This document shows, one piece after another, positions 1 to 64,000 of a DNA stretch of 64,000 nucleotides. Under the pieces are notes generated by a model. That model made no database searches. It had not been told where the DNA came from and was given only the letters and a program-made list of their open reading frames with translations. How positions within the stretch are numbered: position 1 is the first letter of the stretch; every line of letters starts with the position of its first letter. A program made the translations under genes and the position numbers. The stretch comes from Naegleria gruberi (Eukaryota). Where the stretch lies: the NCBI GenBank assembly GCA_000004985.1, contig GG738859.1; one strand, 5' to 3'.

Positions 1-1279
1 ATCTACAAATTTCCATGTTACCACTCAGTTGAAGATCATGAAGCTTGTTGAAAAATTGCAATTGCTTGATTTCTTGCCATGCCGTTAATTGATTAGATCT
101 AAGATTGATCCGTTTAAGATGAGAACTAGAATTGGCTGTTATTCTCCTAAGATTTTCAGCAACATCTTGATTGAGTTGGTTATTCTCCAAGTTAATTATT
201 TCTAATTTAGGGCAAACAACACCATGGAATGAATCTAAGCTTTCCAATTCATTGAATGCCAAGTTGAGTTCGATTAAATTTGGTAAATTAATAGTGATAC
301 AATTCTTTTCCTCTGTGTCTTTCTTCCTTAAAATAGTGTGTAAATTGTTGTGTGAAAGATTTAAAACCATCAAATGGCTCAACACGAAATGCTTTCCCAC
401 ATCATTGAAAGCATCAAAAATTGAAATTTCCAAATTGGTATTTTTCAAAATGAAAACCTTCAACTTGTTCACTAACAAATCAATAAATGCTGGTTTAGAA
501 AATATTGGTGGAACCTCTCCCTTCTTAAACCAAACATTGGAAATGTTCAAAACCTCCAAAACTTTGAAAACATCTTTCGACTTTTCGGAGAATTCATTCT
601 TTTGTTCTCTATCATCTGGTTCCAAGAAAATATCAAACAGTAATTGCTCGTCAATACTAATCAAATTTAACACTCTCAGTGTCTCAGAAAAATCATGGAA
701 AATATTTCTTTCAATCCTCAAAAATTGTGAATCCAAAACTGTCAATCCTTCCAAATTGATTGTCTTGAATGCTGACTCTTCTATTGAACATGTTGATATT
801 CAAAAAATTGAATCCAATTACTTACCTGTTGTCTCATCGTTCGTAATAAATTTTCCTTTAATATACAATAATCTTGTAAAATTTGATCGAATAATCAAAT
901 GTTTCAAGTTGTGAAAAAGTGTCAAATCAACCTCAACATCTTCAGTTTTGTTTGATTGCATTGGACCTTTCTTTGTCTTGTTTGTTTCCAATTGTAAAAC
1001 TCGAATATTCTTAAAAATGTAAATAAATCTCTCAAAATCAGTATTAGTCAACTCGGTAATAAATTCATTATCAACAATTTGCTCAACAAACCAAGAGAAG
1101 AAACTCTTTTTTTCTTTCTGTTTTCGTTTAAATTCCTTAACTCGAGCATTTAAAATTCTCAAAATTTTGTATTTCATTTTCAAAATCTTTGAATTTGGTA
1201 CTTTATGATTGACCATTCCAAATAAAGAATCATAACGAATTTTGTTCATCAAGTGATGAAAATAAATAGTACTAATCAT
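1..1279 (-). CDS. Leucine-rich-repeat (LRR) protein. Exons 1279..826 and 780..1 with a 45-nt intron at 825..781. The 3' end of the gene lies beyond the window start.
   Basis: Minus-strand reading MISTIYFHHLMNK...FITNDETTG runs into GTAAGTAATTGG...GTTCAATAG. After removing that 45 nt the frame continues EESAFKTINLEGLTVLDS...LNLSHNNLHTI...INLPNLIELNLAFNELESL...LEIINLENNQLN...INLRSNQLTAWQEI...LQLSGN, i.e. tandem LxxLxLxxN repeats. It stays open to position 1; the track omits edge-truncated ORFs. The plus-strand ORF 171..914 is the antisense shadow of this gene. Confidence 0.6.
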
Positions 1280-1435
1280 TGGCAGGAGTGGATTTTCATC
1301 GAGTGCAAACGGTGATTTGTCTTGTTAATATTTCAAATCATCATTTCAATAAAATCATCATCACACCATGTAAAAACAGTTGTGTTGTTATAATAATTTT
1401 GTTGTTTTTTGATAATTAGAGACATTAAAAACAAA

Positions 1436-1846
1436 CTACCTACTTTCTTCAATGTATGCTCCGTTGCTTTGTAAATACTTTTCAACCCATTCCGAATGAA
1501 TTTTCTTCCTCCTTTCCCACCATCTTTCAATTATTGATTTTTCCACTTCCAAAGTTTCCTTTCTAGAATTTGTTAAATTATTGTTGCTGTTGTTATCGGT
1601 GGGATTTGTTTGGTTATTATCATAATCATTCATTAGAAAGGGGTCCACACCACAAACTGTCAAAAAATCATTAGTGATTCGGAGAGGTTCTTTCGTATTA
1701 TTATTTGAAGGTGTGGTATAGGGATATAGGTGAGTCACATTCATGAATTGATGAGCACGAGTAAGTAGTTTTTCACCGTGCTCTATTAGATAGAGTGAAA
1801 AAAGTTTTAGGATGTCTTCTGCATCCACGGCTTTGGCAGATGACAT
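1436..1846 (-). CDS. N/D-rich hypothetical protein (136 aa). Alternatively the 5' exon (1846..1444) of the downstream LRR gene via a putative 123-nt intron at 1443..1321.
   Basis: ATG at 1846. A GTAGGT donor at 1443 overlaps the stop. The acceptor TTAACAAG|AC at 1321 keeps the frame into KSPFALDENPLLPMISTIY... of the LRR gene. Which of the two models is correct cannot be decided from sequence. Confidence 0.35.
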   Translation of the reverse strand: MSSAKAVDAEDILKLFSLYLIEHGEKLLTRAHQFMNVTHLYPYTTPSNNNTKEPLRITNDFLTVCGVDPFLMNDYDNNQTNPTDNNSNNNLTNSRKETLEVEKSIIERWWERRKKIHSEWVEKYLQSNGAYIEESR

Positions 1847-2111
1847 TTTTTTTGATTATTATAATTATGTTTGATTAGGATGCTTGATATTTCAGAATCG
1901 GTGTAACGAAACTATCATAAATCAACACCAATGTTTTTTATCTTTCTCCATTACTAAGTACTTGATGGAAATCTAAATATCGAGTTCACAAAGATTGATC
2001 TCCCATTTTCATTCAAATGAACACAGATAATGTCAAGATAATTTCATTCTTCATTCCAAAAGAAAGAAAATGCATTTTCTTTACAGAAATAATTTAGTTT
2101 ATATTTACAAG

Positions 2112-3467
2112 TTAATGGTGGTTAATATCTTTACATTTAGAACAGAGGCAGTGAACTGGACCAATATGTTTAGCAATACAGAGGTCAGCTGGGTGAGACT
2201 TTCTTGATTCCAAATAATCATTTACAAAGTCTTCAATCTTTTGCTTACTGACATTAGGCATGACAATACAGTGAGCAACAGTTCCTTCACAGGCAAGTTG
2301 CCACTTCTTGACAAATTCCTCATCCATTGGTCGTTCCAAAACAATTGTATTTGAGTGATCGTTCAATAAGCATCCAACTCCGGCTTCTTTCAATAATTTG
2401 ATCATGTACTTGGCATTTTCTAAACACTTTCTGGCATCTGAGGCAAATCCTTCAGTTCCCTTCTTTCTCAAAGTCAACCACAAGTATAAAGAAGCTTGTC
2501 CATTTCTTGAACCCATGATAGTGGTATCAACACTGTTAAGATAATCAATGTGACTCTTCAATGTTTCAACATATCTCTTTCTAGTAATTGTGACACCACA
2601 TGGCATTGGACAACCCATAAATTTGTGACCAGAAACTGAAATTGAACCAATTGGCTTGGTAAAGTTAACTTCGAGAGCTTCTTCAATAAATGGCAAAATC
2701 AAAGCAAACAATGCACCATCACAGTGAATGAAGAATTCATCTTCAGTGTATCCAGTTCTCTTGAAAATTTCCAAAATTGTATCCAAGTTATCAACTGCAC
2801 CTTTAACAGTTGTACCAATGTTAACGTTCATAACAATTGGTCTCTTCTTCTTTCCGATAGATAAATCTTCAGTTTCAACTCTATTCTTAATCAATTCTTG
2901 TTCAAAGATTGCATAATCAATTTCACCAGTGAAAAGTGTTGGAACTCTAATTTCTGGCATTCTGTACAATTTGGCAGCCTTAGATACAGAGTAGTGAGAT
3001 TCACGTGAGGAAACCAAAACAGCATCTGGGAATTGTTCTCTACCTAACAAGATACCATACAAATTACCTTCTGTTCCACAATTTGTGACATATCCCCAAT
3101 ATTCATCATGGCTCCAATTCTTGGTATTGTCCTTATCTTCACATGGACCAATTTTCCACAACTTGGCAAAGAATTCCAAAACAGATTGTTCAAAAGCTCT
3201 AGAGTGAACACCATAATTTGATTCAACAAAAGGATCACCCAAATTGTTAACTGAATAACGTAAGAATGGTGACAATTCTTCATGATTATAACTCAAATTG
3301 TAAGGATAACCAAAGTGGTGATAGGTTCTTTCTTCAATATGTTTCTTATATTGATCGAGAATATCTTGTGTTGAGAGATTTTCATTTATGACAAAGTTGA
3401 AATTCTTATCAACGATTTGTGGACCATTGGTTGAAGTGCTATTACTGTTAGTTGTTGTTGATTCCAT
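2112..3467 (-). CDS. SDC: Serine decarboxylase (PLP-dependent group II decarboxylase, plant SDC / histidine-decarboxylase family)
   Basis: 451-aa ORF with ATG at 3467. HHFGYPYNL, NLGDPF(V/I)ESNYGVHSR, YWGY(V/I)TNCGTEGN and SISVSGHKFMGCPMPCGV (PLP-lysine SGHK motif) are near-identical to plant serine decarboxylase. Confidence 0.85.
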   Translation of the reverse strand: MESTTTNSNSTSTNGPQIVDKNFNFVINENLSTQDILDQYKKHIEERTYHHFGYPYNLSYNHEELSPFLRYSVNNLGDPFVESNYGVHSRAFEQSVLEFFAKLWKIGPCEDKDNTKNWSHDEYWGYVTNCGTEGNLYGILLGREQFPDAVLVSSRESHYSVSKAAKLYRMPEIRVPTLFTGEIDYAIFEQELIKNRVETEDLSIGKKKRPIVMNVNIGTTVKGAVDNLDTILEIFKRTGYTEDEFFIHCDGALFALILPFIEEALEVNFTKPIGSISVSGHKFMGCPMPCGVTITRKRYVETLKSHIDYLNSVDTTIMGSRNGQASLYLWLTLRKKGTEGFASDARKCLENAKYMIKLLKEAGVGCLLNDHSNTIVLERPMDEEFVKKWQLACEGTVAHCIVMPNVSKQKIEDFVNDYLESRKSHPADLCIAKHIGPVHCLCSKCKDINHH

Positions 3468-4444
3468 CTTGTTGTGTTTAGTTAAAAAAGACAGTAAGTA
3501 GCAAAGAGAGAGGTTGAGTGTGGAGTTGTTTTTTTGTGCTTGGAAAATGTTGTGGCACAGATGTACGTCGATTTAAATTGAAGGGTCCTATTCTCAATAG
3601 AATCATTATTGAATGCTCATCATTATATTTAAATCGTCATGATGCTGGTCGCCACTGATGATTCATCAGCACAATAATATTCCTTCATCACAAGTGACGC
3701 ACTAATGATGAAAGGAAGAGCAAATGAAGAGAGAGGAGAATTTTCATCTTTTCAAAATTGAATTGAACCAATTATTCTACACAATTATTAACCACCTCAA
3801 ATGAGCGTTAAAATAAACCTTGGCAAAAACTCAGCAAAAGCGCGAACCGTAGATGTATGTGCTACTATAAATGCTCAACAAGTAATGGCGCCAACTTGAG
3901 CGCACGTCTCTGATGCTTATACCCGTACAGAATGTTCACAGGAAAATTATCAAAAGGAACCAAGGTTTCAAATTTGAACCATCAAAACATGGGAAGAGAA
4001 TGTTACTGGAATGATTTATATGGTTGTATCAGGTTTGATTTTGTTGACCATTTGGTCTTTCTGTTTCGTATCAGTTTCTAACAATTATAAAATCCTTAAG
4101 CACCTTGTTGAGTAAAGATAACAAGAAGATATTGTTAAAAGTGTGGTCAGCACTTACATATTTGGTGATGGAAACTGTGAACCAATTTTTCCAATGAAGA
4201 TTCATAACTTGCCACATCATGAAGCAAAGATATCATTAGGAAGATATTGATCATCTATTACAAATTGACTGAATATCTGTAATCTCCGTTGAGAATTGAA
4301 ACTTTACAATTTTATTGAGATGTCTGATCTACAGAAATTTCGTCAAACTACAGAAATAATTAAGATAACCATTCTAATACCAGATTTAAATAGAATTACA
4401 ATCAAGTCAGGTGTCATCAGTCCAATTATAATATTCAAAAAAAA

Positions 4445-4993
4445 ATGAACGTAAGATCAATCTTGACTGTCCTCGTTGTGTTGCTCGTCGCCGTATGCTA
4501 CTTGCATGGTGTCACTGCCATCAAACCACAAGCCAAAATGGCAGGTGTCAAGGAATTGAACAGAAATAACTTTAAATCATTTGTTAAGAATAATGAAAAT
4601 ATTCTTGTTGAATTCTATGCTCCAGTATGTTATCAAAAATTATTCGGATGAAAATTCTAAATATCTTGTTGTTATTACACTTTCAATATTTCTAATATTT
4701 TATTGGAATACAAATATTCGAAATTTGATATTTGATGAAACTAATACAAATAGTGGTGTTATTATTCTAAGGAATTCGCTAATGAAATGAAGAAGCTCGG
4801 TAAGATGAAATTGTCAGGTGTCAAGGTTGCCAAGATCAATGGTGACAAGTTCTCTGGTATTGCCAGAAAGTACAAGGTTGATGGTTTCCCATCTATTTTG
4901 TTGATCAAGAATGGTGAAGCTGTTGAATACAAGGGTGTTCAAAACACTGCTAGAAAGGTCAGACAATTCGTCAAGAAGAATATTTCTGCTTAA
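4445..4993 (+). CDS. Secreted single-domain thioredoxin-fold (PDI a-domain-like) protein with a CxxS active site. Exons 4445..4624 and 4754..4993, 129-nt intron at 4625..4753 (GTATGT...AAATAG).
   Basis: N-terminal signal peptide MNVRSILTVLVVLLVAVCYLHG. Exon 1 ends ...LVEFYAP. Splicing restores APWCYYSKEFANEMKKLGK...VDGFPSILLIKNG, which aligns to PDI (LVEFYAPWCGHCKALAPEY...GYPTI) with CGHC replaced by CYYS. The track shows the two exons as separate ORFs 4445..4651 and 4787..4993. Confidence 0.75.
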
Positions 4994-5125
4994 ATAAATT
5001 CTTCTCTATGTCTACCTTTGAACTCAGTTATACACCCGATGAATCATTGTTTTATTTCAATGAAAAAGAATAATTACATTTAAATTTACATTCAAAAAGG
5101 TTAAATTCATCTACTAACTCGAGAA

Positions 5126-5198
5126 GCCGACATAGCTCAGTTGGGAGAGCGTAAGACTGAAGATCTTAAGGTCCCTGGTTCGATCCCTGGTGTCGGCA
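5126..5198 (+). tRNA. tRNA-Phe (anticodon GAA)
   Basis: GCCGACATAGCTCAGTTGGGAGAGCGTAAGACTGAAGATCTTAAGGTCCCTGGTTCGATCCCTGGTGTCGGCA. Acceptor pairs 7/7, anticodon loop CTGAAGA, T-loop GGTTCGATCC, followed by a TTTT run. Confidence 0.9.
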
Positions 5199-5271
5199 AA
5201 TTTTAACACCCAAAACTTTTAATTCAAGTTAAAATAAATTTATTCAATCAATTTTTGTAAATAAAAGAAAA

Positions 5272-6207
5272 ATGAGTGACAACAATCACAGCCAGCAGGA
5301 GGAATTTGCCAACAATATCCAACATCAACCGGATATCATTCAACAACAACAGCAACCAAACAATAACTTTTCCAACGATGTACCATCATCATCATCATCA
5401 GGGTCATCGGATTTTTACATAAATAATTCTTCATCACCAATGCAGGACAATATGTTCATGGATAATTCATCATCATCATTTAATATGAATTATATGCCAC
5501 CTTCTTTTAATAATCAATTTAATCCGAATCAAATATATAATCAAGCTGCTAATCAATTTTCGCCACAACCAAATAATAATATGAATTTTATGAATCCAAC
5601 AGTTTATGCTCCACCAATGAATCAAAATCCACAAACATTACAGGAAATGATTGAACAAAAAAGTAATTATATTCCACCAGAGAAACGAGTTGTCAGACCA
5701 TTACCATTATCTCCATTCATGGAAGGATTTGATTCAATGGAACAAATTCAAAAACAATTGGCTATTAAGAAAGCTATTGAAACAATGACTGAATCATGTG
5801 TTTCTAAATCTGCTTTTGCAGCTGTTGCTGGTACAGTTTTGGGAGGTGCTTTTGGTATTATTAGTGCCAGTTTTACACTTGAAAATACATATATGAAAAC
5901 TCCACAACAAATTATTCGTGAAGAATCAATGACAGGAAGGGAGAAAGTGAGAGAATACTTTAGAGAAACAAAGAATAGATGTGTCAGTATGGGTAAATCA
6001 TTTGGTGCTGTTGGTGCTTTATATAGTTTCTTTGAATGTAGTTTGGAGAAGGTGAGAGGTAAGAAAGATGTTAAGGGAAGTTTAATGGCTGGTTGCATTT
6101 CTGGTGCTGTTCTGGCTAGAAAAGCTGGTATTGGTCCAATGATTTTAGGTTGTGCTACATTCAGTGCTTTCAGTGGTGCTATTGATTATTACACTGAATA
6201 TACTTAA
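5272..6207 (+). CDS. Tim17/Tim22/Tim23-family mitochondrial inner-membrane translocase subunit (Tim23-like) with a long N/Q/S-rich N-terminal extension
   Basis: The C-terminal ~150 aa carry the family signature AVAGTVLGGAFG...GALYSFFECSLEKVRGKKDVKGSLMAGCISGAVLA...GPMILGCATFSAFSG (G/AxxxG helices plus the RGxxD motif). The N-terminal 150 aa are low-complexity Q/N/S. Confidence 0.6.
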   Translation: MSDNNHSQQEEFANNIQHQPDIIQQQQQPNNNFSNDVPSSSSSGSSDFYINNSSSPMQDNMFMDNSSSSFNMNYMPPSFNNQFNPNQIYNQAANQFSPQPNNNMNFMNPTVYAPPMNQNPQTLQEMIEQKSNYIPPEKRVVRPLPLSPFMEGFDSMEQIQKQLAIKKAIETMTESCVSKSAFAAVAGTVLGGAFGIISASFTLENTYMKTPQQIIREESMTGREKVREYFRETKNRCVSMGKSFGAVGALYSFFECSLEKVRGKKDVKGSLMAGCISGAVLARKAGIGPMILGCATFSAFSGAIDYYTEYT

Positions 6208-6372
6208 TTAGTAAAAAGAGTTTAAATTTTGTTTCACTTTGGACTTGAAAGATTATTTTGGTGCATTTTCATAAATAAGCACTCTGCTGAGTTCCACAAA
6301 CAACTTTATCAATAAGGTTTACTTGTTTCCTTTCGCTACTTTTTTGAGAGAATTCAAATCAGCTAAAAAAAT

Positions 6373-7050
6373 ATGATACACGAAAGTCCAACATATTCAA
6401 ACGATTCCTCACCAAGTGCTCTAGTGTTGGCTGATTCACAATTTAGTTCCTCCCCAATTGAAACAGAAGAGGAAAAGTACATTCAACAGCAATACATTAA
6501 TAGGAAACTGAAAAAAGAAGGAATAACAACAGGTAATCAATTTCTTTCTAGATTTTCAGAGAAACACTCAACGCAACAATGTCTATTAGGTTGCATTATC
6601 ACATCAGGATTGATTTGCTTTTCCTTGTTTTGCATGGGAATTGTCCTATTGTTCATTTTCAGTGTTGTTTCGTTTACAATAATCGATTATGGAAATTACA
6701 ATTTTCAAAAAACATGTTCAGTGTTGGATATTTCATGTAATGATAGTCAACTGTGTAGAGGAATTTTGTCGTACGGAGGAAAGAATTATACAAGTCAGGA
6801 TGAATATCCACTCGATTGTAATGTTTGGAAAGAAGTAAGAAAGGGAATTTCAGTACCATGTTATTTTAACAAGGCAGAAAAGCTGTCAATGCTCTATCCA
6901 CTAGTTGTCTTTGATGATTGGTCACTGCTTATTTCCTCCTCCTCATTGATGGTATTGGTTCCAATAAGTGGTCTGATATGTGCAATCCTCATGATTTGTT
7001 CAGTGAAACATGGAAATGTGTGGGGTAAAAATAGCAAGATAAACAGGTAG
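6373..7050 (+). CDS. Hypothetical membrane protein (two predicted TM helices, Cys-rich loop)
   Basis: 225-aa ORF with a real ATG at 6373 in an AAAAAATATG context. Hydrophobic stretches CLLGCIITSGLICFSLFCMGIVLLFIFSVV and LMVLVPISGLICAILMIC. No family recognised. Confidence 0.4.
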   Translation: MIHESPTYSNDSSPSALVLADSQFSSSPIETEEEKYIQQQYINRKLKKEGITTGNQFLSRFSEKHSTQQCLLGCIITSGLICFSLFCMGIVLLFIFSVVSFTIIDYGNYNFQKTCSVLDISCNDSQLCRGILSYGGKNYTSQDEYPLDCNVWKEVRKGISVPCYFNKAEKLSMLYPLVVFDDWSLLISSSSLMVLVPISGLICAILMICSVKHGNVWGKNSKINR

Positions 7051-7137
7051 TGATTGGTTCATCCACCTTCTGAGAAGATTATTTCCAATAAGAATTAAAT
7101 CTTGAATATTTTGAATTTGTGTGTATATTTACAAAGA

Positions 7138-7638
7138 TTAATTAACATAGTCCATCAAATCATCATTATCAGCTGTTACATCAACGTGTTCCTGTAACGT
7201 TTCAGCATTTACATGTTGCACCTTTGTTGGAACAACAGGAGAATATGTTAATACTTCATCATCCAAATCCAAGACATCATCTTCATCATCGTCATGTCTC
7301 TCAGGTTCTTTAATTCCTAATTTTCTCCTTATATCACCTAAAGCCTTTGTAATAAATTCCAAATCACTTTTCATTTCCTTCATCATGAATTGATGAATTT
7401 GAAAATCCTTTTGAATATTTGGCAACTCTATCGAGCATTTATCATTAATTTGTTGTAATTGTTCATTGGTATGTTTCATAGCCTTGACAGCTTCTACTTG
7501 CTTAGCATGAATTTGTTGCATATCTGTTGGGTGAAGAGCAGCATTCATAATACTGTCCACAAATAATTTACTTGTCGATGACGATTGTTGTTGCTGATCA
7601 ACTTGTTCCGAAGTTGATGAAGATAATATTTGACTCAT
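7138..7638 (-). CDS. KXD1: KxDL-motif protein (KXD1 / BORCS4-like coiled-coil protein)
   Basis: 166 aa. FVDSIMNAALHPTDMQQIHAKQVEAVKAMKHTNEQLQQIN...QFMMKEMKSDLEFITKALGDIRRKLG aligns with human KXD1 (FCGRILSMVNTDDV...[22 protein letters not shown]), including the K-x-D-L motif. It starts only 45 bp downstream of the fimbrin stop. Confidence 0.55.
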   Translation of the reverse strand: MSQILSSSTSEQVDQQQQSSSTSKLFVDSIMNAALHPTDMQQIHAKQVEAVKAMKHTNEQLQQINDKCSIELPNIQKDFQIHQFMMKEMKSDLEFITKALGDIRRKLGIKEPERHDDDEDDVLDLDDEVLTYSPVVPTKVQHVNAETLQEHVDVTADNDDLMDYVN

Positions 7639-7683
7639 TTTTTAAAATTAGATTTTTTGAATTATTTTGAAATTATTTTTTAT

Positions 7684-9273
7684 TTATTTCTTCTTATGAG
7701 AAAGGAGCATGAGGGAAGCAACAAAACTTAAAATCATCTTCTTCTTAACTTCAACAATATCTTCCCACAATAAGAAAACAACAGCACCAATCTTTCTGGC
7801 AACTGAAATGGCATACTTGGCATTTTGTTCCTTATCATCAGAAATCATTTCAAGGTTACAAGATTGTGGTGAAATAGCGTGACACAAATTGATCAAGAAA
7901 ACACCATCAGTCAATGATGAATCTTCAAATGATGAAATAGTAGTGTGACCAACAGTCTTGTTAGCCCATTTGAGAACGTCATCTTCACTAACAGCCTTAC
8001 CACCACCAAGATTTTTCAAAGTATCAAGGAGTGAAATCTTCATCAATTGCCAGACGACAGCCAAAACAAGTTTCTTGTTACCATCATTAATATCCTTTCC
8101 TGAAATGTTATTGACCTTAACACCAATATGTTCAGAAGCAGCAACACAAACATTACAATTTCCAACAGCTTGGAAAACATTTCTTGGATACTTTTCAATC
8201 TTCTTTCCTTCAAGACATCCTGGTTTAATCTTTTCCAAAATTTCAGCAAACATTCTTCCATCACGCAAATCATCGAACAAGTTAGCAACGTTAACTCCCA
8301 AACTTTGAATCCAGAAAGTGAAAGCTCTTTCTTCTCTAGTACCTTCACCATCCAAATCCAAAAGATTTGCATAATCAGTCATATCCTTAGGAGCTTCAAG
8401 AGCTGGCCTTGTGTTGAAAAGGTTGGCAACAAAGGCAAGGTTGAGCTTTGAATTACCCTTAACAACATCAAGTGGTTTGACGAGTTTTCTACAATCAATC
8501 TTGGCAGCTTCATTCAACATCTTATCAGCTCTCTTTTCCATATCAGATTCATTCAATGGTGATAAAGTACAACATTCTGGAGCAATTTGCTTCAAGAGAC
8601 GAGTATAAATTTCAGAGTCTGTAACATCGGATGAAAAGTTGGTGATTTTTCTTGATGATCCACTCTTATCCATATGATAGTTAACCCATCTCATAAGAAT
8701 TTCTTCAGTTGGTAATTTAATAAAGCTTTCCAAAGATTCACCTTCCTTCAAGAGGAGAACCAATTCAGGATGGTGCTTGATTGAAATATCCTTAGTAAGA
8801 CATCTCTTAAGAACTTGCCACAATAATCCTAGGACAATGTGTGGTAGACCTTCTTGAATACTGGTTCTGGTAATGTTAACAGTTTTACAACCAATACCAG
8901 CAGCAGAGTTGATGGCCAATTCCAAGTTTTCATTAAGTTGCCATGGATTCAAATTTCCCTTCATGTTAATGACACGTTCGTCAATAGTTTGAGGAGAAGC
9001 AATATTAATTAATTTACTATTAACAATTACCAAAAAATCATCTCTGTTTAAAAAAACCTACCAAAAGATGATACCATCCTTAAGTTTATCAAACAAAGCT
9101 TCACTGTGAATAGGAAGCTTTGACTTGACATCCTTATCCTCTCTAAGTTCGTTGGAAATGTATTCAGAAAAACTTTCGACTTCAGCCTTATCGAATGAGT
9201 GAGTACCAGTTACACCACTCACTGAGGTAGTATTTTCAGAACGACTGGTAAGCTTTGCTTGTGTTGAGGACAT
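7684..9273 (-). CDS. Fimbrin/plastin (tandem calponin-homology actin-bundling protein). Exons 9273..9062 and 9016..7684, 45-nt intron at 9061..9017 (GTAGGT...TTAATAG).
   Basis: Exon 1 ends DKLKDGIIF. Splicing gives DGIIFCKLINIASPQTIDERVIN, matching human plastin [23 protein letters not shown]. The rest is collinear with plastin CH1-CH4 (NPWQLNENLELAINSAAGIGC, GLLWQVLK, LNLAFVANLF, ERAFTFWIQSLGV, LAVVWQLMK, YAISVARKIGA). No EF-hand exon was detected upstream. Confidence 0.85.
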
Positions 9274-9850
9274 TTTTTATTGTGATTGTATTGTACTGGT
9301 GTCTCCAAGCGCCCTTTTGTGGGTTTCACATTGGAATATTGAGAAAATGCTTGTTTGTGGGATTCTTTAGATGCTGTTTCTCGATCTCCATGTATAAAAA
9401 TCAACTCTTTGAGGTCGAATAATATTGATCATTATGAGAAATATGAGTATAGTGCTGTATTATATTACTGTCAAGTGACATTTAACTTGAAGATCAAGTC
9501 GCTTATTAAGGAATAAATAATCAACAAGTGGAAGAGAGCTCTCCCAACATTCTATTTTTAAAGTATAACAGAACATGTTCTGTACTTAGAGCTGTTCACC
9601 ATCTTTCATTATCAAAATATTGCCAGCTTGAATGTCACCTTCTCAAATTTATTAAGGATATAACACTTGAAAGTTGTTCAAAGGAATAAAAATTGTAGAT
9701 CACACTTGTTATCATTTAAAGGAATTTTGTACCAAACATGTTGGATACCTTTGTACAAAAATGCAATATCTGTCCTAATTCAAAGTTTCTAGGGTTGGCG
9801 CCACAGTAAATTTAAAGCCGTTTTGTCGTTGAGGTGAATTTAAAAAAAAA

Positions 9851-10336
9851 ATGCTGACCTCAAAAACAAGAAGAGACAGTAGTGAGAGGAGTAGAACAGG
9901 AAGCACGCAGAGAGTGATTAGACAAAATGGAGAGTTGTTTGGAGTGATACACGAAAGTAGAGCATCAAAAACAGCAAGGGATGATTACTTTCGACCGGAA
10001 TCAACCTACTCATCATCATTTGTAGTACCTAGAACATCCGATCAGCTCAACTCATCAGGTTCTTCTTTTAAAAAACCATTAATGCCTTATAAAATGAATG
10101 CTCCTAGAAATATGCTACCAGTTAGATTCTCTCATGATACTGTTCAAGGAAGGAAGAATGCCAGAAACAGCAGTCAATTCAATCTGAGGGATGGAGCTAA
10201 TTCTGATCGAACACGGTTTAGGACAACCAATCAAGTGAGCTACATTAATCATTCGGGTGGTCTTCCTGTTGGATTTGAAAATAAGGGGATACTGAGCGAG
10301 AAAACAAAGTGGTTCCACAAACGTCAAATGGATTAA
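9851..10336 (+). CDS. Hypothetical S/R-rich protein (161 aa); low confidence
   Basis: ATG in an AAAAAAAAAATG context, but codon usage (CGA/CGG/AGG/ACG) differs from neighbouring genes. It is flanked by unusually long non-coding stretches (577 and 612 bp). Confidence 0.3.
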   Translation: MLTSKTRRDSSERSRTGSTQRVIRQNGELFGVIHESRASKTARDDYFRPESTYSSSFVVPRTSDQLNSSGSSFKKPLMPYKMNAPRNMLPVRFSHDTVQGRKNARNSSQFNLRDGANSDRTRFRTTNQVSYINHSGGLPVGFENKGILSEKTKWFHKRQMD

Positions 10337-10949
10337 CAGCTCCTTATTTCCCATCCTCTTCCTTCATCATTGTACATATTAAAAAAAGCTAAGCCCAGAT
10401 GATTATTGATTAATATTCAAACAATTGTCTCTCCTAGATATTTAAATAAACTTTTATTCTGAAAATGGTTGATACTTTTGTAACCTGTTTTGAATTACAA
10501 CCTCTTAACCATTTGATCCTGCAACCTCTGAATTCTAATACTTCAACATTATTGAACTCAAAGTGACAATACATTTGTGTTGATAATATTCATCCCAATG
10601 AGACAAACTTTGTTGAACTTAAAGTTGACACCCTTAGACACCAATTAAAGGTTGATAATCTCTTTCTCTAAATGTCTCTCTCTTCATAAATCTCCAGCAG
10701 ACAAGGCATTAAAGATTATAAACCATCCATTATCATAATATTCCAGCCACAAGTGCAAACTTGAAAAACAAAAAACAACAAGACCATTCCAAGACAATTA
10801 TACCAAATATCCTCTGTAATAGTCTGTCCAATACAAGGCCCATTTCTTTTGAAAGTTTACCGATATCAAAAACGTTAATTAACCAACAACAAGCAACTCA
10901 TAGCCCAACATATTAAACCAACAAAAAAACACTCCAACCGAAAAACAAC

Positions 10950-12380
10950 ATGACGCAAGAGGATCCATACGGAAACGATGAAGATCTTCTCATAATTGAC
11001 AATCATAAACCCCTTAGTGTTGTTCAACAACTTGTACCAAAGGAGGAACCACCTCAGTCAAAACTTCCACTGGAAGAAATAGCAGAAAATGAGCGTTCAA
11101 CCTTAACAAAGAGTACCTCTCATCCTAATTCTCTTTCTCCTCGATTGAATTCGCTATCTATTGTGAATAGTGAAAATAATGGAGTTGTTTCTCAAAGTAG
11201 TATAAGAAGAAAATCAATTGTATCTAATAGTCCTATCATTCCTCCTAAAACCTTCTCATCACTTAAAGATGATTTTAAAATAATGTATAGAGTCTTTACT
11301 CATCTTACCTATGTAGAATTAATCCGAGTTGGAAATACTTGTTCTTTCTGGAGAATGATACTAAGAGATTGTGAAAAACTTAGCAAACAAAAAGAGAAAC
11401 TCATGGGTGTTGAGTACGTCGATTTATATGAGAGAGAATGCAAAAGATTATGGCCTTCTAATCATGATGTGTCGAGATACCCACCAGAGAGGCCACTTGC
11501 ACCAACTGCTGAAACATTCAAAGTGAAAAATGATGACGAGGAAGAAATTAAACCATCATCACAAAGAAGAGCATCCATCCTTGAACTTGACACAGGAGGT
11601 TATAGAAGAATGCTTCTCGATAGAAATAGAGAAAACGAGTTATTCCCTATTGTATATTTAGAATTTTCAAAAACATCAAGACAATCCTATCTAAGCAATA
11701 ACAGTAGTGAATTTGTGAGTTTGGGAAGAGTTGAAATTAAATTGAATAAGAAAGAAGCCCCTAAGGCAGCAGAGAATTTTAGATGTTTGTGCACAGGAGA
11801 AAAGGGATTATCTCCAAATTCAATTCCTCTCTATTTTAAGGGTGCAACCATGCACAAAGCACTCCAAGCCACTTTTATTCAGGGTGGTGATATTGTCTAT
11901 TCAGGTGCTAGTGGATGGTGGCAAGCTCAATATGGAAAGGAAATTGCATCATCAAGAAACGACCCAATTGCAGTAGAGGGAGAAGGATCTGAAAGCATTT
12001 ATGGACAAACTTTTGATAGTGACTCCAGTGAATTATGTCACAATCCTGGATCCGTTTCTTGTGTTGTTAAACCTGGTAATGGATGTCAATTTAATATTTG
12101 TGTAACAAAGTGTAAAGAGCTAGATGGAAAGCAAATTGTATTTGGAGAAGTTGTTAAAGGTCAAGAAGTTGTCAGAAAGATTGAAACAATTATCCTTATT
12201 GCTCAGCAAGCCGCACCTGAAGATCAAGAGGTGGTCTTTATCAAGGCTTGTGGTCAAACTGGTTTCAGTGGAAAAACATTCGACATGTGGACTCATGAAA
12301 TACTGACCGAGGTAATGGAAGAACCAAAAACAGTTGTACGAAATGAACCAGTGAAATCGAGAACATGCCAAATTTTATAA
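10950..12380 (+). CDS. F-box protein with a C-terminal cyclophilin-type peptidyl-prolyl isomerase domain
   Basis: F-box-like segment FKIMYRVFTHLTYVELIRVGNTCSFWRMIL. C-terminal LGRVEIKLNKKEAPKAAENFRCLCTGEKG...YFKGATMHKALQATFIQGGDIV...SIYGQTFDSD...GNGCQFNICVTKCKELDGKQIVFGEVVKGQEVVRKIE is collinear with cyclophilin A (GRVxFELFxDxxPKTAENFRALCTGEKG...HRxIPxFMxQGGDF...SIYGxxFxDE...GxxTNGSQFFITTxxTxWLDGKHVVFGxV). Confidence 0.7.
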   Translation: MTQEDPYGNDEDLLIIDNHKPLSVVQQLVPKEEPPQSKLPLEEIAENERSTLTKSTSHPNSLSPRLNSLSIVNSENNGVVSQSSIRRKSIVSNSPIIPPKTFSSLKDDFKIMYRVFTHLTYVELIRVGNTCSFWRMILRDCEKLSKQKEKLMGVEYVDLYERECKRLWPSNHDVSRYPPERPLAPTAETFKVKNDDEEEIKPSSQRRASILELDTGGYRRMLLDRNRENELFPIVYLEFSKTSRQSYLSNNSSEFVSLGRVEIKLNKKEAPKAAENFRCLCTGEKGLSPNSIPLYFKGATMHKALQATFIQGGDIVYSGASGWWQAQYGKEIASSRNDPIAVEGEGSESIYGQTFDSDSSELCHNPGSVSCVVKPGNGCQFNICVTKCKELDGKQIVFGEVVKGQEVVRKIETIILIAQQAAPEDQEVVFIKACGQTGFSGKTFDMWTHEILTEVMEEPKTVVRNEPVKSRTCQIL

Positions 12381-12512
12381 TAGAAATATTTATTTAATAA
12401 AACATTAACTTTAATTCATTCTTTTGTTAACATAATTATTAATTCAATTAAAAGCTTGTCAATTTGAAATTGAAAAACAATTAAAATTCAAATAATTTGG
12501 ACTTCAAAAAAA

Positions 12513-15451
12513 ATGAGCACACATCATCGTAGTTCAAGTCTCCATCAGGAGAATAAAAAACACAAATCAAAGCACATCAGTAAGCGTCAATTAAAGAAGG
12601 AAAGTAAAGGTCGTGTTGAACATGAAGGTGGTCTCAAAGCATCTCAAATGAAGAAGACTCATCAAAACGCCAAAGCTCAACGTAAACAACGTGCTAAACA
12701 AGTTCGGGATAACAAGAAACAACAAATTTTATATAGACAACGTTTGGGAAGAAGTGGCAATCCACCAAGAATTGTCTCTGTCATGTCTTTGAGTGGACAA
12801 GGTATGTTGATGATTTAAATTTCCTCCGAGTTTTAACCGAATTAAAAGATGAAGGAGAAGTTGAAAGTGTATTTTCTGATATTATGAGTAGAAGTGAAGA
12901 ATTTGAAAGTGGAAAAATTAATTTGAATGATTTGGATTTTTCTAGTGTTCGTTCAATTCGGTAGGTAATCAAATGATAATTGACTAACCATTTCAATAGT
13001 CTTCAAAAGGAATTCCAACAAAAATCACTTACTCTCTTCTGTGTGAAACAAGCAAATTCTAGATCTGTTTTGGATGCTGCTAAAGTTTCCGATATTATGA
13101 TTTTTGTTCTTCCAGCTCAAAGTATTCAATTCAATGGTAATCAAGAACCATCCTTACATCCAACTGCTAAATATAATCTCTCACTTCTTAGAGCTCAAGG
13201 TTTACCATCTAGTATTGTCGTTTTACAAGGATTGAATCAAATTTCTCAAAAAAAGCAAAATGATGTGAAACAAGTTGTTAACAAGATTATGAAGGATGAA
13301 ATTCCAGACTTTGAAAAGGTCTTTTCATTGACTTCAACAACAAATAGTATGGATGATTCTGCCAATTTTGAAACTACCAAGACAGAAATGAAACAAATTT
13401 TGTTACGTTTGAATTCATTAACACCAAAAACTATCTATTGGAGAGAAAATCATCCATACATGATTGTGGAAAATCTTGAATTCATCAAGAAGGATCAATC
13501 TGAAATCAATGAATTATCAGATGAAAATAGTAATAATGGTACACTTGTTATTCGTGGATATTTACGTGGTAAACCAGCCAGTCCAAATCAACTTTTCCAT
13601 CTTGTCAATTATGGTACTTATCAATTGGATAAAATTGTTTTGGAAAAGGAAAATTCACATGCTTACTCAAAGAAGAAACAACAAGGTTCTAGTTCAAATG
13701 CAATGGAAGATGACAAGGTTGGTACTAGTCAAATGAGTACAACTGCTGATTCCAATGAACCAAAAACCTTGTTACCAGATGAAAAGCAAGAATCTCTTCA
13801 AACTGCTCTTGAACCAAATCTTATGGATGGTGAACAAACCTTGCCAACCAAGGAAGATTATGAAATGGAATTGGCTAACCAAATTACTGAAAAACAAGCT
13901 GGTTATGTTTACCATAAGAAGGTTGTTCCAAAGGGTATGACTCCAACTGAAGCTGCTTGGATTATTGACCATTTGGAAGATGCTGAAGAAGACCAATCCG
14001 ATGAGGAAGAAGATGAAATGATTGATGAAGCCAACAGAGCTGTTGCTGCTGATGAAGAAGAAAGACGTGTCGATTTCAATTTTGATATTGCTTCTGAAGC
14101 TCAAACTCATATTGAAAAACACTTCAACTTGGACGAAATGGATGAAGATATGACTGAAGAAGAAAGAATTGCTGAAATGATGCGTGCCATTAAATCCAGA
14201 AAGGAGATGAAGAATGAAATGGATTATCCTGATGAAGTTGATACACCATTAGATATTCCAGCTCGTGTCCGTTTCCAAAAATACAGAGGTTTGAAATCAT
14301 TCAGATCTTCACCATGGGATGCTGAAGAAAATTTACCATTGGATTATTCACGTATTTTCAGATTTAAGAATTTCCAAACATCTCAAAAGCTTGCTTTGGA
14401 AGGTTTTGATCCAGAAAATGATTACAATTTATGGGAAAATTATATCACTCTCCACATTGCTAATGTTCCAGCCAACATGTGTGAAGTTATTCAACAAAAG
14501 AAGGAACCACTCATTGTCTTTGGTTTACTTAAACACGAACAAAAGACCAGTCTTGTCCATTTACTTGTAAAGAGAACTAACGACTCAGTTGTTGTTAAAC
14601 AATCAACAAGTTATGATCCATCTGATAATATTACAAAGATGATTGAATACCATCCTCAAGAAGACGATGATGGTGAAGAAGAGCCAATACCTGGTGCTGA
14701 AGTTGAAGAAAATCCAATCAAATCTAAGGATGAACTTATTATTCAAATTGGTTTCAGAACATTTAAATGTAATCCTATTTATTCGGAACATAATCCTAGA
14801 AATGATAAGCACAAATACGAAAGATTCTTTGCTCCATATCGTTTCCTTATTGCCACAGTGTATGCTCCAGTAACCTTTAAACCTGCACCTGTTTTAATGT
14901 TCCGAAGGAATAATAAGAATACCATGTCACTTGTTGACAATATGATTGTACAAACTGAACCATCACAAACTCTTGATCAACCAAATCTTGACTTTGTTGG
15001 TCATGGCACAGTTCACGGTGTTGATCCATACCGTAGAGTTATTAAGAAGATTATTCTTACTGGTCACCCTTACAAACTTCATAAGAATCAAGTTGTTGCT
15101 CGTTACATGTTCTTCAATCCAGAAGATATTCGTTGGTTCAAACCAGTTGAAGTTTATACTAAATATGGTAGACATGGTATTATCAAAGAAGCTGTTGGTA
15201 CTCATGGTTATATGCGTTGTTTATTCGATGATATTGTCCTTCCAAAGGATACTATTTGTATGAATTTATACAAGAGAGTTTTCCCAAAGTGGACCACAGA
15301 GAGTTCATCCCTGTTAGCAGGTCCAACTATTTCAATTCCTCGTCCACTTAAACAAACTACATCATCTGGTGGTGCTTACCTCAATGAAGAAGCAATTAGA
15401 AGATTGGGTATTATGTCCAAATCTGAAGAATTAGAAATGATTGAAGACTAA
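12513..15451 (+). CDS. TSR1: Ribosome-biogenesis protein TSR1. Exons 12513..12801, 12831 or 12849..12960, and 13000..15451. Intron 1 is 12802..12830 or 12802..12848; intron 2 is 12961..12999.
   Basis: N-terminus MSTHHRSSSLHQENKKHKSKHISKRQLKK...PPRIVSVMSLSGQ matches yeast/human Tsr1. Intron 1 starts GTATGT at 12802, with two in-frame acceptors (CCGAG at 12830, AAAAG at 12848). Intron 2 is GTAGGTAATC..TGACTAACCATTTCAATAG (39 nt). Exon 3 carries the large Tsr1/AARP2CN body (GYLRGKP...HKYERF...GHGT..GVDPYRRVIKKIILTGHP..LHK...RYMFF..EDI.WFK...GRHGIIKE..GTHGYM). The track ORFs 12513..12818 and 12980..15451 are the two ends of this gene. Confidence 0.8.
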
Positions 15452-15566
15452 ATTATTAAAAAACTATTCATGTATGCTCCTTCAGTTGTTTTAATTGAAA
15501 ATTATTTTCGACTTTAGTCCTTAATATATTCATCCAATTTAAATTTCAAAAAAAATATAATTTAAT

Positions 15567-16682
15567 TTAATTGAATGGAAGTTCTGTTTCATCGAATTGG
15601 AATTCCTCTTCAACAGTCTTAGGTTCTTCTTGAGTTTTTTGTTCTTGTACAATACCATCAGTTTGTTTCATTTCACCATCAATACTAAGTTCTCCTTGTT
15701 TAGCTCCACACCATGTTGTTGTGAATTGAATAGTTTGTCCTGCCACCAGTTCATGTAAAAGTTTTTCATTTGGAATAAAAACAGAGGCATTGAACATGTT
15801 GAGCACTTTACAAAAAACTCTTCTAGTGTTATAATTAACATTTGTGATTGTACCTCTCAAAATTGTTCCGTATGTTGGTGAAAACAAGATAAATGTTGCT
15901 GCAATAGTTACTGCTGAAACGGATGGGTTAGTATCAAACTGTATCACTGATCCTTCTTCCAAAATTTTAACATTTTCAACACCCATTACAAATCCTCTCA
16001 ATTTAGTATCATATCCATTTACAAGGTGATAGGCTCTATCGAAAAGTTGTTTCTCTATTAATTTTTCCATTTCTGTTTGGGTTGTTTGTTTCACTTCTTG
16101 TTCCCCTGATAGGAAATCACTTCCATTAGAAAGTGCCATATGTGTTTGATAAATTCCACCATAATTATAAAGTGGGTATGTCATGACGGCTCTCCTTTTC
16201 ACAAAGAAGACATTGTAGTCAAACTCTTCTGGAAAGAGTTTTCTTATTGTTTCTTCGTCTCTAAAGAATTTCGAGAATTTAGGAGCAACTTGTTTGATTT
16301 GGTCTTCACAAATTGTTGTGAATTGAGGCTTCTTCTTTCTGTATTCGTCGTGGCTAAATTGTGTTCTGATGAAATTCCAAAAAGTTGGTGTGTGTTCAAG
16401 ACGAGAGATGAAACTAACAAGGGTCAATGTACGATAAAAGACAGACTTGTTAGAATCAAAGAATTCACAAACAATATTTGAGAGTTGTTTCTTTTGTTGT
16501 TCATCCATTTCCACAAGACCGGAATCTGTTTTTACATTTTCTTTAACAGCAGGTCTTTCCTTTTCTCTAAAAACCTTCTTCTTTTTAGATTCATTGTTTT
16601 CTTGTTGTTCAACTACGACAACTTCCTCATCGACAGGCAACTCGTCCGCTTTTCTCTTCTTGTCTTGGGCCATTTTTTTCAT
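15567..16682 (-). CDS. Hypothetical protein with a K/E-rich (nuclear-type) N-terminus
   Basis: The track ORF starts at an alternative TTG (16688). The first real ATG is at 16682 (MKKMAQDKKRK...). 371 aa; C-terminal half beta-rich. No confident family. Confidence 0.5.
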   Translation of the reverse strand: MKKMAQDKKRKADELPVDEEVVVVEQQENNESKKKKVFREKERPAVKENVKTDSGLVEMDEQQKKQLSNIVCEFFDSNKSVFYRTLTLVSFISRLEHTPTFWNFIRTQFSHDEYRKKKPQFTTICEDQIKQVAPKFSKFFRDEETIRKLFPEEFDYNVFFVKRRAVMTYPLYNYGGIYQTHMALSNGSDFLSGEQEVKQTTQTEMEKLIEKQLFDRAYHLVNGYDTKLRGFVMGVENVKILEEGSVIQFDTNPSVSAVTIAATFILFSPTYGTILRGTITNVNYNTRRVFCKVLNMFNASVFIPNEKLLHELVAGQTIQFTTTWCGAKQGELSIDGEMKQTDGIVQEQKTQEEPKTVEEEFQFDETELPFN

Positions 16683-16827
16683 CAACAAAATTTTGAATTT
16701 TGAGCAACAACAATTGTTCCTTCATCAGAGAGAAGAATTAAATCATCACAAACGCAAACAACTTGTTTCATAGTATATGTGATTCATGTTCGTTTTAACA
16801 ACAACAAATAGAAATAAAGTACAAGGT

Positions 16828-17268
16828 TTAATGCTTCAAGAAGTGAAGATCAACAGCAGAAGGTAACAATGCCTTCATACTGCTTTCCAAAACTTCATTA
16901 GTTTCCGAATTGACAATTAAAACAGGGAAGTCATTAGTCTTATCATCAACAAATTCTTGGAGAACTTGTCTACAAGCACCACAAGGTGTAACTCCAATGT
17001 TTGTAGAAACAACAATACCCTTGATACAATGACAATTGTTGGAGACCATCTTCATGACAGCACATCTTTCAGCACAGATGGTGAGGCCATAACTTTGGTT
17101 TTCAACATTGCAGCCAGTATAAAGTTGTCCATCGTCTCCTAGAATGCAAGCTCCTACATGAAACTTAGAGTATGGACAATAGGCAATTTTTTGTGTGTCA
17201 ATGCTCTTGCTAATCATGGTTTCCTTGAGAGCTGGATCCTTTTGGAAGATGGATTGTTGTTCTTGCAT
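16828..17268 (-). CDS. CDA: Cytidine deaminase
   Basis: 146 aa carrying both zinc-ligand motifs CAERCA and PCGACRQ, typical of homotetrameric CDA. Confidence 0.85.
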   Translation of the reverse strand: MQEQQSIFQKDPALKETMISKSIDTQKIAYCPYSKFHVGACILGDDGQLYTGCNVENQSYGLTICAERCAVMKMVSNNCHCIKGIVVSTNIGVTPCGACRQVLQEFVDDKTNDFPVLIVNSETNEVLESSMKALLPSAVDLHFLKH

Positions 17269-17597
17269 TTTGTGTATTGATTACAGTAGTACTACTAGTA
17301 AGGATGCTTGTTGTATTTACTTGTTTGGTTCTGAAGTCCAAGGTGAAGAGAGCGAGGCTAATTCAAAATAAAAGGCTTTGCCCGTGTGATCCAGATATTT
17401 TTTTCTAATAAACAACACATTTTTGCAGTATCAAGATATTAATATCGTGGGAGCAGCAAACCAGGGTTTTCTTTCCACTTAAACCCACTTTAAAACAAAT
17501 GCCATAAAGACATCAAGTTAGAGTTAATTTTCATTATCATCTCCAAATTTGGTGGATTGAATGCGAACTTTTGTGAGAATTATACGCTTCGTAAGGA

Positions 17598-17670
17598 TCC
17601 CCCTTAGCTCAGTCGGTAGAGCGTCAGACTGTTAATCTGCAGGTCGGTGGTTCGAGCCCACCAGGGGGAG
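17598..17670 (+). tRNA. tRNA-Asn (anticodon GTT), copy 1
   Basis: TCCCCCTTAGCTCAGTCGGTAGAGCGTCAGACTGTTAATCTGCAGGTCGGTGGTTCGAGCCCACCAGGGGGAG. 7-bp acceptor stem, anticodon loop CTGTTAA, T-arm GGTGGTTCGAGCCCACC, followed by a T-run. Confidence 0.85.
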
Positions 17671-17768
17671 AATATGTTTTATTAATTTGTTGCTTGTGGA
17701 GTTTTGACTACCAACAGGAGTTGAGAATAACCTTCAGCAGTGATCGAAAAAAATCTAAGATTAAAAAA

Positions 17769-19930
17769 ATGAGCGCCAGAAGAGAAGCCGATAGCATCAC
17801 ACTCACACAATTAAAACAATTAGGATGTGAAGTTGAAGAGTCTGTTACTTCTATGGCTGATGTAGATAAATTCTTATTGTATAAAGCTACCGTTATTTGT
17901 CTTAGAGCTATTGCAAGAGGAAATAACAGAGAACCTGATGATTATCCGGAAGACCTTCCTTACGAAATTAGTACTTGTTTTAGAACCTGTACTGCTCTCA
18001 CCCAGTCTATCAAGGTTTGTAGATGACAATTAAAATTATATTGGAAATATTAATTATTTGGAATTAATCGGATCATCAAAATAATTAGGAATACGGATTT
18101 AGAGGAGATATGACTTTTGATCAATTTTTATATCCTAATGAAATGGTTACCCGTCATATTCTTATTTGGTTAGTTGAACAAGCAACATCTTTTATGACTG
18201 ATCAACAAAATAATGAAGGTGCTAACGAAGGAGAAGCAAGTAAGAGACAAACTGTTCAAGCCAGAATGAACTCGGTCCTTTCATTCTTTGTAAATTCTAC
18301 TTGGACTGTGAAAAATCAAAATGGTACCGAAAAAGTGTCAATTGATGTAACCTCTTCAACAAAGAGTTGGGATAATGAAAATATTCGATGGAATAGTTAT
18401 CCTGTGAATTCACAAGCTTCTATGAATGCCTTTTTGTTGGCTGCTTTGAAGAGTGGAGGTTTACCAACTGTTAGTAGAGATTCTGGACTTATGGAAAATT
18501 TAAAGTCAACATTTACTGTTGGAGGAAACGCTAATGATGAATTGTGTGAAAAACATGCCATGTTGTACTATAGAAAGTTTGGACCATACATTTCCGAACA
18601 AATTTTAGCAAAGGATCAAATGGCTTCCACTGTATTTGAAGAAAATGCTCGTGAATTATTATTGGAACAACAACGTGAGGACGAATGGAATGATTTGGGT
18701 ATTGATTCTGGATTAACTCGTGAAGAATACTTTAAACAAAAACAGCAAAAAATCAATACTAAGGTTTCAGATGTTCTTAAGGGAGGAAGTTCTAAATTTG
18801 TTGACAATGATGATTCTGCAAGCTCTGAAGATGGAATGCCATCCCTTTCTGACTTGTTGCAATCATTGAAGAATAATAGAAAGATTGATACATCATCAAC
18901 TTTCTCAAAGAGAAAACTCTTTGAAAATGAAACTGATGATGTGTCTAAAAAATTGCTCACTACCAATCCATTGGCTCCAAAAGAAAAGCAAAATGCAGCC
19001 AATATCGAAGAGGAAAAGAAGAGAAAGGAAGAGGAAAGACAACAAGAATTGGATGAATTACAATCTGTTTTGGATAAAGTTAATGAAAAGATTGATCAAG
19101 CTGAAACAGCTAAGGATACTCTTGTCTCAGAAATGAAAAAACTAGAAGAGGCCATCACAGAGGAAAAACAAAGAAAGAAACAATTGGAAGAGGAGTTTAC
19201 CATCAACAAGACTGCTGCTATTGTTTTGCAAGATAAGGAAAAGAACATTAAGCAATTAGAATCAATGACTGAACAAGCAGAACAACGATTAAAAACTCTG
19301 AAACAGGAATGGGAACAACACAGCACACCTCTGAAAGAAAGAGAAGCCATGTTAAAGGAAAAGATAAAAGATCAAAAGAACGAATACAAGGATTTGGTAA
19401 ATGTTTCAAAGGAACTTCGTGAACAAATGAATGAATTGATTCATACCATTAGATCCAAGGAAGAGTTAATTTCAAAGAAGAAACAAGAATATGAAGAAAT
19501 GCCAAAAGAATCAGATCGTGCCAGTTATGTTACCAGAATTTTGGATGTTGTTAAAAATGTGGAAAAGCAAAACGAAGAAATTAGCAAGGTACTTAAGCAA
19601 AGCAGAGAGTTGAGTGACAACACTAGTGATTTATCAGAAAAGCTCGGTAGAACCTTCCAAGAAAATGAAGAAAATATCTTCAAGGAAGCTCAAAAGGATA
19701 CTGAATACAAGCAACTTTACAAAGATCTCCTTGAAATTAGAAGTCTTTACGAAGCTCTAATTGAACAAGTTCAATTGAACGGCAAGGCTTTGAATACTAT
19801 CAGAGATTTGGACAATCAAATTGATGTCATTTCTGAACGTAATGATACTCTAAATATTGAGAAGATTACAAAGGATTTACAAACAATCCAAGAAGAGAAC
19901 GTAAAATTGCAAAAACAACTCATGAAGTAA
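17769..19930 (+). CDS. CCDC22: CCDC22 (Commander/CCC-complex coiled-coil protein). Exons 17769..18014 and 18089..19930, 74-nt intron at 18015..18088 (GTTTGT...AATTAG).
   Basis: Exon 1 MSARREADSITLTQLKQLGCEVEESV... matches the CCDC22 N-terminus (MEEADRILIHSLRQAG). Exon 2 starts EYGFRGDMTFDQFLYPNEMVTRHILIWLVEQ (human ...LGYQNFLYPSEPDLRDLLLFLAERL). C-terminal coiled coil SYVTRILDVVKNVEKQNEEISKVLKQSRELSDNTSDLSEKLGRTFQENEENIFKEAQKD matches human LAYTQRILEIVGNIRKQKEEITKILSDTKELQKEINSLSGKLDRTF. Confidence 0.75.
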
Positions 19931-19952
19931 AAATTTTGAAATAAACCCTTAT

Positions 19953-20963
19953 TTATACTAATTGACCTTTTGATTTCTTCTTATCCCAAACAAATAAAAC
20001 TTGGTCTAAGAATTCTTGATCTTCTGAAACAATTTTTACAACTTGAAGTGAGCTTGGTGTGTTGTGTTCAATATCTCTTTCGTAGGCATATTTCAAAATT
20101 GAATCAATCATAATTTCGGCAGCTTTTCTCTTTGGGAAATTCAAACTCAAACAAGGCATTGAAACTACATGGCCTTCACATTCATCAACCTTGGCCAATG
20201 TTGCAAAAACTGTTTTTTCGAGAATATCTTCTTCCTTTGATTTACCTCCACTCCAAACAGGACCTGTGACATGAATCACATTTTTACACATTAAACTTCC
20301 ACCTTCACTAGGAACAACAAAGGCATTTGCTGGTTTGAGTTCTCCTCCAATTTTTTCCAAAGTAGCCTTACGTTTTTCCAAATACTTTTCACCACCTCTT
20401 CTGGAGATGTTATATGATAAAAAATCTTCTTCTTCCAATTTACCATTTGTTGGATTAACAATGACGTCAACCTTTTGAAGTGTTAAATCTCCTTTTGTAA
20501 CTTGAAGTTCCATAATTCTTCTTCTAAAAACAACAGCAGTCTTTCTCAAAATTTCTTCCTCCATATCTGTTTCTTTGAATTGGTCGGAAGCATACTTATA
20601 GAAAATTAAAATTGCTAAAACCGAAAGTGTAATAGTTCTGGCCATACTGAATACAGGATTTTCCTCCTTTTCTTGTTTTAAACGAGCTCTCAATTCAGGT
20701 GGAACACCTCCTGGTCTAGCATGGAAAGGAACATAGTCTTTAGAAACTTTACCAGTGAAGGCTGATTTAAAATCGGCATCATTGTCAGAGTAATTTGTCA
20801 ATGTAAATTTTGGATCACTTTTATCAGCACTAATTCTACCACTATGAAAACTTCTCATCAATTCGTTCATAATTCCACATCTGTTGCTCATCAGCCATTT
20901 CCGAGAAATATTCTTATTATTGGCGAGAACGGTTTTAATAATTGAAATTTCCCTCTTATTCAT
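19953..20963 (-). CDS. Macro-domain (ADP-ribose-binding) protein with an N-terminal transmembrane segment
   Basis: 336 aa. Hydrophobic helix MARTITLSVLAILIFYKY. The C-terminal ~170 aa show macro-domain landmarks (LTLQKVDVIVNPTNGKL...NVIHVTGPVWSGG...MPCLSLNFPKRKAAEIMIDSILKYA). Its stop lies 22 bp from the convergent CCDC22 stop. Confidence 0.55.
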   Translation of the reverse strand: MNKREISIIKTVLANNKNISRKWLMSNRCGIMNELMRSFHSGRISADKSDPKFTLTNYSDNDADFKSAFTGKVSKDYVPFHARPGGVPPELRARLKQEKEENPVFSMARTITLSVLAILIFYKYASDQFKETDMEEEILRKTAVVFRRRIMELQVTKGDLTLQKVDVIVNPTNGKLEEEDFLSYNISRRGGEKYLEKRKATLEKIGGELKPANAFVVPSEGGSLMCKNVIHVTGPVWSGGKSKEEDILEKTVFATLAKVDECEGHVVSMPCLSLNFPKRKAAEIMIDSILKYAYERDIEHNTPSSLQVVKIVSEDQEFLDQVLFVWDKKKSKGQLV

Positions 20964-21158
20964 TTTTTTGTTTTATTCAATCAAATTTGCGCTCATTAAA
21001 AACGGAATAATTATTATTAAAAATTATTAACTTCAAATACTTATCCTAATATAACTATTAAATGTAAATAATAAAAGATAATATTAAAATTTCAAAATAA
21101 ATTATTCTGTTGTTGTTTGTCATGAAGACTTCCCGCTGTTAAAGAAGATTAAAAAAAA

Positions 21159-21863
21159 ATGTCATCAAGTACACAACCTAATCCATCACTGCCTAGTAAT
21201 ACAACACCATCAAATACGTCATCGGGAATAAATCCAACAGGAAATAGTAATACAAACGGGTCTAATCAAGCAAATGTTGCTGACAAGGATATTCAAAACG
21301 TACCTAAGGATGCTATCATTGTTGAAAAGATTTTACAAAGTATGGGAATTAATGAATTCGAACCAAGAGTTATTGAACAATTATTGGAATTAGTCTATAG
21401 ATATATAACGGAAGTTATTGAAGATTCGTATGTTTATATGGACCATGCTTCAAGGTCTGATTTGGACTTGGAAGACATCCGATTAGCCATTCAAACAAGA
21501 GTAAATCATTCATATACAGAGCCACCACCAGTTGAGGTTAGTAGAATAAGTTACAATTCGTGATGTTAATGACAAATGATTAACAAAATATAGTTTTTAC
21601 TTGAAGTGGCCAGTCAGAAGAATTCACAACCAATCCTCTTACCTAAAAAACAACGTGTATTATTACCTCCACAACATCATTGTCTCTCTAATAGAAACTA
21701 TCAATTTGCTAAGAGTTCACCAAGTGACGATCTAGGATCTAGAAAGAGACGAAAGCAATCCGAAGCCATGGTAATCGATGAAAATAATGATCAACTAGAA
21801 GTACAACAAAATGAAAATTCACTCTCATCATACGGAGGTGAATCTAGAATGACTGATGAATAA
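21159..21863 (+). CDS. TAF9: TFIID subunit TAF9 (histone-fold). Exons 21159..21536 and 21594..21863, 57-nt intron at 21537..21593 (GTTAGT...ATATAG).
   Basis: VPKDAIIVEKILQSMGINEFEPRVIEQLLELVYRYITEVIEDSYVYMDHASRSDLDLEDIRLAIQ matches human TAF9 [61 protein letters not shown]. The spliced junction PPPVE|FLLEVASQKNSQPILLPKKQ matches human [24 protein letters not shown]. Confidence 0.75.
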
Positions 21864-21975
21864 TTGTAAATTTAAACACACAAAATATTAACAAAATTAA
21901 TAGAAACACACAAGAAATTATAATAAATAGATGATATTTAAATAGTTGAATAAAGAATTAATCAAATATTAAAAA

Positions 21976-23051
21976 ATGCCAATTCTAAGAGGAGGTAAAC
22001 AACCAGTACGAGCAATAACTTTCAACCCTAAAGGAAAATTACTAGTCGGAACCAAAGAAGGAACTTTGAGACTACACAATGAATATCACACAGCAGAAAA
22101 TACCACCACAACACCATCGAGAGTAAGTTTTTAGATTGGAGCCTTTGATCCGAGGCAAATTATCAATAGCAACCTAGAGATGTTGAATATCAAGGAGCAA
22201 ACAAAGGAGATGTTACACAAGTGAAATTCAATCCTTGTTGTTCACATCAATTTGCTTGTATTACATCAAAGGGATGTTTGAGAATTTTCGATACAAAACA
22301 AACAACATATACTGGAGGAGCTCCAACAACACAATTGAATGTAAATGATCTTTATTTGAAATGTTTTGATTGGTGTCCAACAGGACATAGAATGGCTGTT
22401 GTAGATTCAAAGAATAATATTACAATATATCAAATAGATGGTACACATCCAACAAATATTGGAGAAGTAACATCTAGCTCAAAACTCACTCTGAAAGAAC
22501 GTGTGAGTTTTCCAGTGGAAATTACTGACCTGATGTGGGATAGGAAAGGAAAAACTTTATACATTGCTAGTGAAAATGGACGTATTTATTATGTGAGGGA
22601 GGACGAAAAAATTGCAACCTATGTTTCAAAAGTATTCAACCCAATGATTGACGAAAACATTAGAGAACCATATATTCTAGTTGGAAGGTCAGCAATAACT
22701 TGTTTGGATATATCACATGATGACAAGTATCTCATAGTAGGTTCAGAAGATTCAGCTGTCTCAGTATTTGAGATACAAGATTTGATTTGTGTACATAATT
22801 TCTCTGATATAGGATCTCTTGTGACCACTGTATCTGTACGATTATTACAAGGAAAGTATTTGATATTATTTTCCACAAGGAATGATGAGAAGAAAGTAAC
22901 TGGTATTTTCTTAATGAATTTAAATGACGGAAAGATGTTATTCAAGACTGAGCGTGACGGTATTTCAAAAGCAATTTTACATCCTTCAATGAATTATATT
23001 GCCTTTTGCCAAGATAGCTCTCCTTATGATGTGATAGTGGAGGGTTTTTAA
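21976..23051 (+). CDS. WD40-repeat protein, THOC3/Tex1-like. Exons 21976..22122 and 22170..23051, 47-nt intron at 22123..22169 (GTAAGT...CAATAG).
   Basis: Exon 1 MPILRGGKQPVRAITFNPKGKLLVGTKEGTLRL is a WD blade. Exon 2 continues in frame; the track ORF 22221 begins at an internal GTG. The C-terminal FEIQDLICVHNFSDIGSLVTTVSV resembles THOC3 WDVDELVCVRCFSRLDWPVRTLSF. Confidence 0.6.
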
Positions 23052-23209
23052 CTATCCATGTCTTAATAAAAGAATATTCTATTTTTGACAGCTATCATTT
23101 GTTTTCATCATTCAATACAACTGAGTCACCTTACAAAACTTTCCCGCCAAAATAAACTTTTTCATTTGAAAATTATTACAGTTAGGGAGTTTAAAACAAC
23201 AACAAAAAA

Positions 23210-24343
23210 ATGTTCCCATTTACCGACGTTGAGACAAAGGAAAGATTGGCTATCGAGAAGAGAAGACAAGCAGAAGAGGAAAGAAGGAAGAGAATTCTTG
23301 ATCCAAAGGCAAGAACAATGGGTTTAGATGTTGCTGGTATACAATCACAAATTGAAGAAAAGGAGCAAATAAAGAAGCGAGAACAAGACCGTGATAGATA
23401 TTTCGACCAAGCCTCCCTTGTTCATGCAAAGGTTGCCAACATTATGGAGAAGGAAATGCATCAAACTAAAAAACAAGTTTATAAGGAAGTCAATGATTTT
23501 AGAAAAAACGAACAGTTACCTCATACAAGAAGGGAATTTGATTTAAATGATCCTGATGAATTGAAAAAGAGTAGACCAATCAGAGTTGGTGACTATGATC
23601 CTAGCTTGACGATTTCAGGAGGGCAAATTATGCACGGAGAGGACTTGGGTCGTGAAGAAAGACTTAAAGCTCAGCAAGACCAATTGAAGTGTTGGGTCTC
23701 AGAACAAGTCAATGAAAAACAAATGGTAAAGGAAAAGGAAGATTTGGAAAGAAAATTATTCGAGCAAAAGGAATTGGAAATTCAAAGATTGACCTATGAA
23801 TTAAGGGAAAAAGAGAATATGATAAAACTTGAAAAGGAAAGAGAAAGAAAAGAATTCAACGTTGAACAATGGAATGACAAGGAAGAGAAAGAAAAGCTTC
23901 AAAGAGAGAAAGAAGAATTAGATAAATTAGAAGAAATACAGAATCAACTCAATAGTCATCTCCTTAATGAGGCATTCCACACAACTCTCAATGTTAATGA
24001 TCCTAATAGATTTAGACCAGATCACTTCAAGCATATGAGACCAGATCAATACGAACACATTGAACAAGTAAGACAAGAACAACTCAGAGAATTACAACAA
24101 AAGAGAGATACGGAAAGTTTAAATCAACAATATTGGGATAAGAAACGTTTGCTTGAAACAAAGATGGCAGGCTTACAATTAAGAGAACAAGAACGAGCAA
24201 AGAAGCAGCAAGCAGCTGAACTTTTAGAATTACACAAAAGGCAAGCTGAAGAAAAGAAACAAAAGGAAAAGTTTGTAAATCAAGTGTATGCTAATGAGGT
24301 CACAGAGGATTTTTTCAATCGTTTTGGAACAAGCAGTCGTTAA
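23210..24343 (+). CDS. RIB43A-like ciliary/flagellar protofilament-ribbon coiled-coil protein
   Basis: 377 aa. N-terminal RILDPKARTMGLDVAGIQSQIEEKEQ (the RIB43A IGVDV..L..QV.EK signature), repeated E/K/R-rich coiled coils, C-terminal ...FFNRFGTSSR. Confidence 0.6.
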   Translation: MFPFTDVETKERLAIEKRRQAEEERRKRILDPKARTMGLDVAGIQSQIEEKEQIKKREQDRDRYFDQASLVHAKVANIMEKEMHQTKKQVYKEVNDFRKNEQLPHTRREFDLNDPDELKKSRPIRVGDYDPSLTISGGQIMHGEDLGREERLKAQQDQLKCWVSEQVNEKQMVKEKEDLERKLFEQKELEIQRLTYELREKENMIKLEKERERKEFNVEQWNDKEEKEKLQREKEELDKLEEIQNQLNSHLLNEAFHTTLNVNDPNRFRPDHFKHMRPDQYEHIEQVRQEQLRELQQKRDTESLNQQYWDKKRLLETKMAGLQLREQERAKKQQAAELLELHKRQAEEKKQKEKFVNQVYANEVTEDFFNRFGTSSR

Positions 24344-24479
24344 ATGTAAATAAACTCCAATTGTAATTTATAATTAAATTGTTTCTTAATTTTCCAATTC
24401 TATTTTAAAAATTGAATAGTTTCCTAGTGGTTTGTGACAAGCACTCCTTCAATATTTTACAAGTTACTATCAACATTAT

Positions 24480-25007
24480 TTACGTTAAATTGATAGATTT
24501 TGGTTCCAAACTGACTTTTTGTGAAACAAGTGAATAAAATTGATTCATCTTTTCATTCAATGCCTTTTGGTAATTATCCAAAATATACACATATTTGTCT
24601 TGAAGACAGGCTTGATTTGGATCATCTTTTTTTTGTGTTGTTGTTGTTGTTGATGTTGCTGTGTTATTAGTAGTAGATGATGTGCCTGCTGCAGCAGTAG
24701 ATGATGATTGGACTTGTCTCTTCTTTTTCTCTCTTGTTACTGTTGGTGTAGGAACAGGGATCGGAGAGTTAGATTCCTCAGGTGTTGTTTCAGGACTTGG
24801 TTCTTTTCTCTTCTTTTGTGATTTTGGTGTTTTTGGTGCTTTTGGTGTTGTTGATGCTTTTGGTGGTTTTGTGAGGGGAGCCTCTACACATTCCAATCCT
24901 CTCTTTTGACAACGTTCACAAGGTCTCTTCATATCACAACGAAGGTGAGCCTTCCTACATCCAGCACAAGCTCTTCCCACTTTCCCTCGCTTGTTTTCTC
25001 CTCTCAT
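24480..25007 (-). CDS. Zn(2)-Cys(6) binuclear-cluster (GAL4-type) DNA-binding protein, 176 aa
   Basis: The track ORF starts at an alternative codon. The real ATG gives MRGENKRGKVGRACAGCRKAHLRCDMKRPCERCQKRGLECV = C-x2-C-x6-C-x6-C-x2-C-x6-C, followed by a basic S/T/P-rich tail. Confidence 0.6.
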   Translation of the reverse strand: MRGENKRGKVGRACAGCRKAHLRCDMKRPCERCQKRGLECVEAPLTKPPKASTTPKAPKTPKSQKKRKEPSPETTPEESNSPIPVPTPTVTREKKKRQVQSSSTAAAGTSSTTNNTATSTTTTTQKKDDPNQACLQDKYVYILDNYQKALNEKMNQFYSLVSQKVSLEPKSINLT

Positions 25008-25242
25008 TTTTTTACTATTTAAAAATAAAAAATACTTTTCACTACAATCTATTCGCACCTAAAGCAAGGATTAGGAAACGATTCTTTTTGCTTGCTTTTC
25101 TCGTCGCACATGTTTTTTGTTTCACACTAATTTTTTGTTTTAGCTCATTTCTTGCTTTAGTATCTTTCTGAGGTGTGTAGTTTGTAGTGCTATCAAATAA
25201 CGTGGTATTTGCTTAAAGAGTATTCATTTAAATATTAAAATT

Positions 25243-25316
25243 TGCCTCCCTTGGGAATCGAACCCAAGACCTCTGTCTTACTAGGACAGCGCTACTGCCA
25301 ACTGAGCTAGGAAGGC
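25243..25316 (-). tRNA. tRNA-Thr (anticodon AGT)
   Basis: Reverse complement GCCTTCCTAGCTCAGTTGGCAGTAGCGCTGTCCTAGTAAGACAGAGGTCTTGGGTTCGATTCCCAAGGGAGGCA. Anticodon stem CTGTC/GACAG, loop CTAGTAA. Confidence 0.85.
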
Positions 25317-25424
25317 TTCACATTCATTCCACAACAATCCTCAATATAATAACTTTTTTCTCAAATCTTGTGCTAAAATATTAACAGACGACTGAAAGAC
25401 AACCTTGTTAAATAAAGACAAAAT

Positions 25425-27566
25425 TTATTTTTCTTTTCTCTTGGCCATCTTTCTGTCGAGGGCACCCAAAACTTTCTTTCTCAAACGAATATTCTTTGGT
25501 GTAACTTCAATAAGTTCATCTTGTTGGATATAAGTCAAAACTTCTTCCAATTGGAATACTCGAGGTGGAGATAATCTGATAGTATCTTCCTTACCTGCTG
25601 CTCTCATGTTAGTCAAGTGTTTTTCCTTACAAGGATTAACTTCAATATCATTTTCTCTACTGTGTTCACCAACAATCATACCTTCATAACATTCAGCTGA
25701 TGGATGAATGAAAATATTACCTCTAGCTTCAAGTGGACCTAAAGCATAAGGTGTACCTTTACCACCTTCAAGTGAAACCATGACACCCTTTCTAGTCTTT
25801 TCAATAGGTCCCTTGTATGGTTCATAATCACTGAAAATGTGAGTGAGCATACCTTCACCACGAGTATCAGTTCTGAATTCAGAAGCATAACCAATGAGAC
25901 CACGAGTTGGAACTCTATAAAGTAATTTAGCCTTAATACCATCAACCTTATAATCAATCATTTCACCCTTTCTCTTAGCAAGCTTTTCCATACATTGAGC
26001 AGCCAAACCATTATCAACATCAATTGTAACTTCTTCAATTGGTTCCAAAATATCATCCTTACCACCACCTTCAACATCCTTAAAGATGACTCTTGGAGGA
26101 GAAACTTGGAATTCATAACCTTCTCTTCTCATATTTTCAATAAGTACAGCCAATTGCATTTCACCACGACCCATAATTTCAAAAGCTTCACCCATTGGTT
26201 TAATTGTTAAACTGACGTTCATTTCAGCTTCCTTCAATAAACGAGCACGAAGTTGAGTTGCAGAACATAATTTACCTTCCTTACCAGCCAATGGACTGTC
26301 ATTGACAAGGAACATTACAGACAAAATTGGAGGATCAATTGGTTTAGCTTCAATTGGAGTTGTAACTTGTTTAACATCACAAACTGTATCAGTAACACTG
26401 GCCTTTGAAATACCAGCAATGGATACAATAGAACCAGATAAAGCTCTCTTTACAGGTGTTCTTTGCATACCAATTCTTTGCATGACTTGTAAAACTTTAC
26501 CTTCTTCTAAAACTTCACCAGTTCTACTCATAACTTTAACTCTATCACCTGGTTTAACGGCACCACCATACATTTTACCAGTAACAATTCTACCGAAAAT
26601 TCTATCATAATCAACTGTACTAACAAGCATTTGGAATGGACTTGCAGCAGATGGTCTAACTTTTGGACATGGAATATGTTCCAAAATTGCTTCAAAGATT
26701 GGAGCTGTATTCTTTCTTTCATCCTTTTCAAAATCTTTAACTGCCCAACCACTCTTGGCACTGGCATATAAAATTGGGAAATCCAATTGTTCATCATTAG
26801 CTCCCAAATCAATAAATAAGTCATAAACTTCATTTTCAACTTCACCTCCAATACGAGCAGTTTCACGATCTGATTTGTTGAAAATAACAATTGGTTTCAA
26901 TCCATGTTCTAAGGCCTTTCTCAAAACAAACTTTGTTTGAGCCATAACACCTTCAGTAGCATCAACAAGTAAACAAACACCATCAACCATTGACATGACT
27001 CTTTCCACTTCACCTGAAAAATCAGCATGTCCTGGAGTATCAACAATATTGATAATATATTCACCCTTATATTGAACTGATGTCAATTTAGCCATAATTG
27101 TAATACCTCTTTCCTTTTCCAAGTCCAAACTATCCATTGTACGTTCTTCAGCATCATCTTTAATTGTACCTGTTTGTTTTAATAAACAATCAATCATTGT
27201 TGTTTTACCTGTATCGACGTGAGCAATAATTGCCAAGTTACGAATATTCTTTACTGTGACAAATCCTTCGGAATCAGCTTCAGATTCAACTTGAGGAATA
27301 TCTAAAATATTGATATAATTGGATCCAGATAAATCAACTTTGGAATCATGTTGACGTAAATTTGAGGAGAAGAAACGTTCTTGTTGTTGGGAAAGTAATC
27401 TTTGTAAAAGAGAATGTTTTTGGAGGAGATTAGAGTGCTCAAAGTGGAACCCTTGTGAAAAAACAGATGAGGCAGCCCCGATACAAGGTTTTGACTGTGA
27501 TGATGAAGAAGCAATCTTCCTGACGATACGACTACCACTGGCGACAAGGTTTTTAGAGTTGAGCAT
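25425..27566 (-). CDS. typA: TypA/BipA-family translational GTPase with a ~110-aa N-terminal extension (probable organellar, mitochondrial-type targeting)
   Basis: 713 aa. G-domain [26 protein letters not shown], then the TypA-specific C-terminal domains. The preceding ~110 aa are S/R-rich ([36 protein letters not shown]...), absent from bacterial TypA. Confidence 0.85.
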
Positions 27567-27772
27567 TTTTTATCTTCAAGGAAAAGGGTCATTTTTCACA
27601 ACACTCACCATTTTGATTGAAAATTTTCAAAGAACGAGAGTGATGAGTATCGGCTAGTTTTTTGTGCTGCTGGGTTATTTGATTAATGGAGTTTTTCAGA
27701 TATGGAATGGATGATAAAATGAAAAATTAAACTAAATAACAAGAATTTAAAAATCAATATGTAATAAAGATT

Positions 27773-29089
27773 TTACTTTTTCTTTTTAAGTGGAGAGCCA
27801 GATTTTAGAATCTTTTTCTTCTTTGGCTCAATTGATGGCGCTCTAGGTTTGCTTTGTGGTTGTTGTTTGCTTAGGGCAGGTGTTGTGTTTTTAACTAAGG
27901 ATCTCAGTTGGCCTAGTTCCTTTCCATGATGATTGATATCCTTCATGAGATCCATCATCTTTTGCTTGTAGTCTTTGAATTCATTGTTACATTCTTCTTG
28001 GAGTTTTTCAAAATCCTTCAATCTGGTTATGGAATGGGTGTTAGAAGTGTCTGTGTCTTCAGCTCCTGAAATTTCGAGTTGAGAAAGGTCTTCTTTTTTT
28101 CTTCTTACAACAACAGTACTACTGACGTTGTATTCGACCTCATCCTTCTTTTGATCCTTAGTTGGAGGGTGAGATAAATTAGGGGAATGATTTGTTTTTT
28201 GTTTTGATATTTCTACTACAGCCTTTTTGAAACGTCTCTTCTTTCTCTTAATTGTGCTACAGGATGATCCACATTCAGACTCTTCAAGTGAAGAATCAGA
28301 ATCAGAGTCTGTATCATCACTTGAATTGCTTGAATCCTCTATATGTGATTGAGATGTTTCATTCAGCTTGGGTGATGCCATCTTTGGTTCGGCTTTTCTA
28401 AAGAGTGGTTTAATACTATCAGATGTTTCTCTAACCTCTGAATCTCTTGATTTCGTTGAATCTCTTGTTACTCTTGAGCCACCATTGATATTTGGAGAGG
28501 GGTTCATTACATTATTAATGCTCTCTAAATGTTCACATCTTCTTTGGAGCCTTTCATTCTCTTTCTTTTCATTGTCAACTGTTTTCCTGAGCTCGATTAT
28601 CTTTTCTTCAAACATTTTCTCTCTTTTCATTATTTGATCCTTTAGCTTTTCATACTCTTCAGAAAACTTGGATTTTTGTTTTTCGGCTATCAACTGCAAT
28701 TTCTTTGATCGTTTTCTTTCTTCCTCATATTTGATTTTGTACTGATCTAATTGCTCTTCGACTGTTTTTTTAAGATTCAAAAACTTGGCTTCATATTCCT
28801 CAATCCTTTTTTCGCTTTCTAATTTCTGATCCCTTAGTTGACTTTCACTCTTGAGCAACTCTTTTACTCGTTGATTGTATTTTTCCTCTTCCTGCAATAT
28901 GATGTTTTCTTTTTCATTACTTAGATTAACAAGGGTTTGTCGCAGTTCTTGATAGTTTCTTGCCATATCTTTGGATTCACTTTCCAACTCCTTGATTTTT
29001 TCCTCTTTTTCCATGTAGCTTCGTCTTTCCTCTTCAATTTTCTTTGAGAGGGCTTCCAAGGTATCGTGTTGTTGTTGAATTCTGTTCAT
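27773..29089 (-). CDS. Coiled-coil protein (438-aa ORF). Probably the 3' exon of a single gene joined to ORF 29117..30760 by a 39-nt intron.
   Basis: K/E-rich heptad-repeat sequence. Only 27 bp separate its ATG from the upstream ORF's stop, and a frame-preserving intron can be drawn across that gap (see finding). Confidence 0.55.
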   Translation of the reverse strand: MNRIQQQHDTLEALSKKIEEERRSYMEKEEKIKELESESKDMARNYQELRQTLVNLSNEKENIILQEEEKYNQRVKELLKSESQLRDQKLESEKRIEEYEAKFLNLKKTVEEQLDQYKIKYEEERKRSKKLQLIAEKQKSKFSEEYEKLKDQIMKREKMFEEKIIELRKTVDNEKKENERLQRRCEHLESINNVMNPSPNINGGSRVTRDSTKSRDSEVRETSDSIKPLFRKAEPKMASPKLNETSQSHIEDSSNSSDDTDSDSDSSLEESECGSSCSTIKRKKRRFKKAVVEISKQKTNHSPNLSHPPTKDQKKDEVEYNVSSTVVVRRKKEDLSQLEISGAEDTDTSNTHSITRLKDFEKLQEECNNEFKDYKQKMMDLMKDINHHGKELGQLRSLVKNTTPALSKQQPQSKPRAPSIEPKKKKILKSGSPLKKKK

Positions 29090-29116
29090 GTTAGAATTAA
29101 ATTAACATATGACAAC

Positions 29117-30760
29117 TTACTGACTAGTTAATTTTTCATTTTTCTCTTTTAGTTCCTTGGATTTAACCTTATGGTTTTTAACTGTTTCATCAATCTTTTG
29201 TGAAAGCTCTTCATTATATTTCCTCAAATCATTGACTTCTGTTCCTAGCTGCTCAGCATGTTTTTTAATTTCCCTAGAGTGATTTAACAATTCGTCATAT
29301 CTCTTTCTAATATTTACATAAGATTTTTCCTTTTCCTTCCATTCAGTCTCCTTTTCCTTAAGAGTTTTTTGAAGTTGATTTGCTTCGTCTGTTTTGGCTT
29401 GTAATTTTTGTCTTAGTTGCAAAAGCTGCTCGTTTTGCTTCTTTGTTTTTGAACTTAAATCTGCTGACTCATTGCATGATGTTATTATTCTCTCATTCCA
29501 TTCCTTTTCTTTTTGTTTGAACTCTATCCATTTCTCTTCGTATAAACCTCTAAGTGCTTGGAGTTCTAAATCTTTTTCTCGTTCAATAGTTGAGGTTCTT
29601 TCTTCGTGAGCTTCAAGAAGTGCTTCATACTCCACAACTTGATTTGATAGAGATGCTAGTCTTCGTTCATAATCTCTTAACAAAACATCTTTCTCCAGAT
29701 CTCTTTTCTTCTTTTCCACTCGAACTCGATCATCCTCAATTCGTTCTGGTTGTTGGTTGATTGGCCTTTGCTTTTTGGTTTGTGGTTGAGTTTCCTTAGC
29801 CTTAGGTAATTTAGGAGCAATTATTGGAGAAACATCACTAGGTTCAGGGCTTGCAAAAGTAACATTGGGGGTTATTTTTTTTTGAGCTTGGTTTTCAGCT
29901 ACCACTTGTTGGGCAATTTCTGAAACAACGGCCTTTGGAGGAATTTTAGTTTCTGTTGAAGCTTTTACAGAAACAGGTCTTGTTTTCATTGTATTTACAT
30001 TGTCTTCAGTTTCTGTTAACTCAATTTGAGTTGTTTCATCGTCGCTACATTGAGAAATGTCATCAAATGTGAATGGTGTTGCACCCTGTTTTTTTCTTTC
30101 TTCGTTTTCCCTTCTATGTTTCTCCAGTAGTTGATTTACTGATGTTGGTGGTTTAGAAACTACTTGTTTCTTGGGTATGTATTGCTCTTCCTCCTCCTCT
30201 TCCTCAATGTCTGTGTTTTCAATTTGATCATCCTCTGTATCGCAATAAGTTTCTATCACAACTTGTTTGCGATTAGTATTATTTAGTTTTTTGCCTGGTT
30301 TAATTTCTTCAACATCCTCAATTAGAACGCTGATATCACTGTTTTCATCATGAGATGATTGAAGCAGATCATCTTGTATTGAGGAGAGACTCTTCATCTC
30401 TGCTTGCATTTCTCTCAGTGAGGAAAAGATGGCTGATGGTTTGATCAGTTTTTTGTTTCCTTGTTGTTCGTGACAAGAATCTACCATTACTGGAGATTCC
30501 ATGTCTGTATTTTCCTCTTCCAAATATTCATCTTCATCATAATGTTGATTCTCCTCATCATTAATTTCCGTATATTTAAATAATTTTGTTTTTGATGTTC
30601 GTATTGATGATGTATTTTCGATTGAAGGGGTTTTCTTCCTTAGTGATGATACATTTACTTTTTCCTTGTTAATCTGAGAGTGAGTGGTATTGGGCGAAAG
30701 TGTTGTTTGTCTTATTGATGAGCCAAGCACTCGTTTTGTTTGTTGAGAATTTTCATACAT
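29117..30760 (-). CDS. Coiled-coil protein (547-aa ORF). Probably the 5' exon (30760..29121) of the same gene as 27773..29089.
   Basis: ATG at 30760 in an AAAAAAATG context. S/T/E-rich N-terminal half, coiled-coil C-terminal half. Its stop TAA is embedded in CA|GTAAGT, a canonical donor. Confidence 0.55.
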   Translation of the reverse strand: MYENSQQTKRVLGSSIRQTTLSPNTTHSQINKEKVNVSSLRKKTPSIENTSSIRTSKTKLFKYTEINDEENQHYDEDEYLEEENTDMESPVMVDSCHEQQGNKKLIKPSAIFSSLREMQAEMKSLSSIQDDLLQSSHDENSDISVLIEDVEEIKPGKKLNNTNRKQVVIETYCDTEDDQIENTDIEEEEEEEQYIPKKQVVSKPPTSVNQLLEKHRRENEERKKQGATPFTFDDISQCSDDETTQIELTETEDNVNTMKTRPVSVKASTETKIPPKAVVSEIAQQVVAENQAQKKITPNVTFASPEPSDVSPIIAPKLPKAKETQPQTKKQRPINQQPERIEDDRVRVEKKKRDLEKDVLLRDYERRLASLSNQVVEYEALLEAHEERTSTIEREKDLELQALRGLYEEKWIEFKQKEKEWNERIITSCNESADLSSKTKKQNEQLLQLRQKLQAKTDEANQLQKTLKEKETEWKEKEKSYVNIRKRYDELLNHSREIKKHAEQLGTEVNDLRKYNEELSQKIDETVKNHKVKSKELKEKNEKLTSQ

Positions 30761-30811
30761 TTTTTTCTTATTGGCGGGAAATTTTTGGCGCCAATTAACT
30801 ACACATATTTA

Positions 30812-32269
30812 TTATTGAAAATGTGAAGGGTACTTTGCCAAATAGGATTGAAGTGATTCTTGAATTTCATCAGTAAGTGATTCAAGTAGAATTTTTTTCT
30901 GTTCTCCAGATTCCATATTCTTAATTGAAATTTTACCTCCCTTCAATTCATCCTCTCCAATAATAATTGTGAGGAGTGATTTACTTTGTTGGGCTTGTTT
31001 CAATTGTTTTGATAAATTTCCCTTCTCAAAATAATTGATTGTAATGCCTTGTTTACGTAATTGTTGGGATAGAATAATAGCAAATTTAGACATTTCCTGA
31101 TCAATAGCTTCATTTGTGCCTCTGACGACTGAAACGAATACTTTTGGAATGTATTCTGGTTGAGGTTGAGTATTTCCCTTTTCCAGTTCTTCCATAATTA
31201 AGGAAAGTCTTTCAAATCCACTAGCCCAACTAGTTAGATGTTAAATTTTGAAATATTTTGTTAATATCAAAACAGAGTTAACTTACCCAACAGCTGGAAT
31301 TTGTTGATTGGCTCCTAATTGTTGAGATAATGTATCATAACGCCCACCTGCGAGAATGGTTGATTTGGCACCAATAACATTGCTCTTAAATTCAAATGTT
31401 GTATGGGTATAGTAATCAAGACCTCTAATAAGAGATGAGTTAATCTTGTATGGAATTTTCAACCATTTCAATCCTAAAAGTACATTTTCAAATCGTTTTC
31501 TATTTTCCTCACTTTGAAATTGAGCTAATTGGGGCATATCATGTTTTTCAATCAAATTTGCAATAAAATCTTCATCCTGTTTAGAGTCGAGAATTCTCCA
31601 AATTCTTCTTGGATTATTTTCTGCAATGGCAATTTCAACTCTAGCTCTACTGTCCTTTGAAAGATTTTCCTCCTGATCAAATAATTCCTTATTCTTTTTA
31701 ACATATTCTAAGAGAGCATGTTGATAATTTTCACGTTCTTTCAAAGTTCCAATAGAGTTAATTTCCAATTGAAATACATCATTTCTACCATCAAGAACAT
31801 TTGTTAAAAATTGATAAGCCATTTCCAAAGATTCCAAATCACTTTGATAATGATCACTTCCTAAATATTCCACTCCAAATTGATGAAATTGACGATATCT
31901 TCCTTTCTGTGGTCTTTCGTATCTAAACATTGGTCCATAATAGTAAATTCTTTGTTTTGTTGAGAGAGCATTTTCGATAACACTTCTCATAATTGGTGCT
32001 GTTCCTTCAGGTCTCAAACATAACTTATTTCCTTCAATAGCATCACGTGATGAGAGAATAAACATTTCCTTTGATATAATATCAGTGTCGGCTCCGAGAG
32101 TTCTCTCGAATAATTTTCTCTCCTCTACGATTGGAGTTTGTGCAAATTGATAATCGAATGTCTTTGCTGTTTGTTCTCCGACTCTAATAATTTTTGAATA
32201 GCACTTGGTTGAAAATTGTGAAGGAAGGAAATCAGCCATTCCTTTCACACACTTCGTATGATACGACAT
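30812..32269 (-). CDS. Histidyl-tRNA synthetase, bacterial type. Exons 32269..31287 and 31229..30812, 57-nt intron at 31286..31230 (GTAAGT...TCTAACTAG).
   Basis: CVKGMADFLP, PIVEERKLFERTLGADTDIISKEMF, CLRPEGTAPIMRS, GPMFRYERPQKGRYRQFHQFG (HisRS motif 2) and GGRYD are collinear with E. coli HisS. Splicing gives IPAVG|WASGFERLSLIMEEL (E. coli TPAVGFAMGLERLVLLV). The track ORF 30812..31195 is the anticodon-binding-domain exon. There is no WHEP domain or obvious presequence. Confidence 0.85.
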
Positions 32270-32360
32270 TTTTTTTGATTGAATTAATCTTATTAGGCAC
32301 CTTTTTGTTTAATGGTAAATAGAAAGACGAATAATAGATTGAATTAATACTGAATATTAT

Positions 32361-33482
32361 TTATTTGTGAACTTGTTTAAAGTAACCAACTGTTCTCTTC
32401 TTGGCTTCCTTCATATCATAAACAGGCTTATATGTGAATAAACGAGTAGCTTTTGTGGAATTGAATCTTCTATCAGCAACTAACAAGGCATTCTTATCCA
32501 ATTCAAATTGTGGTGGAATAGCAAACTTGATACCACAGAACTTCAAAACAAAGGCAACAATCAACAAAATGTAGCTGATGACATACATAATTTGGACTGG
32601 AACACCAATCTTTGGAGTTGGATAATTGAATTCCTTCAAAATATCAGCCATAAATCCCCAGAACAATTCAGGTTCTTGATTTGTGACAAAGAATGGTTCA
32701 CCACTAACTTCATCTTTATCCAAATGAGTTGATGCTAAAATGAGTGAGTGTGTGACGTTCTTAACATATGTATAATCCATATAATTTTTACCATTTCCGA
32801 CATAGAACTTGGTCTTTCCTGCCTTACCATTATCTAAAACAGTAGGAATAAATAATAAATCTCTTTCACCGAAAATACTTGCTGGTCTAATAGCAACAGT
32901 TCTGATCTTATCCTTATGTTCTTTACCATATTTAAGTGTTAATTTTTCTTGTTCAACTTTGGTGTCAGTATAAACATTAACACCTGATTTGACATATGGT
33001 TTAGTTTCATCACAATTATTGGTATCAGTACCATCAAAAACTACAGATGCAGATGAAACAAGAACGAAATTCTTGGTTTCCTTTCCAGAAGCAGTTTCAA
33101 TTAAACAATCCAACAAATTACGAGTGCCTTCAACATTGACCTTGTAGAGAACTGCAGCTGGTGATTTGAAAGGATCAGGAGTGGCAGTGTGGAAAACAGT
33201 ATCTACATTAAAATCTTGGAAAGCTTCAAGAACTTGCTATATAAATGTTAAATTACCATGTCACACACTGTGGAAAAACTATGAACTTACCTCCTTGTTG
33301 CAAATATCGGTCTTGTAAAATTTAACATCCTTTGTGATGGTTGGTTCTCTGATATCCATAACACCGACATTATATCCCTTGGCCTTCAAGTCTTCAACAA
33401 GATGTTGACCCAAAAATCCTGCTCCTCCAATAACAAGACAATTCTTGACTCTATTACTTCCAACAACGTTAAATCCGCTCAT
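32361..33482 (-). CDS. NSDHL: Sterol-4-alpha-carboxylate 3-dehydrogenase (NSDHL/ERG26-like 3-beta-HSD family). Exons 33482..33291 and 33236..32361, 54-nt intron at 33290..33237.
   Basis: Exon 1 CLVIGGAGFLGQHLVEDLKAKGYNV (Rossmann GxxGxxG). Exon 2 VDTVFHTATP...VLVSSASVVFDG...YTDTK (YxxxK)...AIRPASIFGERD...KFYVGNGKN..DYTYVKNV is collinear with human NSDHL. GTAAGT donor after ...CNKE. Confidence 0.8.
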
Positions 33483-33795
33483 TTTTTTGATTGTGTTAAT
33501 CCGAAAGGTAATAGGTTGAGAGAATTGGCAGGGAATTCGGTGTGCTACAAATTACTCTTCTATTATCAATTTACAAAGACAATTCTCAATGGTTGGGTTA
33601 GGAGATCATATTCAATTTCCTTTAAGAAGAGAGGTTGAAGAGTTTAATAAATTATTATTTTTATAATCATTGATGGAAAATTGAAATGATTATTTGATTC
33701 ATGTCTTGTTGTTCCGTACATGAAATATTCATTCTCGAATTTTAAAATTATTGTCTATCCATTAAAGTAATGTCAATATCGATTGTTTGTGTTCT

Positions 33796-34116
33796 TTAAA
33801 CCTTGTTACCTTCTCTTTCAAGAATTTTAGCCTTTTCTTCTGCGGAGAGTTTTCTGTTTTCTTTGGACTTCTTTTCTTGTTCTTCTCTTAATTTCTTCAA
33901 TTGATGGAAGGCAGGATAAACCTTTTCAGCTTCTTTTTGATTTTGAGCATATCTTGTTTCATATTCGTTATCAAGACAAATATCCAATAACTTTTTCTTA
34001 TCCGTACAAGGATTCAAAAAGTTAACAACATTTCTTGTTTTATAACATTCCATCAATGCATTCATAGCATCGACACACTCCTTGCTGTGGTCTCCTTCCT
34101 TAACAACTGGGTGCAT
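33796..34116 (-). CDS. Twin Cx9C (CHCH) mitochondrial intermembrane-space protein, Cmc1/Cox23-like
   Basis: 106 aa with two C-x9-C pairs, CVDAMNALMEC and CTDKKKLLDIC, and a K/E-rich tail. Confidence 0.6.
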   Translation of the reverse strand: MHPVVKEGDHSKECVDAMNALMECYKTRNVVNFLNPCTDKKKLLDICLDNEYETRYAQNQKEAEKVYPAFHQLKKLREEQEKKSKENRKLSAEEKAKILEREGNKV

Positions 34117-34399
34117 TTCCGTATTATTGTATTATTGATTATCGGTATTCCTATTCCACAACACAACTAGGTGATGAAAAGTTTCGATATTTTTTAATTG
34201 TTTTTAATTTGGAGTTAATTGGTGATGGAGGCGAAATTGGGTTTATTTGAATTCAAATTAAAACTCTATTGATATTTGTAATATTATTGAAAGATAACAA
34301 TTATGAATTGAGTATGTTTTTTAAATAAATTATATTCTTTTCTTCAAATGATTTGAAATTTGAATATTAATACATGTAATCAAATTAATAAATAATAAT

Positions 34400-35119
34400 T
34401 TAATCATCAGAATCGTCAGAATCATCACTGTCATCTCCAAACAGTGAAATCTTAGCTTTTTGAGTTGTTGGCACTGCTGCATTAGTTTCATATTGGAATT
34501 TATCAAAGTCAATTCGAGGAATCTTTTGTTCTTCTTGTTCTTTTTCTGCATTGAGCTTTTCTGTATATTTAGTTTTGTACAATCGTAAGGTGCTTGGATA
34601 TAGGAGTGATAGAGGCCAAATTTCTGGAGCTGGGAAAGGTGCTAATTGCATGTCACTTTCTTTCAGAGCTGGCTGTTCACTGGTTACCTTACTTATGAAA
34701 TGTGAATATGAAAATACTTCATCCAAATTTAAATTCTTAGACTCCTTGATAGATTTAACAATCGGAGATGATTGATGTAGTGCATTTCCTAATTTTGAAT
34801 GTACAGTTTCCAATGCTTCTGTTAATTTAGCAATTTTATATTCCTTTTCGTCCAAAATTTGTTTTGTTTGATCGATCTTTCTTTGAAACTTTTGATTTTC
34901 CACTAATTCTAGTAATAATGTTTTTAATTCTTTATCCTTTTCTATTAATAATTCTGTTTGTAACATGATTTCATTCTTGATCATAGCTACAAGAGCCTTG
35001 CTTTTAGCAGTCTCTCCTGTCAGTGTTCTTGTACCTTTTGATATTGCAGCACAAAGAGCTTTAAAGGTAAGAACCATTTCACTAATACATTTTAATATCC
35101 TCTGCTGCACCGAACTCAT
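34400..35119 (-). CDS. MED4: Mediator complex subunit MED4
   Basis: The track start 35122 is an alternative GTG; the ATG is 3 nt downstream. The central coiled coil and ...VFSYSHFISKVTSEQPALKESDMQLAPFPAPEIWPLSLL resemble human MED4 [40 protein letters not shown]. Acidic DDSDDSDDSDD tail. Confidence 0.6.
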   Translation of the reverse strand: MSSVQQRILKCISEMVLTFKALCAAISKGTRTLTGETAKSKALVAMIKNEIMLQTELLIEKDKELKTLLLELVENQKFQRKIDQTKQILDEKEYKIAKLTEALETVHSKLGNALHQSSPIVKSIKESKNLNLDEVFSYSHFISKVTSEQPALKESDMQLAPFPAPEIWPLSLLYPSTLRLYKTKYTEKLNAEKEQEEQKIPRIDFDKFQYETNAAVPTTQKAKISLFGDDSDDSDDSDD

Positions 35120-35248
35120 CACGAATATTTTTTTAAATTGTATTTTTATTTGATTTTGCTTTTCTGTTCATCAACATCGGAATGGTTCCAATCAAATGAA
35201 ATTACTTCATCAAATAAGAGAATACTAATTAATTTTTTATAAATAAAT

Positions 35249-36166
35249 TTAATATTTCTTTCCACCTTTATTTCCACCTTTGAATTTCGATGAATGATTT
35301 GTTGGAGCAGGAAACATGCAAGCGAAAATTCTGCAAGGAGCACCATGTACATCGGCACCATTATATAAGAGACATTCACGAACACTACGCCATTCCTTGA
35401 ATAAAATCATAAATTGATTCTTGTTACTCTTTGAACTTTCTATCGAGACAAGAGAACCACATTCTTCAACATATGACCATAATTCTTCTTCAGTGATTGG
35501 AGCTCCCTTGACAACCATTAAACATGCCTTGTCATTTTCACAAGCAAAACGAATGTTAATTGGAATACCTTCAATAATAGCTCCATTGTAATCTTCAAAA
35601 ACTTGTGCATTTGCAAATTCCTTTTCAAAAATAACAATAGCAGCCTTTGGACCTTGAATAAGAGTAGCTTGCTTATTGTTAGTATTCTTTTGTTGTGCAT
35701 TTCTCAAAGCATTACTAGCCAAAGCTTCAGATTCCTTTGATGATAAATTCTTTTGGAAAATCAAAATTTCCTTAAGCTTTTGTGCAGAATTACCACTAGC
35801 TTCGGCAATTTCATTCATACAGCCCTTGAGTACGATTTCATCAACAGAGAGGGCAAGATTTGAAATCAATAGTATATTCTTATAAATTTTAGAAGAGTTG
35901 GTGGTAATTTTGCCTGTAAAGGTAGGATCTTGTGTAGCGTTAATATATTCTTCGGTATCATTGGTTTCCTTCTTGGCTTTTTTAGTGAGTGATTCAAGAG
36001 TTGGTTCTTCTCCGGATGATGTAACTTTTTCATTTTTACGTTTAACTCCTTGTTGACTCTTTTCAGGTACTTCATCTACCATCAAGTTGGTATCAACTTT
36101 TTCCTCTTCCTTCTTGTTGCCTGCAGCAGGCTTTTGTTGTTTGTTATTCTTTCTGTTCTTGGTCAT
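35249..36166 (-). CDS. Hypothetical K-rich nuclear protein with two RRM-like segments
   Basis: 305 aa. N-terminal lysine-rich region. AAIVIFEKEFANAQVFEDYNGAIIEGIPINIRFA and QFMILFKEWRSVRECLLYNGADVHGAPCRIFA look RRM-like. C-terminal GGNKGGKK. Confidence 0.45.
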   Translation of the reverse strand: MTKNRKNNKQQKPAAGNKKEEEKVDTNLMVDEVPEKSQQGVKRKNEKVTSSGEEPTLESLTKKAKKETNDTEEYINATQDPTFTGKITTNSSKIYKNILLISNLALSVDEIVLKGCMNEIAEASGNSAQKLKEILIFQKNLSSKESEALASNALRNAQQKNTNNKQATLIQGPKAAIVIFEKEFANAQVFEDYNGAIIEGIPINIRFACENDKACLMVVKGAPITEEELWSYVEECGSLVSIESSKSNKNQFMILFKEWRSVRECLLYNGADVHGAPCRIFACMFPAPTNHSSKFKGGNKGGKKY

Positions 36167-36403
36167 TTTTTTTATCTGTTCACAATCAAAATTTTAAATT
36201 CAATATTTTTATCGAATGCAAAATTCAGTTCAACGACAGCCAAAAGTTGAATAAGAAATTTGTTCCGTATAATGTTGGTCTATCATTAAGAGTGCCTTCC
36301 TCAATTAATTGAAACTCTCATTCTATCAATTTAAATAGATTCATCAAAAAAATAACAACCTATATCTTTATTCAACTTGAATAATACCATCTACTCATCT
36401 TTT

Positions 36404-38316
36404 TTATAAAACCCATTCCCACTCACTGGCTATGTTAAAATCAACTTTCCCAAAGAAATCAATTTTCTGTGGCACAAAGAATGTCAAAATATGATCAATT
36501 GACTCATAGATTCCATCTCCAGTGAGTGCACAACCTGCTTGTATGTACCATTTTCTATCTGTTATGCTGTTCAGATTCAAATCATTGGCGATATTGGCGC
36601 AAGATGCAGCACTGAAGAAATCCTGCTTATTACAAAACACAACAATTGAAGTTTTCTTTGGAATACTTTCCAAAACAGTCCAAAGTAAATCTTTGGCTTG
36701 ATTCATTCTGCCAGTGTCTGTAGAATCAACAACAAATATTACAAAATCTGCTTCTTGTGCATAATCTTTCCACAAGTTGGCTAATCCACCAAAATCTTTC
36801 TATTCAAATATTAAATTAAGATGGTAAAAAATAAATTACTTACAATTGTAAAGTCAACATCTTTGTAATTAATCATTTGTGTGTTAAACTTATCAGTTGG
36901 AATAGTTAACACAACTTCACCCAAATACCACTTGTACAGGAGGGTTGTTTTACCACCACCATCAAGACCAATTAAAAATCCATTCTTTTTGGTTCGTTTC
37001 TTCTGTTTCTTCTCGAGGACCTTAATTTCTTGGAGACCCAATAGTTCTTTTGGAACTCCTCTTACGTGCAGAAGTGATTTGAGCATAATATCCTTCAGTT
37101 GATTTTTGGCAGATGTGAATAAATCTTCCTTTCCAAGATTTACAAAAATTGAAAAGAATGGAAACAAAATCTCATCATCATTAATTTTTGAAAAATCAAT
37201 AAACTCGAGCACGAATTTGTAAGCTTCCTCAAATCTTGCTTCATAATCTGTAACCACCCAAAAAATCAAAAAGTAAGTGACAGCCATCAAATCACCATTC
37301 GACAATAAACTCAATAGAATTTGTTTTAGCAACTCGAATGGCATTCTTCCAATCACCTTGTAATGAGCGTATTTGCTAACAACATAGCTAATCATTGCAT
37401 GCAAATCTTTCTCTGTAAATATTGGAACATGTTGCATCAAAGTTTGTTTGAATAACTTCTTGTCCTTTGTTGAATAACAACTGAGATCCTCTTCGAGCTC
37501 TGTATAACCAACCTTTCTATAAATTGGATCACATATAATGCAAGATGGTTGTGCAGAAATAATTGGAATAGTCTCTTCATAAATTATTGATTTGCAATCT
37601 TCAGATAATTCAATGGATGCAAGTGAAATAGTGAGAGCATTGTAGGCATTACAAACTTTGGAAATGGATTTTGTTAAACTCTCAACTTGATATTCATCTG
37701 CGATTTGTAGCAAACCTATTAAATCATCCATTTTAACAATAATTTCACTTTCTGATTTTGATTCGAATGTTAACTTATCAGAACCCAAATATCCAATGTG
37801 CACATAGTCAATCATCCATTCAAAATACTTATCAGATGTCTCAAGTGTCATTTCACTTGTTCTTGCTTCAATCATTTCACTATTTAACATTCTCTCAAAA
37901 ACTTTGCATTCTCTGGAAAGTATTTTCTTGGAAACTTGTAAATTGACCTTTCTATTAGGAATGCTAATATTGAATACATCTTGTTCATCAGTATTTTCAC
38001 TTTCGTATTTCACCAAAATGAAACCAACACCATTATTTTCAATTTTCTTTTTTACTTGATCGGAAGAGGCAACATTTTCTCTTCTCAGATAATAGCCGAT
38101 ATTTTGCTGAATGTAATCTATCAGAGAGGTGTTGATACCATAATTACTAACGAAACCTTTCCAATAACTTTCAAAATTGGTTGGAGGTACAACATCAGAT
38201 TGCATACCAAGAATATAATTCTGATCGAGTTCGGGAGAAATACAATACCAATGCGAGAGATTTTTAATTTCTTCTGTGTTGGCAATGGTATAATCAATAA
38301 TATCTTGGTTGATCAT
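36404..38316 (-). CDS. BTB/POZ-domain protein with a C-terminal ARF/ARL-type small-GTPase domain. Exons 38316..36844 and 36799..36404, 44-nt intron at 36843..36800 (GTAAGT...TTTGAATAG).
   Basis: Exon 1 contains a BTB-like segment (VNLQVSKKILSRECKVFERMLNSEMIE...LIGLLQIADEYQVESL) and ends with the ARF P-loop and switch I (FLIGLDGGGKTTLLYKWYLGEVVLTIPTDKFNTQMINYKDVDFTI). Exon 2 continues KDFGGLANLWKDYAQEADFVIFVVDSTD...VVFCNKQDF...WYIQAGCALTGDGIYESIDHIL. Switch II has Leu in place of the catalytic Gln. The track splits the gene into ORFs 36811..38316 and 36404..36775. Confidence 0.7.
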
Positions 38317-38381
38317 TTTTTCTAACTGTTTTCGTGGATAAATATTTTACAAAATATCTTTAATGTGAAAAAATGTTTTAT

Positions 38382-39452
38382 TTAGTTTCTTTCATTGGTA
38401 ACTTCACTCAATAATTGAGCAGTCCATTCATTAATTGAAGTGGTGGATGCATTTGGACAAAGATGAGCATGAGTAAATGCCATCCATCTTCCAGACTTGA
38501 TACATTTAGCACCAATAGACTTCAAACGTTCTCTCAATCCTCTATCGGATGTAACAAATAGACAAGAATCCAAAGTGCCAGCAATATTTTGTCTATTTGC
38601 CAATTCAACAAGCATATCATCAGCAATGGTGAAACCTTCCTTCTTGGCAGATGAAACAACAAATGTTCCATCATTGAAAGTACCATTAACTTGATTGCTT
38701 GAAGCATCGAAAACAACATGCATTAAATTCAATTTTTGATTTAAAGTTGTTTCAGAGAACTGAGAATACTTTTTGGCCATATGGACTAGTAATTCTTCAA
38801 CGAGGTGTTTCTTCTTACTCTTTAGAATTAAACCTCTCAAAGTACTGGTTTGGAAGAAGAGATTATTACCATCAATTACAATTCTACTAATTTCTGGATT
38901 CATCTTGGATGCAATTCCAGTACTTTCATCTACAAGAATTACATCATCAGTATGAATCTTTTGAGATTCTTCATTTTGGAAACGACGTTTTTCTTGACGT
39001 TCTTGTTTCTTGAGCTCTCTTTCAGCTTTTCTTTCACGCTTGTCATTGGAAACTTTATCCTTCTTTAACTTTTTCATTCTAATCTTGAAATCAACAATGA
39101 ATGATTCAACAGAAGTTGTGATGGAGGAATCAAGACGATGTTGAAGAATGGAATTAATAGAATTGGTCCAATCTTCATCAGTATGAAGGACTCTAAATTT
39201 TTTACCAGATTTTGCCTTAAAATCCTTAACCTTAACAATCTTGACAGATTTTGGTTCTTCATCATCATTCAAATTTGAATTAAATTGCTTTTCAATATAA
39301 TCTTTCAAATCTTGAAGATTTTCCAATGGAGAGAAAGAAGGTACACTTTGTTCAATAATTTGAATATCATCATGCTTCTTCATCATATAATTTAATTTAA
39401 TTCCAATTGGTTCGGAAGCATTGGTGTTGTTATTAATTGTGTTACTAATCAT
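38382..39452 (-). CDS. NYN (YacP-like) nuclease-domain protein, basic and coiled-coil rich
   Basis: 356 aa. The C-terminal IVIDGNNLFF...HVVFDASS...FVTSDRGLRERL follows the YacP/NYN pattern (VDGYN...VVFDA...TSD). The central part is KR/E-rich. Confidence 0.45.
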   Translation of the reverse strand: MISNTINNNTNASEPIGIKLNYMMKKHDDIQIIEQSVPSFSPLENLQDLKDYIEKQFNSNLNDDEEPKSVKIVKVKDFKAKSGKKFRVLHTDEDWTNSINSILQHRLDSSITTSVESFIVDFKIRMKKLKKDKVSNDKRERKAERELKKQERQEKRRFQNEESQKIHTDDVILVDESTGIASKMNPEISRIVIDGNNLFFQTSTLRGLILKSKKKHLVEELLVHMAKKYSQFSETTLNQKLNLMHVVFDASSNQVNGTFNDGTFVVSSAKKEGFTIADDMLVELANRQNIAGTLDSCLFVTSDRGLRERLKSIGAKCIKSGRWMAFTHAHLCPNASTTSINEWTAQLLSEVTNERN

Positions 39453-39801
39453 TTTCTAATTATTATATTAATATTGATTGACTTGTTTTTTTAGTTATTT
39501 GGAATTGAGATATGATCGTGGCCTTTTTATTTTGCCTTGGAAAACAAAGTTCACCTTTAAAAATAGATAATTCATGGATAGAGGGTTACCTTGAGAACGT
39601 TTGCGTGTACTGCTTGTTACTTGAGATGATATGAATTCATTGACTCAATAAGGGTGGTTGTATTCTTCAATTATTAAGGTTGGATTGTCAAATTAAGTTG
39701 GTCTTTGCGTTGTGTTCATTGTACATGAATGAATAATATACGTAATTTGGACCTAAACTGATTTAAGAGGTTAAATGCAAAACACAACAATCAAAAGCAT
39801 C

Positions 39802-39873
39802 CTCCCATGCCGGGAATTGAACCCGGACCTCCTGGGTGAAAGCCAGGTATCCTAGCCATTGGACTACACGGGA
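39802..39873 (-). tRNA. tRNA-Glu (anticodon TTC)
   Basis: Reverse complement TCCCGTGTAGTCCAATGGCTAGGATACCTGGCTTTCACCCAGGAGGTCCGGGTTCAATTCCCGGCATGGGAG. Anticodon stem CCTGG/CCAGG, loop CTTTCAC. Confidence 0.85.
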
Positions 39874-39927
39874 TTACATTAAGGTTGATTAAGGTAATTT
39901 TTAATCGCTTAGTATTTTGAATTTTGT

Positions 39928-40851
39928 TTAATAGTAATCTCTACGACATGTTCTTTCAATATTTACAATTCTTCTATCTGAATCATCAACTATTACCTTA
40001 AGGTCTAAGTTGTCCGTATATCCTCCACCAGCATTATAATATGAAGGAAATATATATCCTTCAAGATTTGACAAATAAAGTGGCTCATGTCTATCTGATA
40101 ATTTTACATCATTGACATTCAATACTTCAATTAATTCAAAAGGAGATATCATTGGTGTGAAATTTTCAACATTCAAACCAATATCATATTGAATTACAGT
40201 TTCATGTGGCATTAAATATTGAGATAACTTGGAAAAATTGTCTGCATAATTATCAGCTTTCAAAACACAAGAAAGGAATGTCAATAGAGGTATTTCTGTT
40301 GTCATTTCGATACCTAACCTATTTTCACAAAGCTCAGCTTTCACTTTGTCAATAAATAAATTAGGAGTGTATCCAGAAACTGTCAATGAATCATATACAA
40401 TAGTGATAATGTAATGATCCAATATATCCTCTACATTCAATGGAATTTCCTTTCTAAATTTAAAAGATGCTCTATTTGCTTCTAAAAGCAGAGTATTTGT
40501 ACAATAATAATCTTCTCTATCATCTTCCTGTTTAAAGAATGATTGATAATTATCTGCAATCTCCAAACTATTAACTTCATATGGTTGATCTTTGGCATCA
40601 TTTTGTTTTTTAGGAATTTTCCAAGTAATTTCCAATAATTTAGATAACCAACAACAATTATTATCATTAGTAAGTGTATAATATTGATCAATCCTATAAT
40701 AATCACAATACATCATCTTCCAGAAAACTTGATTGGAATGAACACCTCTCTTCCACACATTATTCACTCTCCTGCACTTAATTATTTCATCTATCGGAAG
40801 GAATGACACAATGTGAGCAACTTCATGTACATGCAACTCGTGTTCGAACAT
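39928..40851 (-). CDS. F-box protein (307 aa)
   Basis: N-terminal F-box-like motif VHEVAHIVSFLPIDEIIKCRRVNNVWKRGVHSNQVFWKMMY. ATG at 40851 in an AAAAAATG context. Divergent from the next F-box gene across a 74-bp spacer. Confidence 0.6.
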   Translation of the reverse strand: MFEHELHVHEVAHIVSFLPIDEIIKCRRVNNVWKRGVHSNQVFWKMMYCDYYRIDQYYTLTNDNNCCWLSKLLEITWKIPKKQNDAKDQPYEVNSLEIADNYQSFFKQEDDREDYYCTNTLLLEANRASFKFRKEIPLNVEDILDHYIITIVYDSLTVSGYTPNLFIDKVKAELCENRLGIEMTTEIPLLTFLSCVLKADNYADNFSKLSQYLMPHETVIQYDIGLNVENFTPMISPFELIEVLNVNDVKLSDRHEPLYLSNLEGYIFPSYYNAGGGYTDNLDLKVIVDDSDRRIVNIERTCRRDYY

Positions 40852-40925
40852 TTTTTACTTGAAGTTTCAACATGTTTTCAACATGCAAGTAAACTGGCTC
40901 ATTTTGAAAATTCAATTTCAAAAAA
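40852..40925. promoter_or_regulatory. 74-bp bidirectional promoter between two divergent F-box genes, containing a tandem 11-nt direct repeat (G/T)TTTCAACATG x2 at 40864..40885
   Basis: The spacer is TTTTTTACTTGAAGTTTCAACATGTTTTCAACATGCAAGTAAACTGGCTCATTTTGAAAATTCAATTTCAAAAAA, lying between ATG 40851 (minus) and ATG 40926 (plus). Confidence 0.4.
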
Positions 40926-42524
40926 ATGCACACAGACATTCTGCGAGAGATTTTCATTCATTACATTGGTGATAGCATCTCTGTTTTGCATAATACGAAT
41001 CAATTCATGCTCGTTTGCAAGGATTGGTATGAAGCTACACAATCGGGAAATTTTTGGTCAATCCTGTTGAAAAAGATGATTAAAGAAGAGAAGGAAAATG
41101 TGTTGAAACAACAAGAACATAAAGAAGCAGCACTATTTACATATAGATGTCGCTTTGGAAGGCCAAAGAGATGTTGTTTAAACCATCATCCTAAGAATTA
41201 TTTAAAGTACTTGGAGAGATTGGAGAAAATTCAAGTCAACCAAGAAATTATATACAAGACAATGACAAGAAAATTATTTGAAAAGAGAAAATGGTTTGCC
41301 ATTCAAACCAAGATTGAGAATTTATTAATCCTTAAAGATAGAATTAATGATGATGAGGTGGAAGCTTGGAAAAATATTGTAAATTATATGGAAACGAAAC
41401 CATTTGGTAAAACACCAAAAGAAATTTGCCAATTCAAAATTTACGACAGAACTTTGCTTCAATATTTGTGCATGCATTTTTTTGGATATGATGAACAGAA
41501 ACAACATTTGTTTGACACTCTTGTTGAAAAGTATGAAGCAAACGTTTTGCCATGTTTGCAATATACATATTTTTCACGTGACTTCATTCAAAAGAACTAT
41601 ATTTTGGCTGATATTGAAAAAAGCAAAGGAAAAAGTGTGCCATTTGATATTTTAATCCATGCATTTAACAAGAATTTTTTCTCTAAGGAAAATCTTGATC
41701 AATTAGTTATTTTATTGAAAAAGTATAGACAGAGAGATTTCAGACCTTTATTTATGAAAAGGATATTGCCTCGTCTTTTGGGTGAAATATCTGAAACCTA
41801 CGTTGATTTTGCTAAAAAATTGAACTATCTCATAACCAAATTGAAAGTTTATTTATTGGATAATTTTTCTAGAGACGACATATCTAAGTGTGTGAGTGAT
41901 ATGTTTATAAACAGCAATCACCTTCGTTATTTTAATGATGATTCTCCAAACATTGATAAGGAAATTTATGAGCTTGTAAAAATGGGTTATGGACAGTATT
42001 TGAATTTACTACCTATTCCACTAGTATCATCATCAGATGATACACTCAATCTACTCAAACTTGTTGTTGAGCAGGGTATAGATCTAAAACAATATCCATA
42101 TATAATTCATGAAACATTGATGAGCAAAAGCTATAAAAAAATACCAACCTTGAAATATTTGATTGAGGAGAGGAATATCAAATATATTAGACCACCTAAA
42201 CATGAAAATGACATTCTAAATAGATTTATCTGCCCTTCAGAAGAATATTTGGAAAACATTGAATATCTCTCCTCAAAATTAGGTCTACGATTGACCTGTA
42301 TTGATTCATTTGTTCACTCTCTGAATTCAGATGTTAGGTTTGCCACATTGCAGAAAATAGTTGATCATGTAACTGAGAAATTTAAAATTGATGTTGTTTC
42401 AAATTGCCTCTCAAGAGTTTATTATAGTTGGCAGAATATAGCAGCACGCGAAGATGCTAATTTAGAAACTCAAAAGAAAGTATTGAGATATTTGGAAGCT
42501 AAGTTTCCCAATGCAATAATTTAA
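40926..42524 (+). CDS. F-box protein (532 aa)
   Basis: N-terminal ILREIFIHYIGDSISVLHNTNQFMLVCKDWYEATQSGNFWSILL (F-box-like). The rest is alpha-helical with no other recognised domain. Confidence 0.6.
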   Translation: MHTDILREIFIHYIGDSISVLHNTNQFMLVCKDWYEATQSGNFWSILLKKMIKEEKENVLKQQEHKEAALFTYRCRFGRPKRCCLNHHPKNYLKYLERLEKIQVNQEIIYKTMTRKLFEKRKWFAIQTKIENLLILKDRINDDEVEAWKNIVNYMETKPFGKTPKEICQFKIYDRTLLQYLCMHFFGYDEQKQHLFDTLVEKYEANVLPCLQYTYFSRDFIQKNYILADIEKSKGKSVPFDILIHAFNKNFFSKENLDQLVILLKKYRQRDFRPLFMKRILPRLLGEISETYVDFAKKLNYLITKLKVYLLDNFSRDDISKCVSDMFINSNHLRYFNDDSPNIDKEIYELVKMGYGQYLNLLPIPLVSSSDDTLNLLKLVVEQGIDLKQYPYIIHETLMSKSYKKIPTLKYLIEERNIKYIRPPKHENDILNRFICPSEEYLENIEYLSSKLGLRLTCIDSFVHSLNSDVRFATLQKIVDHVTEKFKIDVVSNCLSRVYYSWQNIAAREDANLETQKKVLRYLEAKFPNAII

Positions 42525-42579
42525 ATAAATGTAATAGTGGATATTTTCACACTAAGGCTGCAACATATCCTTAATATGT

Positions 42580-42652
42580 TCCCCCTTAGCTCAGTCGGCA
42601 GAGCGTCAGACTGTTAATCTGCAGGTCGGTGGTTCGAGCCCACCAGGGGGAG
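42580..42652 (+). tRNA. tRNA-Asn (anticodon GTT), copy 2
   Basis: Identical to the copy at 17598..17670 except for one D-loop base (GGCAG vs GGTAG). Followed by a T-run. Confidence 0.85.
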
Positions 42653-42910
42653 AATGTTTTTTATATTGACATCATCCCAACGGTTTTAACAAAAGAAAGT
42701 AAAGTTATTGTTTAGGGATTCTATTAGGACAGTTCAAATGTGTTTGAATCCTTTCAAATTCTTCAATTCCTCACATACCCGGCTATTTTCCTGAAATTGT
42801 TTTTGTCTTGAATTAATACTATCGAATTGCATGTCAGATAAAAGGAGCATACAAAGCAGAATAGAAAGGAAAGAAGTAATCCATAATGTGGAGCAATAAA
42901 TGTCTGACAT

Positions 42911-45412
42911 TTATTCATATATTTCTCCCATGATGAGAGTGATAAGAGCAGACCAACCAGTGAAAGGATGAGCTCCTTGCCCCTTCCCGGTTTGAGCATT
43001 ATATTGTTCGTAGAGGGTTCTAGATCTTCTCCATTCGTTATATAATGTTTGAATAATGTTGGTTCTGAGAGCATTATAAACTTCACCACATCTTGCTGAT
43101 TTCTGCTTACAATTGTGAAGAGCTCTCAAAGTCAAATAATTCAAATTAATCCAAATAGGGCCTCTCCAGTAATTTTCCTTAGTTCCAAACATTGGGTCAG
43201 TTTGACTCAAAGATGTCAAACCGTGCACGGTCCATAATTTATCTCTAATGATAGTGTCCAAGGCATGTTGAAGAAGTTTTGGTTCTTGTTCAAAGTCAGG
43301 AACATCAAAGAGGAATGGGAAAAGTGAAATATAACCAATGTGAGGTGAAAATTCTGGTCTAGTATCATTGCCAACAGGTTTACCAGCATAGTCACTAAAC
43401 CATTCAATATTCTTATTGTAATGTTGAGTCTTGATATTGGATTTCAAAGTCTTGAGTCTTTCAACTAATACTGGATCGTCCTTCTTGAAAATAATATTAT
43501 TAATCTTGTTCATTGTGTCTGTCATCATGTAAATCCAGCAATACAAATCCAAGTGACGTTCGTCATCACTAGGTTCAACATTACCTCTTGGATAATCATC
43601 AAGACCAGAAGAAAGTGTATGACCAGGAGTTCTACCTCTCCATCTGTATGAGTTTGGAATCTTTCCTTTTTGTGTGGACAAATACCATTCATAATTCTTC
43701 TTCATGTTAGGATAGACTTGATTGAGGAAAGAAACCATAGCTTCTGATTCAGACAATGATGCTACTCTTTGTGTGGCATCCAAATCTAGTTCAATTTGAT
43801 GATTTCTAGCATGATTCTTCAATAACTCCAAAACAGCAAGGAAGAGCATTGGAGGATTGGCGTGAGTATCGTGTTGGACTTGGAATTGTTCTGGAACTCT
43901 TGTTCTGGCTTCTGCTCCAAGAATTTGTTCTCTTGGAATCCATCCAGTACTCTTATCCATAACATTGAACCAATTGTTAATAATATCCTTTGCAATTTGC
44001 TTATTCCACTTTTGAATAAGAAGAGAGTGGAAACCTTCATCCCACAAGAATCCACGAGGGAAGAATGATCTACATGGACAGGCAGTAAACAAGGCATATG
44101 GCTCAATGGTTCTAATTTCTTGAAGATTTCCCTTTTGATGATAAGAATCACCATAATAATATCCAATACCTCCCACAAGATTAGAAAGAGCATACATGGT
44201 CATTTCTTTTTCATCTTCTTTCAAGTTCTTTTCCTTAAGGTTGAAAGTTTCTTGGAACTTTTGTTCAAAGCATGTCTTGAGTTGCTTAATATTGTTATCA
44301 AAGTTGTCGATATGATCTGAACCATGTTGCTTAATTTGGAAGTTGGAGAAAATATCTGGATGTTGCTCATGTGAAAGGAATGCAACATTCAAATCAAATG
44401 GTGCATAGAAAAATTTTTGAATAACAAGGATATTGCTGTCTTCCTCAATAAAGTTTGGCAAAGTGGCAATTGGGATTGGATAGTCTTTTTGTTCTGGCAA
44501 TCCTTTTTGTCTTCTTTCTTGTTGATCTTCAATCATTTGTTGGAAGGATTTTTTCATTTGAGAAGAGAACATTTCCTTAACTTCATCTCCAATTTTCCAC
44601 ACATCACTTGGAGTTCTCTTCACACCATAGAAATAAAAGTTTGCATGTTCATCAACTTGAGATTTTTCATTAGAGGTAAAGTACATGGAAAAATCTCCAA
44701 TGTCACCACTGTTTCCTCTAATAATTACTGGAAGATTGGATGGAAGACCTTGCTTCTTTGAACCTTGGATTCCAGAAATTCTAAATGATCCTTCTCCATC
44801 ATTTTCAAGAGCAATATAGAAACAAACAGACATGGCTTGCTTGGTTTTCATTTGTTTCAATTCCTTTCCAATAAGTCTAACAGTCCAATCACCCCCCTTT
44901 TCATTAACAGAAGGAACAAATGTATTTTCCGAAACATGTTTCATCATTCTAGTTTCGATTTGAAGAGAATTTTCGTGATCTTTGATTGTTTGCATGGCAA
45001 AGTTTTGTCCATCATGTCTATTCCACCCATAGACTACATTATTAAAATCCATATTACTATTGTGTCTCATCTTGTTAACTCCATCCCAAGTATCTGCTCT
45101 GTTCCACATTAATCCTGTAATAACAGACTTTGGATTTCTAGTTTTCATTCCGAATATTACTTGTGGTCGATAGGTTCCCCACTTCATTGTGTGATTGTAG
45201 AGAGTGGTTTGAAAGACTGGATCCGATCGGTGAATACAATTATTAGTTTCCAATTCATTTCCCATGACAATTTGAGAAGTTATCATCAATGTGCTAATAA
45301 AACACAATAACAAAAGTGAATAAAAGAATCTACTCATAGGTGGTGAAGATGACACTGAACACGTGTTAAGCTGGTGGTGATTTGCTGTGCCAAGTATCAT
45401 CCGTGTGGTCAT
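42911..45412 (-). CDS. MOGS: Mannosyl-oligosaccharide glucosidase (glucosidase I, glycoside hydrolase family 63), type II membrane protein
   Basis: 833 aa. N-terminal signal-anchor SRFFYSLLLLCFISTLMITS. The GH63 hallmark ALFTACPCRSFFPRGFLWDEGFHSLLIQKWN and a collinear C-terminal (alpha/alpha)6 region. Confidence 0.85.
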   Translation of the reverse strand: MTTRMILGTANHHQLNTCSVSSSPPMSRFFYSLLLLCFISTLMITSQIVMGNELETNNCIHRSDPVFQTTLYNHTMKWGTYRPQVIFGMKTRNPKSVITGLMWNRADTWDGVNKMRHNSNMDFNNVVYGWNRHDGQNFAMQTIKDHENSLQIETRMMKHVSENTFVPSVNEKGGDWTVRLIGKELKQMKTKQAMSVCFYIALENDGEGSFRISGIQGSKKQGLPSNLPVIIRGNSGDIGDFSMYFTSNEKSQVDEHANFYFYGVKRTPSDVWKIGDEVKEMFSSQMKKSFQQMIEDQQERRQKGLPEQKDYPIPIATLPNFIEEDSNILVIQKFFYAPFDLNVAFLSHEQHPDIFSNFQIKQHGSDHIDNFDNNIKQLKTCFEQKFQETFNLKEKNLKEDEKEMTMYALSNLVGGIGYYYGDSYHQKGNLQEIRTIEPYALFTACPCRSFFPRGFLWDEGFHSLLIQKWNKQIAKDIINNWFNVMDKSTGWIPREQILGAEARTRVPEQFQVQHDTHANPPMLFLAVLELLKNHARNHQIELDLDATQRVASLSESEAMVSFLNQVYPNMKKNYEWYLSTQKGKIPNSYRWRGRTPGHTLSSGLDDYPRGNVEPSDDERHLDLYCWIYMMTDTMNKINNIIFKKDDPVLVERLKTLKSNIKTQHYNKNIEWFSDYAGKPVGNDTRPEFSPHIGYISLFPFLFDVPDFEQEPKLLQHALDTIIRDKLWTVHGLTSLSQTDPMFGTKENYWRGPIWINLNYLTLRALHNCKQKSARCGEVYNALRTNIIQTLYNEWRRSRTLYEQYNAQTGKGQGAHPFTGWSALITLIMGEIYE

Positions 45413-45590
45413 TTTTTATTCTTTTGTTACTAGAACCTCTCAAAGCTTTAATAATTCATACTAGTAGTAATGAATAATTTGTTTTATTATCTGTTCTTTG
45501 AATAGTTGATGAATAAATATTCATTGAATACTAATGGGATGAAGACTTGATTGTTGTATGATGATAAGAAAGAATAATAAAAAATTAAAA

Positions 45591-46177
45591 ATGGATCCAC
45601 AACTCTTGAACGCCATTCAAAAAATCAACGCCCAACAAGAAGAAGTCAACAAACTCACTGCTGGTATGTGTTTAAATGTGAAGATTGTTCGGATATATAT
45701 TGTTTTTAATATTGGATTTTATTGGATTTTTAATGGTGATGGAATGATGATACATTTTGTATTACTTTTATTGGTTGGATAAATTTGATGAATGATGTGA
45801 TGATCATGACAATTTAATTATGGATGGAACGGAACAACATTGTAGAGGTTCAAGTAATTTTGGCCAAACAACAATCTCTCTTGGCTCAAAAGAACGAAAA
45901 TGATACTGTCAAGTTAGAATTTGATCTCATCGATGAAACATCAGATGAAGTTGAAGTTTATAAACTCATTGGACCTGTCCTCATCAAACAAGATGCTGCC
46001 GAAGCTAAATCAAACGTTGAAAAACGATTGGAATTTATCAAGAAGGAAGTGGAAAATGCTGATAAAAAGATTGAAGAATCATTAAAAAAGAAGGAAAGTC
46101 TTGAAAAGAGTATGGTTGAAATCTCACAATGGGTACAACAAAGAGTTGCACAAATCCAACAACTCCAAAAGAAATAA
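45591..46177 (+). CDS. PFDN1: Prefoldin subunit 1-like (beta-type prefoldin). Exons 45591..45663 and 45846..46177, 182-nt intron at 45664..45845.
   Basis: Exon 1 MDPQLLNAIQKINAQQEEVNKLTA ends in phase 1 at a GTATGT donor. The TGTAG acceptor restores ...LTAEVQVILAKQQSLLAQKNEND...YKLIGPVLIKQDAAEAKSNVEKRLEFIKKEVE (beta-hairpin flanked by coiled coils, like human PFDN1). The intron is the longest in the window and contains a short tandem repeat (ATTGGATTTT x2). Confidence 0.55.
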
Positions 46178-46360
46178 ACACTTATTTATTATCAAATAAC
46201 CGTAAATATTAATAATTTGATAATTAAAACTCATTTATTAATAATCAAGATGAAATACATGTGAAGTCAATTTATTGCTTAATTGACCAACTAAATAATA
46301 ATGTAAAATAATAGAGTCGAGAAATAATAATTTTGTTTTCTTATTTCCTCACCAAATAAA

Positions 46361-47011
46361 ATGAACAACAAATCATCAACAGAAACCCAACAAAGAGTTG
46401 TGCCAGGACAAAGAATCGGGCAAACCGATACTTATCAATCAGGACGAGGAACATACGTGAAGGATAATCGGATACATGCTAGTGTTGTAGGAAGTGTTAA
46501 AATTTCTAATCATGCTGATATTGATGAATCTACACCATCATCATCAAATAATTCATCATCAACTTCGGAGGTTGCTTCTCTTCCATATATTCATGTTATT
46601 CAAGAAAATAATCAAGAAACTATTGTACCAAATATTCTATCAGTTGTTACAGCTAAAGTTATCAAGACAACAAAATCATTTGCTAAAGTTGACATTTTGT
46701 GTGTGGATGGCAAACCTGTTACTAAATCAGGATCAGCAATTAGTGGACTTTTAAGAGTTCAAGATATTAGAGCAACAGAAATTGACAAGGTTGTTCTGTA
46801 TGAATGTCTCAGACCAGGTGATATCATTCTTGCAGAAGTCATTTCATTAGGTGATTCGAGAAGTTACTACATTTCAACAGCTAGAAATGAATTAGGAGTT
46901 ATTTATGCAACATCAAGTTTTGGATATCCAATGATTCCTCTCGATTGGACAACTATGGTTTGCACAAAGACAAATGCTAGAGAATTAAGAAAGGTTGCCA
47001 AAGTTTTGTAA
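46361..47011 (+). CDS. CSL4: Exosome complex component CSL4
   Basis: 216 aa. VVPGQRIGQ...SGRGTYV...IHASVVG, then the S1/Zn-ribbon region PNILSVVTAKVIKTTKSFAKVDILCVDGKP...IRATEIDKVVLYECLRPGDIILAEVISLGDSRSYYISTARNELGVIYA...ELRKVAKV is collinear with human EXOSC1. Confidence 0.75.
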   Translation: MNNKSSTETQQRVVPGQRIGQTDTYQSGRGTYVKDNRIHASVVGSVKISNHADIDESTPSSSNNSSSTSEVASLPYIHVIQENNQETIVPNILSVVTAKVIKTTKSFAKVDILCVDGKPVTKSGSAISGLLRVQDIRATEIDKVVLYECLRPGDIILAEVISLGDSRSYYISTARNELGVIYATSSFGYPMIPLDWTTMVCTKTNARELRKVAKVL

Positions 47012-47136
47012 TAAATTAAAGAATTTATGAAATCATTTTCGAACTGGAATAAACCAAGTTGACTGATGTAATCTTACAAATGGCAGAAAATGAGAAAAAT
47101 TCGTGCTTGCTCGTCGGCCAATTAAAGAAAACTAAA

Positions 47137-48270
47137 TTATTTTTCTTCATTCAAGAGATTTGCAGTATCTGAAAGATTTTCATCATTCTGAAAGTAATCT
47201 TGCATTTCTAATAGTGAGAAGAAGGCATCTTGATTAGCACTAATTGAAATAAAAGTATTCGAATCGAGTGATTCCTTTGAACCCCACTTGTTCTTACTTT
47301 CAATTACTTCCACTCTTTTGAACTGACAAATGGAAGTTTTTATGGCTACTGCACCTGCCAAGACATCATGGAACTTTTTTCCTTCAGCATTCTTTTCTAA
47401 ATATTTGGCCATTCCTCTATAAATAATTCTCAATCCTATTAAAGCTAAAACTTGACTTGGTGTCTTGTTTTTCAAATTCGAATACTTTTCAATTTGAGAT
47501 TCCAAACTTGTGTGTCTTTTTGGTCCATATATCACACCGTGACAAACATTCTTCGAAACCAGTATTCTCCTATCAATCCATTTCGAATTCAGCACCATCT
47601 TGGCTGCTGGAACATTTCCTCCAAAATTATATGTTGAAACCATCTCTTCATTCTTGAATTTCTTCAATCTGAAAGGTTCTGGTACAACATTTGGACCAGC
47701 ATATCCCCCCTGAATGACACACAATCCAATCCTCTTTTCCTCCTCATTGAATTCATCTTGATTATTCTTAATAAATGTTCCAAGATTACTGAGAGGAGCT
47801 CCTGTAACGAATAGCAACTTAGTTCCATGCACTCTCCAACATTCACTCATCAAATCATATCCCAAACCGTCACCAATCGATTCTTCCTCCTCCATGAATT
47901 TAACATAGTTAGGATAGAGTTTAGCTAAAAATCCCGAAAGACAATCCTTCTTATGATGAGGATTAAAAGCACCCACTTTAATCTTGCTCAATCTTTCAAT
48001 AATTGAATTCATATCAAGACCACTTTCCAAATCTGCCTCTTGTTTCTTGCACTCGACTACTAATTCAGATAAAAAACATTTTACAAAGGCAATTTGACTT
48101 TTCGAACCAGGAGCAATTGTTATACATTGAATATCAATCTCGGGATGGCACACTAAAAAGACCATATTGAAGAAATCATCAGGATCACCTGTTTCCATAT
48201 CAATAATGCATGGAATCATTTTTTTTGTGTATGAACTCTTGAAAATAGATTCAATTTTGAAATCAACCAT
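47137..48270 (-). CDS. Inosine-uridine-preferring nucleoside hydrolase family protein
   Basis: 377 aa. N-terminal Asp-cluster IIDMETGDPDDFFNMVF (the DxDxxxDD calcium-binding motif of IU-NH), VTGAPLSNLG, and the C-terminal half consistent with the fold. Confidence 0.7.
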   Translation of the reverse strand: MVDFKIESIFKSSYTKKMIPCIIDMETGDPDDFFNMVFLVCHPEIDIQCITIAPGSKSQIAFVKCFLSELVVECKKQEADLESGLDMNSIIERLSKIKVGAFNPHHKKDCLSGFLAKLYPNYVKFMEEEESIGDGLGYDLMSECWRVHGTKLLFVTGAPLSNLGTFIKNNQDEFNEEEKRIGLCVIQGGYAGPNVVPEPFRLKKFKNEEMVSTYNFGGNVPAAKMVLNSKWIDRRILVSKNVCHGVIYGPKRHTSLESQIEKYSNLKNKTPSQVLALIGLRIIYRGMAKYLEKNAEGKKFHDVLAGAVAIKTSICQFKRVEVIESKNKWGSKESLDSNTFISISANQDAFFSLLEMQDYFQNDENLSDTANLLNEEK

Positions 48271-48322
48271 GTTTTATTATTAGTATTTCAGAAGATTCGA
48301 ATTTCAATAAGAGATAATTCCA

Positions 48323-50116
48323 TTACCGTTCTTTGTGAGGATTCTGTTGTACATAGCTTTCAAATAATTGTAAAATATCATCCTTATACTGATAATCAAC
48401 ATGAACGTTAATATAGTCAAGAGCTGATACTCCATGAATTTGTGTATGAACATTTGGTTTTCTAGCCAATAACTTTGTCAAAACCCTCATTAACTTTTCC
48501 TTGTTTTGAATGGTGTCATAAACCACAGCACTTATAATTCTTTGGAGTGGACTCGAACCAACAATATCTGACATTTGGTCATCAAATAATTCATCATCTA
48601 TTCTATCAATGAAATATTCTATGGTATCCAATAATTGTTCACCACTATCAAAAGATGCATTAAGGTATTGATAAATGAGAGGTATCTTATTGGGAATCTT
48701 GTTTGGTAATTTAAACCCCCTTACATCACAAAAATATTTTACAAAATCAAGGTTTCTACTAGTTGCAAACAGGTATATGATATCATCAGTAATCATACAC
48801 CTGTTTTGTGTCTTTTCGTAGAGCTCGAAAATATGAATAACATTTTCAACGGTAAGGTGATGTTTTCGAAATGAAACAAACGGATTTGGGCTCATGAAAA
48901 TGTCATCAAGATTATTTTGGCATTTCTCAATTAAATTCACTCCTTCTTTAGTGAACCTCCAATCTGAGACTGCCTTTTCAAATAATTCTAAAGAAAATTG
49001 TAATCTAAATGCATAGTTAGCATGTTCAATTAACGAGAAAGCAATCACATCTTCATCACATTTGAATGTAAAGCTGTTTTTCTTTTTCTCTTCTGATACA
49101 AAAGAAGGAAATAATTGATTAAAGCAGTTCAGGTAGTACATTATTTCATCAACAGGGTATGATTTGTCCAAAAAAACACTCATGACCTTCATTCCAAAGA
49201 TCAATATTTCCTTGTGATTTAGGTAGGGATTTGTAACTTGTTGTTCATTTTCTGCTTTTTTACAATCCTCCACCAGAAAATCCAAAATTCCTTTCACCAA
49301 TTCAAAATCCATAGTTTCAACAGCAACTTGTAAACAGTAGTAACCATTGATAGGATATTTAAATCTCTTTCCACTAGTAAGTATTCTAACTGGTTCAATA
49401 ATTTGTCTATTCAAATTCCAAAACTCTTTCACGGATTCTTCTATTGATGGGTTAATTTGCCGCACTAATTTGCATTTAATGAAAGAATAATCTTTCGAGA
49501 ATGAATCAGCAAATTTTCCTGAAAATCCTTTTTGTAATAAATATCTTTGATCCATATAAATCTCATCTCCACAGTCAGGTTTTAAATTATTCTCCACAAA
49601 TTCTATTAGATTATTCCACTTTTCAGTTATTGGCACAATAACTTCTGCTAAATTAGAATGAGAATTTGATTGTGGAGCTACTGTTCGATCCATTAAATTT
49701 GTCAATTTTTCAGTATTCCGCCCAAGCAAGAATGCCTTAACCTCCTTCTTGAAAATTGAATAAAATCTAAAGCCTGTAAAGAAATTTACATCCTCATATC
49801 CCTCCTCCGATTTACAAACTTTTTCTCTGTGATATAATTTTTCAGCTTCATCAACATGACTCCTTCTCAAATCATTTAATTTTTTAATTTTCCCCTTGGT
49901 TTTACTTTTCATCAGGGCTTTTGCATCATTTTCTAATTTCTCCTCTTCAAATTCTATCCGATCTTGTAAAAAGAATGAAAATCTCATTCTCCACAAAGCC
50001 TCATATCTAGCCACTCCGAGCCAATGTCTATTGAGCAGTAATAAATTAGCAACATCCCTCGTCTTGGAACACATTAGAAAAATACTGAAAATTAAATCCT
50101 CCTGCAATTCATTCAT
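48323..50116 (-). CDS. F-box protein (~597 aa from the first plausible ATG)
   Basis: The track ORF starts at an alternative TTG (50209). The ATG at 50116 (CGAAAAAAAATG context) gives MNELQEDLIFSIFLMCSKTRDVANLLLLNRHWLGVARYEALW (F-box-like) directly at the N-terminus. Confidence 0.55.
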   Translation of the reverse strand: MNELQEDLIFSIFLMCSKTRDVANLLLLNRHWLGVARYEALWRMRFSFFLQDRIEFEEEKLENDAKALMKSKTKGKIKKLNDLRRSHVDEAEKLYHREKVCKSEEGYEDVNFFTGFRFYSIFKKEVKAFLLGRNTEKLTNLMDRTVAPQSNSHSNLAEVIVPITEKWNNLIEFVENNLKPDCGDEIYMDQRYLLQKGFSGKFADSFSKDYSFIKCKLVRQINPSIEESVKEFWNLNRQIIEPVRILTSGKRFKYPINGYYCLQVAVETMDFELVKGILDFLVEDCKKAENEQQVTNPYLNHKEILIFGMKVMSVFLDKSYPVDEIMYYLNCFNQLFPSFVSEEKKKNSFTFKCDEDVIAFSLIEHANYAFRLQFSLELFEKAVSDWRFTKEGVNLIEKCQNNLDDIFMSPNPFVSFRKHHLTVENVIHIFELYEKTQNRCMITDDIIYLFATSRNLDFVKYFCDVRGFKLPNKIPNKIPLIYQYLNASFDSGEQLLDTIEYFIDRIDDELFDDQMSDIVGSSPLQRIISAVVYDTIQNKEKLMRVLTKLLARKPNVHTQIHGVSALDYINVHVDYQYKDDILQLFESYVQQNPHKER

Positions 50117-50404
50117 TTTTTTTCGATAATTATTACAAAATCGACTTGATGGAAATACTGAATATTGGATCATCCAATTTTCTAATAAGAAGATTAATCT
50201 TAATGACAAACTTTTATCAGAGTGTTCTCTAGGTACCTCATAAAGGCTTGACTAAATTTTCCATAACGGAACCTTAAAAGTACAAAAATGCGGCGATTGA
50301 CTTAACTTCGATCAAAAAGCTGAGTGTACGTAAAGAGAGGCTTAAAAAAGCTTTTTAAAATTAAAAAAAATTTGCAAACTCTAATTACTCCTATCCTATA
50401 CAAA

Positions 50405-51394
50405 ATGACTAAACCAACAATGAAGGTCCTCGTCACTGGTGCTGCAGGTCAAATCTGTTACTCTCTCATTGGTATGATTGCTAGTGGTCAAATGCTCGGT
50501 TTCGATCAACCAATCATTCTCCACTTGCTCGAAGTCCCAGTTGCCATGGACGCTTTGAAGGGTGTTTGTATGGAAATTACCGATTCTGCTTATCCATTGG
50601 TTAAGAAGGTTGTTGCTACCTCTGATTACCAAGAAGCTTTCACTGATATTGATGTTTGTATCATGGTTGGTGCTATGCCAAGAAAGGACGGTATGGAAAG
50701 AAAGGATTTGTTGGAAAAGAATGCTTCCATCTTCAAGGGACAAGGTGAAGCTTTGGAAAAGTATAGCAAGAAGTCTGTTAAAGTTCTCGTTGTTGGTAAT
50801 CCAGCCAACACTAACTGTCTTATTGCTAAGACTTATGCACCATCTATTCCAGCTGAAAACTTCTCTGCTCTCACTCGTTTGGATCATAACAGAGCTAAGG
50901 CTCAAGTTGCTGATCGTCTCGGTGTCAATGTTTCCGATGTTCACAATGTCACTATTTGGGGTAACCACTCTTCCACTCAATATCCAGATGTTTCTCACGG
51001 ATATGTCACAATTAATGGTGAAAAGAAGTCTATCACTGAAGCTGTCAATGATGATGCTTGGTTGAAGGGTGATTTCATTAGCACTGTTCAAAAGAGAGGT
51101 GCTGCTGTCATTGCTGCTAGAAAATTGTCTTCTGCCACATCTGCTGCTAAGGCTATTGTCGATCACGTCCATGATTGGGTTTTGGGTACTCCAGAAGGTG
51201 AATGGGTTTCTATGGCTATTCCATCCGATGGTTCTTACGGTATTCCAGAAGGTGTTATTTATTCATTCCCAGTTACTTGCAAGGATGGTGTTGTCACTAT
51301 TGTTCAAGGTTTGAAGATTGATGATTTCTCCAGAAACAAGATGGAAGTTACCGATAAGGAATTGAGAGAAGAAAAGCAATTGGCTTTGAACTAA
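50405..51394 (+). CDS. MDH1: Cytosolic-type malate dehydrogenase (NAD-dependent, MDH1 family)
   Basis: [20 protein letters not shown]...[16 protein letters not shown]...[13 protein letters not shown]...[14 protein letters not shown]...[13 protein letters not shown]... is about 60-65% identical by eye to animal cytosolic MDH. The track ORF starts upstream at an alternative codon; the real ATG is 50405. Confidence 0.9.
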
Positions 51395-51597
51395 ATTGTG
51401 TATAAATATGTAAAATTTAAAATTGTACAAATAATTATTTAAATATTATTTATTTTCTCCACAAATCGAATGGATCCTTTTCAATTCCAATTTTAAAAGC
51501 AATTTCCAAAATTATTTGTTCTTGATGATAGACATGATGAATAATTAGCCACCAAATGTAAGTGTACCAAATTTGCTGACTATGTTTCTATGCCTAA

Positions 51598-51978
51598 TTA
51601 TTGTCCTCCAGGAGGAATTTGTGATGTTGCTCTTCCTGATGTTAATCCGAGAGTACCACGCAAAGCTTCTCTCTTCAAACGTTCCTTCTTGATATTCTTA
51701 ATTTCATCAATTGTCAAATCTGGAGCACTTTCATTTGTTGTTGGAATATCAGCCTCTAACATATCATCATTTGACATTAATTTATTTTCCACTCTACATT
51801 TCAAATATTCGGAGGCTTCCTTTCTACATTTTGATGCAAAATTTTGATTATCTTGAAGACATTTATAATAAAGCTCTACAGCTTGGTCACATTCATGAAG
51901 ATGATCCAATGGAAATGATCCTCTCTTTGGACCAGGACCAACTCGTACTTCCTTTGCTTGTTGAGTTCCTCTATTCAT
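51598..51978 (-). CDS. COX19: COX19 (twin Cx9C cytochrome-c-oxidase assembly protein)
   Basis: 126 aa. PKRGSFPLDHLHECDQAVELYYKCLQDNQNFASKCRKEASEYLKCRVENKLM has two C-x9-C pairs and the RGSFPLDH..EC motif of COX19. Confidence 0.7.
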   Translation of the reverse strand: MNRGTQQAKEVRVGPGPKRGSFPLDHLHECDQAVELYYKCLQDNQNFASKCRKEASEYLKCRVENKLMSNDDMLEADIPTTNESAPDLTIDEIKNIKKERLKREALRGTLGLTSGRATSQIPPGGQ

Positions 51979-52072
51979 TTTTTATTTAAATAATTAATAA
52001 TTTGTACCCAGAAATGGAAAGTGCACAACAATTTACATTGAAAATTAATCTTTATTGATGTTATTGAAACAC

Positions 52073-53788
52073 TCAATGATTACTGTATTTTACATTTCCT
52101 TTTTTCAAATCAATCACTACAACAGTGTCCATAGCTGCTGTTTGAGTGATAAGAAATAACTCTCCATTACTTCTTACCTCTCCAAATACAGATTCTGATT
52201 CTCTATTTAAATTCATAGGTCCATTACCAGCTCGGTTGAGTGATACAAAGTGTTCACGACTTGGTTTCAAAACTATATTTTCTTTGTAAACTAATGAACC
52301 ATCATCTAGTCTGACTCGTTCTAAACGAGATTTCAAATAGGAAGGATCGATGTGAATAAACATTAAATCAAATAGATATCTCCTGTCTAGTTCATCAAGA
52401 GGAGTGTTGTCTCTTCTTTCTGACCTTCTCTTTCTAATAGTTACGCCATCAAGGGGAATCCACAAATATTTTGTTTCGAAAAAACCAGAATAAGATTGAA
52501 ACTCAAGATTTCTGCTCCACTTTTCAGTACAGTCCATTGAGATTAGCACATTGTCTGCTTTTCTATGTTGATATTTGAATTCTAGTAAGCAAACTCTATT
52601 GAGTGTATAGAGTATCACATTAGTTAACATGGTAACATGTTGGTCATTGTCATTTTGTTGCTCCACTGAAAGAGTAGCCATTTGTAAAATAATATCCTCA
52701 TAGAAATACATTAATATTCGTCCAGTCAAGGCATGAATGAGAATGTAACACTGGTTTTCATCTTCATCCATTGGTTGTAACAGGAAATTTCCAGAGACAA
52801 CATCCATCAAGCGCATTGGAATGTTCACTCCTGGAATACCCTTCACCTTATTAAATAGATTTCTAATATCAATACTCCACAATTTTTGTCCATTCTCAAT
52901 ATTCCAAGCATGGAATGTTTTAAATTCACTGCAAAATGTATCCACAATTCCGAATTCATTATTTACAGCATCGTTGAGATGAATTTTCTTGTTGGGGCCA
53001 TCTTCATTCTCCCAAACGAGACTTCCATTCGAACAATCCAGGACCTTGATTCCAGATGTGTTGATACCCATTAACACATAATTCTTTCTTGGGTAGTGAT
53101 AAATATTGGTACAATTGACTAACCTAGTCAAATAATTTTTCTTTTCTTTTTCAAATCTAAGCAGCGGTTCCAATCGAATCGACCAAACTTGATTTCCAAA
53201 CAAATCAAAATATTCTACAGTTTCATGTTTTACAATAATTCCTCCCATTTTCTTTGCGATTTGAGATTCTTCCAATCCTTTTTCTCCTCTCAATACCTTA
53301 TCCATATTTTCATTAGTAATATTTACAGAAATGTACAAATCAATATCATAAGTTAAGTTATCAAAACTATTATTCGGATGAAAAAAATGATAGCCATAAT
53401 ATCCACCCTCCTTATATTGTGCAGGAATATCAGAGAGACAGTAGGCACTCTTTTTCATCAGTGGAAAAGAACATAACTTGTATGAACCATTTCCATTCCG
53501 AATCATTTCAACAACACTCCCCCTAATTAGAAATTTCCTATAATTCAATCTCCTACTCAATTCTTTAAATAAATCCAACCAGGTAACTTTTTCAGTGATC
53601 AAACTTTTCCATTCTCTCCTAGCCTCTTCTCCATAATAATCAACGAAATAATTCATCCACAGAAAATCATTCGTATCTATCAATTGATGCCAACTCCGAC
53701 AACATGTAGAGATGTAGTTGAGGAGAAAATGTGGAGGAAGCATTGAAAAAATTGTCAACAATATTTCCTCTGGTACATTTTCAAACAT
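52073..53788 (-). CDS. F-box protein (~571 aa from the first ATG)
   Basis: The track start 53863 is an alternative TTG. The ATG at 53788 gives MFENVPEEILLTIFSMLPPHFLLNYISTCCRSWHQLIDTNDFLW (F-box). The C-terminal ~450 aa are uncharacterised. Confidence 0.55.
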   Translation of the reverse strand: MFENVPEEILLTIFSMLPPHFLLNYISTCCRSWHQLIDTNDFLWMNYFVDYYGEEARREWKSLITEKVTWLDLFKELSRRLNYRKFLIRGSVVEMIRNGNGSYKLCSFPLMKKSAYCLSDIPAQYKEGGYYGYHFFHPNNSFDNLTYDIDLYISVNITNENMDKVLRGEKGLEESQIAKKMGGIIVKHETVEYFDLFGNQVWSIRLEPLLRFEKEKKNYLTRLVNCTNIYHYPRKNYVLMGINTSGIKVLDCSNGSLVWENEDGPNKKIHLNDAVNNEFGIVDTFCSEFKTFHAWNIENGQKLWSIDIRNLFNKVKGIPGVNIPMRLMDVVSGNFLLQPMDEDENQCYILIHALTGRILMYFYEDIILQMATLSVEQQNDNDQHVTMLTNVILYTLNRVCLLEFKYQHRKADNVLISMDCTEKWSRNLEFQSYSGFFETKYLWIPLDGVTIRKRRSERRDNTPLDELDRRYLFDLMFIHIDPSYLKSRLERVRLDDGSLVYKENIVLKPSREHFVSLNRAGNGPMNLNRESESVFGEVRSNGELFLITQTAAMDTVVVIDLKKGNVKYSNH

Positions 53789-54127
53789 TTTTTTTGTTTT
53801 TACAATCAACCTTGGCAACTTTCCAAAATGAATCTGAATTAAAAGTAGTTGAAAAGAGTTCAAACTTCATTGACTTGCTTTTCAATTGTCATGTGTGTTC
53901 TTATTTCATTTAATGAAGAAATTTAAGAAAATTGAATGGAATTACAAGTTCCATTTTCACAAATTTTTGTCCTTGATTACATGCCACCCTTTCCGAAATC
54001 TCTCATTCAAATTTCTAATATTTCAATTATTTTGTGATTAAGATGGAGAGAAAAATTCACCATCAACATGTTGATGTTAATAGTAAACAAATATTTTTTA
54101 AAATTAAAAATTAAAAAAAAATTAGTG

Positions 54128-56232
54128 ATGGCAAGCGATGATTTAAAGTTCTACCTCACTCACGACAGCCCTCGTACAGCCTTGAAGGGAGTTTTCAACA
54201 CACTTTCAAAGGAAACGGCTTCATATAGTGAGTGTGTGCAATCGTTGAATCAGCTTGCTTCTAAATTATTCGGATTTGGAAATTCTGGTACACCTTGGAT
54301 TGTACTTGCAGAGAATGATGAAACCATGTATGAATACGTGATCAACTTATTAGAACCGGAAGGACCACTATTTAAAATGTTTTTTAGGAATATGGGAGAT
54401 GTTTATCAAAACACTTATTATTACCCTGTTGGAGGATTATCATTTGGAATGCGAACCTTTACTGCGGAACTTAAAGATAAGAAGAATAGTGATGCTAGTA
54501 GTTTATTGGGGATATATGTTAATACACCTGTATTTAGGTATTTCAATGAAAAGATTAAAACTATGGGAGATGGTAAAAATATTCAAGTGAGTGAGTATCA
54601 TCATATTAGAATATTAATATTAATAATTTTAAGACATGTTCGAATATTTTCTATTTTGTTTTTTCTACTTTATCATGACAAATAATAAGATGAGTTTTAA
54701 AACAGAGCAAAAGATACCAAGAACATCCGATACTGATAATTTTGCTGTAAGTTTCATCTAATAAGTGTTCACTAATTTTCAAAAGGGATTTTTATCGAAA
54801 TTGGCACCAATCCGTCCAGAAGCTTCAAGGCAATCAAGCAAAAAGCCACCTACTACTTTCTTGTTTAGCAAATATTTAAATTTCTTCTTCCCTTTAGAAA
54901 AGAGAAAAGATTACAAGAGAGAAATTTCGAATACTTTCTTATTTATTTTGACAGACTTTTTATTTAATCAAATGATTGAACGAGCAGGAAATTATTCTGT
55001 ATGTAGTGAACATTTATGCTTTATTAACCTTGGAAAAGTTTTCTACTGAAATGAACGAGAATGCTACCAAGTTTACATATTTCACATCTGTGACAGTTAA
55101 ACATTTATTAAGACTAGGAACTATTGCAGATAATATGAAATCTATTAATGAATTGACACTAGCAGCTAATTATAGAGATAATGCTTCATCTAAATTGGAA
55201 CCATACTCAATAGTGCAATATCCAGCATACAGATTTTTGAAAACCATGTTTATTGGATTGAAAAATGACAAGATATTCCCTATGAAATACTCTTTGAGTT
55301 TGTGGAAGGCCCTTCTTTGTCCTTGGAGGACAGATCAGGGACAAAATACTCCTTGGCCATTTTATATGATAGCCAATTGGTGCTTTTATTCATCTTTGTT
55401 TTCCCATTTCATGAATTGTAGATTCCCATCTGATGTTTATAATACTTCACTTGTTGATCTTGAAAGTATTTCTGATTTGTTAGATATATTTTCTGAATCA
55501 AATACTTTGGAAATTTTGAAAGGAATCAATAACATGATAGAATCTTCTGAACTACAAGAAGGCGCTTTAGTTTCACACATGAAGCATTGTGGCGAAAATA
55601 GGTTCACCTCTTTAATTTTCAGTGATAATCTCACTAAAATTGTTCAATTCAAGATTGGAGAAATTCAAGTTACCACATCCCAACAAATGAGCAGCTCACC
55701 AAGAATTAAGAATCTCTTCACAAAAGGAACCAAGTCGTTACGAAGTGATTTCGATACCAGAATCAAGCTGATGAAAAAGCTTTCCTCTAAACTTGCCCTC
55801 ATTTTCTCAGACCTTCGTGATTTTGATGTAACCAAAACACCATCAATATATTCTCCTAGAAGCTTTATTGATACACCACAATCAGTTTCAGATTTTTACG
55901 CTCAAGAGGAGTTGCAGGGTAGTGCATATCATGAGGAGTATCAGTCAATGAAAAAACTCACACCTATTGGAATAGATCTTGTTGTTACAGGAAAGCACAA
56001 ATGTGACAAGATGGATGTTTGCTTTAATAAGAAGGCTATTTACAGACCTATAGAATCCAATGAAATTTCTTGGTTAGTTGTTCCATTAATCAAACTCTCG
56101 GAAAAGTACGCACAAAAATATGGAAAAGGTGTTGACTTTAGAATTTTTGCTAATGTTTCTAATTTACTTTTTATTTTGGTAGTGATATTATTCTTGTACT
56201 TGATTTTTGTATTAATAACTTATTTTTATTAA
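54128..56232 (+). CDS. SMPD4: SMPD4-like (neutral sphingomyelinase-3 family) tail-anchored membrane protein. Exons 54128..54586, 54690..54746, 54786..54998 and 55039..56232.
   Basis: Exon 1 ...YVINLLEPEGPLFKMFF (human SMPD4 VMEFLDPGGPMMKLVY) ends at GTGAGT. There is a 57-nt micro-exon MSFKTEQKIPRTSDTDNFA. Then intron GTAAGT..CACTAATTTTCAAAAG (39 nt) and intron GTATGT..TTATTAACCTTGGAAAAG (40 nt). Exon 4 has WKALLCPWRTDQGQNTPW (human WLSYLQPWRY) and a C-terminal TM anchor LLFILVVILFLYLIFVLITYFY. The track shows the fragments as 54068..54685, 54765..55049 and 54976..56232. Confidence 0.6.
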
Positions 56233-56266
56233 AATCAATTTCGATTTTTGAAAATATTTTAAAAAA

Positions 56267-56578
56267 ATGTCATCGAATGAAGGGAAGGAATTAATTTATA
56301 AAGGAACATCGTGGGAATATGCTCAAGATTGTTTTAAATACTACAAAATATTAACTGAAAGAAAATTGGAATCAACAAAAAGATACATGCTCACATATCC
56401 AACTGTTTTTATTTCTTATGGTACTCTGATTATCGGAATGGGTGCTATCTATTTTAAAACAACAAGAGATTTGAAAAAAGCAACCCAACTTGTTAAAACC
56501 AATTTACCAGATGTGAAAAAACAGAGAGTTTTGACTCTTGTGAAGGAAGCTAATGAAGTTAAGAAATTAGGAAAATAA
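56267..56578 (+). CDS. Small hypothetical single-TM protein (103 aa)
   Basis: ATG 34 bp after the SMPD4-like stop. One hydrophobic helix TYPTVFISYGTLIIGMGAIYF. No family recognised. Confidence 0.35.
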   Translation: MSSNEGKELIYKGTSWEYAQDCFKYYKILTERKLESTKRYMLTYPTVFISYGTLIIGMGAIYFKTTRDLKKATQLVKTNLPDVKKQRVLTLVKEANEVKKLGK

Positions 56579-56643
56579 TTTATTCAAAATCTACATGTTG
56601 GAGTAAAAGAAACCTAGAATCTATCAAGTAATGAGGAATAAAA

Positions 56644-59070
56644 TTAATAGAAGAAATTGCCGCTGGCTTCTTCATAAGTAGGTGGACTGAGATCTTCAAG
56701 TGCAGGAGCAGCACCCTTTGCTCTTTCACTATCTCTATCCTCAGTCAATTCAATTTGGTGCAACAAATCTACTGGCTTCTTCTTTTCGGATTTTGGAGTC
56801 TTATTTTTACCCTTATTTTGAACCTTAAGTTGATAAGTTCGGTACTTGTCAATGAGTAATATGAAAATAAAACCAATAGCACACAAAACACCAATTACAA
56901 AAGAGCTAACACCAATTACAATCGAGTCCAAAACTATTCCTCTGCAGAATTGTTCATCCACTTTGTTAATTGCACTTGGAATAAATTGGCATGAAAGTGG
57001 GGTTGTAAACACAGTCATTATTTTTGTAATAACTGTGTCAACCAATGTAAGTGCCTTGTTGTTGATCTTTGCAACAAGAGTTGTCACAGAACCTAAAATC
57101 TCATTTGCCTTATCAGTAATTTGTTGTGGGGCTGTCTTAATATCGTTAGCAACAATAGAGTTGATAACATCAATCAGATTCTTCAATTCAACTAATTTTG
57201 CATCAACTTTGGCCAAATCAGCAAAAATTACTGTCATCTGGTTGGTTGCAGTAACATAATTTTGGTATTTTTTACAAACATCGGTGGTATTGTGAGTAGC
57301 ACAATATGTTTGAATGCTGTTTCTGTTTAAACTTGGATTAGAAGCATGAGCTGTTGCAAGTGAGGAATTGAATTTGGATTCTGCATCAGTCTTAATATCA
57401 GTCAACCCATTCTTGAATTTATCCATATCAGCGTATAAAGTGCTGGTCATTGCGTTATAATCCATTGAAAGACTTAAACTAGTCGATACGTCACCTCCAA
57501 CAGATATAGTTTTAGATATAGAAATCTGACTTGTCATTGATGAAATACTTGAACAAAAGCTGCTGTCAATACCAATAATACTTCTTATGGTTGTAATTGA
57601 TTTTTCTGATCCACCCAAAGTTTCGGTAATGAAATCAGATTTACAATTTAAAACACCCTTTGCAGCAGCTGGGATGGTTGTGTTGAACTGAGCTAGTGGA
57701 TTTCCAGTCAGGTTACCTACTAAGGAAAGGAAAGTGTCTTGTCTTGCAGGTATTTCTTTACAAATATCTTTAGTTATAATCCAAAATGCAATATGCAATG
57801 ATGAAATAATGAAAAACAACCAGAAGGTAATAAAGATACAACAAGCTGGAGCCTTGAACAAGAATTTCTTGTTTGCACAAATACCAATAGTTACCGCAAA
57901 GAAGAACAATAATGGAGCAGCAACAATAACCAATTCTACTGCAAGTCTAACAGAGTCGGCAATATTAACATATGATACATAGAGTGAAACTTGTTCAAGT
58001 CCAATTTGTTGTAATGTTGAGGAGAATTGGTTAATGGTTTGGATAATTGAATTTTGAGCAGTTACTACAGCAGAAGTGAAATACTTGTTGTTTGGGTTGG
58101 TAAATTCGTCTTCAACCTGTGAAATAGAAATACTGCAATCATCAATTTGACCTGAAATCTTAATCTTTGTCTGATTGATTACACCGTAAGCTATCCCAAT
58201 TTTTGACAAAATTCCCGATACATCAAATTGAACACCTGAAATTTGGTTGGATTTTCCTTGAGGATCATAAACTATCTTGTTGTTGATGTCATTAAGGATG
58301 ACAGCAACATCATCATGAAGCGTGTCAAATTTTGGAAGTTCATTATCCTCCAGATCCTGAACTTTGCTTCTTACATCCTCTAAAATGTCATTGATACCTT
58401 CAATAGAAACACAAATTTCTTTAGATGGGTTGATGATTAAACTCTTAATTTCTGAGACTGTCTCTGAAATAGCATTTGGCAATCCAACATTAGCAGCTCT
58501 AACAGCACCATTCAAAGTTCCATTGACGTTCGTTAACACTTCATTTCCAGTATCTATGAGTTTTCTTATATTAATACTAAAGAATGCATTGTATGCGGCA
58601 TAAACACCAGCAGCTCCCAATATTATCAAAAAGATAAGGATAATAACTGTTCCAGTACAACAAACTCTCTTTTTAGAGTAACCCGGACCAGAATAAGGAT
58701 CAAATTTCTATTCCACATCATGTTAATATTCCATCGGGAAAGTGAAACTCTAACTTACCTTTAACTTGCTTCCACCACAACAATTACAAACTCTTCTCGA
58801 ACACCAAATACCACAATCTATAATTTCAAGTAAGATACCTATCAGAATAATAGCAACCAAAACAATACCAACAAAGATTAAATAATTAAACCATTCACTA
58901 AGATTGAATAGGTTTTCATCTGAAGGCCACTTAACAGTGACTGTCGTAGGAGCAGAAATTTTGATTGCAGGCAGCTGTCCATACGAATAACTATTACAAT
59001 ATGCCAAACATAAGACAATAGCAATAAGCAATTTTGCCATCATCTTATCGAGAATCTGTATATCCCTCAT
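56644..59070 (-). CDS. Prominin-like pentaspan membrane glycoprotein. Exons 59070..58759 and 58707..56644, 51-nt intron at 58758..58708 (GTAAGT...TGGAATAG).
   Basis: Exon 1 has a signal peptide (MMAKLLIAIVLCLAYC), then TM1 (FNYLIFVGIVLVAIILIGILL) and a Cys cluster (CGIWCSRRVCNCCGG...RVCCTG). Exon 2 has TM2, a ~200-aa loop, TM3 and TM4 (AVELVIVAAPLLFFFAVTIGICA, APACCIFITFWLFFIISSLHIAFWII), a ~330-aa loop, TM5 (IVLDSIVIGVSSFVIGVLCAIGFIFILLI) and a cytoplasmic tail. Topology and the post-TM1 Cys cluster match prominin. Confidence 0.5.
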
Positions 59071-59532
59071 TTGTAGAATATCTATTGATGGTCGGGAAAA
59101 TTGTTGTTTAAGGCTTTTTTTTAAAGTTGGTTTTCATCACAACGGCTCGATCTTTTCACTACAGTCCATCATCGCGAGACAATAATATCATGTAATGGTT
59201 CTGTGTATAACGTTTTTTGTGCTGTTGGTGAGATAGATTTTTGTAGGATTAAGAATCGAGTTCCTTGAAGAACCGTTTCAAGAGGTAAAAAGACAATCAC
59301 CTTAGAATGGAGGAGTTATTAAGCAGTTTGATGAAAGAATTTGCCTTAGTTCAGTGTTCTTCATCATTAACGATGACATACGAATACTGTTCGATTCTGT
59401 TATTGGTTTTTCAGCTTGTTTCCTTCTAACTCCTTTTTCTTTCTGGATTGTTCTAATCGTTCAATCCCGCCAAGTTTATTGTTAAACTTTTTAAATTTAA
59501 AACTATGAATGGCGGGAAAAACTGTTAAAAAA

Positions 59533-61321
59533 ATGCCTGCATCTGAATCTTATCTTCATCACATACCACTCTCAGATTCTATCGGAAGTGATTCAATATT
59601 ATTTTCAAATTTATTATTATTGGGATTTGATCCACACTTACACGAGCAAAAGTAGGTTGTGATGATGCATTGTGATGATTTTAAATATTAAATAGATATA
59701 ACCTGACCTTTCATAAAGACATGTTCAAGAATACAAATATTAAAGGAATGGAAATTATAATGCACTATTTATTTCAAAAATTGGATCCAAAGAGAGCAGA
59801 GAAGGATTTTCAGTTATTATTTCCAGTCTCCGATAAAAAACAAAGAACAACTTTTAGAACTGTTGCCATGCAGTGGTTGAAGGAAATGAAAGACAGAGGG
59901 AGTATTTATATTCTCAACTTGCAACCTACTCTTCTTCAATCTGCTTATGGTGAAAAGTAAGTGGTGTTAAATTTATTGGAATATATTGACACATGACATT
60001 AGTCTTTACACACTACTTTTACAACTTTCGACTCATGCTCTAAAAATTGTATTCGAAAGAGATCATGCTGAATATTTGCAGAAATCAATACCCAAGTCTT
60101 TTTTCAGTAGATTTGAGCAATTATCGCAGCTGCAAGAAACCAAGGCAGCAAAAAATGTAATTATGGTAAGTTTATTTAATTATTCACTCATAAATTCAAT
60201 ACAATCATTAGCTTCATATAAGAAATCAAACTAGGAAATTAATCGAGTGCGCTAGAGTAGCTGTTGATAAACAAGAGAAATGGCAGGATCTAGCTCAAAA
60301 TTTGACAAATGAATACAAGGATATTATTAAACAGGAAGCTGAGCTTGACACAGCAGAAAAAGAATTCAATAGGAGAACTGATTCCTCCTTATTTAGTGAG
60401 TCTAATTCAGTTTATAGAGAAAATCAATTGGATAATGTAGCCTCTCTTTTCAAGAGGATTGAACTCCATCACCAAGAATCTGGTGAAATGAGAGAAATAG
60501 TTAATGATGTAGCGAGTGGACAGGATATTAGAATGAAAATATTCAAAGAGGATATTACAAAAGAGAATCCAAGTATTCATTTTGATAAGTTTGTGAGCAA
60601 TTATGGAGGAAGGAATAAGCTCAATTTACCTCTAATGGTTGACAATTGGACTAAGCAATTATCTACATTACAAACTTTAATGAAACATCACACTATTCAG
60701 TCGGATATAACAACAAAAGATACAACCATGTCTGCGATTGGACAACGAGATGCTCCAGCACTGATAAGAACACTCGATGAGGAATCTAAAAAGCAACAAC
60801 AATATTTAAATTCTACATCCAAGTTCTCTAAAGAAGTTTCTAACCTAGTTAACAAAATGGAAACAAATATCGAAAAGGTTAGGAAACAAATAGACATTAA
60901 TCCACCAAAAATTGCCACTAATTCCAAGTATCCCCTCATACCAATTTCTCCAAAACGAGCCAAGTTTACTAATTCCAATGAAAACTATGAGAAATATTTA
61001 TTACCCCAAGTGGATGAGGAACAAATGATTCAAGAAATGAGAATTTCCATACGGAATCACATACGAGGACCAAACAATTTTGAGCAACAACCTTCCCATC
61101 ACAATGAAAATCAACAACAACACATAATGATAGACGAGACTGCAACTGCTGTAATAGAAAATGATACTCAAGAAGAGGATAAGTGTGTAAATTTTGGAAT
61201 GGATTCAGACGAAACTGCACCAGAAATTCAACAAATACCACCTCCTAGGGCACAAGCTTATGATGAATTGACAATGGAATTGGATGATTTTGAAACATTC
61301 TCAAAGAAGAGGTTTCAATAA
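59533..61321 (+). CDS. HAUS6: HAUS6-like (augmin complex subunit 6) protein. Exons 59533..59651, 59696..59956, 60003..60165 and 60212..61321. Introns of 44, 46 and 46 nt.
   Basis: Exon 1 ...ILFSNLLLLGFDPHLHEQ ends at GTAGGT. Exon 2 KYNLTFHKDMFKNTNIKGMEIIMHYLFQKLDPKRAEKDF (human HAUS6 HTHLGVNMFDKLNRDAFHIIWQFLFNTLDPYRAKKEF) ends at GTAAGT. Exon 3 NLYTLLLQLSTHALK... (human FIHLLYHLSRHV) ends at GTAAGT. Exon 4 continues to the stop. The track fragments are 59721..59960, 59986..60234 and 60302..61321. Confidence 0.55.
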
Positions 61322-61360
61322 TTTCTCTTAAGTTTTTAATGTAAATAAATATTGTAAAAA

Positions 61361-64000
61361 ATGCTTCCATCAACACCACAGCCAACAACAGGCAATCTAT
61401 CAAAACTGTTATCGATGGACAAGGAGGTGATAAACTTGTTCCGAGAACAGATTAAACCACTCTGTTCCGAGTTGGCCTCCCTCTTGCAACAAATATCATA
61501 TCCTCTATCGGTATCAATCACTAAAAGTCTAATTAATAATATTACAAAATTAAAAGAATTAATTGATAATAGTACAAATGATATGGATGTATTTTTGGAT
61601 TATATTACATTTCCACTTTTATTAATATTGGAAAAGGATTATATTTTTAGAAGAAAGCAATATACCGCAAATGGAATACCTGTAAGAATTTTGGAAAATA
61701 CTTTGGATTGTCTTGCTAGCTGTTTTGAGAAGGTGAATAGTATGGATCAATTGGAGAAATTCATAGCACTCTATCAGTCACTTTTCATAATACATGTTAC
61801 TTATCCAGATGATGTCAACACAAGTGGAAGTACAGAGCTTTTCACTTCTACGTCAGTTGGTTCTGGAGAAGAATTGAAAACATCAATTATCAATTCTTTC
61901 AGGAAACTTATCAATTCAAAGTGGAACCATTATTCTTCACAAAATGGATCACTTTTCACATTACACACGACAAGTTTATTTGTTAGTAAGATTTTGGATG
62001 TCACAACAAAGGAGAGAAATAGAGAATTGGTGGAACTTTCAGTGAGAACAATTTGTGATCTATTGCAGGTAACAAAGATTGCAATTTCACATAAGGATCC
62101 ATCAGAATTCTCAAATATTATTGATGGAATTTTCCCTGGACTGATCAGTCAAGTTTGTAAATTGATCATTCAACCACCATATATTTCTACAAAGGTTCAG
62201 TGTGCTGCTTTTGAGCTATTTTCATTAATAACATGTATGAACTGTGCAGATTCTATTAACATTGCACCAAATAGCACAGAAATTGGAAATATTATGGAAG
62301 GAGGATCTGTAACCATTGAGACTTTATCTAATGCTGTTTTTTCGATTGACGAAAAGAATAAGAATAATGGAAAATTTGAAAAGTTTGAACCATTTCTAAA
62401 GAAGGTGTTTAGCATGGAGGTTTATTCACTGTATGGATCTAGCGTTTCTATTGATGATGTGACAGAAATTCAGCAATGTATATTGGACAAGTGCTCAATA
62501 ATTCTCGCTGAGTGCAATCAAACTCTCAATAGTTGCTCTTCTTGCTTGGTTGAGTGCCTTTTGGCTGGTGGAAGGAAAATTGAGCTTGCAGAATTTTCAA
62601 ACGATTCTCAAGACAGTTTCATACAACTCGTCAAGTCCATCCCTAATATCTGTAAAACTACTACCAATGAAAGGCAGAAAGTAAGCACCTATAATTTATT
62701 CCACAACTATTTGGATTTTATATTGCAAACAGAGAATGGTATCGAGTTTGTCTTTTCAGAGCAAATAATGCACGAGCTTTTACTTTCCCTAATGATTTCT
62801 CTCCAAATGGATCGATACAATCCAATTACAGAGGAAAATGAATACCCTAAGAAATCATTCCAACATTTTGTTGATGACAGAATGATTCAAGTTGTCTATA
62901 ATATTTGTAAATTAATTGGAAAACAGCTTGGAGAGAAATCAACAACTTACATTGACTATTTATTGAACTTGTCTGTCACAGCAAAATCAGCAGAACATTC
63001 CTATAAGAATGAAGCAATTTTAATTGTGAATTGTATCTTGGAAGGCATACTGCAACGAGATACCACAACTGAAGAGAGCAAACTAAAAAGTTGCATCAAT
63101 TCTCTCGTTGATAATATCAGTGAGAGACTAAATGAAAACTCATCAGAATCAGTAGAAACCAACTGCTTACTATTGGAAACTATTAGTATTGTTTGTAGAT
63201 TTATTGAGAGAAAGGAAGAGGAAAGAGACATGTTCTTGCTTAAAATATTATATCCAATACTGAATCAATTGGGATATTCATCCATTCATATTACGCAGAG
63301 CTGTTTCAAGACTATTGCTAATATTTCCTTCTTCTTTTATCCAAATAACAACTTTACACCAAGAGAGAATGTTATGAATATCTTGGTTTCAAATTTTGAT
63401 TACATGATTGATGATATCAGATACAGACTCAAATATTTATCTGTCTATCCTCACATACCACGTGTTTTGAATACCCTATTCGAATTCAATGTGATGGGTA
63501 AAAGATTTGAAGAGAAATCGAATGCCACGCAATATATCAATACTGTGACCATAGTGGAAGATTGCATTCAAAGTGTTTTCAATGCTATCGATCAGCAGAC
63601 CTTTGAAAAATCATATTCCAAATCTGCCTTCTCAACTCTCTTCTCTGTTCTTGGTAATATTATCAAAACTATTAATATTCTGAAAATAGAAAGAGAAAAA
63701 TTGGATATTAGTGGCAAAAAGGAACTCTCAGAAAAGGAAATTGAAACCGTGAAATCTATTTTACAAAAACTTCAACATTTTATGAACAGTTCACAAAATA
63801 CATTGATTACCTCCGTTTCATTCTTGTCAATCATAGAGAATGCCATTAATATGTTCCAAAACAGTAATATTAGAGATTTTGATGATAGTACCACTGGAAA
63901 TAAGATTCTACCAAGTCTACATATTTTGTGGCCAATGCTGATGACTCATCTTGTTCAAAAGAGAACTGCCATTCCTCTAAAACAAAGAACCATTGAATTG
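61361..64000 (+). CDS. TTI1: Large HEAT/ARM-repeat protein, TTI1 (Tel2-interacting protein 1)-like. Single open reading frame running off the window end (at least 880 codons).
   Basis: ATG at 61361 (AAAAAATG context), 39 bp after the HAUS6-like stop. No stop codon to position 64000; absent from the ORF track because it is edge-truncated. DMDVFLDYITFPLLLILEKDY...RILENTLDCLASCF resembles human TTI1 [20 protein letters not shown]...LIQSVVECLTFVL. FPGLISQVCKLIIQPPYISTKVQCAAFELFSLIT resembles [34 protein letters not shown]. Confidence 0.55.
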   Translation, partial: MLPSTPQPTTGNLSKLLSMDKEVINLFREQIKPLCSELASLLQQISYPLSVSITKSLINNITKLKELIDNSTNDMDVFLDYITFPLLLILEKDYIFRRKQYTANGIPVRILENTLDCLASCFEKVNSMDQLEKFIALYQSLFIIHVTYPDDVNTSGSTELFTSTSVGSGEELKTSIINSFRKLINSKWNHYSSQNGSLFTLHTTSLFVSKILDVTTKERNRELVELSVRTICDLLQVTKIAISHKDPSEFSNIIDGIFPGLISQVCKLIIQPPYISTKVQCAAFELFSLITCMNCADSINIAPNSTEIGNIMEGGSVTIETLSNAVFSIDEKNKNNGKFEKFEPFLKKVFSMEVYSLYGSSVSIDDVTEIQQCILDKCSIILAECNQTLNSCSSCLVECLLAGGRKIELAEFSNDSQDSFIQLVKSIPNICKTTTNERQKVSTYNLFHNYLDFILQTENGIEFVFSEQIMHELLLSLMISLQMDRYNPITEENEYPKKSFQHFVDDRMIQVVYNICKLIGKQLGEKSTTYIDYLLNLSVTAKSAEHSYKNEAILIVNCILEGILQRDTTTEESKLKSCINSLVDNISERLNENSSESVETNCLLLETISIVCRFIERKEEERDMFLLKILYPILNQLGYSSIHITQSCFKTIANISFFFYPNNNFTPRENVMNILVSNFDYMIDDIRYRLKYLSVYPHIPRVLNTLFEFNVMGKRFEEKSNATQYINTVTIVEDCIQSVFNAIDQQTFEKSYSKSAFSTLFSVLGNIIKTINILKIEREKLDISGKKELSEKEIETVKSILQKLQHFMNSSQNTLITSVSFLSIIENAINMFQNSNIRDFDDSTTGNKILPSLHILWPMLMTHLVQKRTAIPLKQRTIEL

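What the first reader, a model, noticed from the sequence alone, without database searches (positions are those of the whole stretch)
10950..12380. F-box domain fused to a cyclophilin-type PPIase domain
A single intron-less ORF combines an N-terminal F-box-like motif (FKIMYRVFTHLTYVELIRVGNTCSFWRMIL) with a C-terminal cyclophilin fold. The cyclophilin part retains most catalytic landmarks (ENFRCLCTGEKG, KxxxxxFIQGGD, SIYG, NICVT, KQIVFGEV), though CypA R55 is Lys here.

This would place a prolyl isomerase, or a proline-directed substrate-recognition module, directly on an SCF ubiquitin ligase. I do not recognise this architecture from model organisms.
Basis: partly seen in the sequence, partly recalled or inferred. 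Interest (0 to 1): 0.55.

Follow-up and report, generated by a model that had tools for sequence, protein, structure and literature searches.

The report
Membrane-anchored F-box protein with degenerate cyclophilin
A Naegleria-type amoeba gene joins a ubiquitin-ligase adaptor motif (F-box) to a cyclophilin domain that has lost most of its catalytic residues and ends in a lipid-anchor signal, so it is most likely a membrane-bound ubiquitin-ligase substrate receptor, not a working prolyl isomerase; the family is uncharacterised and was found here only in heterolobosean amoebae.

Summary
The 476-aa intron-less ORF at 10950-12380 is real and under purifying selection. It has full-length relatives in Naegleria fowleri, N. 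lovaniensis and Willaertia magna, in two unnamed environmental sequences, and in an intron-split gene from an Acrasis-like heterolobosean.

- **Cyclophilin domain:** it is solid (Pfam 96 bits; Foldseek TM 0.84). However, 7 of the 9 residues held essential for isomerase activity are replaced (R55K, F60T, M61F, A101V, F113N, W121E, H126Q). A conserved 29-aa insertion also follows the GGD motif.
- **F-box:** it is below Pfam thresholds in this sequence. It passes in some relatives, and a family profile hits almost only F-box proteins in the PDB (15 of 16, best E=0.0036). Structure prediction of the F-box was inconclusive.
all seven members end in a CaaX prenylation box (CQIL/CLIL/CTIL/CTIF). CTIL is the geranylgeranylated motif of human FBXO10. 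Two conserved linker blocks were also missed.

My best reading is a geranylgeranyl-anchored Skp1-binding substrate receptor whose binding module is a cyclophilin pseudo-enzyme. The Acrasis-like member keeps a near-canonical active site, so catalysis was probably lost after the fusion. This is a new variant of known kinds (prenylated F-box proteins; E3-cyclophilin fusions). All function is inferred.

The parts
10950..12380 (+). Whole intron-less coding sequence, 476 aa plus stop
   Evidence: ORF list. It is collinear with the five closest relatives. The upstream neighbour is syntenic with N. fowleri. Overall pN is 0.26 against a saturated pS of 0.74 versus the closest relative.
10977..11003 (+). 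Short conserved N-terminal motif DEDLLIIDN (residues 10-18) within an otherwise poorly conserved, low-confidence region (residues 1-103)
   Evidence: DDDLLIIDN is identical in N. fowleri and N. lovaniensis; Willaertia has a similar SVIVLDN. AF2 pLDDT is below 50 across residues 1-105. Its function was not tested.
11259..11381 (+). F-box-like motif (residues 104-144)
   Evidence: In this sequence the Pfam scores are F-box-like 19.0 bits and F-box 15.5 bits, both sub-threshold. Some relatives pass the cut-offs. The family profile hits 15 F-box proteins among 16 PDB matches. pN is 0.10. AF2 predicts three helices at 103-117, 121-130 and 132-152, but at pLDDT about 46-56.
11421..11483 (+). Conserved linker block 1, DLYERECKRLWPSNHDVSRYP (residues 158-178)
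   Evidence: E64, C65, R67, W69, D74, R77 and Y78 (numbering of alignment A7) are invariant in all 7 members. pN for residues 146-178 is 0.11. The FBXW8 PDB match extends into this region.
11484..11573 (+). Variable acidic spacer (residues 179-208)
   Evidence: It is poorly conserved (32% aa identity, pN 0.46), absent from the Acrasis-like member, and has pLDDT below 50.
11574..11648 (+). Conserved linker block 2, SILELDTGGYRRMLLDRNRENELFP (residues 209-233), leading into cyclophilin strand 1
   Evidence: M122, N127, N130, F133 and P134 (A7 numbering) are invariant in 7 of 7 members. AF2 predicts helices at 213-222 and 226-231.
11649..12257 (+). Cyclophilin-like domain (residues 234-436), catalytically degenerate
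   Evidence: Pfam PF00160 at 96.4 bits, PDB matches, AF2 plus Foldseek. Substitutions are R55K, F60T, M61F, A101V, N102V, A103K, F113N, W121E and H126Q; Q63, Q111 and L122 are kept.
11892..11978 (+). 29-aa insertion after the GGD motif (residues 315-343), with conserved YSGxxGWW
   Evidence: HMMER splits the cyclophilin match into residues 258-317 and 343-436. The insertion is present in the window protein and P0001-P0004, replaced by a different insertion in Willaertia, and absent in the Acrasis-like member and in CypA. pLDDT is below 50; pN is 0.23.
12345..12377 (+). Conserved C-terminal tail EPVKSRTCQIL; the CaaX box CQIL is at 12366-12377 (residues 473-476)
   Evidence: All 7 family members end in C-x-I-[LF] preceded by K-S-[RK]-x. 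The last 11 residues are 100% identical to the closest relative while pS is 0.82. It is the only ORF of at least 150 aa among 37 in the window with such an ending. CTIL is the geranylgeranylated motif of human FBXO10 (PMC11042265).

Best explanation
The gene encodes a lipid-anchored F-box adaptor. The proposed mechanism has four steps.

1. The F-box (residues 104-144), extended by a conserved helical linker, docks onto Skp1 and hence onto a Cul1-Rbx1 core. This step is inferred.
2. The C-terminal CaaX box (CQIL, with X = Leu) is geranylgeranylated and holds the complex on a membrane. This is inferred from motif conservation and from human FBXO10 and FBXL2.
3. The cyclophilin-like domain takes the place that WD40, LRR or other domains occupy in other F-box proteins and serves as the substrate-binding module. 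It has lost the catalytic Arg and most other catalytic residues. It is therefore most likely a pseudo-enzyme that binds a target, possibly a proline-containing segment, and does not isomerise it.
4. The conserved 29-aa aromatic insertion (YSGxxGWW) follows the GGD motif. From knowledge of CypA structure, this is the loop bordering the binding groove, so the insertion probably reshapes that groove.

The Acrasis-like relative keeps a near-canonical active site with the same F-box, linker and CaaX. This suggests the fusion began with an active isomerase and that catalysis was lost in the Naegleria/Willaertia lineage.

Shown here: domain homologies, residue substitutions, conservation and selection, and taxonomic distribution. 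Inferred: Skp1/Cul1 binding, prenylation, loss of activity, and substrate binding.
For: - **Cyclophilin fold:**
- **Catalytic degeneration:** only Q63 and L122 of nine essential residues are kept. R55 is Lys in the five closest members and Ser in Willaertia. The residue list comes from PMC7641896.
- **F-box homology at family level:** Pfam cut-offs are passed in N. lovaniensis, N. fowleri and P0122. PDB profile searches returned 12 of 12 and then 15 of 16 F-box proteins, best E=0.0036.
- **Domain order:** the cyclophilin-like domain lies C-terminal to the F-box, where F-box proteins normally carry their substrate-binding domain. Some PDB matches run past the F-box into the linker (FBXW8).
- **CaaX box:** C-x-I-[LF] in 7 of 7 members. 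Over the last 11 codons pN=0 while pS=0.82.
- **Precedents:** human FBXO10 (CTIL) and FBXL2 are geranylgeranylated SCF receptors. Inactive cyclophilin-like domains serve as structural parts elsewhere, for example PPIL6, 'probable inactive', in axonemal structures.
- **Selection on each module separately:** pN is 0.10 in the F-box, 0.11 in linker block 1 and 0.14 in the N-terminal half of the cyclophilin-like domain, against 0.46-0.59 in the spacers.
- **Ancestral-like form:** the L006 protein keeps R55, F60, Q63, A101, N102, Q111, F113 and L122 with the same F-box, linker and CaaX plan.
Against: - The F-box is below Pfam thresholds in the window protein itself.
- The usual Leu-Pro at the start of the F-box is absent in the Naegleria and Willaertia members. 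Only L006 has a Phe-Pro at that position.
- AF2 gives only low confidence for the F-box: pLDDT about 46-56 in the full-length model and a mean of 53.5 for the isolated segment. Foldseek on the isolated model found nothing.
- Nothing here tests Skp1 or Cul1 binding, prenylation or enzymatic activity.
- Lys at position 55 is a conservative change and Q63, Q111 and L122 persist, so residual activity cannot be excluded.
- The segment aligned to CypA 101-103 is remodelled and varies among members. Even proline-peptide binding is therefore uncertain.
- No transcript evidence was obtained.
Confidence: 0.45

Rival explanations
1. A non-SCF Skp1/F-box complex at membranes, as with yeast Rcy1p. In this reading the protein binds Skp1 but does not assemble a Cul1 ligase. 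It acts in membrane traffic or recycling, with the cyclophilin-like domain as an interaction or chaperone module.
For: F-box plus C-terminal CaaX is also the plan of Rcy1p, an F-box protein of endocytic recycling (PMC2175155). That Rcy1p works with Skp1 outside a Cul1 complex is my own knowledge and was not checked here. The CaaX box is conserved in 7 of 7 members. Nothing here shows Cul1 involvement.
Against: No sequence similarity to Rcy1p was found in any search. Prenylated F-box proteins that do form SCF ligases also exist, namely FBXL2 and FBXO10.
Confidence: 0.2
2. An active prolyl isomerase tethered to SCF or Skp1. In this reading the domain still catalyses cis/trans isomerisation of substrates or of SCF components at the membrane.
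For: The fold and many motif residues are intact, and Q63, Q111 and L122 are kept. R55K is a conservative change. The Acrasis-like member keeps R55, F60, F113 and N102, so the fusion may have arisen with an active enzyme.
Against: In the window protein 7 of 9 essential residues are changed, including R55, F60, F113 and H126. Willaertia has Ser at position 55, Asp at 54 and Lys at 63, so catalytic residues are not under selection across the clade. An insertion and a remodelled 101-103 segment flank the site.
Confidence: 0.12
3. The F-box-like helices no longer bind Skp1, or never did. In this reading the protein is simply a prenylated cyclophilin-like protein with an N-terminal helical region of another function.
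For: Pfam scores are sub-threshold in the window protein and in P0001 and P0002. The Leu-Pro is missing. The structural tests were inconclusive.
Against: The segment is among the most constrained in the gene (pN 0.10). It passes curated cut-offs in three relatives. The family profile matches almost exclusively F-box proteins in the PDB.
Confidence: 0.15
4. A chance ORF, a pseudogene or an assembly chimera joining two genes.
For: The exact protein is absent from the public protein collection.
Against: A 476-codon ORF is present in AT-rich DNA. The same architecture occurs in seven independent sequences from at least three genera or lineages. Purifying selection is strong. The upstream neighbour is syntenic with N. 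fowleri.
Confidence: 0.02

Closest known systems
Human FBXO10 and FBXL2 (geranylgeranylated SCF substrate receptors)
   Same: Both combine an F-box with a C-terminal CaaX box whose prenylation places the ligase on a membrane. FBXO10's motif is CTIL, identical to the ending of the N. fowleri and L006 members and one residue from this protein's CQIL (PMC11042265; PMC5627969 and PMC9988375).
   Different: Their substrate-binding domains are of other types: PBH1 in the FBXO10 domain schematic and leucine-rich repeats in FBXL2 (my knowledge). No homology beyond the F-box was detected. FBXL2 has palmitoylated cysteines next to its CaaX motif; the window protein's conserved tail EPVKSRTCQIL has only the CaaX cysteine.
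Yeast Rcy1p
   Same: An F-box protein with a CAAX box that acts at endosomal membranes (PMC2175155).
   Different: It is a large protein with no cyclophilin domain. It is reported to act outside a Cul1 complex (my knowledge). No sequence similarity was detected.
PPIL2 / Cyp60 (U-box plus cyclophilin)
   Same: A cyclophilin-family domain fused in one polypeptide to a ubiquitin-ligase module (PMC5833831).
   Different: Its E3 module is a U-box, which binds the E2 directly, and is not an F-box adaptor. No U-box was found in the window protein. PPIL2 is nuclear and widespread in eukaryotes (PMC3087547 and PMC6315705; my knowledge), and I know of no CaaX box in it.
TRIM5-CypA fusions (TRIMCyp) and the cyclophilin domain of RanBP2/Nup358
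   Same: A cyclophilin domain is used as the target-recognition module of a RING E3 ligase (TRIMCyp) or is attached to a SUMO E3 ligase (RanBP2). These rest on my knowledge and were not tested here.
   Different: TRIMCyp arose by CypA retrotransposition in primates and keeps an essentially intact CypA. Neither has an F-box or a prenyl anchor.
Wheat TaCYP23-2-6B, TaCYP26-1-6B and TaCYP26-6-6A
   Same: They are tabulated as cyclophilins carrying an F-box domain (PMC7641896 Table 5, citing Singh et al. 2019).
   Different: They are known only from in-silico domain listing, and their names indicate small proteins of about 23-26 kDa. They did not appear in the exhaustive F-box/linker profile search, which fits an independent fusion.
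Inactive cyclophilin-like domains such as PPIL6
   Same: The cyclophilin fold is retained as a structural or binding module without expected catalysis. PPIL6 is named 'probable inactive' and is built into axonemal doublet microtubules; it is among the PDB matches.
   Different: The partner domains and the cellular context are different.

Membership tests
F-box proteins (Pfam PF00646 / PF12937) | The sequence itself matches the F-box model above the curated threshold | tested here: not met
   For the window protein, F-box-like scores 19.0 bits (cut-off 24.3) and F-box scores 15.5 bits (cut-off 20.5) over residues 110-144.
F-box proteins (Pfam PF00646 / PF12937) | Homology of the family's segment to bona fide F-boxes | tested here: met
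   N. lovaniensis scores 27.0, N. fowleri 27.9 and 23.6, and P0122 20.9 bits, all above the cut-offs. Family profiles against the PDB hit 12 of 12 and then 15 of 16 F-box proteins, including FBXO22, FBXO5, FBXW7, Cdc4, FBXL5, FBXW8, FBXO6, KDM2B, FBXO44 and Skp2. The best E-value is 0.0036.
F-box proteins (Pfam PF00646 / PF12937) | Three-helix F-box fold | tested here: inconclusive
   AF2 places three helices at 103-117, 121-130 and 132-152, but at pLDDT about 46-56. The isolated segment has a mean pLDDT of 53.5. Foldseek found no significant match.
F-box proteins (Pfam PF00646 / PF12937) | Conserved Leu-Pro at the start of the motif | tested here: not met
   The Pfam matches start at model position 7-8. 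The window protein has SLKDDF at this point, and only the Acrasis-like member has a Pro (HFPNVF). Many genuine F-boxes also lack the Pro (my knowledge).
F-box proteins (Pfam PF00646 / PF12937) | Binds Skp1 and, for SCF receptors, assembles with Cul1/Rbx1 | not testable with these tools
   No complex prediction or experiment was available.
Cyclophilin-type PPIases (Pfam PF00160) | Cyclophilin beta-barrel fold and sequence homology | tested here: met
   PF00160 matches at E=2.7e-27 and 96.4 bits. PDB cyclophilins match at E=5e-26. AF2 pLDDT is about 86-98 over most of the domain. Foldseek TM to target is 0.84-0.85.
Cyclophilin-type PPIases (Pfam PF00160) | Catalytic and substrate-site residues R55, F60, M61, Q63, A101, F113, W121, L122 and H126 (hCypA numbering) | tested here: not met
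   The window protein has K, T, F, Q, V, N, E, L and Q at these positions, so 2 of 9 are retained. The residue list is from PMC7641896.
Cyclophilin-type PPIases (Pfam PF00160) | Measurable PPIase activity and cyclosporin A binding | not testable with these tools
   W121E predicts loss of cyclosporin binding, because Trp121 is described as essential for it. No assay was possible.
CaaX-prenylated proteins | Cys at position -4, an aliphatic residue at a2, and a C-terminal residue that specifies the transferase (Leu or Phe for GGTase-I; my knowledge) | tested here: met
   The window protein ends in CQIL. The family endings are CQIL (three members), CLIL, CTIL (two members) and CTIF. CTIL is geranylgeranylated in human FBXO10.
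CaaX-prenylated proteins | The motif is maintained by selection and is not a chance ending | tested here: met
   It is conserved in 7 of 7 members across lineages with only 35-67% overall identity. Over the last 11 codons pN=0.00 while pS=0.82. Only 1 of 37 ORFs of at least 150 aa in the window ends this way.
CaaX-prenylated proteins | Actual lipid modification and membrane association | not testable with these tools
   This needs metabolic labelling or localisation of a Cys-to-Ser mutant.
U-box cyclophilins (PPIL2/Cyp60) | An N-terminal U-box domain | tested here: not met
   No U-box family appears in the Pfam scan up to E=10.

The most novel reading that the evidence does not exclude
A cyclophilin pseudo-enzyme has been co-opted as the degron reader of a geranylgeranyl-anchored SCF ligase. 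The dead active-site groove, reshaped by the YSGxxGWW insertion, would recognise a proline-containing segment of membrane-proximal substrates, perhaps in a specific cis or trans state. The family would record the transition from an active isomerase fusion (the Acrasis-like member) to a pure binding module (Naegleria, Willaertia).
Probability: 0.25. Interest if true: 0.7.

Novelty: new variant of a known kind. Interest (0 to 1): 0.45.

Why it matters
F-box proteins are defined by the substrate-binding domain they carry, and a cyclophilin fold in that position has not been characterised experimentally. If the reading holds, it adds a new class of substrate receptor. It would also be a clean natural example of an enzyme fold turned into a recognition module, with an apparently ancestral near-active form still available for comparison.

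The combination with a prenyl anchor points to ubiquitylation at a specific membrane. That topic is only now being worked out in human cells through FBXL2 and FBXO10.

One member belongs to Naegleria fowleri, a lethal human pathogen, and no relative of the family's F-box/linker region was found outside heterolobosean amoebae. The finding is still modest in scope: the family is small and lineage-restricted, and every functional step is inferred from sequence.

Tried and rejected
1. **Apparent second tier of homologues.** P0005-P0016 (E from 1e-62 to 1e-35) looked like distant family members. They are proteins with tandem cyclophilin domains whose scores add up across the repeats: the six that were Pfam-scanned (P0005-P0010) have three, and the read sequences of P0011-P0016 show two or three. 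They have no F-box, so I rejected them as orthologues.
2. **Word-indexed search with the 7-member F-box/linker profile.** It returned only P0122 and failed to recover the known orthologues. I treat it as uninformative and rely on the exhaustive search.
3. **Two metagenome DNA scans with family-specific patterns.** They found no confirmed relatives, not even L006.
4. **Structural proof of the F-box.** The full-length AF2 model and the isolated F-box/linker AF2 model were both low-confidence in that region. Foldseek on the isolated model gave only meaningless hits with E above 5.
5. **Exact look-up of the window protein.** It is not on record. Two neighbouring ORFs, the 161-aa ORF at 9851-10336 and the 606-aa ORF at 18110-19930, match only an ENA metagenome assembly, ERZ929261. 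The species therefore could not be named.
6. **Literature searches.**
   - Naegleria plus F-box plus cyclophilin gave only irrelevant papers.
   - 'Cyclophilin domain' plus F-box plus 'domain architecture' gave none.
   - Skp1 prolyl hydroxylation in Naegleria gave none, so I dropped the idea of a link to that pathway for lack of any support.
7. **Paralogue in the window.** None was found.
8. **Hidden intron or frameshift splitting the ORF.** Rejected, because the relatives are collinear over the full length.
Full report
**Source and context**

The window is AT-rich eukaryotic DNA (GC 0.30-0.36). The finding's ORF is exactly as described: 10950..12380 on the + strand, 476 aa.

- The closest named relatives are hypothetical proteins of Naegleria lovaniensis (C9374_002858) and N. 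fowleri (FDP41_003616), at 49-50% identity over the conserved 79% of the query.
- The small gene upstream (9851-10336) is 58% identical (E=7e-68) to the gene immediately upstream of the N. fowleri orthologue. The window gene is therefore its positional orthologue in a Naegleria-like genome.
- The exact protein is not in the public collection.
- Two neighbouring ORFs match exactly only an ENA metagenome assembly, ERZ929261, so the species cannot be named.
- The downstream gene is a TSR1 ribosome-biogenesis homologue.

**Is the ORF one real gene?**

By my own estimate, an open frame of 476 codons at this base composition has a chance probability of about 5e-16. The protein is collinear from its N-terminal motif (DEDLLIIDN versus DDDLLIIDN) to its last residue with the N. 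fowleri and N. lovaniensis proteins. The N. fowleri gene is also a single 1755-nt exon.

I compared the ORF codon by codon with its closest relative, a Logan contig with 61% amino-acid identity over 436 aligned codons (67% in the multiple alignment). Synonymous sites are saturated (pS 0.67-0.91). Non-synonymous divergence is strongly uneven:

| Region | pN |
|---|---|
| F-box | 0.10 |
| Linker block 1 | 0.11 |
| N-terminal half of the cyclophilin domain | 0.14 |
| C-terminal half of the cyclophilin domain | 0.26 |
| Last 11 residues | 0.00 |
| N-terminal tail | 0.59 |
| Acidic spacer | 0.46 |

Each module is under its own constraint. A pseudogene, a chimera or a hidden intron is excluded.

**The cyclophilin domain**

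Homology is beyond doubt:
- Pfam PF00160 matches at E=2.7e-27 and 96.4 bits.
- PDB cyclophilins match down to E=5e-26.
- AF2 pLDDT is about 86-98 over most of the domain.
- Foldseek TM-scores to crystal structures reach 0.85.

I aligned the protein to human CypA and used the residue set described as essential for PPIase activity: Arg55, Phe60, Met61, Gln63, Ala101, Phe113, Trp121, Leu122 and His126 (PMC7641896).

- The window protein has K, T, F, Q, V, N, E, L and Q at these positions, so only Q63 and L122 are kept.
- N102 and A103 are also changed (to V and K), and that loop is two residues shorter than in CypA.
- Position 55 is Lys in the five closest members and Ser in Willaertia. Willaertia also has H54D and Q63K.
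- F113 is N, T, M, I, M or I across those six members.
- W121 is Glu or Asp throughout those six members. The same review describes Trp121 as essential for cyclosporin binding.
- HMMER splits the match at residues 317/343. This reflects a 29-aa insertion after GGD that carries a conserved YSGxxGWW, modelled at pLDDT below 50.
- From knowledge of CypA structure, this loop borders the binding groove.

The domain is best described as a cyclophilin-like domain whose catalytic machinery is not under selection.

**The F-box**

In the window sequence alone the evidence is weak: 19.0 bits against a 24.3 cut-off, and 15.5 against 20.5. It becomes convincing at family level:

- The same segment passes the curated cut-offs in N. 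lovaniensis (27.0), N. fowleri (27.9 and 23.6) and P0122 (20.9). It is borderline in Willaertia (24.2).
- A five-member profile of the segment matched 12 PDB sequences at E up to 10, all of them F-box proteins.
- A seven-member profile matched 16, of which 15 are F-box proteins. These include FBXO22, FBXO5, FBXW7, FBXL5, Cdc4, FBXW8, FBXO6, KDM2B, FBXO44 and Skp2. The best E-value was 0.0036.

Caveats remain:
- The matches begin at model position 7-8.
- The usual Leu-Pro is absent in the Naegleria and Willaertia members.
- Two AF2 runs gave only low-confidence helices, and no Foldseek match resulted.

Homology to F-boxes is therefore supported. The fold and Skp1 binding remain untested.

1. 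**CaaX box.** All seven family members end in C-x-I-[LF]: CQIL in three, CLIL in one, CTIL in two and CTIF in one. It is preceded by K-S-[RK]-x. The tail is perfectly conserved against saturated synonymous change. It is the only such ending among 37 long ORFs in the window. With Leu or Phe as the last residue this is the geranylgeranyl-transferase-I type (my knowledge). Human FBXO10 ends in CTIL and is geranylgeranylated on that cysteine, which places SCF-FBXO10 on the outer mitochondrial membrane (PMC11042265). FBXL2 is another prenylated SCF receptor, and yeast Rcy1p is an F-box protein with a CAAX box.
2. **Linker blocks.** Two blocks between the F-box and the cyclophilin domain, DLYERECKRLWPxNxDVSRYP and GGYRxMLLDxNxENELFP, carry residues invariant in all members. 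They are separated by a variable acidic spacer that the most distant member lacks.
3. **N-terminal motif.** The short motif DEDLLIIDN is conserved.

**Distribution**

An exhaustive HMMER search of 1.84 billion representative proteins with the F-box/linker profile found only four representatives:

- the Naegleria lovaniensis protein P0003;
- P0001, which is from a Logan-assembled sequencing run (ERR2815185);
- Willaertia magna ABK040_016304 (P0121), which has the same full architecture and ends in CTIF;
- a 162-aa fragment, P0122.

Another environmental relative, P0002 (ENA assembly ERZ27250632), had been found by the first homology search.

P0122's contig (L006) carries an intron-split gene, which I reconstructed. 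It has three exons and two GTAAGT...TAG introns of 36 and 37 nt, and it encodes 345 aa.

- It has an F-box, both linker blocks with no spacer, a cyclophilin domain scoring 137 bits, and the ending KSKACTIL.
- Its cyclophilin domain is near-canonical. R55, F60, Q63, A101, N102, Q111, F113 and L122 are kept, there is no insertion, and only W121S and H126N stand out.
- The GatB gene on the same contig is closest to Acrasis kona (61%), ahead of Naegleria (52%) and Willaertia (49%).

The family therefore spans Heterolobosea. The simplest history, which is an inference, is a fusion with an active-type cyclophilin followed by loss of catalytic residues and gain of the insertion in the Naegleria/Willaertia branch.

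**Mechanism**

The order of the parts is: an F-box, then a conserved linker, then a globular domain in the position where F-box proteins carry their substrate binders, then a prenylation signal. This fits a membrane-anchored Skp1-binding adaptor whose cyclophilin-like domain captures the target.

Degenerate catalytic residues across the clade argue for binding rather than catalysis. Inactive cyclophilin-like domains used as structural modules have precedent, for example PPIL6, 'probable inactive', in axonemal structures.

The main rivals are:
- a non-SCF Skp1 complex of the Rcy1p kind;
- a still-active tethered isomerase;
- a vestigial F-box.

None can be excluded without experiments. I put 0.45 on the SCF-receptor reading as a whole.

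**Comparison with known systems and novelty**

- Ubiquitin-ligase/cyclophilin fusions are known: PPIL2/Cyp60 with a U-box, and TRIM5-CypA and RanBP2 (my knowledge).
- Prenylated F-box proteins are known.
- An F-box plus cyclophilin pairing is tabulated in silico for three wheat proteins.
- The surveys of human, fly, worm, yeast, apicomplexan and oomycete cyclophilins that my search returned do not contain the term F-box.
- The Naegleria and Willaertia proteins sit in databases as hypothetical proteins, and I found no paper on them.

The three-part plan of F-box, degenerate cyclophilin and CaaX is therefore a new variant of known kinds and is not a new category. It is moderately interesting: a clear, testable case of a pseudo-enzyme used as an F-box substrate module, with an ancestral-like active form available for comparison.

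Noticed in passing
window 10977-11003 (residues 10-18): The short acidic-hydrophobic motif DEDLLIIDN is conserved as DDDLLIIDN in N. fowleri and N. lovaniensis and as SVIVLDN in Willaertia, inside an otherwise unconserved, disordered N-terminal region. By eye it fits several short linear motif patterns (SUMO-interaction motif, clathrin box, DxxLL). None of these was tested.
   Followed up: no
window 9851-10336 (+): A 161-aa ORF with no Pfam match is 58% identical (E=7e-68) to the gene immediately upstream of the N. fowleri orthologue. It is a conserved, syntenic gene of unknown function.
   Followed up: partly
window 12513-15451 (+): This is a TSR1 ribosome-biogenesis homologue (RIBIOP_C, AARP2CN and Tsr1 G-like domains). 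A first ORF (12513-12818) stops just after a GTATGT, and coding-looking sequence continues in another frame before the long ORF at 12980. One or more short introns are likely. The exon structure was not resolved.
   Followed up: partly
L006 3958-3993 and 4317-4353: The Acrasis-like heterolobosean contig has very short introns (36 and 37 nt, GTAAGT...TAG). The prokaryote-style gene caller split its genes into fragments, so the family member there was recorded only as a 162-aa 'hypothetical protein'.
   Followed up: yes
window 18110-19930 (+) and 19953-20963 (-): These neighbouring genes encode a CCDC22-like protein and a Macro-domain protein. Exact copies occur on contigs of ENA metagenome assembly ERZ929261 (PRJEB11402), so the window's organism, or a near-identical strain, is present in that sample.
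   Followed up: partly
tool behaviour: The word-indexed homology search with the 7-member F-box/linker alignment returned only P0122 and missed P0001-P0004, which the exhaustive search recovered with E values down to 1e-66. Negative results from that tool with short alignments should not be trusted.
   Followed up: no
L002 1-237: The reading frame of the closest relative (P0001, Logan run ERR2815185) stays open upstream of its called Met to the contig end. P0001 is therefore 5'-truncated, and its N-terminal region is a long Asn/Ser/Thr-rich low-complexity stretch.
   Followed up: yes

What the first reader, a model, noticed from the sequence alone, without database searches (positions are those of the whole stretch)
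27773..30760. Two adjacent coiled-coil ORFs are probably one gene spliced across a 39-nt intron that swallows the upstream stop and the downstream ATG
The stop of ORF 29117..30760 reads ...ACT AGT CA|GTAAGT.., so the TAA lies inside a perfect GTAAGT donor. 39 nt downstream is TTCTAACATGAACAG|AATTCAACAACAAC, giving a TCTAAC branch-type motif, a CAG acceptor, and an ATGAAC that is the annotated start of ORF 27773..29089.

Splicing 29120..29082 is frame-preserving (...T S Q I Q Q Q H D T L E...). It has the same length and signals as the verified introns in this window and would yield a ~983-aa coiled-coil protein. The alternative is two genes only 27 bp apart on the same strand. That is possible in this compact genome (fimbrin and KXD1-like are 45 bp apart) but less likely given the perfect signals.
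Basis: seen in the sequence. Interest (0 to 1): 0.5.

Follow-up and report, generated by a model that had tools for sequence, protein, structure and literature searches.

The report
One spliced Naegleria coiled-coil gene
The two neighbouring reading frames are two exons of one ordinary gene of the amoeba Naegleria gruberi, joined by removing a 39-base intron, which matters only as a gene-model correction.

Summary
The window is Naegleria gruberi NEG-M. ORF 30760..29117 and ORF 29089..27773 (minus strand) are joined by a phase-2 GT-AG intron at 29120..29082 (39 nt: GTAAGT donor containing the TAA, TCTAAC branch motif, CAG acceptor). The product is a 982-aa coiled-coil protein.

The decisive evidence is comparative.
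- In N. fowleri and in a third Naegleria-like metagenome contig, an intron sits at exactly the same codon and phase but is 47 nt and 38 nt long.
- In both relatives the two ORFs are in different frames, and conserved codons lie upstream of the first ATG.
- The public N. fowleri gene model (BRAKER1 with RNA-seq) already removes that 47-nt intron.
- A more distant relative encodes both halves in one uninterrupted 800-aa ORF.
- The ATG of the downstream ORF lacks the genome's AAAAAATG start context and is not conserved.

One caveat applies: the CAG acceptor is the weakest signal, so the signals are good but not "perfect". This is an ordinary spliceosomal intron. The only new points are that the gene seems absent from the N. 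gruberi proteome held in the protein database, and that the protein has no known family. No transcript data could be examined.

The parts
29121..30760 (-). Exon 1 of the coiled-coil gene. The ATG is at 30760..30758 and the exon ends with CA of a split CAA codon.
   Evidence: ORF listing. The start context GAAAAAAATG is typical of this genome. It is homologous to N. fowleri P0003 and to P0006 residues 208-320.
29082..29120 (-). 39-nt phase-2 GT-AG spliceosomal intron. It contains two in-frame TAA codons (29119..29117 and 29104..29102) and the incidental ATG at 29089..29087.
   Evidence: Sequence. Frame restoration. PWM score within the range of 15 other window introns. Position and phase are conserved with 47-nt and 38-nt introns in L002 and L004.
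29115..29120 (-). 5' splice site GTAAGT, which overlaps the apparent stop codon TAA of ORF1.
   Evidence: The donor PWM score of 10.7 is among the best in the window. N. fowleri has the same CA|GTAAGTTG.
29090..29095 (-). Branch-point-type motif TCTAAC. Its branch A lies 9 nt before the 3' splice site.
   Evidence: Other window introns carry YTRAY-type motifs such as GACTAAC, TATTAAC and TCTAAC. N. fowleri has TGTAAC at the equivalent place.
29082..29084 (-). 3' splice site CAG. Its AG is the first AG after the branch motif.
   Evidence: This is the weakest signal: the acceptor PWM score is 0.1, and the 15 other introns have T or A at -3.
27773..29081 (-). Exon 2, which starts with the A that completes the CAA codon. 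The stop TAA is at 27775..27773, in the usual TAAA context.
   Evidence: The C-terminal motif LKDFEKLQEECNNEFKDYKQKM..HGKELGQLR and the SPLKKKK tail are conserved in L002, L004 and P0006.
30772..30797 (-). Probable promoter element of the whole gene: two E2F-type TTTSSCGC motifs (TTGGCGCCAAAAATTTCCCGCC) inside the 51-nt spacer between the HisRS stop and the ATG.
   Evidence: The window has 5 matches against 1.17 expected, and two of them are here. A similar TTGGCGCCCAAA..AAATTTCCCTCC lies upstream of the N. fowleri orthologue. The function is inferred, not tested.

Best explanation
ORF 30760..29117 and ORF 29089..27773 are exon 1 and exon 2 of one Naegleria gruberi protein-coding gene. The primary transcript starts upstream of the ATG at 30760. 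The U2-type spliceosome removes the 39-nt intron 29120..29082 (GTAAGT ... TCTAAC ... CAG, phase 2). This deletes the TAA that seems to end ORF1 and the ATG that seems to start ORF2.

The mRNA encodes a 982-aa protein with these regions:
- a disordered acidic/serine-rich N-terminus;
- a coiled coil of about 400 aa that runs straight through the splice junction;
- a disordered S/D-rich and basic (KRKKRRFKK) region;
- a conserved C-terminal helix;
- an SPLKKKK tail.

Shown: the sequence signals, the frame restoration, conservation of intron position and phase with varying length in two other species, and a fused intron-less homologue.

Inferred: actual splicing in N. gruberi. Also inferred: an unspliced transcript would terminate at the TAA in the donor, as expected for 3n introns carrying stops. 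A cell-cycle or nuclear role is a weak guess based on the E2F-like promoter motifs, the NLS-like basic stretch and the S-P-x-K tail.
For: Signals and frame:
- Sequence signals and frame are confirmed.
- Intron length and signals fall within the range of 15 other introns in the window. Two of those are verified by Pfam domain continuity.

N. fowleri (L002 = L003):
- The intron 9112..9158 is 47 nt, CA|GTAAGT..TGTAAC..ATAG|A, in the same codon and phase.
- ORF1 and ORF2 are in different frames.
- The spliced product is 1012 aa with no internal stop, and 9 conserved codons precede the first ATG.

Third species (L004):
- The intron 669..706 is 38 nt, AA|GTATGT..AAAAG|G, phase 2, with the ORFs in different frames.
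- 6 conserved codons precede the first ATG.
- The three spliced proteins align across the junction without any gap, while the intron interiors are diverged.

N. fowleri reference annotation:
- The gene at L006 7295..5140 is 2156 nt for a 702-aa product. 2156 minus 47 is 2109, which is 703 codons.
- My splice of the same 47 nt reproduces a 702-aa product.
- That annotation used BRAKER1 with RNA-seq (PMC6831594).

Distant homologue P0006 (and P0038):
- These are single ORFs of 800 and 936 aa.
- ORF1 422-531 aligns to P0006 208-320 (E 3e-9).
- ORF2 4-191 aligns to P0006 323-529 (E 1e-5), and ORF2 357-413 aligns to 618-673 (E 4e-10). P0006 reads IQQ at residue 323, as does exon 2 at its first residues.

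Other support:
- The ORF2 ATG context scores -3.5, against a mean of -5.2 for all ATGs and mostly +3 to +9 for accepted starts.
- The heptad register is unchanged in windows spanning the junction.
- G-TAA-GT stops of long ORFs are otherwise only intron donors.
Against: - No transcript, EST or peptide evidence for N. gruberi could be examined.
- The acceptor (AACAG) is the poorest-scoring of the intron set, and none of 15 other introns has C at -3.
- An in-frame ATG sits only 4 codons after the last stop of the ORF2 frame. Under the intron model this is a coincidence of roughly 1 in 10 (my estimate from base composition).
- Real tandem genes in this window are separated by as little as 51 nt (HisRS to this gene), so short spacing alone does not exclude two genes.
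- The 99%-identical environmental strain (L001) is uninformative, because its intron is identical.
Confidence: 0.95

Rival explanations
1. Two independent tandem genes only 27 nt apart. ORF1 ends at TAA 29119..29117 and ORF2 is translated from ATG 29089. The splice-like signals are coincidental.
For: An ATG is present right at the start of the ORF2 open frame. The genome is very compact, with stop-to-ATG distances of 51, 65 and 91 nt for other same-strand pairs. Prokaryote-style gene callers report two proteins on metagenome contigs (P0001/P0002 and P0003/P0004).
Against: - In N. fowleri and L004, conserved codons extend 9 and 6 codons upstream of the first ATG, up to the acceptor. The ATG position is not conserved.
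- The donor, phase and position are conserved across three species while the intron interior and length are not.
- P0006 and P0038 carry both halves in one ORF.
- The N. fowleri BRAKER1 model splices them.
- The ORF2 ATG lacks the A-rich start context.
- No promoter-like motif precedes ORF2, whereas ORF1 has one.
Confidence: 0.03
2. One gene without splicing: the two in-frame TAA codons in the 39-nt spacer are read through or recoded. The two ORFs are in the same frame in N. gruberi, so this would add 13 residues.
For: 39 is a multiple of 3 and both N. gruberi ORFs share a frame. Only TAA codons interrupt the frame.
Against: In N. fowleri (47 nt) and L004 (38 nt) the ORFs are in different frames, so readthrough cannot join them. 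TAA is the normal stop of 36 of 42 long open frames in the window. The three spliced proteins align with no insertion at the junction.
Confidence: 0.01
3. The intron is real but regulated. Intron retention yields a truncated 547-aa N-terminal protein that stops at the TAA in the donor. ORF2 might also be translated from the intronic ATG by re-initiation, so both a fused product and separate products would exist.
For: The 3n intron carries an in-frame stop at its very first codon, and an ATG follows 27 nt later. The acceptor is weak, which could favour retention.
Against: The ATG is not conserved in N. fowleri or L004, where no in-frame ATG lies in the intron. A stop in a retained 3n intron is the expected default and needs no function. 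No expression data are available.
Confidence: 0.08

Closest known systems
Annotated Naegleria fowleri ATCC 30894 orthologue (GCA_008403515.1, contig VFQX01000022.1; L006 7295..5140, 702-aa BRAKER1 model; by numbering probably FDP41_001182, with FDP41_001181 as the leftover 289-aa model)
   Same: Same gene: 52% protein identity over the full length. It has an intron in the same codon and phase with the same CA|GTAAGTTG donor. The public model splices it.
   Different: The intron is 47 nt rather than 39 nt, with a TAG rather than CAG acceptor, and the exons are in different frames. The reference model is cut short by a 1-nt A-run difference at L006 5211 relative to two short-read assemblies. The locus-tag assignment is my inference from tag order.
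Other short GT-AG spliceosomal introns of N. gruberi in this window, for example HisRS 31286..31230 (57 nt) and the Arf-like gene 36843..36800 (44 nt)
   Same: GTAAGT/GTAGGT/GTATGT donors, YTRAY branch motifs and lengths of 39-58 nt. 3n members carry in-frame stops. The HisRS donor also hides the apparent stop (G|GTAAGT).
   Different: Acceptors are TAG or AAG in all 15. The candidate alone uses CAG and has a less A/T-rich 3' end.
Single-ORF homologues P0006 (800 aa, NCBI assembly GCA_037189345.1, organism not identified here) and P0038 (936 aa)
   Same: Colinear matches to both halves, the same C-terminal helix motif and a basic KKKK tail.
   Different: Only about 26% identity. There is no intron at this site, the coiled coil is shorter and the N-terminus is different.
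3n short introns carrying in-frame stop codons as a safeguard against retention (described for Paramecium and other short-intron eukaryotes; recalled from my own knowledge, not tested here)
   Same: The intron length is a multiple of 3, and it has a stop in the first intronic codon and a second stop 15 nt later.
   Different: No evidence here on nonsense-mediated decay or retention. My intron set was selected partly by requiring a stop or frameshift, so no enrichment can be claimed.

Membership tests
U2-type GT-AG spliceosomal intron | 5' splice site matching the local consensus (GTAAGT/GTRNGT) | tested here: met
   GTAAGT at 29120..29115. The donor PWM score is 10.7, against 6.1-12.6 for 15 other window introns.
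U2-type GT-AG spliceosomal intron | 3' splice site AG in the local acceptor context | tested here: inconclusive
   An AG is present and is the first AG after the branch motif. However, the acceptor PWM score is 0.1, below the range of 0.4-12.2 for the known introns. C at -3 is seen in none of 15 others.
U2-type GT-AG spliceosomal intron | Branch-point motif (YTRAY/CTAAC) shortly upstream of the acceptor | tested here: met
   TCTAAC at 29095..29090, with the branch A 9 nt from the 3' end. Comparable motifs occur in the other introns.
U2-type GT-AG spliceosomal intron | Length within the genome's intron size class, and removal restores one open frame | tested here: met
   39 nt, against 39-58 nt for the window set. 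The spliced CDS is 2949 nt with no internal stop.
U2-type GT-AG spliceosomal intron | Position and phase conserved in orthologues while length and interior sequence vary | tested here: met
   N. fowleri has 47 nt and L004 has 38 nt, in the same codon and phase 2. The exon flanks align and the interiors do not.
U2-type GT-AG spliceosomal intron | Physically absent from mature mRNA | not testable with these tools
   No read or cDNA data were accessible. The only indirect support is the RNA-seq-assisted BRAKER1 model of the N. fowleri orthologue.
Two independent tandem genes | The downstream ORF has a start codon in the genome's usual context, conserved in orthologues, and coding conservation begins at it | tested here: not met
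   The context score is -3.5, no better than random ATGs. The first ATG lies at different places in the three species, and conserved codons precede it in two of them.
Two independent tandem genes | The halves occur as separate proteins in relatives | tested here: not met
   P0006 and P0038 are fused single ORFs. The N. fowleri reference model joins them. Separate 'proteins' appear only in ORF-based calls on metagenome contigs.
Stop-codon readthrough / recoding | Upstream and downstream ORFs share a frame in all orthologues | tested here: not met
   They share a frame only in N. gruberi. The frames differ in N. fowleri and L004.
Any curated protein family (Pfam-A) or solved structure (PDB) | Significant sequence match | tested here: not met
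   Pfam's best hit is E 0.11, below threshold. A profile of 4 homologues against PDB sequences gave 0 hits at E<=0.01.

The most novel reading that the evidence does not exclude
The spliced gene may be a conserved heterolobosean-specific coiled-coil protein that is missing from the N. gruberi reference proteome and mis-modelled in N. fowleri. Its promoter would be driven by E2F-type motifs, making it a candidate cell-cycle or mitotic (closed mitosis) component with no known family. Less likely, retention of the stop-containing intron would be used to switch between a full-length and a 547-aa form.
Probability: 0.25. Interest if true: 0.3.

Novelty: new member of a known kind. Interest (0 to 1): 0.12.

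Why it matters
The value is practical. It corrects or fills in a gene model in the model amoeboflagellate Naegleria gruberi. It also shows that ORF-based gene calls on eukaryotic metagenome contigs split this gene in two. It gives a worked example of a short intron whose donor hides the apparent stop and whose body holds an apparent start, which is a trap for annotation of compact genomes. It also flags a lineage-restricted 982-aa coiled-coil protein with E2F-like promoter motifs that someone studying Naegleria mitosis could test. It does not reveal any new mechanism.

Tried and rejected
- Word-index protein searches with the spliced protein and with a junction-spanning 421-aa segment returned only ORF-level metagenome proteins. 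They found no annotated Naegleria protein. The first search also missed P0002, so absence from these searches is weak evidence.
- Exact-sequence look-ups of the spliced protein, ORF1 and ORF2 found nothing.
- Gene-position look-ups for N. gruberi proteins failed because the genome is not indexed. I therefore could not see how the N. gruberi reference annotates this locus.
- The 99%-identical strain contig L001 is too close to be informative.
- Pfam and PDB sequence searches gave no family. I did not run structure prediction, because a long coiled coil would return only generic matches.
- A literature search for the assembly GCA_037189345.1 / JBBCKJ found nothing, so the organism of P0006 is unknown.
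- I rejected the spacing argument (27 nt being too short for two genes) as evidence, because true tandem spacings here go down to 51 nt.
- I rejected claiming enrichment of stops in 3n introns, because my intron set was chosen partly by that criterion.
- One Pfam call failed on wrong coordinates and that side-track was dropped.
Full report
**What is in the sequence.**
On the minus strand, ORF 30760..29117 (547 aa) is followed after 27 nt by ORF 29089..27773 (438 aa). The junction reads ...ACT AGT CA|GTAAGTTGTCATATGTTAATTTAATTCTAACATGAACAG|AATTCAACAACAAC.

- The TAA that ends ORF1 (29119..29117) is inside a GTAAGT hexamer (29120..29115).
- TCTAAC lies at 29095..29090.
- The ATG of ORF2 is at 29089..29087.
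- CAG is at 29084..29082.

Deleting 29120..29082 (39 nt) joins CA to A as a CAA codon (phase 2). The result is one open CDS of 2949 nt, 982 aa, reading ...EKLTSQIQQQHDTLEAL....

**Source and context.**
The window is Naegleria gruberi NEG-M.

- The RIB43A gene at 23210..24343 is 100% identical to NAEGRDRAFT_83064.
- Several neighbours are exact matches to GenBank EFC463xx proteins.
- GC content is 33%, as published for N. gruberi (PMC8296547).
- TAA ends 36 of 42 long open frames, usually as TAAA.
- Accepted start codons sit in a striking AAAAAATG context.
- Genes are tightly packed. The HisRS stop is only 51 nt from the ATG of ORF1, and other same-strand spacings are 65 and 91 nt. The 27-nt spacing by itself is therefore not a strong argument against two genes.

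**Introns of this genome.**
A scan for GT..AG intervals that join long open frames, plus inspection of all GTA[AGT]GT sites, gave about 15 other likely introns of 39-58 nt. They have GTAAGT/GTAGGT/GTATGT donors and YTRAY-type branch motifs, and their acceptors are mostly ATAG or AAAG. Two were verified independently:

- Splicing 31286..31230 (57 nt) makes the HisRS catalytic-domain match complete and places the anticodon-binding domain downstream.
- Splicing 36843..36800 (44 nt) makes an Arf domain continuous over 4-170 of 174 profile positions.

Two other introns are exactly 39 nt.

**Signal strength.**
I built a position weight matrix from the 15 other introns.

| Measure | Candidate | 15 other introns (leave-one-out) |
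|---|---|---|
| Donor score | 10.7 | 6.1-12.6 |
| Acceptor score | 0.1 | 0.4-12.2 |
| Sum | 10.8 | 9.1-21.7 |

- The candidate's donor is among the best and its acceptor scores below every other intron in the set.
- Only 58 of 8497 other GT..AG pairs of 35-60 nt in the window reach the candidate's sum.
- Among long frames ending in TAA, only three end in G-TAA-GT. The other two are intron donors.
- The signals are therefore good but not perfect, and they could not settle the matter alone.

**Start codon of ORF2.**
A matrix built from 23 accepted starts scores the ATG at 29089 at -3.5.

- This is close to the mean of all 2489 ATGs in the window (-5.2), and 36% of them score at least as well.
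- Most accepted starts score +3 to +9.
- Only three doubtful starts score lower.
- ORF1, by contrast, has GAAAAAAATG, preceded by two E2F-type TTTSSCGC motifs within its 51-nt upstream spacer. The window has five such motifs against 1.17 expected.

**Comparative evidence (decisive).**
An exhaustive HMMER search with the spliced protein found only six relatives, and their contigs were retrieved.

- **N. fowleri (L002 and L003).**
  - These two contigs are 99.99% identical to each other, and their neighbouring genes match FDP41_0011xx proteins.
  - The ORF1-like frame ends ...GAA CAG TAA, which is again CA|GTAAGTTG.
  - The intron 9112..9158 is 47 nt with TGTAAC and ATAG. The exons are in different frames.
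  - Splicing gives a 1012-aa protein.
  - The first in-frame ATG of the downstream frame is 10 codons after the acceptor. The nine codons before it (SCQQNETIK) align with IQQQHDTLE of N. gruberi.
- **L004 (JGI metagenome 3300002220).**
  - This is a third species, 54% identical.
  - Its intron 669..706 is 38 nt (AA|GTATGT...AAAAG|G), phase 2, with the exons in different frames.
  - Six conserved codons (NIQQID) precede the first ATG.
- **All three together.** The three spliced proteins align through the junction without a gap. The intron interiors do not align.

Readthrough or recoding of the two TAA codons is conceivable in N. gruberi, because 39 is a multiple of 3. It is excluded by the frame shifts in the other two species.

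**Independent annotation.**
The NCBI N. fowleri ATCC 30894 record (VFQX01000022.1, L006) carries a gene at 7295..5140 with a 702-aa product.

- The span is 2156 nt. Subtracting 47 gives 2109 nt, which is 703 codons.
- Removing the same 47-nt intron from that DNA gives a product that stops after exactly 702 aa.
- That annotation was made with BRAKER1 using RNA-seq (PMC6831594).
- The model ends early only because that long-read assembly has AAAA where two short-read assemblies have AAA (L006 5211). The rest is annotated as a separate 289-aa gene.

**Fusion evidence.**
P0006 is an 800-aa single ORF from NCBI assembly GCA_037189345.1. Its 936-aa cluster mate is P0038.

- ORF1 422-531 matches P0006 208-320 (E 3e-9).
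- ORF2 4-191 matches P0006 323-529 (E 1e-5).
- ORF2 357-413 matches P0006 618-673 (E 4e-10).
- The two matches abut. P0006 reads IQQ at residue 323, as does the first stretch of exon 2.

**Minor support.**
A simple heptad-register scan keeps the same best register in all 28-residue windows that span the junction (windows 532-559 to 588-615). The only register shift lies about 15-20 residues upstream of the junction.

**Rough weighing (my estimates, not a tool result).**
- Under two genes, a G-TAA-GT stop, a frame-compatible AG at 39-58 nt and a CTAAC-type motif together should occur in well under 1 in 1000 gene boundaries.
- Under one gene, an incidental in-frame ATG in the five codons after the last stop has about a 1 in 10 chance.
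- With the comparative data, I put the single spliced gene at about 0.95.

**What the protein is.**
No Pfam family reaches threshold, and a four-sequence profile finds no PDB relative. The conserved features are:

- N-terminal motifs SSIF.TLREMQAEMK.L, SSHDENSD and QLLEKHRRENE..R.QG.TPF;
- a coiled coil of about 400 aa;
- RRCEHLESI and SSTVVVR.K;
- the C-terminal helix LK.F.KL..ECN.EFKDY.QK...L..DI..HGKEL..LR;
- an S-P-L-K-K tail.

The E2F-like promoter motifs are conserved in arrangement upstream of the N. fowleri gene. With a basic NLS-like stretch and an S-P-x-K site, they suggest a cell-cycle-regulated nuclear or spindle protein. This is a guess.

**Annotation status.**
Neither the spliced protein nor either ORF is in the protein collection. 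No N. gruberi-labelled protein was returned for this locus, whereas most neighbours are present. UniProt and GenBank numbering leaves five identifiers (D2VA04-08, EFC46342-46) for at least six genes between TypA and the next matched gene. The gene may therefore be unannotated in the reference, but I could not inspect the record itself.

**Verdict.**
This is an ordinary short spliceosomal intron and a gene-model correction. It is low in novelty and interest, apart from a family-less conserved coiled-coil protein that may deserve a look by Naegleria cell biologists.

Noticed in passing
window 30772..30797 (also 23140..23147; L002 7374..7404): Two E2F-type TTTSSCGC motifs (TTGGCGCCAAAAATTTCCCGCC) sit in the 51-nt spacer upstream of the gene's ATG. 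The window has 5 such motifs against 1.17 expected. One is about 63 nt upstream of the RIB43A ATG. A similar pair lies upstream of the N. fowleri orthologue.
   Followed up: partly
window 27773..30760: No N. gruberi-labelled protein for this locus is in the protein collection, although 7 of 10 neighbouring ORFs tested are present in the collection and 6 of those fall in clusters with GenBank/UniProt N. gruberi entries. Identifier numbering (D2VA04-08, EFC46342-46) leaves five models for at least six genes, so the gene may be unannotated in the reference.
   Followed up: partly
L006 5211 (N. fowleri VFQX01000022.1), compared with L007/L002 and L003/L008: The N. fowleri long-read reference has AAAA where two independent short-read assemblies have AAA. 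This frameshifts the orthologue, which is annotated as a 702-aa and a 289-aa gene instead of one 1012-aa protein. It is probably a homopolymer error.
   Followed up: yes
L006 9703..14680 compared with L007 9703..14679: N. fowleri Med23 is annotated as two genes (1099 and 545 aa) in the reference, but it is a single 1658-aa ORF in the Logan and ENA contigs. This may be another assembly indel or model split.
   Followed up: no
window, all gene starts and stops (for example 30760, 27566, 32269, 36166): There is a very strong AAAAAATG start context. TAA accounts for 36 of 42 long-frame stops, mostly as TAAA. Both features are useful for judging gene models in this genome.
   Followed up: partly
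window 12802..12848, 54747..54785, 54999..55038; L004 669..706: Several likely introns use AAAAG acceptors, with A at -3. This is unusual for GT-AG introns. None of these was verified by homology, and alternative downstream AGs in the same frame exist for 54999.
   Followed up: no
L001 (ENA ERZ929261, run ERR1078381): An environmental metagenome contig is 99.05% identical over 3.7 kb to this N. gruberi NEG-M locus. This indicates a very close wild strain. Its intron is identical.
   Followed up: partly
window 59509..61321 (+): A multi-exon plus-strand gene has three short introns (59652..59695, 59957..60002, 60166..60211). Its ATG at 59509 overlaps a TTTCCCGC motif on the opposite strand. The identity of the gene was not established.
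   Followed up: no

What the first reader, a model, noticed from the sequence alone, without database searches (positions are those of the whole stretch)
30812..32269. Bacterial-type histidyl-tRNA synthetase encoded in the nucleus with a spliceosomal intron and no evident targeting peptide
The protein is collinear with E. coli HisS from its first residues (KGMADFLP vs RGMNDYLP; LRPEGTA; GPMFRYERPQKGRYRQFHQ; GGRYD; PAVGxxxGxERL). It lacks the eukaryotic WHEP/N-terminal extension.

The gene nevertheless carries a canonical 57-nt GTAAGT..TCTAACTAG intron (31286..31230) and an A-rich eukaryotic start context. No second, eukaryotic-type HisRS is in this window. The first residues align to the bacterial N-terminus, so a mitochondrial presequence is not apparent. 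This may be a horizontally acquired or organellar-origin HisRS that is dual-use or cytosolic.
Basis: partly seen in the sequence, partly recalled or inferred. Interest (0 to 1): 0.5.

Follow-up and report, generated by a model that had tools for sequence, protein, structure and literature searches.

The report
Naegleria's nuclear-encoded mitochondrial histidyl-tRNA synthetase
This is the already annotated Naegleria gruberi gene for a bacterial-type histidyl-tRNA synthetase that published proteomics places in mitochondria; its only unusual feature is that it lacks the usual N-terminal import peptide.

Summary
On the minus strand, 32269..30812, two exons joined by a 57-nt GTAAGT…CTAACTAG intron encode an intact 466-aa bacterial-type HisRS. 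It matches E. coli HisRS at 1e-70 and human cytosolic HisRS at only 3e-17.

The window is Naegleria gruberi, and the gene is NAEGRDRAFT_32290 / XP_002679086.1.

It is not a recent transfer:
- Its codon usage is host-like.
- The intron sits at the same codon in N. lovaniensis.
- Profile scoring places it with bacterial-type HisRS from many other eukaryotes, most of which carry 23-104-residue presequence-like N-termini.

Naegleria and Willaertia have only 5-9 residues before the first conserved motif, the same as bacteria. An upstream exon is excluded: the neighbouring gene ends 91 nt upstream, and in-frame stops precede the ATG.

A published organelle-fractionation proteome (Horváthová 2021) lists this protein among 946 putative mitochondrial proteins of N. 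gruberi. The three predictors used in that study call it non-mitochondrial.

Best reading: it is the mitochondrial HisRS, imported without a cleavable presequence. A dual or cytosolic role is not supported and not excluded, because I could not search the rest of the genome for a eukaryote-type HisRS. The finding is ordinary and of low interest.

The parts
30812..32269 (-). Whole HisRS gene from start codon to stop codon. This is Naegleria gruberi NAEGRDRAFT_32290 / XP_002679086.1 / UniProt D2VA04.
   Evidence: The spliced translation is 100% identical to P0001 over 98% of its length.
32267..32269 (-). Preferred start codon (M1, giving MSYHTKCVKGMADFLP). The RefSeq model starts 10 codons downstream, at M11 (32239..32237).
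   Evidence: It is the first ATG of the ORF. Orthologues and bacteria all keep the [KR]G that would be lost with an M11 start. An in-frame stop lies 13 codons upstream.
31287..32269 (-). Exon 1 (aa 1-327 plus two bases of Gly328). It holds most of the class II catalytic domain, including the N-terminal KGMADFLP motif, LRPEGTA, motif 2 (31874..31936), HisA RGLDYY (31409..31426) and HisB GGRYD (31334..31348).
31230..31286 (-). Spliceosomal intron, 57 nt, phase 2, GTAAGT…TCTAACTAG, 21% GC. It interrupts the Gly328 codon inside motif 3 (PAVG|WASGFERL).
   Evidence: Removing it restores the frame, and read-through hits stops. The pattern is non-random in the window. N. lovaniensis has a 97-nt GTAAGT…AG intron at the same codon and phase; Willaertia has none.
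30815..31229 (-). Exon 2 (aa 328-466). It holds the end of motif 3 and the HGTP anticodon-binding domain (aa 358-452, 30857..31141).
30812..30814 (-). TAA stop codon. The next minus-strand gene starts 51 nt downstream, at 30760.
32270..32360 (-). The 91-nt 5' intergenic spacer between the stop of the upstream 3beta-HSD-family gene (32361) and the HisRS ATG. It is too short to hold a presequence exon plus an intron.
31580..31642 (-). Lineage-specific expansion in the insertion domain (RVEIAIAENNPRRIWRILDSK, aa 210-230). Bacteria have …NP-LRILDSK here, and most other eukaryotic members have …RGS-VLRILDSK.
   Evidence: Alignment.

Best explanation
**What it is.** This is the nuclear gene for the mitochondrial histidyl-tRNA synthetase of Naegleria gruberi. 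It encodes a catalytically intact class IIa, bacterial-type HisRS.

**Inferred mechanism.**
- The enzyme is made in the cytosol and imported into mitochondria.
- There it charges mitochondrial tRNA-His for organellar translation. It would recognise that tRNA in the bacterial manner, since its motif-2 loop ERPQKGRYRQFHQ is identical to that of E. coli.

**Lineage.** It belongs to an old, widely distributed eukaryotic lineage of bacterial-type HisRS whose nearest bacterial relatives by score are mostly alphaproteobacterial. It has long been resident in the nucleus.

**The one unusual feature.** Most members of that lineage carry a basic N-terminal extension. The Naegleria/Willaertia enzymes have none. 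Import must therefore rely on a non-cleaved or internal signal, possibly the mildly basic, amphipathic first ~40 residues of the mature domain.

**What is shown and what is inferred.**
- Shown: gene structure, enzyme type, absence of a presequence, co-fractionation with mitochondria (published), and affinity to the eukaryotic clade.
- Inferred: the mitochondrial tRNA-His substrate, the import signal, and the existence of a separate cytosolic HisRS.
For: **Enzyme identity and integrity.**
- TIGR00442 scores 371.7 bits, above its cut-off. The HisZ model scores 127.9 bits against a cut-off of 271.65.
- Pfam finds the catalytic and anticodon-binding domains.
- The protein is collinear with E. coli HisRS, with motifs 2 and 3, HisA and HisB intact.

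**Nuclear and long resident.**
- The intron is conserved in position and phase in N. lovaniensis.
- CDS GC is 33.2%, against 34.4±2.3% for other long ORFs in the window. Codon-usage correlation with those ORFs is r = 0.905, against a mean of 0.845 for the other ORFs.
- The gene is flanked by eukaryotic genes.

**Mitochondrial location (published proteomics).**
- XP_002679086.1 is in Sheet 1 (mitochondrial) of Supplementary Data 2 of Horváthová et al. 2021 (PMC8134430).
- It has 16 unique peptides and 34.9% coverage. Log2 intensity is NaN / 23.4 / 25.2 across fractions of increasing mitochondrial enrichment, the same trend as the other mitochondrial aaRS listed.

**Clade membership.**
- Homologues with 23-104-residue, KR-rich, acid-poor N-termini occur in Pharyngomonas, Salpingoeca, Diphylleia, Tieghemostelium and others.
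- In neighbour-joining bootstraps, the immediate sister group of Naegleria+Willaertia was purely eukaryotic in 274 of 300 replicates.
- Heterolobosean sequences score +27 to +40 bits better on the eukaryote-clade HMM than on the bacterial HMM. Leave-one-out controls separated perfectly: 23/23 eukaryotes positive, 38/38 bacteria negative.

**Presequence-less state is conserved.**
- There are 5-9 residues before the first motif in N. gruberi, N. lovaniensis, N. fowleri, a Naegleria-like metagenome sequence and Willaertia.
- In-frame stops lie 8-14 codons upstream of the ATG in the three genomes examined.

**Not unique in this organism.** ArgRS, ThrRS, SerRS and PheRS in the same mitochondrial proteome also have poor or absent mitochondrial predictions.
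Against: - There is no N-terminal presequence. PSORT II, MultiLoc2 and TargetP all favour a non-mitochondrial location (N35, C90, O85). These were run on the 456-aa model that starts at M11.
- Assignment by gradient co-fractionation has false positives; the same list contains unlikely entries such as a HECT E3 ligase.
- I could not tell whether HisRS was itself one of the 376 marker proteins used to define the mitochondrial cluster.
- Its intensity is 4-16 times lower than several other mitochondrial aaRS, and it was not detected in the lightest fraction.
- The fractionation cannot exclude an additional cytosolic pool.
- I could not confirm that Naegleria mtDNA encodes trnH, nor that a eukaryote-type HisRS exists elsewhere in the genome.
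- Deep nodes of the trees are unresolved. Strict eukaryote monophyly appeared in 3 of 300 replicates, and alphaproteobacterial ancestry rests on hit ranking only.
- The N-terminal charge shift is weak: +2 to +4, against a bacterial mean of +0.5 with sd 1.8.
Confidence: 0.75

Rival explanations
1. Dual-localised or sole HisRS. Because it has no cleavable presequence, part or most of the protein stays in the cytosol and also charges cytosolic tRNA-His. In the extreme version it has replaced the eukaryote-type enzyme in Naegleria.
For: - No presequence in any Naegleria or Willaertia orthologue.
- All three predictors used in the published study favour a non-mitochondrial location.
- The published fractionation analysed only organelle-enriched fractions, so it is blind to a cytosolic pool.
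- No eukaryote-type HisRS is in this window, and I could not search the rest of the genome.
- No paper in the library mentions HisRS together with Naegleria.
Against: - The motif-2 loop is identical to that of E. coli. From established knowledge (Hawko & Francklyn 2001; Connolly et al. 2004), this loop covaries with discriminator base C73, whereas eukaryotic cytosolic tRNA-His normally has A73.
- From general knowledge, other eukaryotes with this enzyme type, such as dictyostelids and Tetrahymena, also keep a eukaryote-type cytosolic HisRS.
- The gradient profile parallels that of bona fide mitochondrial aaRS.
- A 64-kb window says nothing about a 41-Mb genome.
Confidence: 0.12
2. Independent, relatively recent lateral transfer of a bacterial hisS into the Naegleria/Willaertia ancestor. 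It would have replaced the ancestral presequence-bearing mitochondrial enzyme, or added a new cytosolic one, and that would explain the bacterial-length N-terminus.
For: - The N-terminus has exactly bacterial length.
- Naegleria keeps the bacterial 'NP' in the …NP…RILDSK region, where most eukaryotic members have RGS/GN.
- Pharyngomonas, the basal heterolobosean, has a 58-residue extension and is not the direct sister of Naegleria in the neighbour-joining trees.
- Identity to the best bacteria (about 40-43%) equals identity to the best eukaryotes.
Against: - The profile test puts all five heterolobosean sequences on the eukaryotic side by 27-40 bits, with perfectly separated controls.
- The sister group is purely eukaryotic in 91% of bootstrap replicates.
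- Composition and codon usage are fully host-like.
- The intron is shared by two Naegleria species.
- Other clade members (Diaphanoeca, Didymoeca, P0124, P0030) also have short N-termini, so presequence loss or absence recurs within the clade.
- Tetrahymena also keeps 'NNP'.
Confidence: 0.1
3. Artefact: bacterial contamination of the assembly, or a non-catalytic HisZ-like paralogue.
For: Bacterial-type sequence with a bacterial-length N-terminus.
Against: - It has a spliceosomal intron, eukaryotic neighbours 51 and 91 nt away, 33% GC and host codon usage.
- Orthologues are present in three other heterolobosean genomes.
- Peptides were detected in N. gruberi.
- The HisZ models score far below their cut-offs, and the anticodon-binding domain is present.
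Confidence: 0.01

Closest known systems
Bacterial HisS (E. coli HisRS, PDB 1KMM/1KMN; NCBIfam TIGR00442)
   Same: - Collinear over its whole length.
- Same domain order: class II catalytic core with insertion domain, then the HGTP anticodon-binding domain.
- Identical motif-2 loop. HisA, HisB and motif 3 are conserved.
- Same N-terminal length.
   Different: - Encoded in a eukaryotic nucleus, with an intron.
- About 40 extra residues, from an expanded insertion domain and a C-terminal tail.
- About 40% identity at best to any bacterium.
Bacterial-type (presumed mitochondrial) HisRS of other eukaryotes, e.g. Tieghemostelium lacteum KYR00270.1, Tetrahymena thermophila XP_001014072.3, and Pharyngomonas kirbyi, Diphylleia rotans and Salpingoeca urceolata (EukProt)
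   Same: Same enzyme type. The heterolobosean sequences score 27-40 bits better on a profile of these proteins than on a bacterial profile, and these proteins form their sister group in most bootstrap replicates.
   Different: - Most of them carry 23-104-residue basic N-terminal extensions typical of presequences. Naegleria and Willaertia have none.
- Naegleria has its own insertion before RILDSK.
Eukaryotic cytosolic HisRS (human HARS1, PDB 4PHC; yeast HTS1)
   Same: Same class IIa family and the same reaction.
   Different: - Only a distant sequence match: 3e-17 to human HARS, against 1e-70 to E. coli HisRS, and 25% identity by tblastn.
- No WHEP domain, and a different motif-2 loop.
- Yeast HTS1 makes its mitochondrial and cytosolic forms from two in-frame AUGs. 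Here the second in-frame Met (M11) is a conserved residue of the KGMxD motif, not evidence of such a mechanism.
HisZ, the HisRS-like regulatory subunit of ATP phosphoribosyltransferase
   Same: Shares the HisRS-like catalytic-domain fold.
   Different: HisZ lacks the anticodon-binding domain. Here that domain is present, and the HisZ models score far below their cut-offs (127.9 against 271.65 bits).

Membership tests
Bacterial-type class IIa histidyl-tRNA synthetase (TIGR00442 hisS) | Whole-protein score above the curated equivalog cut-off | tested here: met
   371.7 bits against a cut-off of 286.75, covering profile positions 2-404 of 406.
Bacterial-type class IIa histidyl-tRNA synthetase (TIGR00442 hisS) | Class II motifs 2 and 3 plus the HisRS-specific HisA (RGLDYY) and HisB (GGRYD) motifs | tested here: met
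   All are present and aligned to their E. coli counterparts.
Bacterial-type class IIa histidyl-tRNA synthetase (TIGR00442 hisS) | C-terminal HGTP anticodon-binding domain | tested here: met
   PF03129 at aa 358-452, E = 4.3e-13.
Bacterial-type class IIa histidyl-tRNA synthetase (TIGR00442 hisS) | Histidylation activity on tRNA-His | not testable with these tools
   Needs an aminoacylation assay.
Eukaryotic cytosolic HisRS clade (HARS/HTS1 type) | Closer in sequence to eukaryotic cytosolic HisRS than to bacterial HisRS | tested here: not met
   Human HARS at 3e-17 (65 bits), against E. coli HisRS at 1e-70 (242 bits). tblastn with human HARS gives 25% identity.
Eukaryotic cytosolic HisRS clade (HARS/HTS1 type) | N-terminal WHEP domain or extension (metazoan/fungal forms) | tested here: not met
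   Only 8 residues precede the first conserved motif, and Pfam reports no WHEP hit.
Nuclear-encoded mitochondrial aminoacyl-tRNA synthetase | Encoded in the nuclear genome | tested here: met
   Spliceosomal intron, eukaryotic neighbours and host codon usage.
Nuclear-encoded mitochondrial aminoacyl-tRNA synthetase | Protein resides in mitochondria | tested here: met
   This rests on published data read here, not on my own experiment. The protein is in the N. gruberi putative mitochondrial proteome, with 16 peptides and enrichment toward the densest fraction (PMC8134430, Supplementary Data 2). It is co-fractionation evidence only.
Nuclear-encoded mitochondrial aminoacyl-tRNA synthetase | Cleavable N-terminal presequence | tested here: not met
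   The N-terminus has bacterial length in all five heterolobosean orthologues. The published predictors give TargetP mito 18 / other 85, MultiLoc2 C90 and PSORT II N35. This feature is typical of the family but not obligatory.
Nuclear-encoded mitochondrial aminoacyl-tRNA synthetase | A cognate organelle-encoded (or imported) tRNA-His to charge | not tested
   Naegleria mtDNA is reported to encode 20 tRNAs (PMC4202320) and to lack trnA, trnC and trnG relative to Pharyngomonas (PMC7900873). I could not read the mtDNA to confirm trnH or its -1 and 73 nucleotides.
HisZ (ATP-PRT regulatory subunit) | Score above the HisZ cut-off, and no anticodon-binding domain | tested here: not met
   TIGR00443 scores 127.9 bits against a cut-off of 271.65, and the anticodon-binding domain is present.

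The most novel reading that the evidence does not exclude
In the Naegleria/Willaertia lineage the ancestral mitochondrial HisRS lost its presequence, which the basal heterolobosean Pharyngomonas still has. The enzyme would now be either imported by an unconventional, uncleaved or internal signal, or shared between cytosol and mitochondrion. In the extreme version it is the only HisRS of the cell, a bacterial-type enzyme that has taken over cytosolic histidylation.
Probability: 0.12. Interest if true: 0.5.

Novelty: already known. Interest (0 to 1): 0.2.

Why it matters
It matters little beyond annotation.
- **Gene model.** The analysis corrects the RefSeq start codon (M1 rather than M11).
- **Evolution.** Naegleria keeps a bacterial-type mitochondrial HisRS of the kind found in many protists, with its nearest bacterial relatives among alphaproteobacteria. 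Animals and fungi, from general knowledge, use paralogues or isoforms of the cytosolic enzyme instead.
- **Import.** Together with ArgRS in the same proteome, it is an example of a matrix-type enzyme that reaches Naegleria mitochondria without a recognisable presequence. This is useful for anyone training targeting predictors on, or studying import in, Discoba.
- **Drug targeting.** Because N. fowleri has the orthologue (66% identity) and the enzyme is far from human HARS, it is in principle a selective drug-target candidate. That is speculative.
- **If the sole-HisRS reading were true.** It would be a clear case of a bacterial-type synthetase replacing the cytosolic one.

Tried and rejected
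**Searching for a eukaryote-type HisRS elsewhere in Naegleria.**
- No tool searches that genome.
- The protein search lists only the best 120 hits, so a human HARS query would return only metazoans. I judged a 13-CPU-hour search with under 5% chance of success not justified.
- Literature searches for Naegleria with histidyl-tRNA synthetase, HisRS, or aaRS found nothing relevant.
- The N. gruberi genome paper is not held.
- The N. fowleri supplements contain no HisRS row in the stored text.

**Named bacterial relatives.** The scan of GTDB genomes returned only 9 loci, because single-protein patterns were too specific. It was of little use beyond providing outgroups.

**Diagnostic-column test (eukaryotic versus bacterial consensus residues).** No column passed the thresholds. 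I replaced it with the two-profile likelihood test.

**Indel signature before RILDSK.** It is ambiguous for Naegleria, which keeps 'NP' as bacteria and Tetrahymena do, so I did not use it as evidence.

**Hidden N-terminal signal.** N-terminal charge and amphipathicity show only a weak shift.

**Mitochondrial trnH in Naegleria.** It is not stated in the papers I could read, and Jackman et al. 2012 is not held.

**Failed call.** One mis-specified representative-search call failed and was not counted.
Full report
**1. What is in the sequence.**
On the minus strand an ORF starts at ATG 32269 (context CAAAAAAAATG) and runs to 31287. It is interrupted by a 57-nt GTAAGT…TCTAACTAG segment (31286..31230) and resumes at 31229, ending at a TAA stop at 30814..30812. 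Removing the 57 nt gives a 1401-nt frame of 466 codons. Reading through meets two stop codons. The GTAAGT-N20-50-CTAAC-N0-8-AG architecture occurs twice in the window, against 0.12 expected from shuffles.

**2. What the protein is.**
- Pfam finds tRNA-synt_His (aa 10-335) and the HGTP anticodon-binding domain (aa 358-452).
- NCBIfam's hisS equivalog TIGR00442 scores 371.7 bits against a cut-off of 286.75. The HisZ models fall far below their cut-offs.
- Against solved structures, E. coli HisRS scores 1e-70 and aligns collinearly (residues 4-448 against 4-417). Motif 2 is GPMFRYERPQKGRYRQFHQ, HisA is RGLDYY, HisB is GGRYD and motif 3 is PAVGWASGFERL.
- Human cytosolic HisRS scores only 3e-17.

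So this is an intact bacterial-type HisRS. The intron splits the Gly328 codon inside motif 3.

**3. Whose gene it is.**
The spliced protein is 100% identical to Naegleria gruberi XP_002679086.1 / EFC46342.1 / NAEGRDRAFT_32290 / UniProt D2VA04. Orthologues exist in four other sources:
- N. lovaniensis, 66% identity
- N. fowleri, 66%
- a Naegleria-like metagenome contig, 62%
- Willaertia magna, 53%

The RefSeq model starts at M11 (MADFLP…). The window's first ATG adds MSYHTKCVKG. All orthologues and bacterial homologues keep the [KR]G just before that Met, so 32269 is the better start.

**4. Is there a hidden targeting peptide?** No.
- The upstream gene on the same strand, a two-exon 3beta-HSD/epimerase-family gene, stops at 32361. 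That leaves 91 nt before the ATG.
- In-frame stops lie 13, 14 and 8 codons upstream of the ATG in N. gruberi, N. lovaniensis and Willaertia respectively.
- The number of residues before the first conserved [KR]G.xD motif is 8, 5, 5, 9 and 7 in the five heterolobosean proteins. The median for 238 homologues, mostly bacterial, is 7.

**5. Recent transfer or old resident?**
- The CDS has 33.2% GC, against 34.4±2.3% for 25 other long ORFs in the window. Its codon-usage correlation with them is 0.905, against a mean of 0.845 for those ORFs.
- N. lovaniensis has a 97-nt GTAAGT…AG intron at exactly the same codon and phase. Willaertia has none.
- The best non-heterolobosean hits are about 40% identical. 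The named ones are mostly alphaproteobacteria: Terasakiella, a Rickettsiales bacterium, Paracaedibacter and alphaproteobacterial MAGs.
- An exhaustive representative search also found many homologues with long N-terminal extensions. Cluster look-ups named them:
  - Pharyngomonas kirbyi (the basal heterolobosean), Salpingoeca urceolata, Diphylleia rotans
  - Tieghemostelium lacteum and a dictyostelid-like transcript
  - Tetrahymena species, Aplanochytrium, Didymoeca and Diaphanoeca
- Their extensions, where present, are 23-104 residues long, rich in K/R and almost free of D/E, as presequences are.

My neighbour-joining trees gave the following:
- Naegleria+Willaertia is supported at 100%.
- Its immediate sister group is purely eukaryotic in 274 of 300 bootstrap replicates.
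- Deeper nodes are unresolved.

As a test less dependent on branch lengths, I built one profile from the 23 non-heterolobosean eukaryotic sequences and one from 38 bacterial sequences. The five heterolobosean proteins score 27-40 bits better on the eukaryotic profile. In leave-one-out controls all 23 eukaryotes were positive (+8 to +56) and all 38 bacteria negative (-11 to -90).

I conclude that the gene belongs to an old eukaryotic lineage of bacterial-type HisRS. An alphaproteobacterial, and hence mitochondrial, ancestry is plausible from hit ranking but is not demonstrated by my trees.

**6. Where the protein is.**
Horváthová et al. 2021 (Nat Commun; PMC8134430) fractionated N. gruberi organelles on OptiPrep gradients and quantified 4198 proteins. 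They defined 946 putative mitochondrial proteins by co-clustering with 376 marker proteins. Supplementary Data 2, Sheet 1 (mitochondrial), lists XP_002679086.1 as follows:
[quoted passage not shown] - 16 unique peptides and 34.9% coverage.
- Median log2 intensities of NaN / 23.4 / 25.2 across the three fractions of increasing mitochondrial enrichment.
- In the same row, PSORT II gives mitochondria 17 (best N35), MultiLoc2 gives C90, and TargetP gives mitochondria 18 (best O85).

So the protein is expressed and co-fractionates with mitochondria although no predictor sees a signal.

It is not alone. A cyanobacterial-like ArgRS in the same list has no mitochondrial prediction at all. ThrRS, SerRS and PheRS have weak ones.

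**7. Mechanism.**
- Shown: an intact bacterial-type HisRS, nuclear-encoded, expressed and enriched with mitochondria.
- Inferred: it charges mitochondrial tRNA-His. Its motif-2 loop is identical to that of E. coli. From established work on E. coli HisRS (Hawko & Francklyn 2001; Connolly et al. 2004), that loop reads the G-1:C73 end of tRNA-His. This is the bacterial configuration, and jakobid mitochondria retain at least the encoded G-1 (PMC3590771).
- Naegleria mtDNA encodes 20 tRNAs (PMC4202320). I could not verify that trnH is among them.
- Import must use an uncleaved or internal signal. The first ~40 residues carry net +2 to +4, against a bacterial mean of +0.5 (sd 1.8), and are slightly more amphipathic. 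This is a weak hint only.
- Pharyngomonas has a 58-residue extension, which suggests the extension was lost, or never gained, on the branch to Naegleria and Willaertia. Several other clade members also have short N-termini.

**8. What remains open.**
- The fractionation did not sample the cytosol.
- I could not search the rest of the Naegleria genome for a eukaryote-type HisRS. There is none in this window, and no paper in the library addresses the question.
- On general grounds, other eukaryotes with this enzyme also keep a cytosolic HisRS, and the tRNA-reading loop is bacterial-type. I give the dual or sole reading about 12%.

**9. Verdict.**
The gene is annotated, and its mitochondrial assignment is already in a public dataset. 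It belongs to a known kind, a nuclear-encoded bacterial-type mitochondrial aaRS. The absence of a presequence, conserved across Naegleria and Willaertia, is a small, real curiosity shared with other aaRS of the same organism. Interest is low.

Noticed in passing
window 30771..30794 (minus strand), in the 51-nt spacer between the HisRS stop and the next gene's ATG at 30760: The sequence TTGGCGCCAAAAATTTCCCGCCAA contains two inverted E2F-like sites (TTTSSCGC). They sit just upstream of a 547-aa coiled-coil ORF (29117..30760) that has no Pfam match. This may be a cell-cycle-regulated promoter.
   Followed up: no
window 29082..29120 (minus strand): A second GTAAGT…CTAAC…AG intron-like element (39 nt) overlaps the end of the 547-aa ORF. 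That gene probably continues into a further exon.
   Followed up: no
window 32237..32269 (minus strand): The RefSeq model XP_002679086.1 starts at the second in-frame ATG (M11). Conservation of the preceding [KR]G in orthologues and bacteria indicates that the upstream ATG at 32269 is the true start, so the public model is probably 10 residues short.
   Followed up: yes
window 5126, 17598, 25243, 39802, 42579: Five nuclear tRNA genes lie in the window (Phe-GAA, Asn-GTT twice, Thr-AGT, Glu-TTC). None is tRNA-His.
   Followed up: partly
window 32361..33482 (minus strand): The upstream neighbour is a two-exon gene of the 3beta-hydroxysteroid dehydrogenase / NAD-epimerase family, starting MSGFNVVGSNRVKNCLVIGGAGFLG. 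It ends only 91 nt before the HisRS ATG. Synteny is not conserved: N. lovaniensis and Willaertia have different neighbours (L010, L011).
   Followed up: partly
PMC8134430, Supplementary Data 2 (N. gruberi mitochondrial proteome): A cyanobacterial-like ArgRS in the mitochondrial list has no mitochondrial prediction from any of the three predictors. ThrRS, SerRS and PheRS have weak predictions. Presequence-less mitochondrial aaRS may be a general feature of Naegleria.
   Followed up: partly
P0150 (XP_049851291.1, Schistocerca gregaria record): A bacterial-type HisRS with a 33-residue presequence-like N-terminus is annotated in a locust genome record. This is unexpected for an insect. It could be a contaminant or symbiont eukaryote, or a real gene.
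   Followed up: no
P0131 (Pharyngomonas kirbyi) compared with P0001-P0005: The basal heterolobosean has a 58-residue basic N-terminal extension on its bacterial-type HisRS, while Naegleria and Willaertia have none. Pharyngomonas is also not the direct sister of Naegleria in the neighbour-joining trees.
   Followed up: partly

What the first reader, a model, noticed from the sequence alone, without database searches (positions are those of the whole stretch)
36404..38316. BTB-domain protein fused to an ARF-type GTPase whose switch II carries a natural Gln-to-Leu (GTP-locked type) change
A two-exon minus-strand gene (44-nt intron at 36843..36800) encodes about 620 aa. It has an N-terminal region with a BTB/POZ-like segment and a complete C-terminal ARF/ARL G-domain (GLDGGGKTTLLYK, TIPT, NKQD, C-terminal WYIQ..TGDG).

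The motif that is WDVGGQDKIRPLW in canonical ARFs reads KDFGGLANLW here. The catalytic glutamine is replaced by leucine, the substitution used experimentally to lock ARFs in the GTP state, and three switch-II residues are deleted. There is no N-terminal myristoylation glycine because the G-domain is internal.

I know Rho+BTB (RhoBTB) but not an ARF+BTB architecture. A Cul3-adaptor-type BTB domain tethered to an intrinsically hydrolysis-defective ARF, in a locus full of SCF F-box genes, suggests an uncharacterised ubiquitin-ligase/GTPase signalling module.
Basis: partly seen in the sequence, partly recalled or inferred. Interest (0 to 1): 0.7.

Follow-up and report, generated by a model that had tools for sequence, protein, structure and literature searches.

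The report
Naegleria BTB–Arf fusion protein, already catalogued
This is a real two-exon gene of the amoeba Naegleria gruberi that joins a ubiquitin-ligase-adaptor-type BTB domain to an ARF GTPase lacking its catalytic glutamine, but the same protein (NgrArf1j) and its BTB+ARF architecture were already listed in a 2021 survey of the ARF family, so only the pattern of glutamine loss adds anything.

Summary
A minus-strand gene (38316..36404) with one 44-nt GT..AG intron (36843..36800) encodes 622 aa. [quoted passage not shown] Switch II reads DFGGLANLW: Leu follows DxxG, the loop is three residues short, and it contains no Gln.

The architecture is not new. The spliced protein is identical (622/622) to NgrArf1j / XP_002679090.1. 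Vargová et al. 2021 list it as one of three N. gruberi Arf1-group proteins with a BTB domain.

The family is confined to Naegleria and Willaertia. The intron lies at the same spot in the N. lovaniensis orthologue. The catalytic position varies across the family (Q, S, T, A, N, C, L), so Gln was lost several times. The 2021 paper does not mention this.

The BTB profile matches SPOP best and keeps the Cul3-contacting φ-x-E motif (M148-I149-E150).

The most likely function is a Cul3 substrate receptor whose GAP-insensitive Arf domain sits where a Kelch domain would. This is inferred, not shown. The "locus full of F-box genes" claim is overstated: one clear F-box lies 14 kb away. Interest is low to moderate.

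The parts
36404..38316 (-). Complete coding region of the BTB-Arf gene (NgrArf1j / XP_002679090.1), 622 aa, including stop codon 36404..36406
   Evidence: The spliced translation is identical, 622/622, to the NgrArf1j sequence in supplementary file 2 of PMC8358228.
36844..38316 (-). Exon 1 (aa 1-491): N-terminal region, BTB, helical region, linker, and the first third of the G domain (P-loop, switch I, beta2-beta3)
   Evidence: The ORF continues only 10 codons past the donor before a stop.
36800..36843 (-). Intron, 44 nt, GTAAGT...ATAG, phase 0, between beta3 and the DxxG motif
   Evidence: The N. lovaniensis orthologue has its single 165-nt intron at the homologous position..VDVVM|TEVGG... 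Several metagenome gene models of the family are truncated at this same spot.
36404..36799 (-). Exon 2 (aa 492-622): switch II, G4, G5 and the C-terminal tail
38242..38256 (-). N-terminal SHWYC motif (aa 21-25), conserved across the family
   Evidence: Invariant S21 H22 W23 Y24 C25 in alignment A2. Visible as SHWY/SHHY in A3. Its position near the N terminus in all members supports the start codon at 38316.
37651..37968 (-). BTB/POZ domain (aa 117-222)
37867..37875 (-). M148-I149-E150, aligned to the φ-x-E Cul3-contact motif of SPOP (M233-E234-E235)
   Evidence: Family profile against PDB: consensus 'mlksemiEsknnemti' aligns to SPOP 'MFEHEMEESKKNRVEI'. M148 and E150 are invariant in A2. The motif is described in PMC3616122.
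37057..37650 (-). All-helical region (aa 223-420), BACK-like, with family-invariant W353
36979..37056 (-). Low-confidence basic linker (aa 421-446, ...EKKQKKRTKKNG) that replaces the myristoylated amphipathic helix of free ARFs
   Evidence: pLDDT below 50 over aa 421-449. Sequence.
36488..37020 (-). Arf-type G domain (aa 433-595; the span includes the intron)
   Evidence: Pfam PF00025, E = 4.8e-40, a single stretch matching profile positions 4-170 of 174. Best PDB hits are ARF1 at 139 bits, above ARF6 and ARL1 at about 115. Identity to human ARF1 is 45%.
36946..36969 (-). P-loop G450-LDGGGK-T457 (G1)
36770..36796 (-). Switch II D493-FGGLANL-W501. Leu497 (36782..36784) sits at the catalytic-Gln position and the loop is 3 residues shorter than in ARF1
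36620..36631 (-). G4 motif N548-K-Q-D551
36449..36457 (-). F606-F607-G608 in the C-terminal tail. An aromatic-F-G motif recurs in the Naegleria family members
   Evidence: Alignment (DFFGKV, SHFGTM, THFGRV, YFGSL, IFGSI, HFGLF, RFGEI). In the orthologue model the tail is disordered, pLDDT below 50.

Best explanation
Shown. The locus is the Naegleria gruberi gene for NgrArf1j (XP_002679090.1). It belongs to a small family found only in Naegleria, Willaertia and a few unnamed environmental contigs. The architecture is: N-terminal SHWY motif, BTB, BACK-like helical region, basic linker, ARF1-derived G domain, short C-terminal tail.

Inferred mechanism.
1. The BTB (plus the following helices) dimerises and binds Cul3 through its conserved φ-x-E surface, making the protein a CRL3 substrate receptor.
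2. The Arf domain occupies the position that the Kelch propeller has in BTB-BACK-Kelch adaptors. It would act as the recognition or regulatory module, presenting an Arf-binding partner for ubiquitination, or gating Cul3 binding as the Rho domain does in RhoBTB.
3. All nucleotide-binding motifs are kept, so the domain should still bind GTP.
4. The catalytic Gln is replaced by Leu, switch II is shortened, and no N-terminal helix holds the GDP form. The domain should therefore be insensitive to ArfGAPs and sit mostly in a GTP-like state.

This paralogue would then be a constitutive receptor rather than a cycling one. Paralogues that keep Gln (for example XP_002679438.1) could still be switched.
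For: Identity and gene model:
- 622/622 match to NgrArf1j.
- The Arf HMM match is continuous across the junction.
- Neither exon alone encodes a complete G domain.
- The intron position is conserved in the N. lovaniensis orthologue and implied by truncated models in other members.

Family range:
- A profile search of 1.84 billion representatives gave 11 hits below 1e-30. All are from N. gruberi, N. lovaniensis, N. fowleri, Willaertia magna or unnamed contigs.

Cul3-adaptor character:
- The family BTB profile matches SPOP best (5.8e-10) and the φ-x-E motif aligns.
- M148 and E150 are invariant in alignment A2, which holds the window protein and two family members.

G domain:
- G1, the switch-I Thr, DxxG, NKQD and CA(L) are kept; Gln is absent.
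- The orthologue Nlov_007058 groups with the window protein at 100% bootstrap. It also lacks Gln (Thr) and W66.

Precedents from the literature:
- RhoBTB: the GTPase domain binds the first BTB and blocks Cul3, and its switch II carries a 2-residue deletion (PMC4931677).
- Arl13b naturally lacks the switch-II Gln (PMC6140319).
- Vargová et al. interpret BTB and F-box fusions as recruitment of ARFs into ubiquitin circuits.
Against: - There are no experimental data on Cul3 binding, nucleotide state, partners or expression.
- The BTB Pfam score for this protein is only just above threshold (23.1 against 20.5).
- No Pfam BACK hit was found.
- Whether Naegleria has a Cul3 orthologue was not tested, and no literature was found.
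- The effector surface is strongly altered (I49D, G50K, W66K, H80D, shortened switch II). The domain may not behave like ARF1-Q71L at all.
- The full-length model of the orthologue has pTM 0.60, so it gives no confident arrangement of the domains relative to each other, and its C-terminal tail is predicted disordered.
Confidence: 0.4

Rival explanations
1. Degenerate pseudo-GTPase. The Arf domain of this paralogue has lost switching altogether and serves only as a static protein-binding or structural module. The Gln loss reflects relaxed constraint rather than a selected GTP-locked state.
For: - The catalytic position is highly variable across the family (Q, S, T, A, N, C, L).
- The window protein and its orthologue sit on long branches and share only about 35% identity.
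- The G domain is 45% identical to ARF1, against 76% for canonical NgrArf1a.
- Switch I, the interswitch and switch II are all altered (I49D, G50K, W66K, 3-residue deletion).
Against: Every residue needed for nucleotide and Mg binding is retained in the window protein: GxxxxGKT, the switch-I Thr, the DxxG Asp and Gly, NKQD and CA. Its orthologue keeps most but not all of them (DxxG reads EVGG, NKxD reads NMQD, CA reads CT). Such retention in the window protein, despite the deep divergence between the two, argues for continued selection on nucleotide binding.
Confidence: 0.25
2. The BTB is an oligomerisation module only, with no Cul3 involved. It would make a dimeric or multimeric Arf scaffold, as BTB domains do in ZBTB transcription factors or some KCTDs, for example to cluster an Arf-effector interaction.
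For: - No Pfam BACK domain was detected.
- Cul3 in Naegleria was not verified.
Against: - The best sequence-profile match is SPOP, and the φ-x-E motif is conserved across the family.
- The top structural matches are consistently Cul3 adaptors, including BTB-BACK alignments of more than 260 columns.
Confidence: 0.2
3. Gene-model artefact: two separate genes, a BTB protein and a truncated Arf fragment, wrongly joined.
For: The intron is short (44 nt). Exon 2 has an in-frame TTG/ATG-initiated ORF (36404..36775).
Against: - Exon 1 already contains the P-loop and switch I, and exon 2 the rest. Neither is a viable G domain alone.
- The Arf HMM alignment is continuous over the junction.
- The donor and acceptor are canonical.
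- The same intron position occurs in the N. lovaniensis orthologue.
- Full-length BTB-Arf relatives exist in four species.
- The RefSeq model is identical.
Confidence: 0.02

Closest known systems
NgrArf1j (XP_002679090.1) and its paralogues NgrArf1k and NgrArf1l, the Naegleria gruberi BTB-containing Arf1-group proteins catalogued by Vargová et al. 2021 (Genome Biol Evol 13:evab157, PMC8358228)
   Same: The sequence is identical to NgrArf1j (622/622) and the gene model is the same. The BTB + Arf architecture is explicitly recorded in that paper's supplementary table 1.
   Different: Nothing differs in sequence. The paper's main text contains none of the terms glutamine, catalytic, Q71, GTP hydrolysis or switch II. 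The following are therefore added here:
- Q-to-L with a 3-residue deletion in this protein.
- Recurrent Gln loss across the family.
- The φ-x-E motif.
- The conserved intron.
- A fourth N. gruberi member (XP_002679438.1).
- The N. fowleri, N. lovaniensis and Willaertia members.
RhoBTB1/2/3 (atypical Rho GTPases, Cul3 adaptors)
   Same: A small-GTPase domain and a BTB domain share one polypeptide. The GTPase domain is atypical, with a deletion in switch II. RhoBTB forms Cul3 ligases and is proposed to be regulated by an intramolecular GTPase-BTB contact rather than by GEFs and GAPs (PMC4931677).
   Different: The GTPase here is Arf-type, not Rho-type, and is C-terminal, not N-terminal. There is one BTB rather than two. 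The fusion is independent and confined to one lineage. No homology exists beyond the shared domain superfamilies.
BTB-BACK-Kelch (KLHL/KBTBD) and MATH-BTB (SPOP) Cul3 substrate receptors
   Same: The BTB has a conserved φ-x-E motif. These proteins give the best sequence-profile match (SPOP) and the best structural matches (KBTBD4, SPOP, KLHL3, KLHL11, KEAP1). The helical extension after the BTB lies where the 3-box/BACK lies. A C-terminal globular domain sits where Kelch sits.
   Different: The C-terminal module is an Arf G domain, not a Kelch propeller or MATH domain. The BACK region is not detectable by Pfam. An extra beta-rich N-terminal segment and the SHWY motif are present.
TRIM23/ARD1 (RING-B-box-coiled-coil E3 ligase with a C-terminal ARF domain)
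   Same: An E3-ligase-related N-terminal part is fused to a C-terminal ARF domain that lacks a free myristoylated N terminus.
   Different: TRIM23 is itself a RING E3 and its ARF domain keeps the catalytic Gln (from my own knowledge of the protein). Here no RING or B-box was found, and the ligase link would be indirect, through Cul3.
Arl13b and the experimental ARF1-Q71L mutant
   Same: Arl13b is an ARF-family member that naturally lacks the switch-II catalytic Gln (PMC6140319). Q71L is the standard GAP-resistant mutant, and ARF1-Q71L PDB entries were the top sequence hits for this protein.
   Different: Arl13b is an ancient ciliary paralogue with a coiled-coil tail, not a BTB fusion. Q71L mutants keep a full-length switch II and W66, whereas this protein has a 3-residue shorter switch II and Lys at the W66 position.

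Membership tests
ARF family small GTPases (Pfam PF00025) | Significant match to the Arf profile over the whole G domain | tested here: met
   E = 4.8e-40, 137.3 bits (cut-off 22.3), profile positions 4-170 of 174. ARF1 structures are the best PDB hits at 139 bits.
ARF family small GTPases (Pfam PF00025) | Nucleotide-binding motifs: G1 GxxxxGK[ST], the switch-I Thr, G3 DxxG, G4 NKxD, G5 (C/S)A | tested here: met
   GLDGGGKT, TIPT, DFGG, NKQD and CAL are all present.
ARF family small GTPases (Pfam PF00025) | Catalytic glutamine directly after DxxG (ARF1 Q71) | tested here: not met
   Leu497 follows DFGG and there is no Gln anywhere in switch II. No alternative splice restores one.
ARF family small GTPases (Pfam PF00025) | N-terminal myristoylated Gly2 and amphipathic helix | tested here: not met
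   The G domain starts at about aa 433 of 622 and is preceded by a basic, low-confidence linker. Vargová supplementary file 8 lists 'no' for NgrArf1j in the column where the canonical Arfs have 'yes' and myristoylation predictions.
ARF family small GTPases (Pfam PF00025) | Conserved effector surface (I49, G50, F51, W66, Y81) | tested here: not met
   I49D, G50K and W66K are changed. F51 and Y81 are kept.
BTB/POZ domain (Pfam PF00651) | Profile match above the gathering threshold, and the BTB fold | tested here: met
Cul3 (CRL3) substrate adaptors | φ-x-E motif in the alpha3/alpha3.1 region that inserts into Cul3 | tested here: met
   M148-I149-E150 aligns to SPOP M233-E234-E235. M148 and E150 are invariant in alignment A2 of the window protein and two family members. 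The motif definition comes from PMC3616122. This is sequence-level only.
Cul3 (CRL3) substrate adaptors | 3-box / BACK helical extension after the BTB | tested here: inconclusive
Cul3 (CRL3) substrate adaptors | Physical binding to Cul3, and a Cul3 orthologue in the same organism | not tested
   Binding needs an experiment. Cul3 in Naegleria was not searched for, and two literature searches found nothing.
RhoBTB subfamily | N-terminal Rho-type GTPase followed by two BTB domains and a BACK/3-box region | tested here: not met
   The GTPase is Arf-type (Ras/Rho profile only 18.3 bits, below cut-off) and C-terminal. Only one BTB is present. The resemblance is an analogy, not membership.
TRIM23/ARD1-type ARF fusions | RING, B-box and coiled-coil N-terminal to the ARF domain | tested here: not met
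   No RING, B-box or TRIM domains appear in the Pfam scan at E ≤ 1.
Naegleria/Willaertia BTB-Arf family (NgrArf1j/k/l of Vargová et al. 2021) | SHWY motif, BTB, helical region with invariant Trp, and an Arf1-group G domain, with an intron between beta3 and DxxG | tested here: met
   Identical to NgrArf1j. Family alignment. Sister to N. lovaniensis C9374_007058 with 100% bootstrap. Conserved intron.

The most novel reading that the evidence does not exclude
The Naegleria/Willaertia BTB-BACK-like-Arf proteins are Cul3 substrate receptors in which an Arf G domain has replaced the Kelch or MATH module as a nucleotide-gated recognition domain. Paralogues that keep Gln recruit substrates only while GTP-bound and are switched off by ArfGAPs. 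Repeated, independent loss of the catalytic Gln (L, T, S, A, N, C) has turned other paralogues, including this one, into constitutive, GAP-insensitive receptors. That would be a natural series of 'Q71L-like' alleles coupling Arf signalling to ubiquitination.
Probability: 0.25. Interest if true: 0.6.

Novelty: already known. Interest (0 to 1): 0.3.

Why it matters
The finding matters little as a discovery. The gene is annotated in RefSeq, and the BTB+ARF architecture of this exact protein is tabulated in a published eukaryote-wide ARF survey. That survey already drew the link to ubiquitin ligases.

What is added here is modest but testable:
- The family spans Naegleria, including the pathogen N. 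fowleri, and Willaertia.
- It carries the Cul3-contact motif.
- It has lost the catalytic glutamine of the Arf domain several times while keeping the nucleotide-binding residues.

If the Cul3-receptor idea were confirmed, it would be a second, independent GTPase+BTB invention alongside RhoBTB. It would also be a natural experiment on what happens when an Arf switch is fixed in one state.

Tried and rejected
- The spliced protein could not be submitted to the look-up of encoding contigs or the search of protein representatives. I used exon-1 translations and the N. lovaniensis orthologue instead.
- The neighbouring 356-aa ORF is not on record in the contig index. The organism was identified through the literature instead.
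- Adding exon 2 as a separate alignment row misaligned its N-terminal part, so I dropped it.
- A single-sequence search of the BTB region against PDB found nothing relevant. A family profile was needed.
- The afdb50 fold library was unavailable.
- Literature searches for Naegleria with cullin or Cul3 gave nothing usable.
- Two word-index homologue searches returned only two relatives. The exhaustive HMM search was needed to see the family.
- I considered and rejected an alternative acceptor restoring Gln, a two-gene model, membership in RhoBTB or TRIM23, and functional meaning of the F-box neighbours.
- The full-length orthologue model gave no confident docking of the C-terminal FG tail.
Full report
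**1. What is in the sequence**

On the minus strand an ATG at 38316 opens a 501-codon ORF. The Arf-like part of that ORF breaks off after ...NYKDVDFTI and reaches a stop 10 codons later. A second ORF (to the stop at 36404) starts immediately after an in-frame TAG and reads KDFGGLANLWKDY....

Removing 36843..36800 (44 nt, GTAAGT...ATAG) joins 491 codons of exon 1 in frame to exon 2. The result is a 622-aa protein.

A Pfam scan of the spliced protein gives Arf PF00025 at E = 4.8e-40. The match is one uninterrupted stretch, aa 433-595, covering profile positions 4-170 of 174, and it runs straight across the junction. BTB PF00651 scores 23.1 bits against a gathering cut-off of 20.5, over aa 117-222. 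Against PDB sequences the best hits are ARF1 (139 bits), ahead of ARF6 and ARL1 (about 115).

The three-frame translation around the junction contains no other GGx or GGQ coding option. The acceptor AG is the last two bases of the in-frame TAG that precedes K-D-F-G-G, so no acceptor further upstream can keep the frame open.

**2. Switch II**

ARF1 reads FTVWDVGGQDKIRPLWRHY. This protein reads FTIKDFGGLAN---LWKDY.

HMMER places the 3-residue gap after GGLAN, while MAFFT places it directly after GG. The top HMMER targets were themselves ARF1-Q71L entries, which favours the first placement. The ambiguity does not change the substance. The residue that follows the DxxG glycine in the chain is Leu497, the loop is three residues short, and it contains no Gln.

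All nucleotide-binding elements are kept: GLDGGGKT, the switch-I Thr in TIPT, DFGG, NKQD and CAL. Several effector-surface residues are changed: I49D, G50K, W66K and H80D. G-domain identity to human ARF1 is 45%, against 76% for the canonical N. gruberi Arf1a.

**3. Identity of the gene**

A literature search led to Vargová et al. 2021 (PMC8358228). [quoted passage not shown]

The supplementary table lists three N. gruberi Arf1-group proteins with BTB: NgrArf1j (XP_002679090.1), NgrArf1k and NgrArf1l. The NgrArf1j sequence in supplementary file 2 is identical to my spliced translation, 622/622.

The window is therefore N. gruberi. The gene model with the 44-nt intron is the RefSeq model, and the architecture is already on record. 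The main text of that paper contains none of the terms glutamine, catalytic, Q71, GTP hydrolysis or switch II.

**4. The family**

Word-index searches found only an N. lovaniensis protein (P0001, C9374_007058, 669 aa, 33% identity over 92% of the query, BTB+Arf) and an ENA fragment.

A profile built from the alignment A2 (exon-1 translation of the window protein plus those two) was run against 1.84 billion representatives and gave 11 hits below 1e-30. By cluster look-up these come from N. lovaniensis, N. fowleri, N. gruberi (a further paralogue, XP_002679438.1), Willaertia magna, and unnamed ENA, JGI or Logan contigs. Weaker hits are ordinary ARFs matching only the P-loop end of the profile.

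Shared features across the family:
- An N-terminal SHWY(C) motif.
- The BTB domain.
- A helical region with an invariant Trp (W353).
- The Arf domain.
- In the Naegleria members, a short aromatic-F-G motif in the C-terminal tail.

An NJ tree places the window protein as sister to N. lovaniensis C9374_007058 with 100% bootstrap, on long branches.

The N. lovaniensis gene has a single 165-nt GTAAGT intron at the homologous position...NVDVVM|TEVGGT.... Several prokaryote-style gene calls on metagenome contigs end at this same spot with V-S or V-G read from the GT donor. This conserved intron, plus the fact that neither exon alone encodes a complete G domain, makes the two-gene alternative very unlikely.

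**5. The catalytic position across the family**

| Residue after DxxG | Members |
|---|---|
| Gln (canonical WDVGGQ(D/E)KIRPLWRHY) | N. lovaniensis C9374_006967, W. magna ABK040_011874/010491, N. gruberi XP_002679438.1 |
| Ser | N. fowleri FDP41_000327, N. lovaniensis C9374_002129 |
| Thr | N. lovaniensis C9374_007058 |
| Ala | NgrArf1k |
| Asn, with an insertion | NgrArf1l |
| Cys | W. magna ABK040_011871 |
| Leu, with a 3-residue deletion | the window protein |

Sources.

Given the tree, Gln was lost on several separate branches, probably about four. One of these is inside a recent Willaertia duplicate pair in which one copy keeps Gln. The ancestor was thus an ordinary ARF1-like domain, and hydrolysis competence has been dispensable repeatedly in this fused context. 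Nucleotide-binding residues were mostly kept. The window protein and its orthologue are the most derived pair, since both also lack W66.

**6. The N-terminal part**

An AlphaFold2 model of the exon-1 protein, built with a 16-sequence family alignment, has mean pLDDT 70 and pTM 0.71. pLDDT is 83-96 over the BTB core, and a run of helices extends to residue 419.

A profile of the family BTB region matches SPOP best in PDB (5.8e-10). It aligns the family consensus ...mlksemiEsknnemti... with SPOP ...MFEHEMEESKKNRVEI.... Window residues M148-I149-E150 therefore fall on SPOP M233-E234-E235. This is the φ-x-E motif, whose hydrophobic residue buries the most surface in BTB-Cul3 complexes and whose Glu is needed for binding (PMC3616122). 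M148 and E150 are invariant in the three-sequence alignment A2.

Pfam does not detect a BACK domain in any member, so "BACK-like" rests on the fold alignments only.

A full-length model of the orthologue (pLDDT 72.7, pTM 0.60) shows a well-formed G domain and a disordered C-terminal tail. With pTM 0.60 it gives no confident arrangement of the domains relative to each other.

**7. Surroundings**

Of 28 large ORFs scanned in the window, only 52073..53863 has an F-box above threshold (F-box-like 38.6 bits). ORFs 39928..40851 (17.8 bits) and 10950..12380 (19.0 bits, in a cyclophilin) are below the 24.3-bit cut-off.

The direct neighbours are Med4, two ORFs without Pfam hits, a GH63 glucosidase, HisRS and a 3β-HSD-like protein. 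Further out lie BipA/TypA, RIB43A, MDH, Tim17, Tsr1, CCDC22 and a macro-domain protein.

The N. lovaniensis orthologue sits among entirely different genes: A2M-like, a guanylate cyclase and an EF-hand protein. The "locus full of SCF F-box genes" is therefore not supported, and it would carry little weight in a eukaryote anyway.

**8. Most likely mechanism**

Shown: the identity, the architecture, retention of nucleotide-binding motifs, absence of the catalytic Gln, the φ-x-E motif, the conserved intron and the lineage restriction.

Inferred:
- The BTB and helical region dimerises and binds Cul3.
- The Arf domain sits where Kelch sits in BTB-BACK-Kelch receptors and is the recognition or regulatory module.
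- Lacking Gln, and lacking an N-terminal helix to stabilise the GDP form, it would be GAP-insensitive and mostly in a GTP-like state. This paralogue would then be constitutive.

A RhoBTB-style variant is equally possible: the G domain folds back on the BTB and gates Cul3 binding (PMC4931677). ARF-family members that naturally lack the Gln exist, for example Arl13b (PMC6140319), so the substitution is unusual but not unprecedented.

Rivals:
- A pseudo-GTPase that no longer switches. Fast evolution and the altered switch regions favour this; the intact binding motifs argue against it.
- A BTB used only for oligomerisation. This cannot be excluded without a Cul3 binding test.
- A gene-model artefact. 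This is effectively excluded.

**9. Verdict**

The protein and its architecture are already known (RefSeq; Vargová et al. 2021), and no function has been tested. The added value is the family-wide picture of repeated catalytic-Gln loss together with a conserved Cul3-contact motif. Interest is low to moderate (0.3).

Noticed in passing
window 36449..36457 (aa 606-608); also the C-termini of P0001, P0004, P0152 and P0154, and NgrArf1k/l: A short aromatic-Phe-Gly motif recurs in the tail after the G domain in the Naegleria BTB-Arf proteins (DFFGKV, SHFGTM, THFGRV, YFGSL, IFGSI, HFGLF, RFGEI). It is absent from the Willaertia members. In the orthologue model the tail is disordered.
   Followed up: partly
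window 38242..38256 (aa 21-25): An SHWY(C) motif lies close to the N terminus, followed by a conserved ..IQ....YYL.. segment. It is shared by nearly all family members, lies upstream of the BTB, and has no Pfam match. Its function is unknown.
   Followed up: partly
window 10950..12380 (+): A 476-aa ORF has a clear cyclophilin domain (Pro_isomerase, 2.7e-27, aa 257-417) preceded by a sub-threshold F-box-like match (19.0 bits, aa 111-141). This may be an F-box-cyclophilin fusion.
   Followed up: no
window 25425..27566 (-): A 713-aa ORF is a full BipA/TypA-type translational GTPase (GTP_EFTU 4.7e-53, BipA_C 1.4e-45). This family is bacterial or organellar and is here encoded in the Naegleria nuclear genome.
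   Followed up: no
window 52073..53863 (-) and 39928..40851 (-): These are the only F-box candidates near the gene. The first is a clear F-box protein (38.6 bits) with a weak beta-propeller-like hit. The second is only a sub-threshold F-box-like match (17.8 bits).
   Followed up: yes
window 38317..38381: Only 65 nt separate the stop codon of the upstream same-strand 356-aa ORF (38382..39452, no Pfam hit) from the ATG of the BTB-Arf gene. The intergenic spacing is very compact.
   Followed up: no
Related loci: W. magna contig carrying ABK040_011871 and ABK040_011874 (P0160/P0012 and P0006); N. lovaniensis contig PYSW02000002.1 carrying C9374_006967 and C9374_007058 (P0004, P0001; L001): Family members lie close together on the same contig. 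In Willaertia the locus tags are three apart, and one copy keeps Gln while the other has Cys. This suggests local duplication followed by loss of the catalytic residue in one copy.
   Followed up: partly
Protein database searches: The window's own protein (XP_002679090.1) and a neighbouring ORF were not found in the large protein and contig collections, although another N. gruberi paralogue (XP_002679438.1, P0152) is present. The organism had to be identified from a paper's supplementary sequences.
   Followed up: yes
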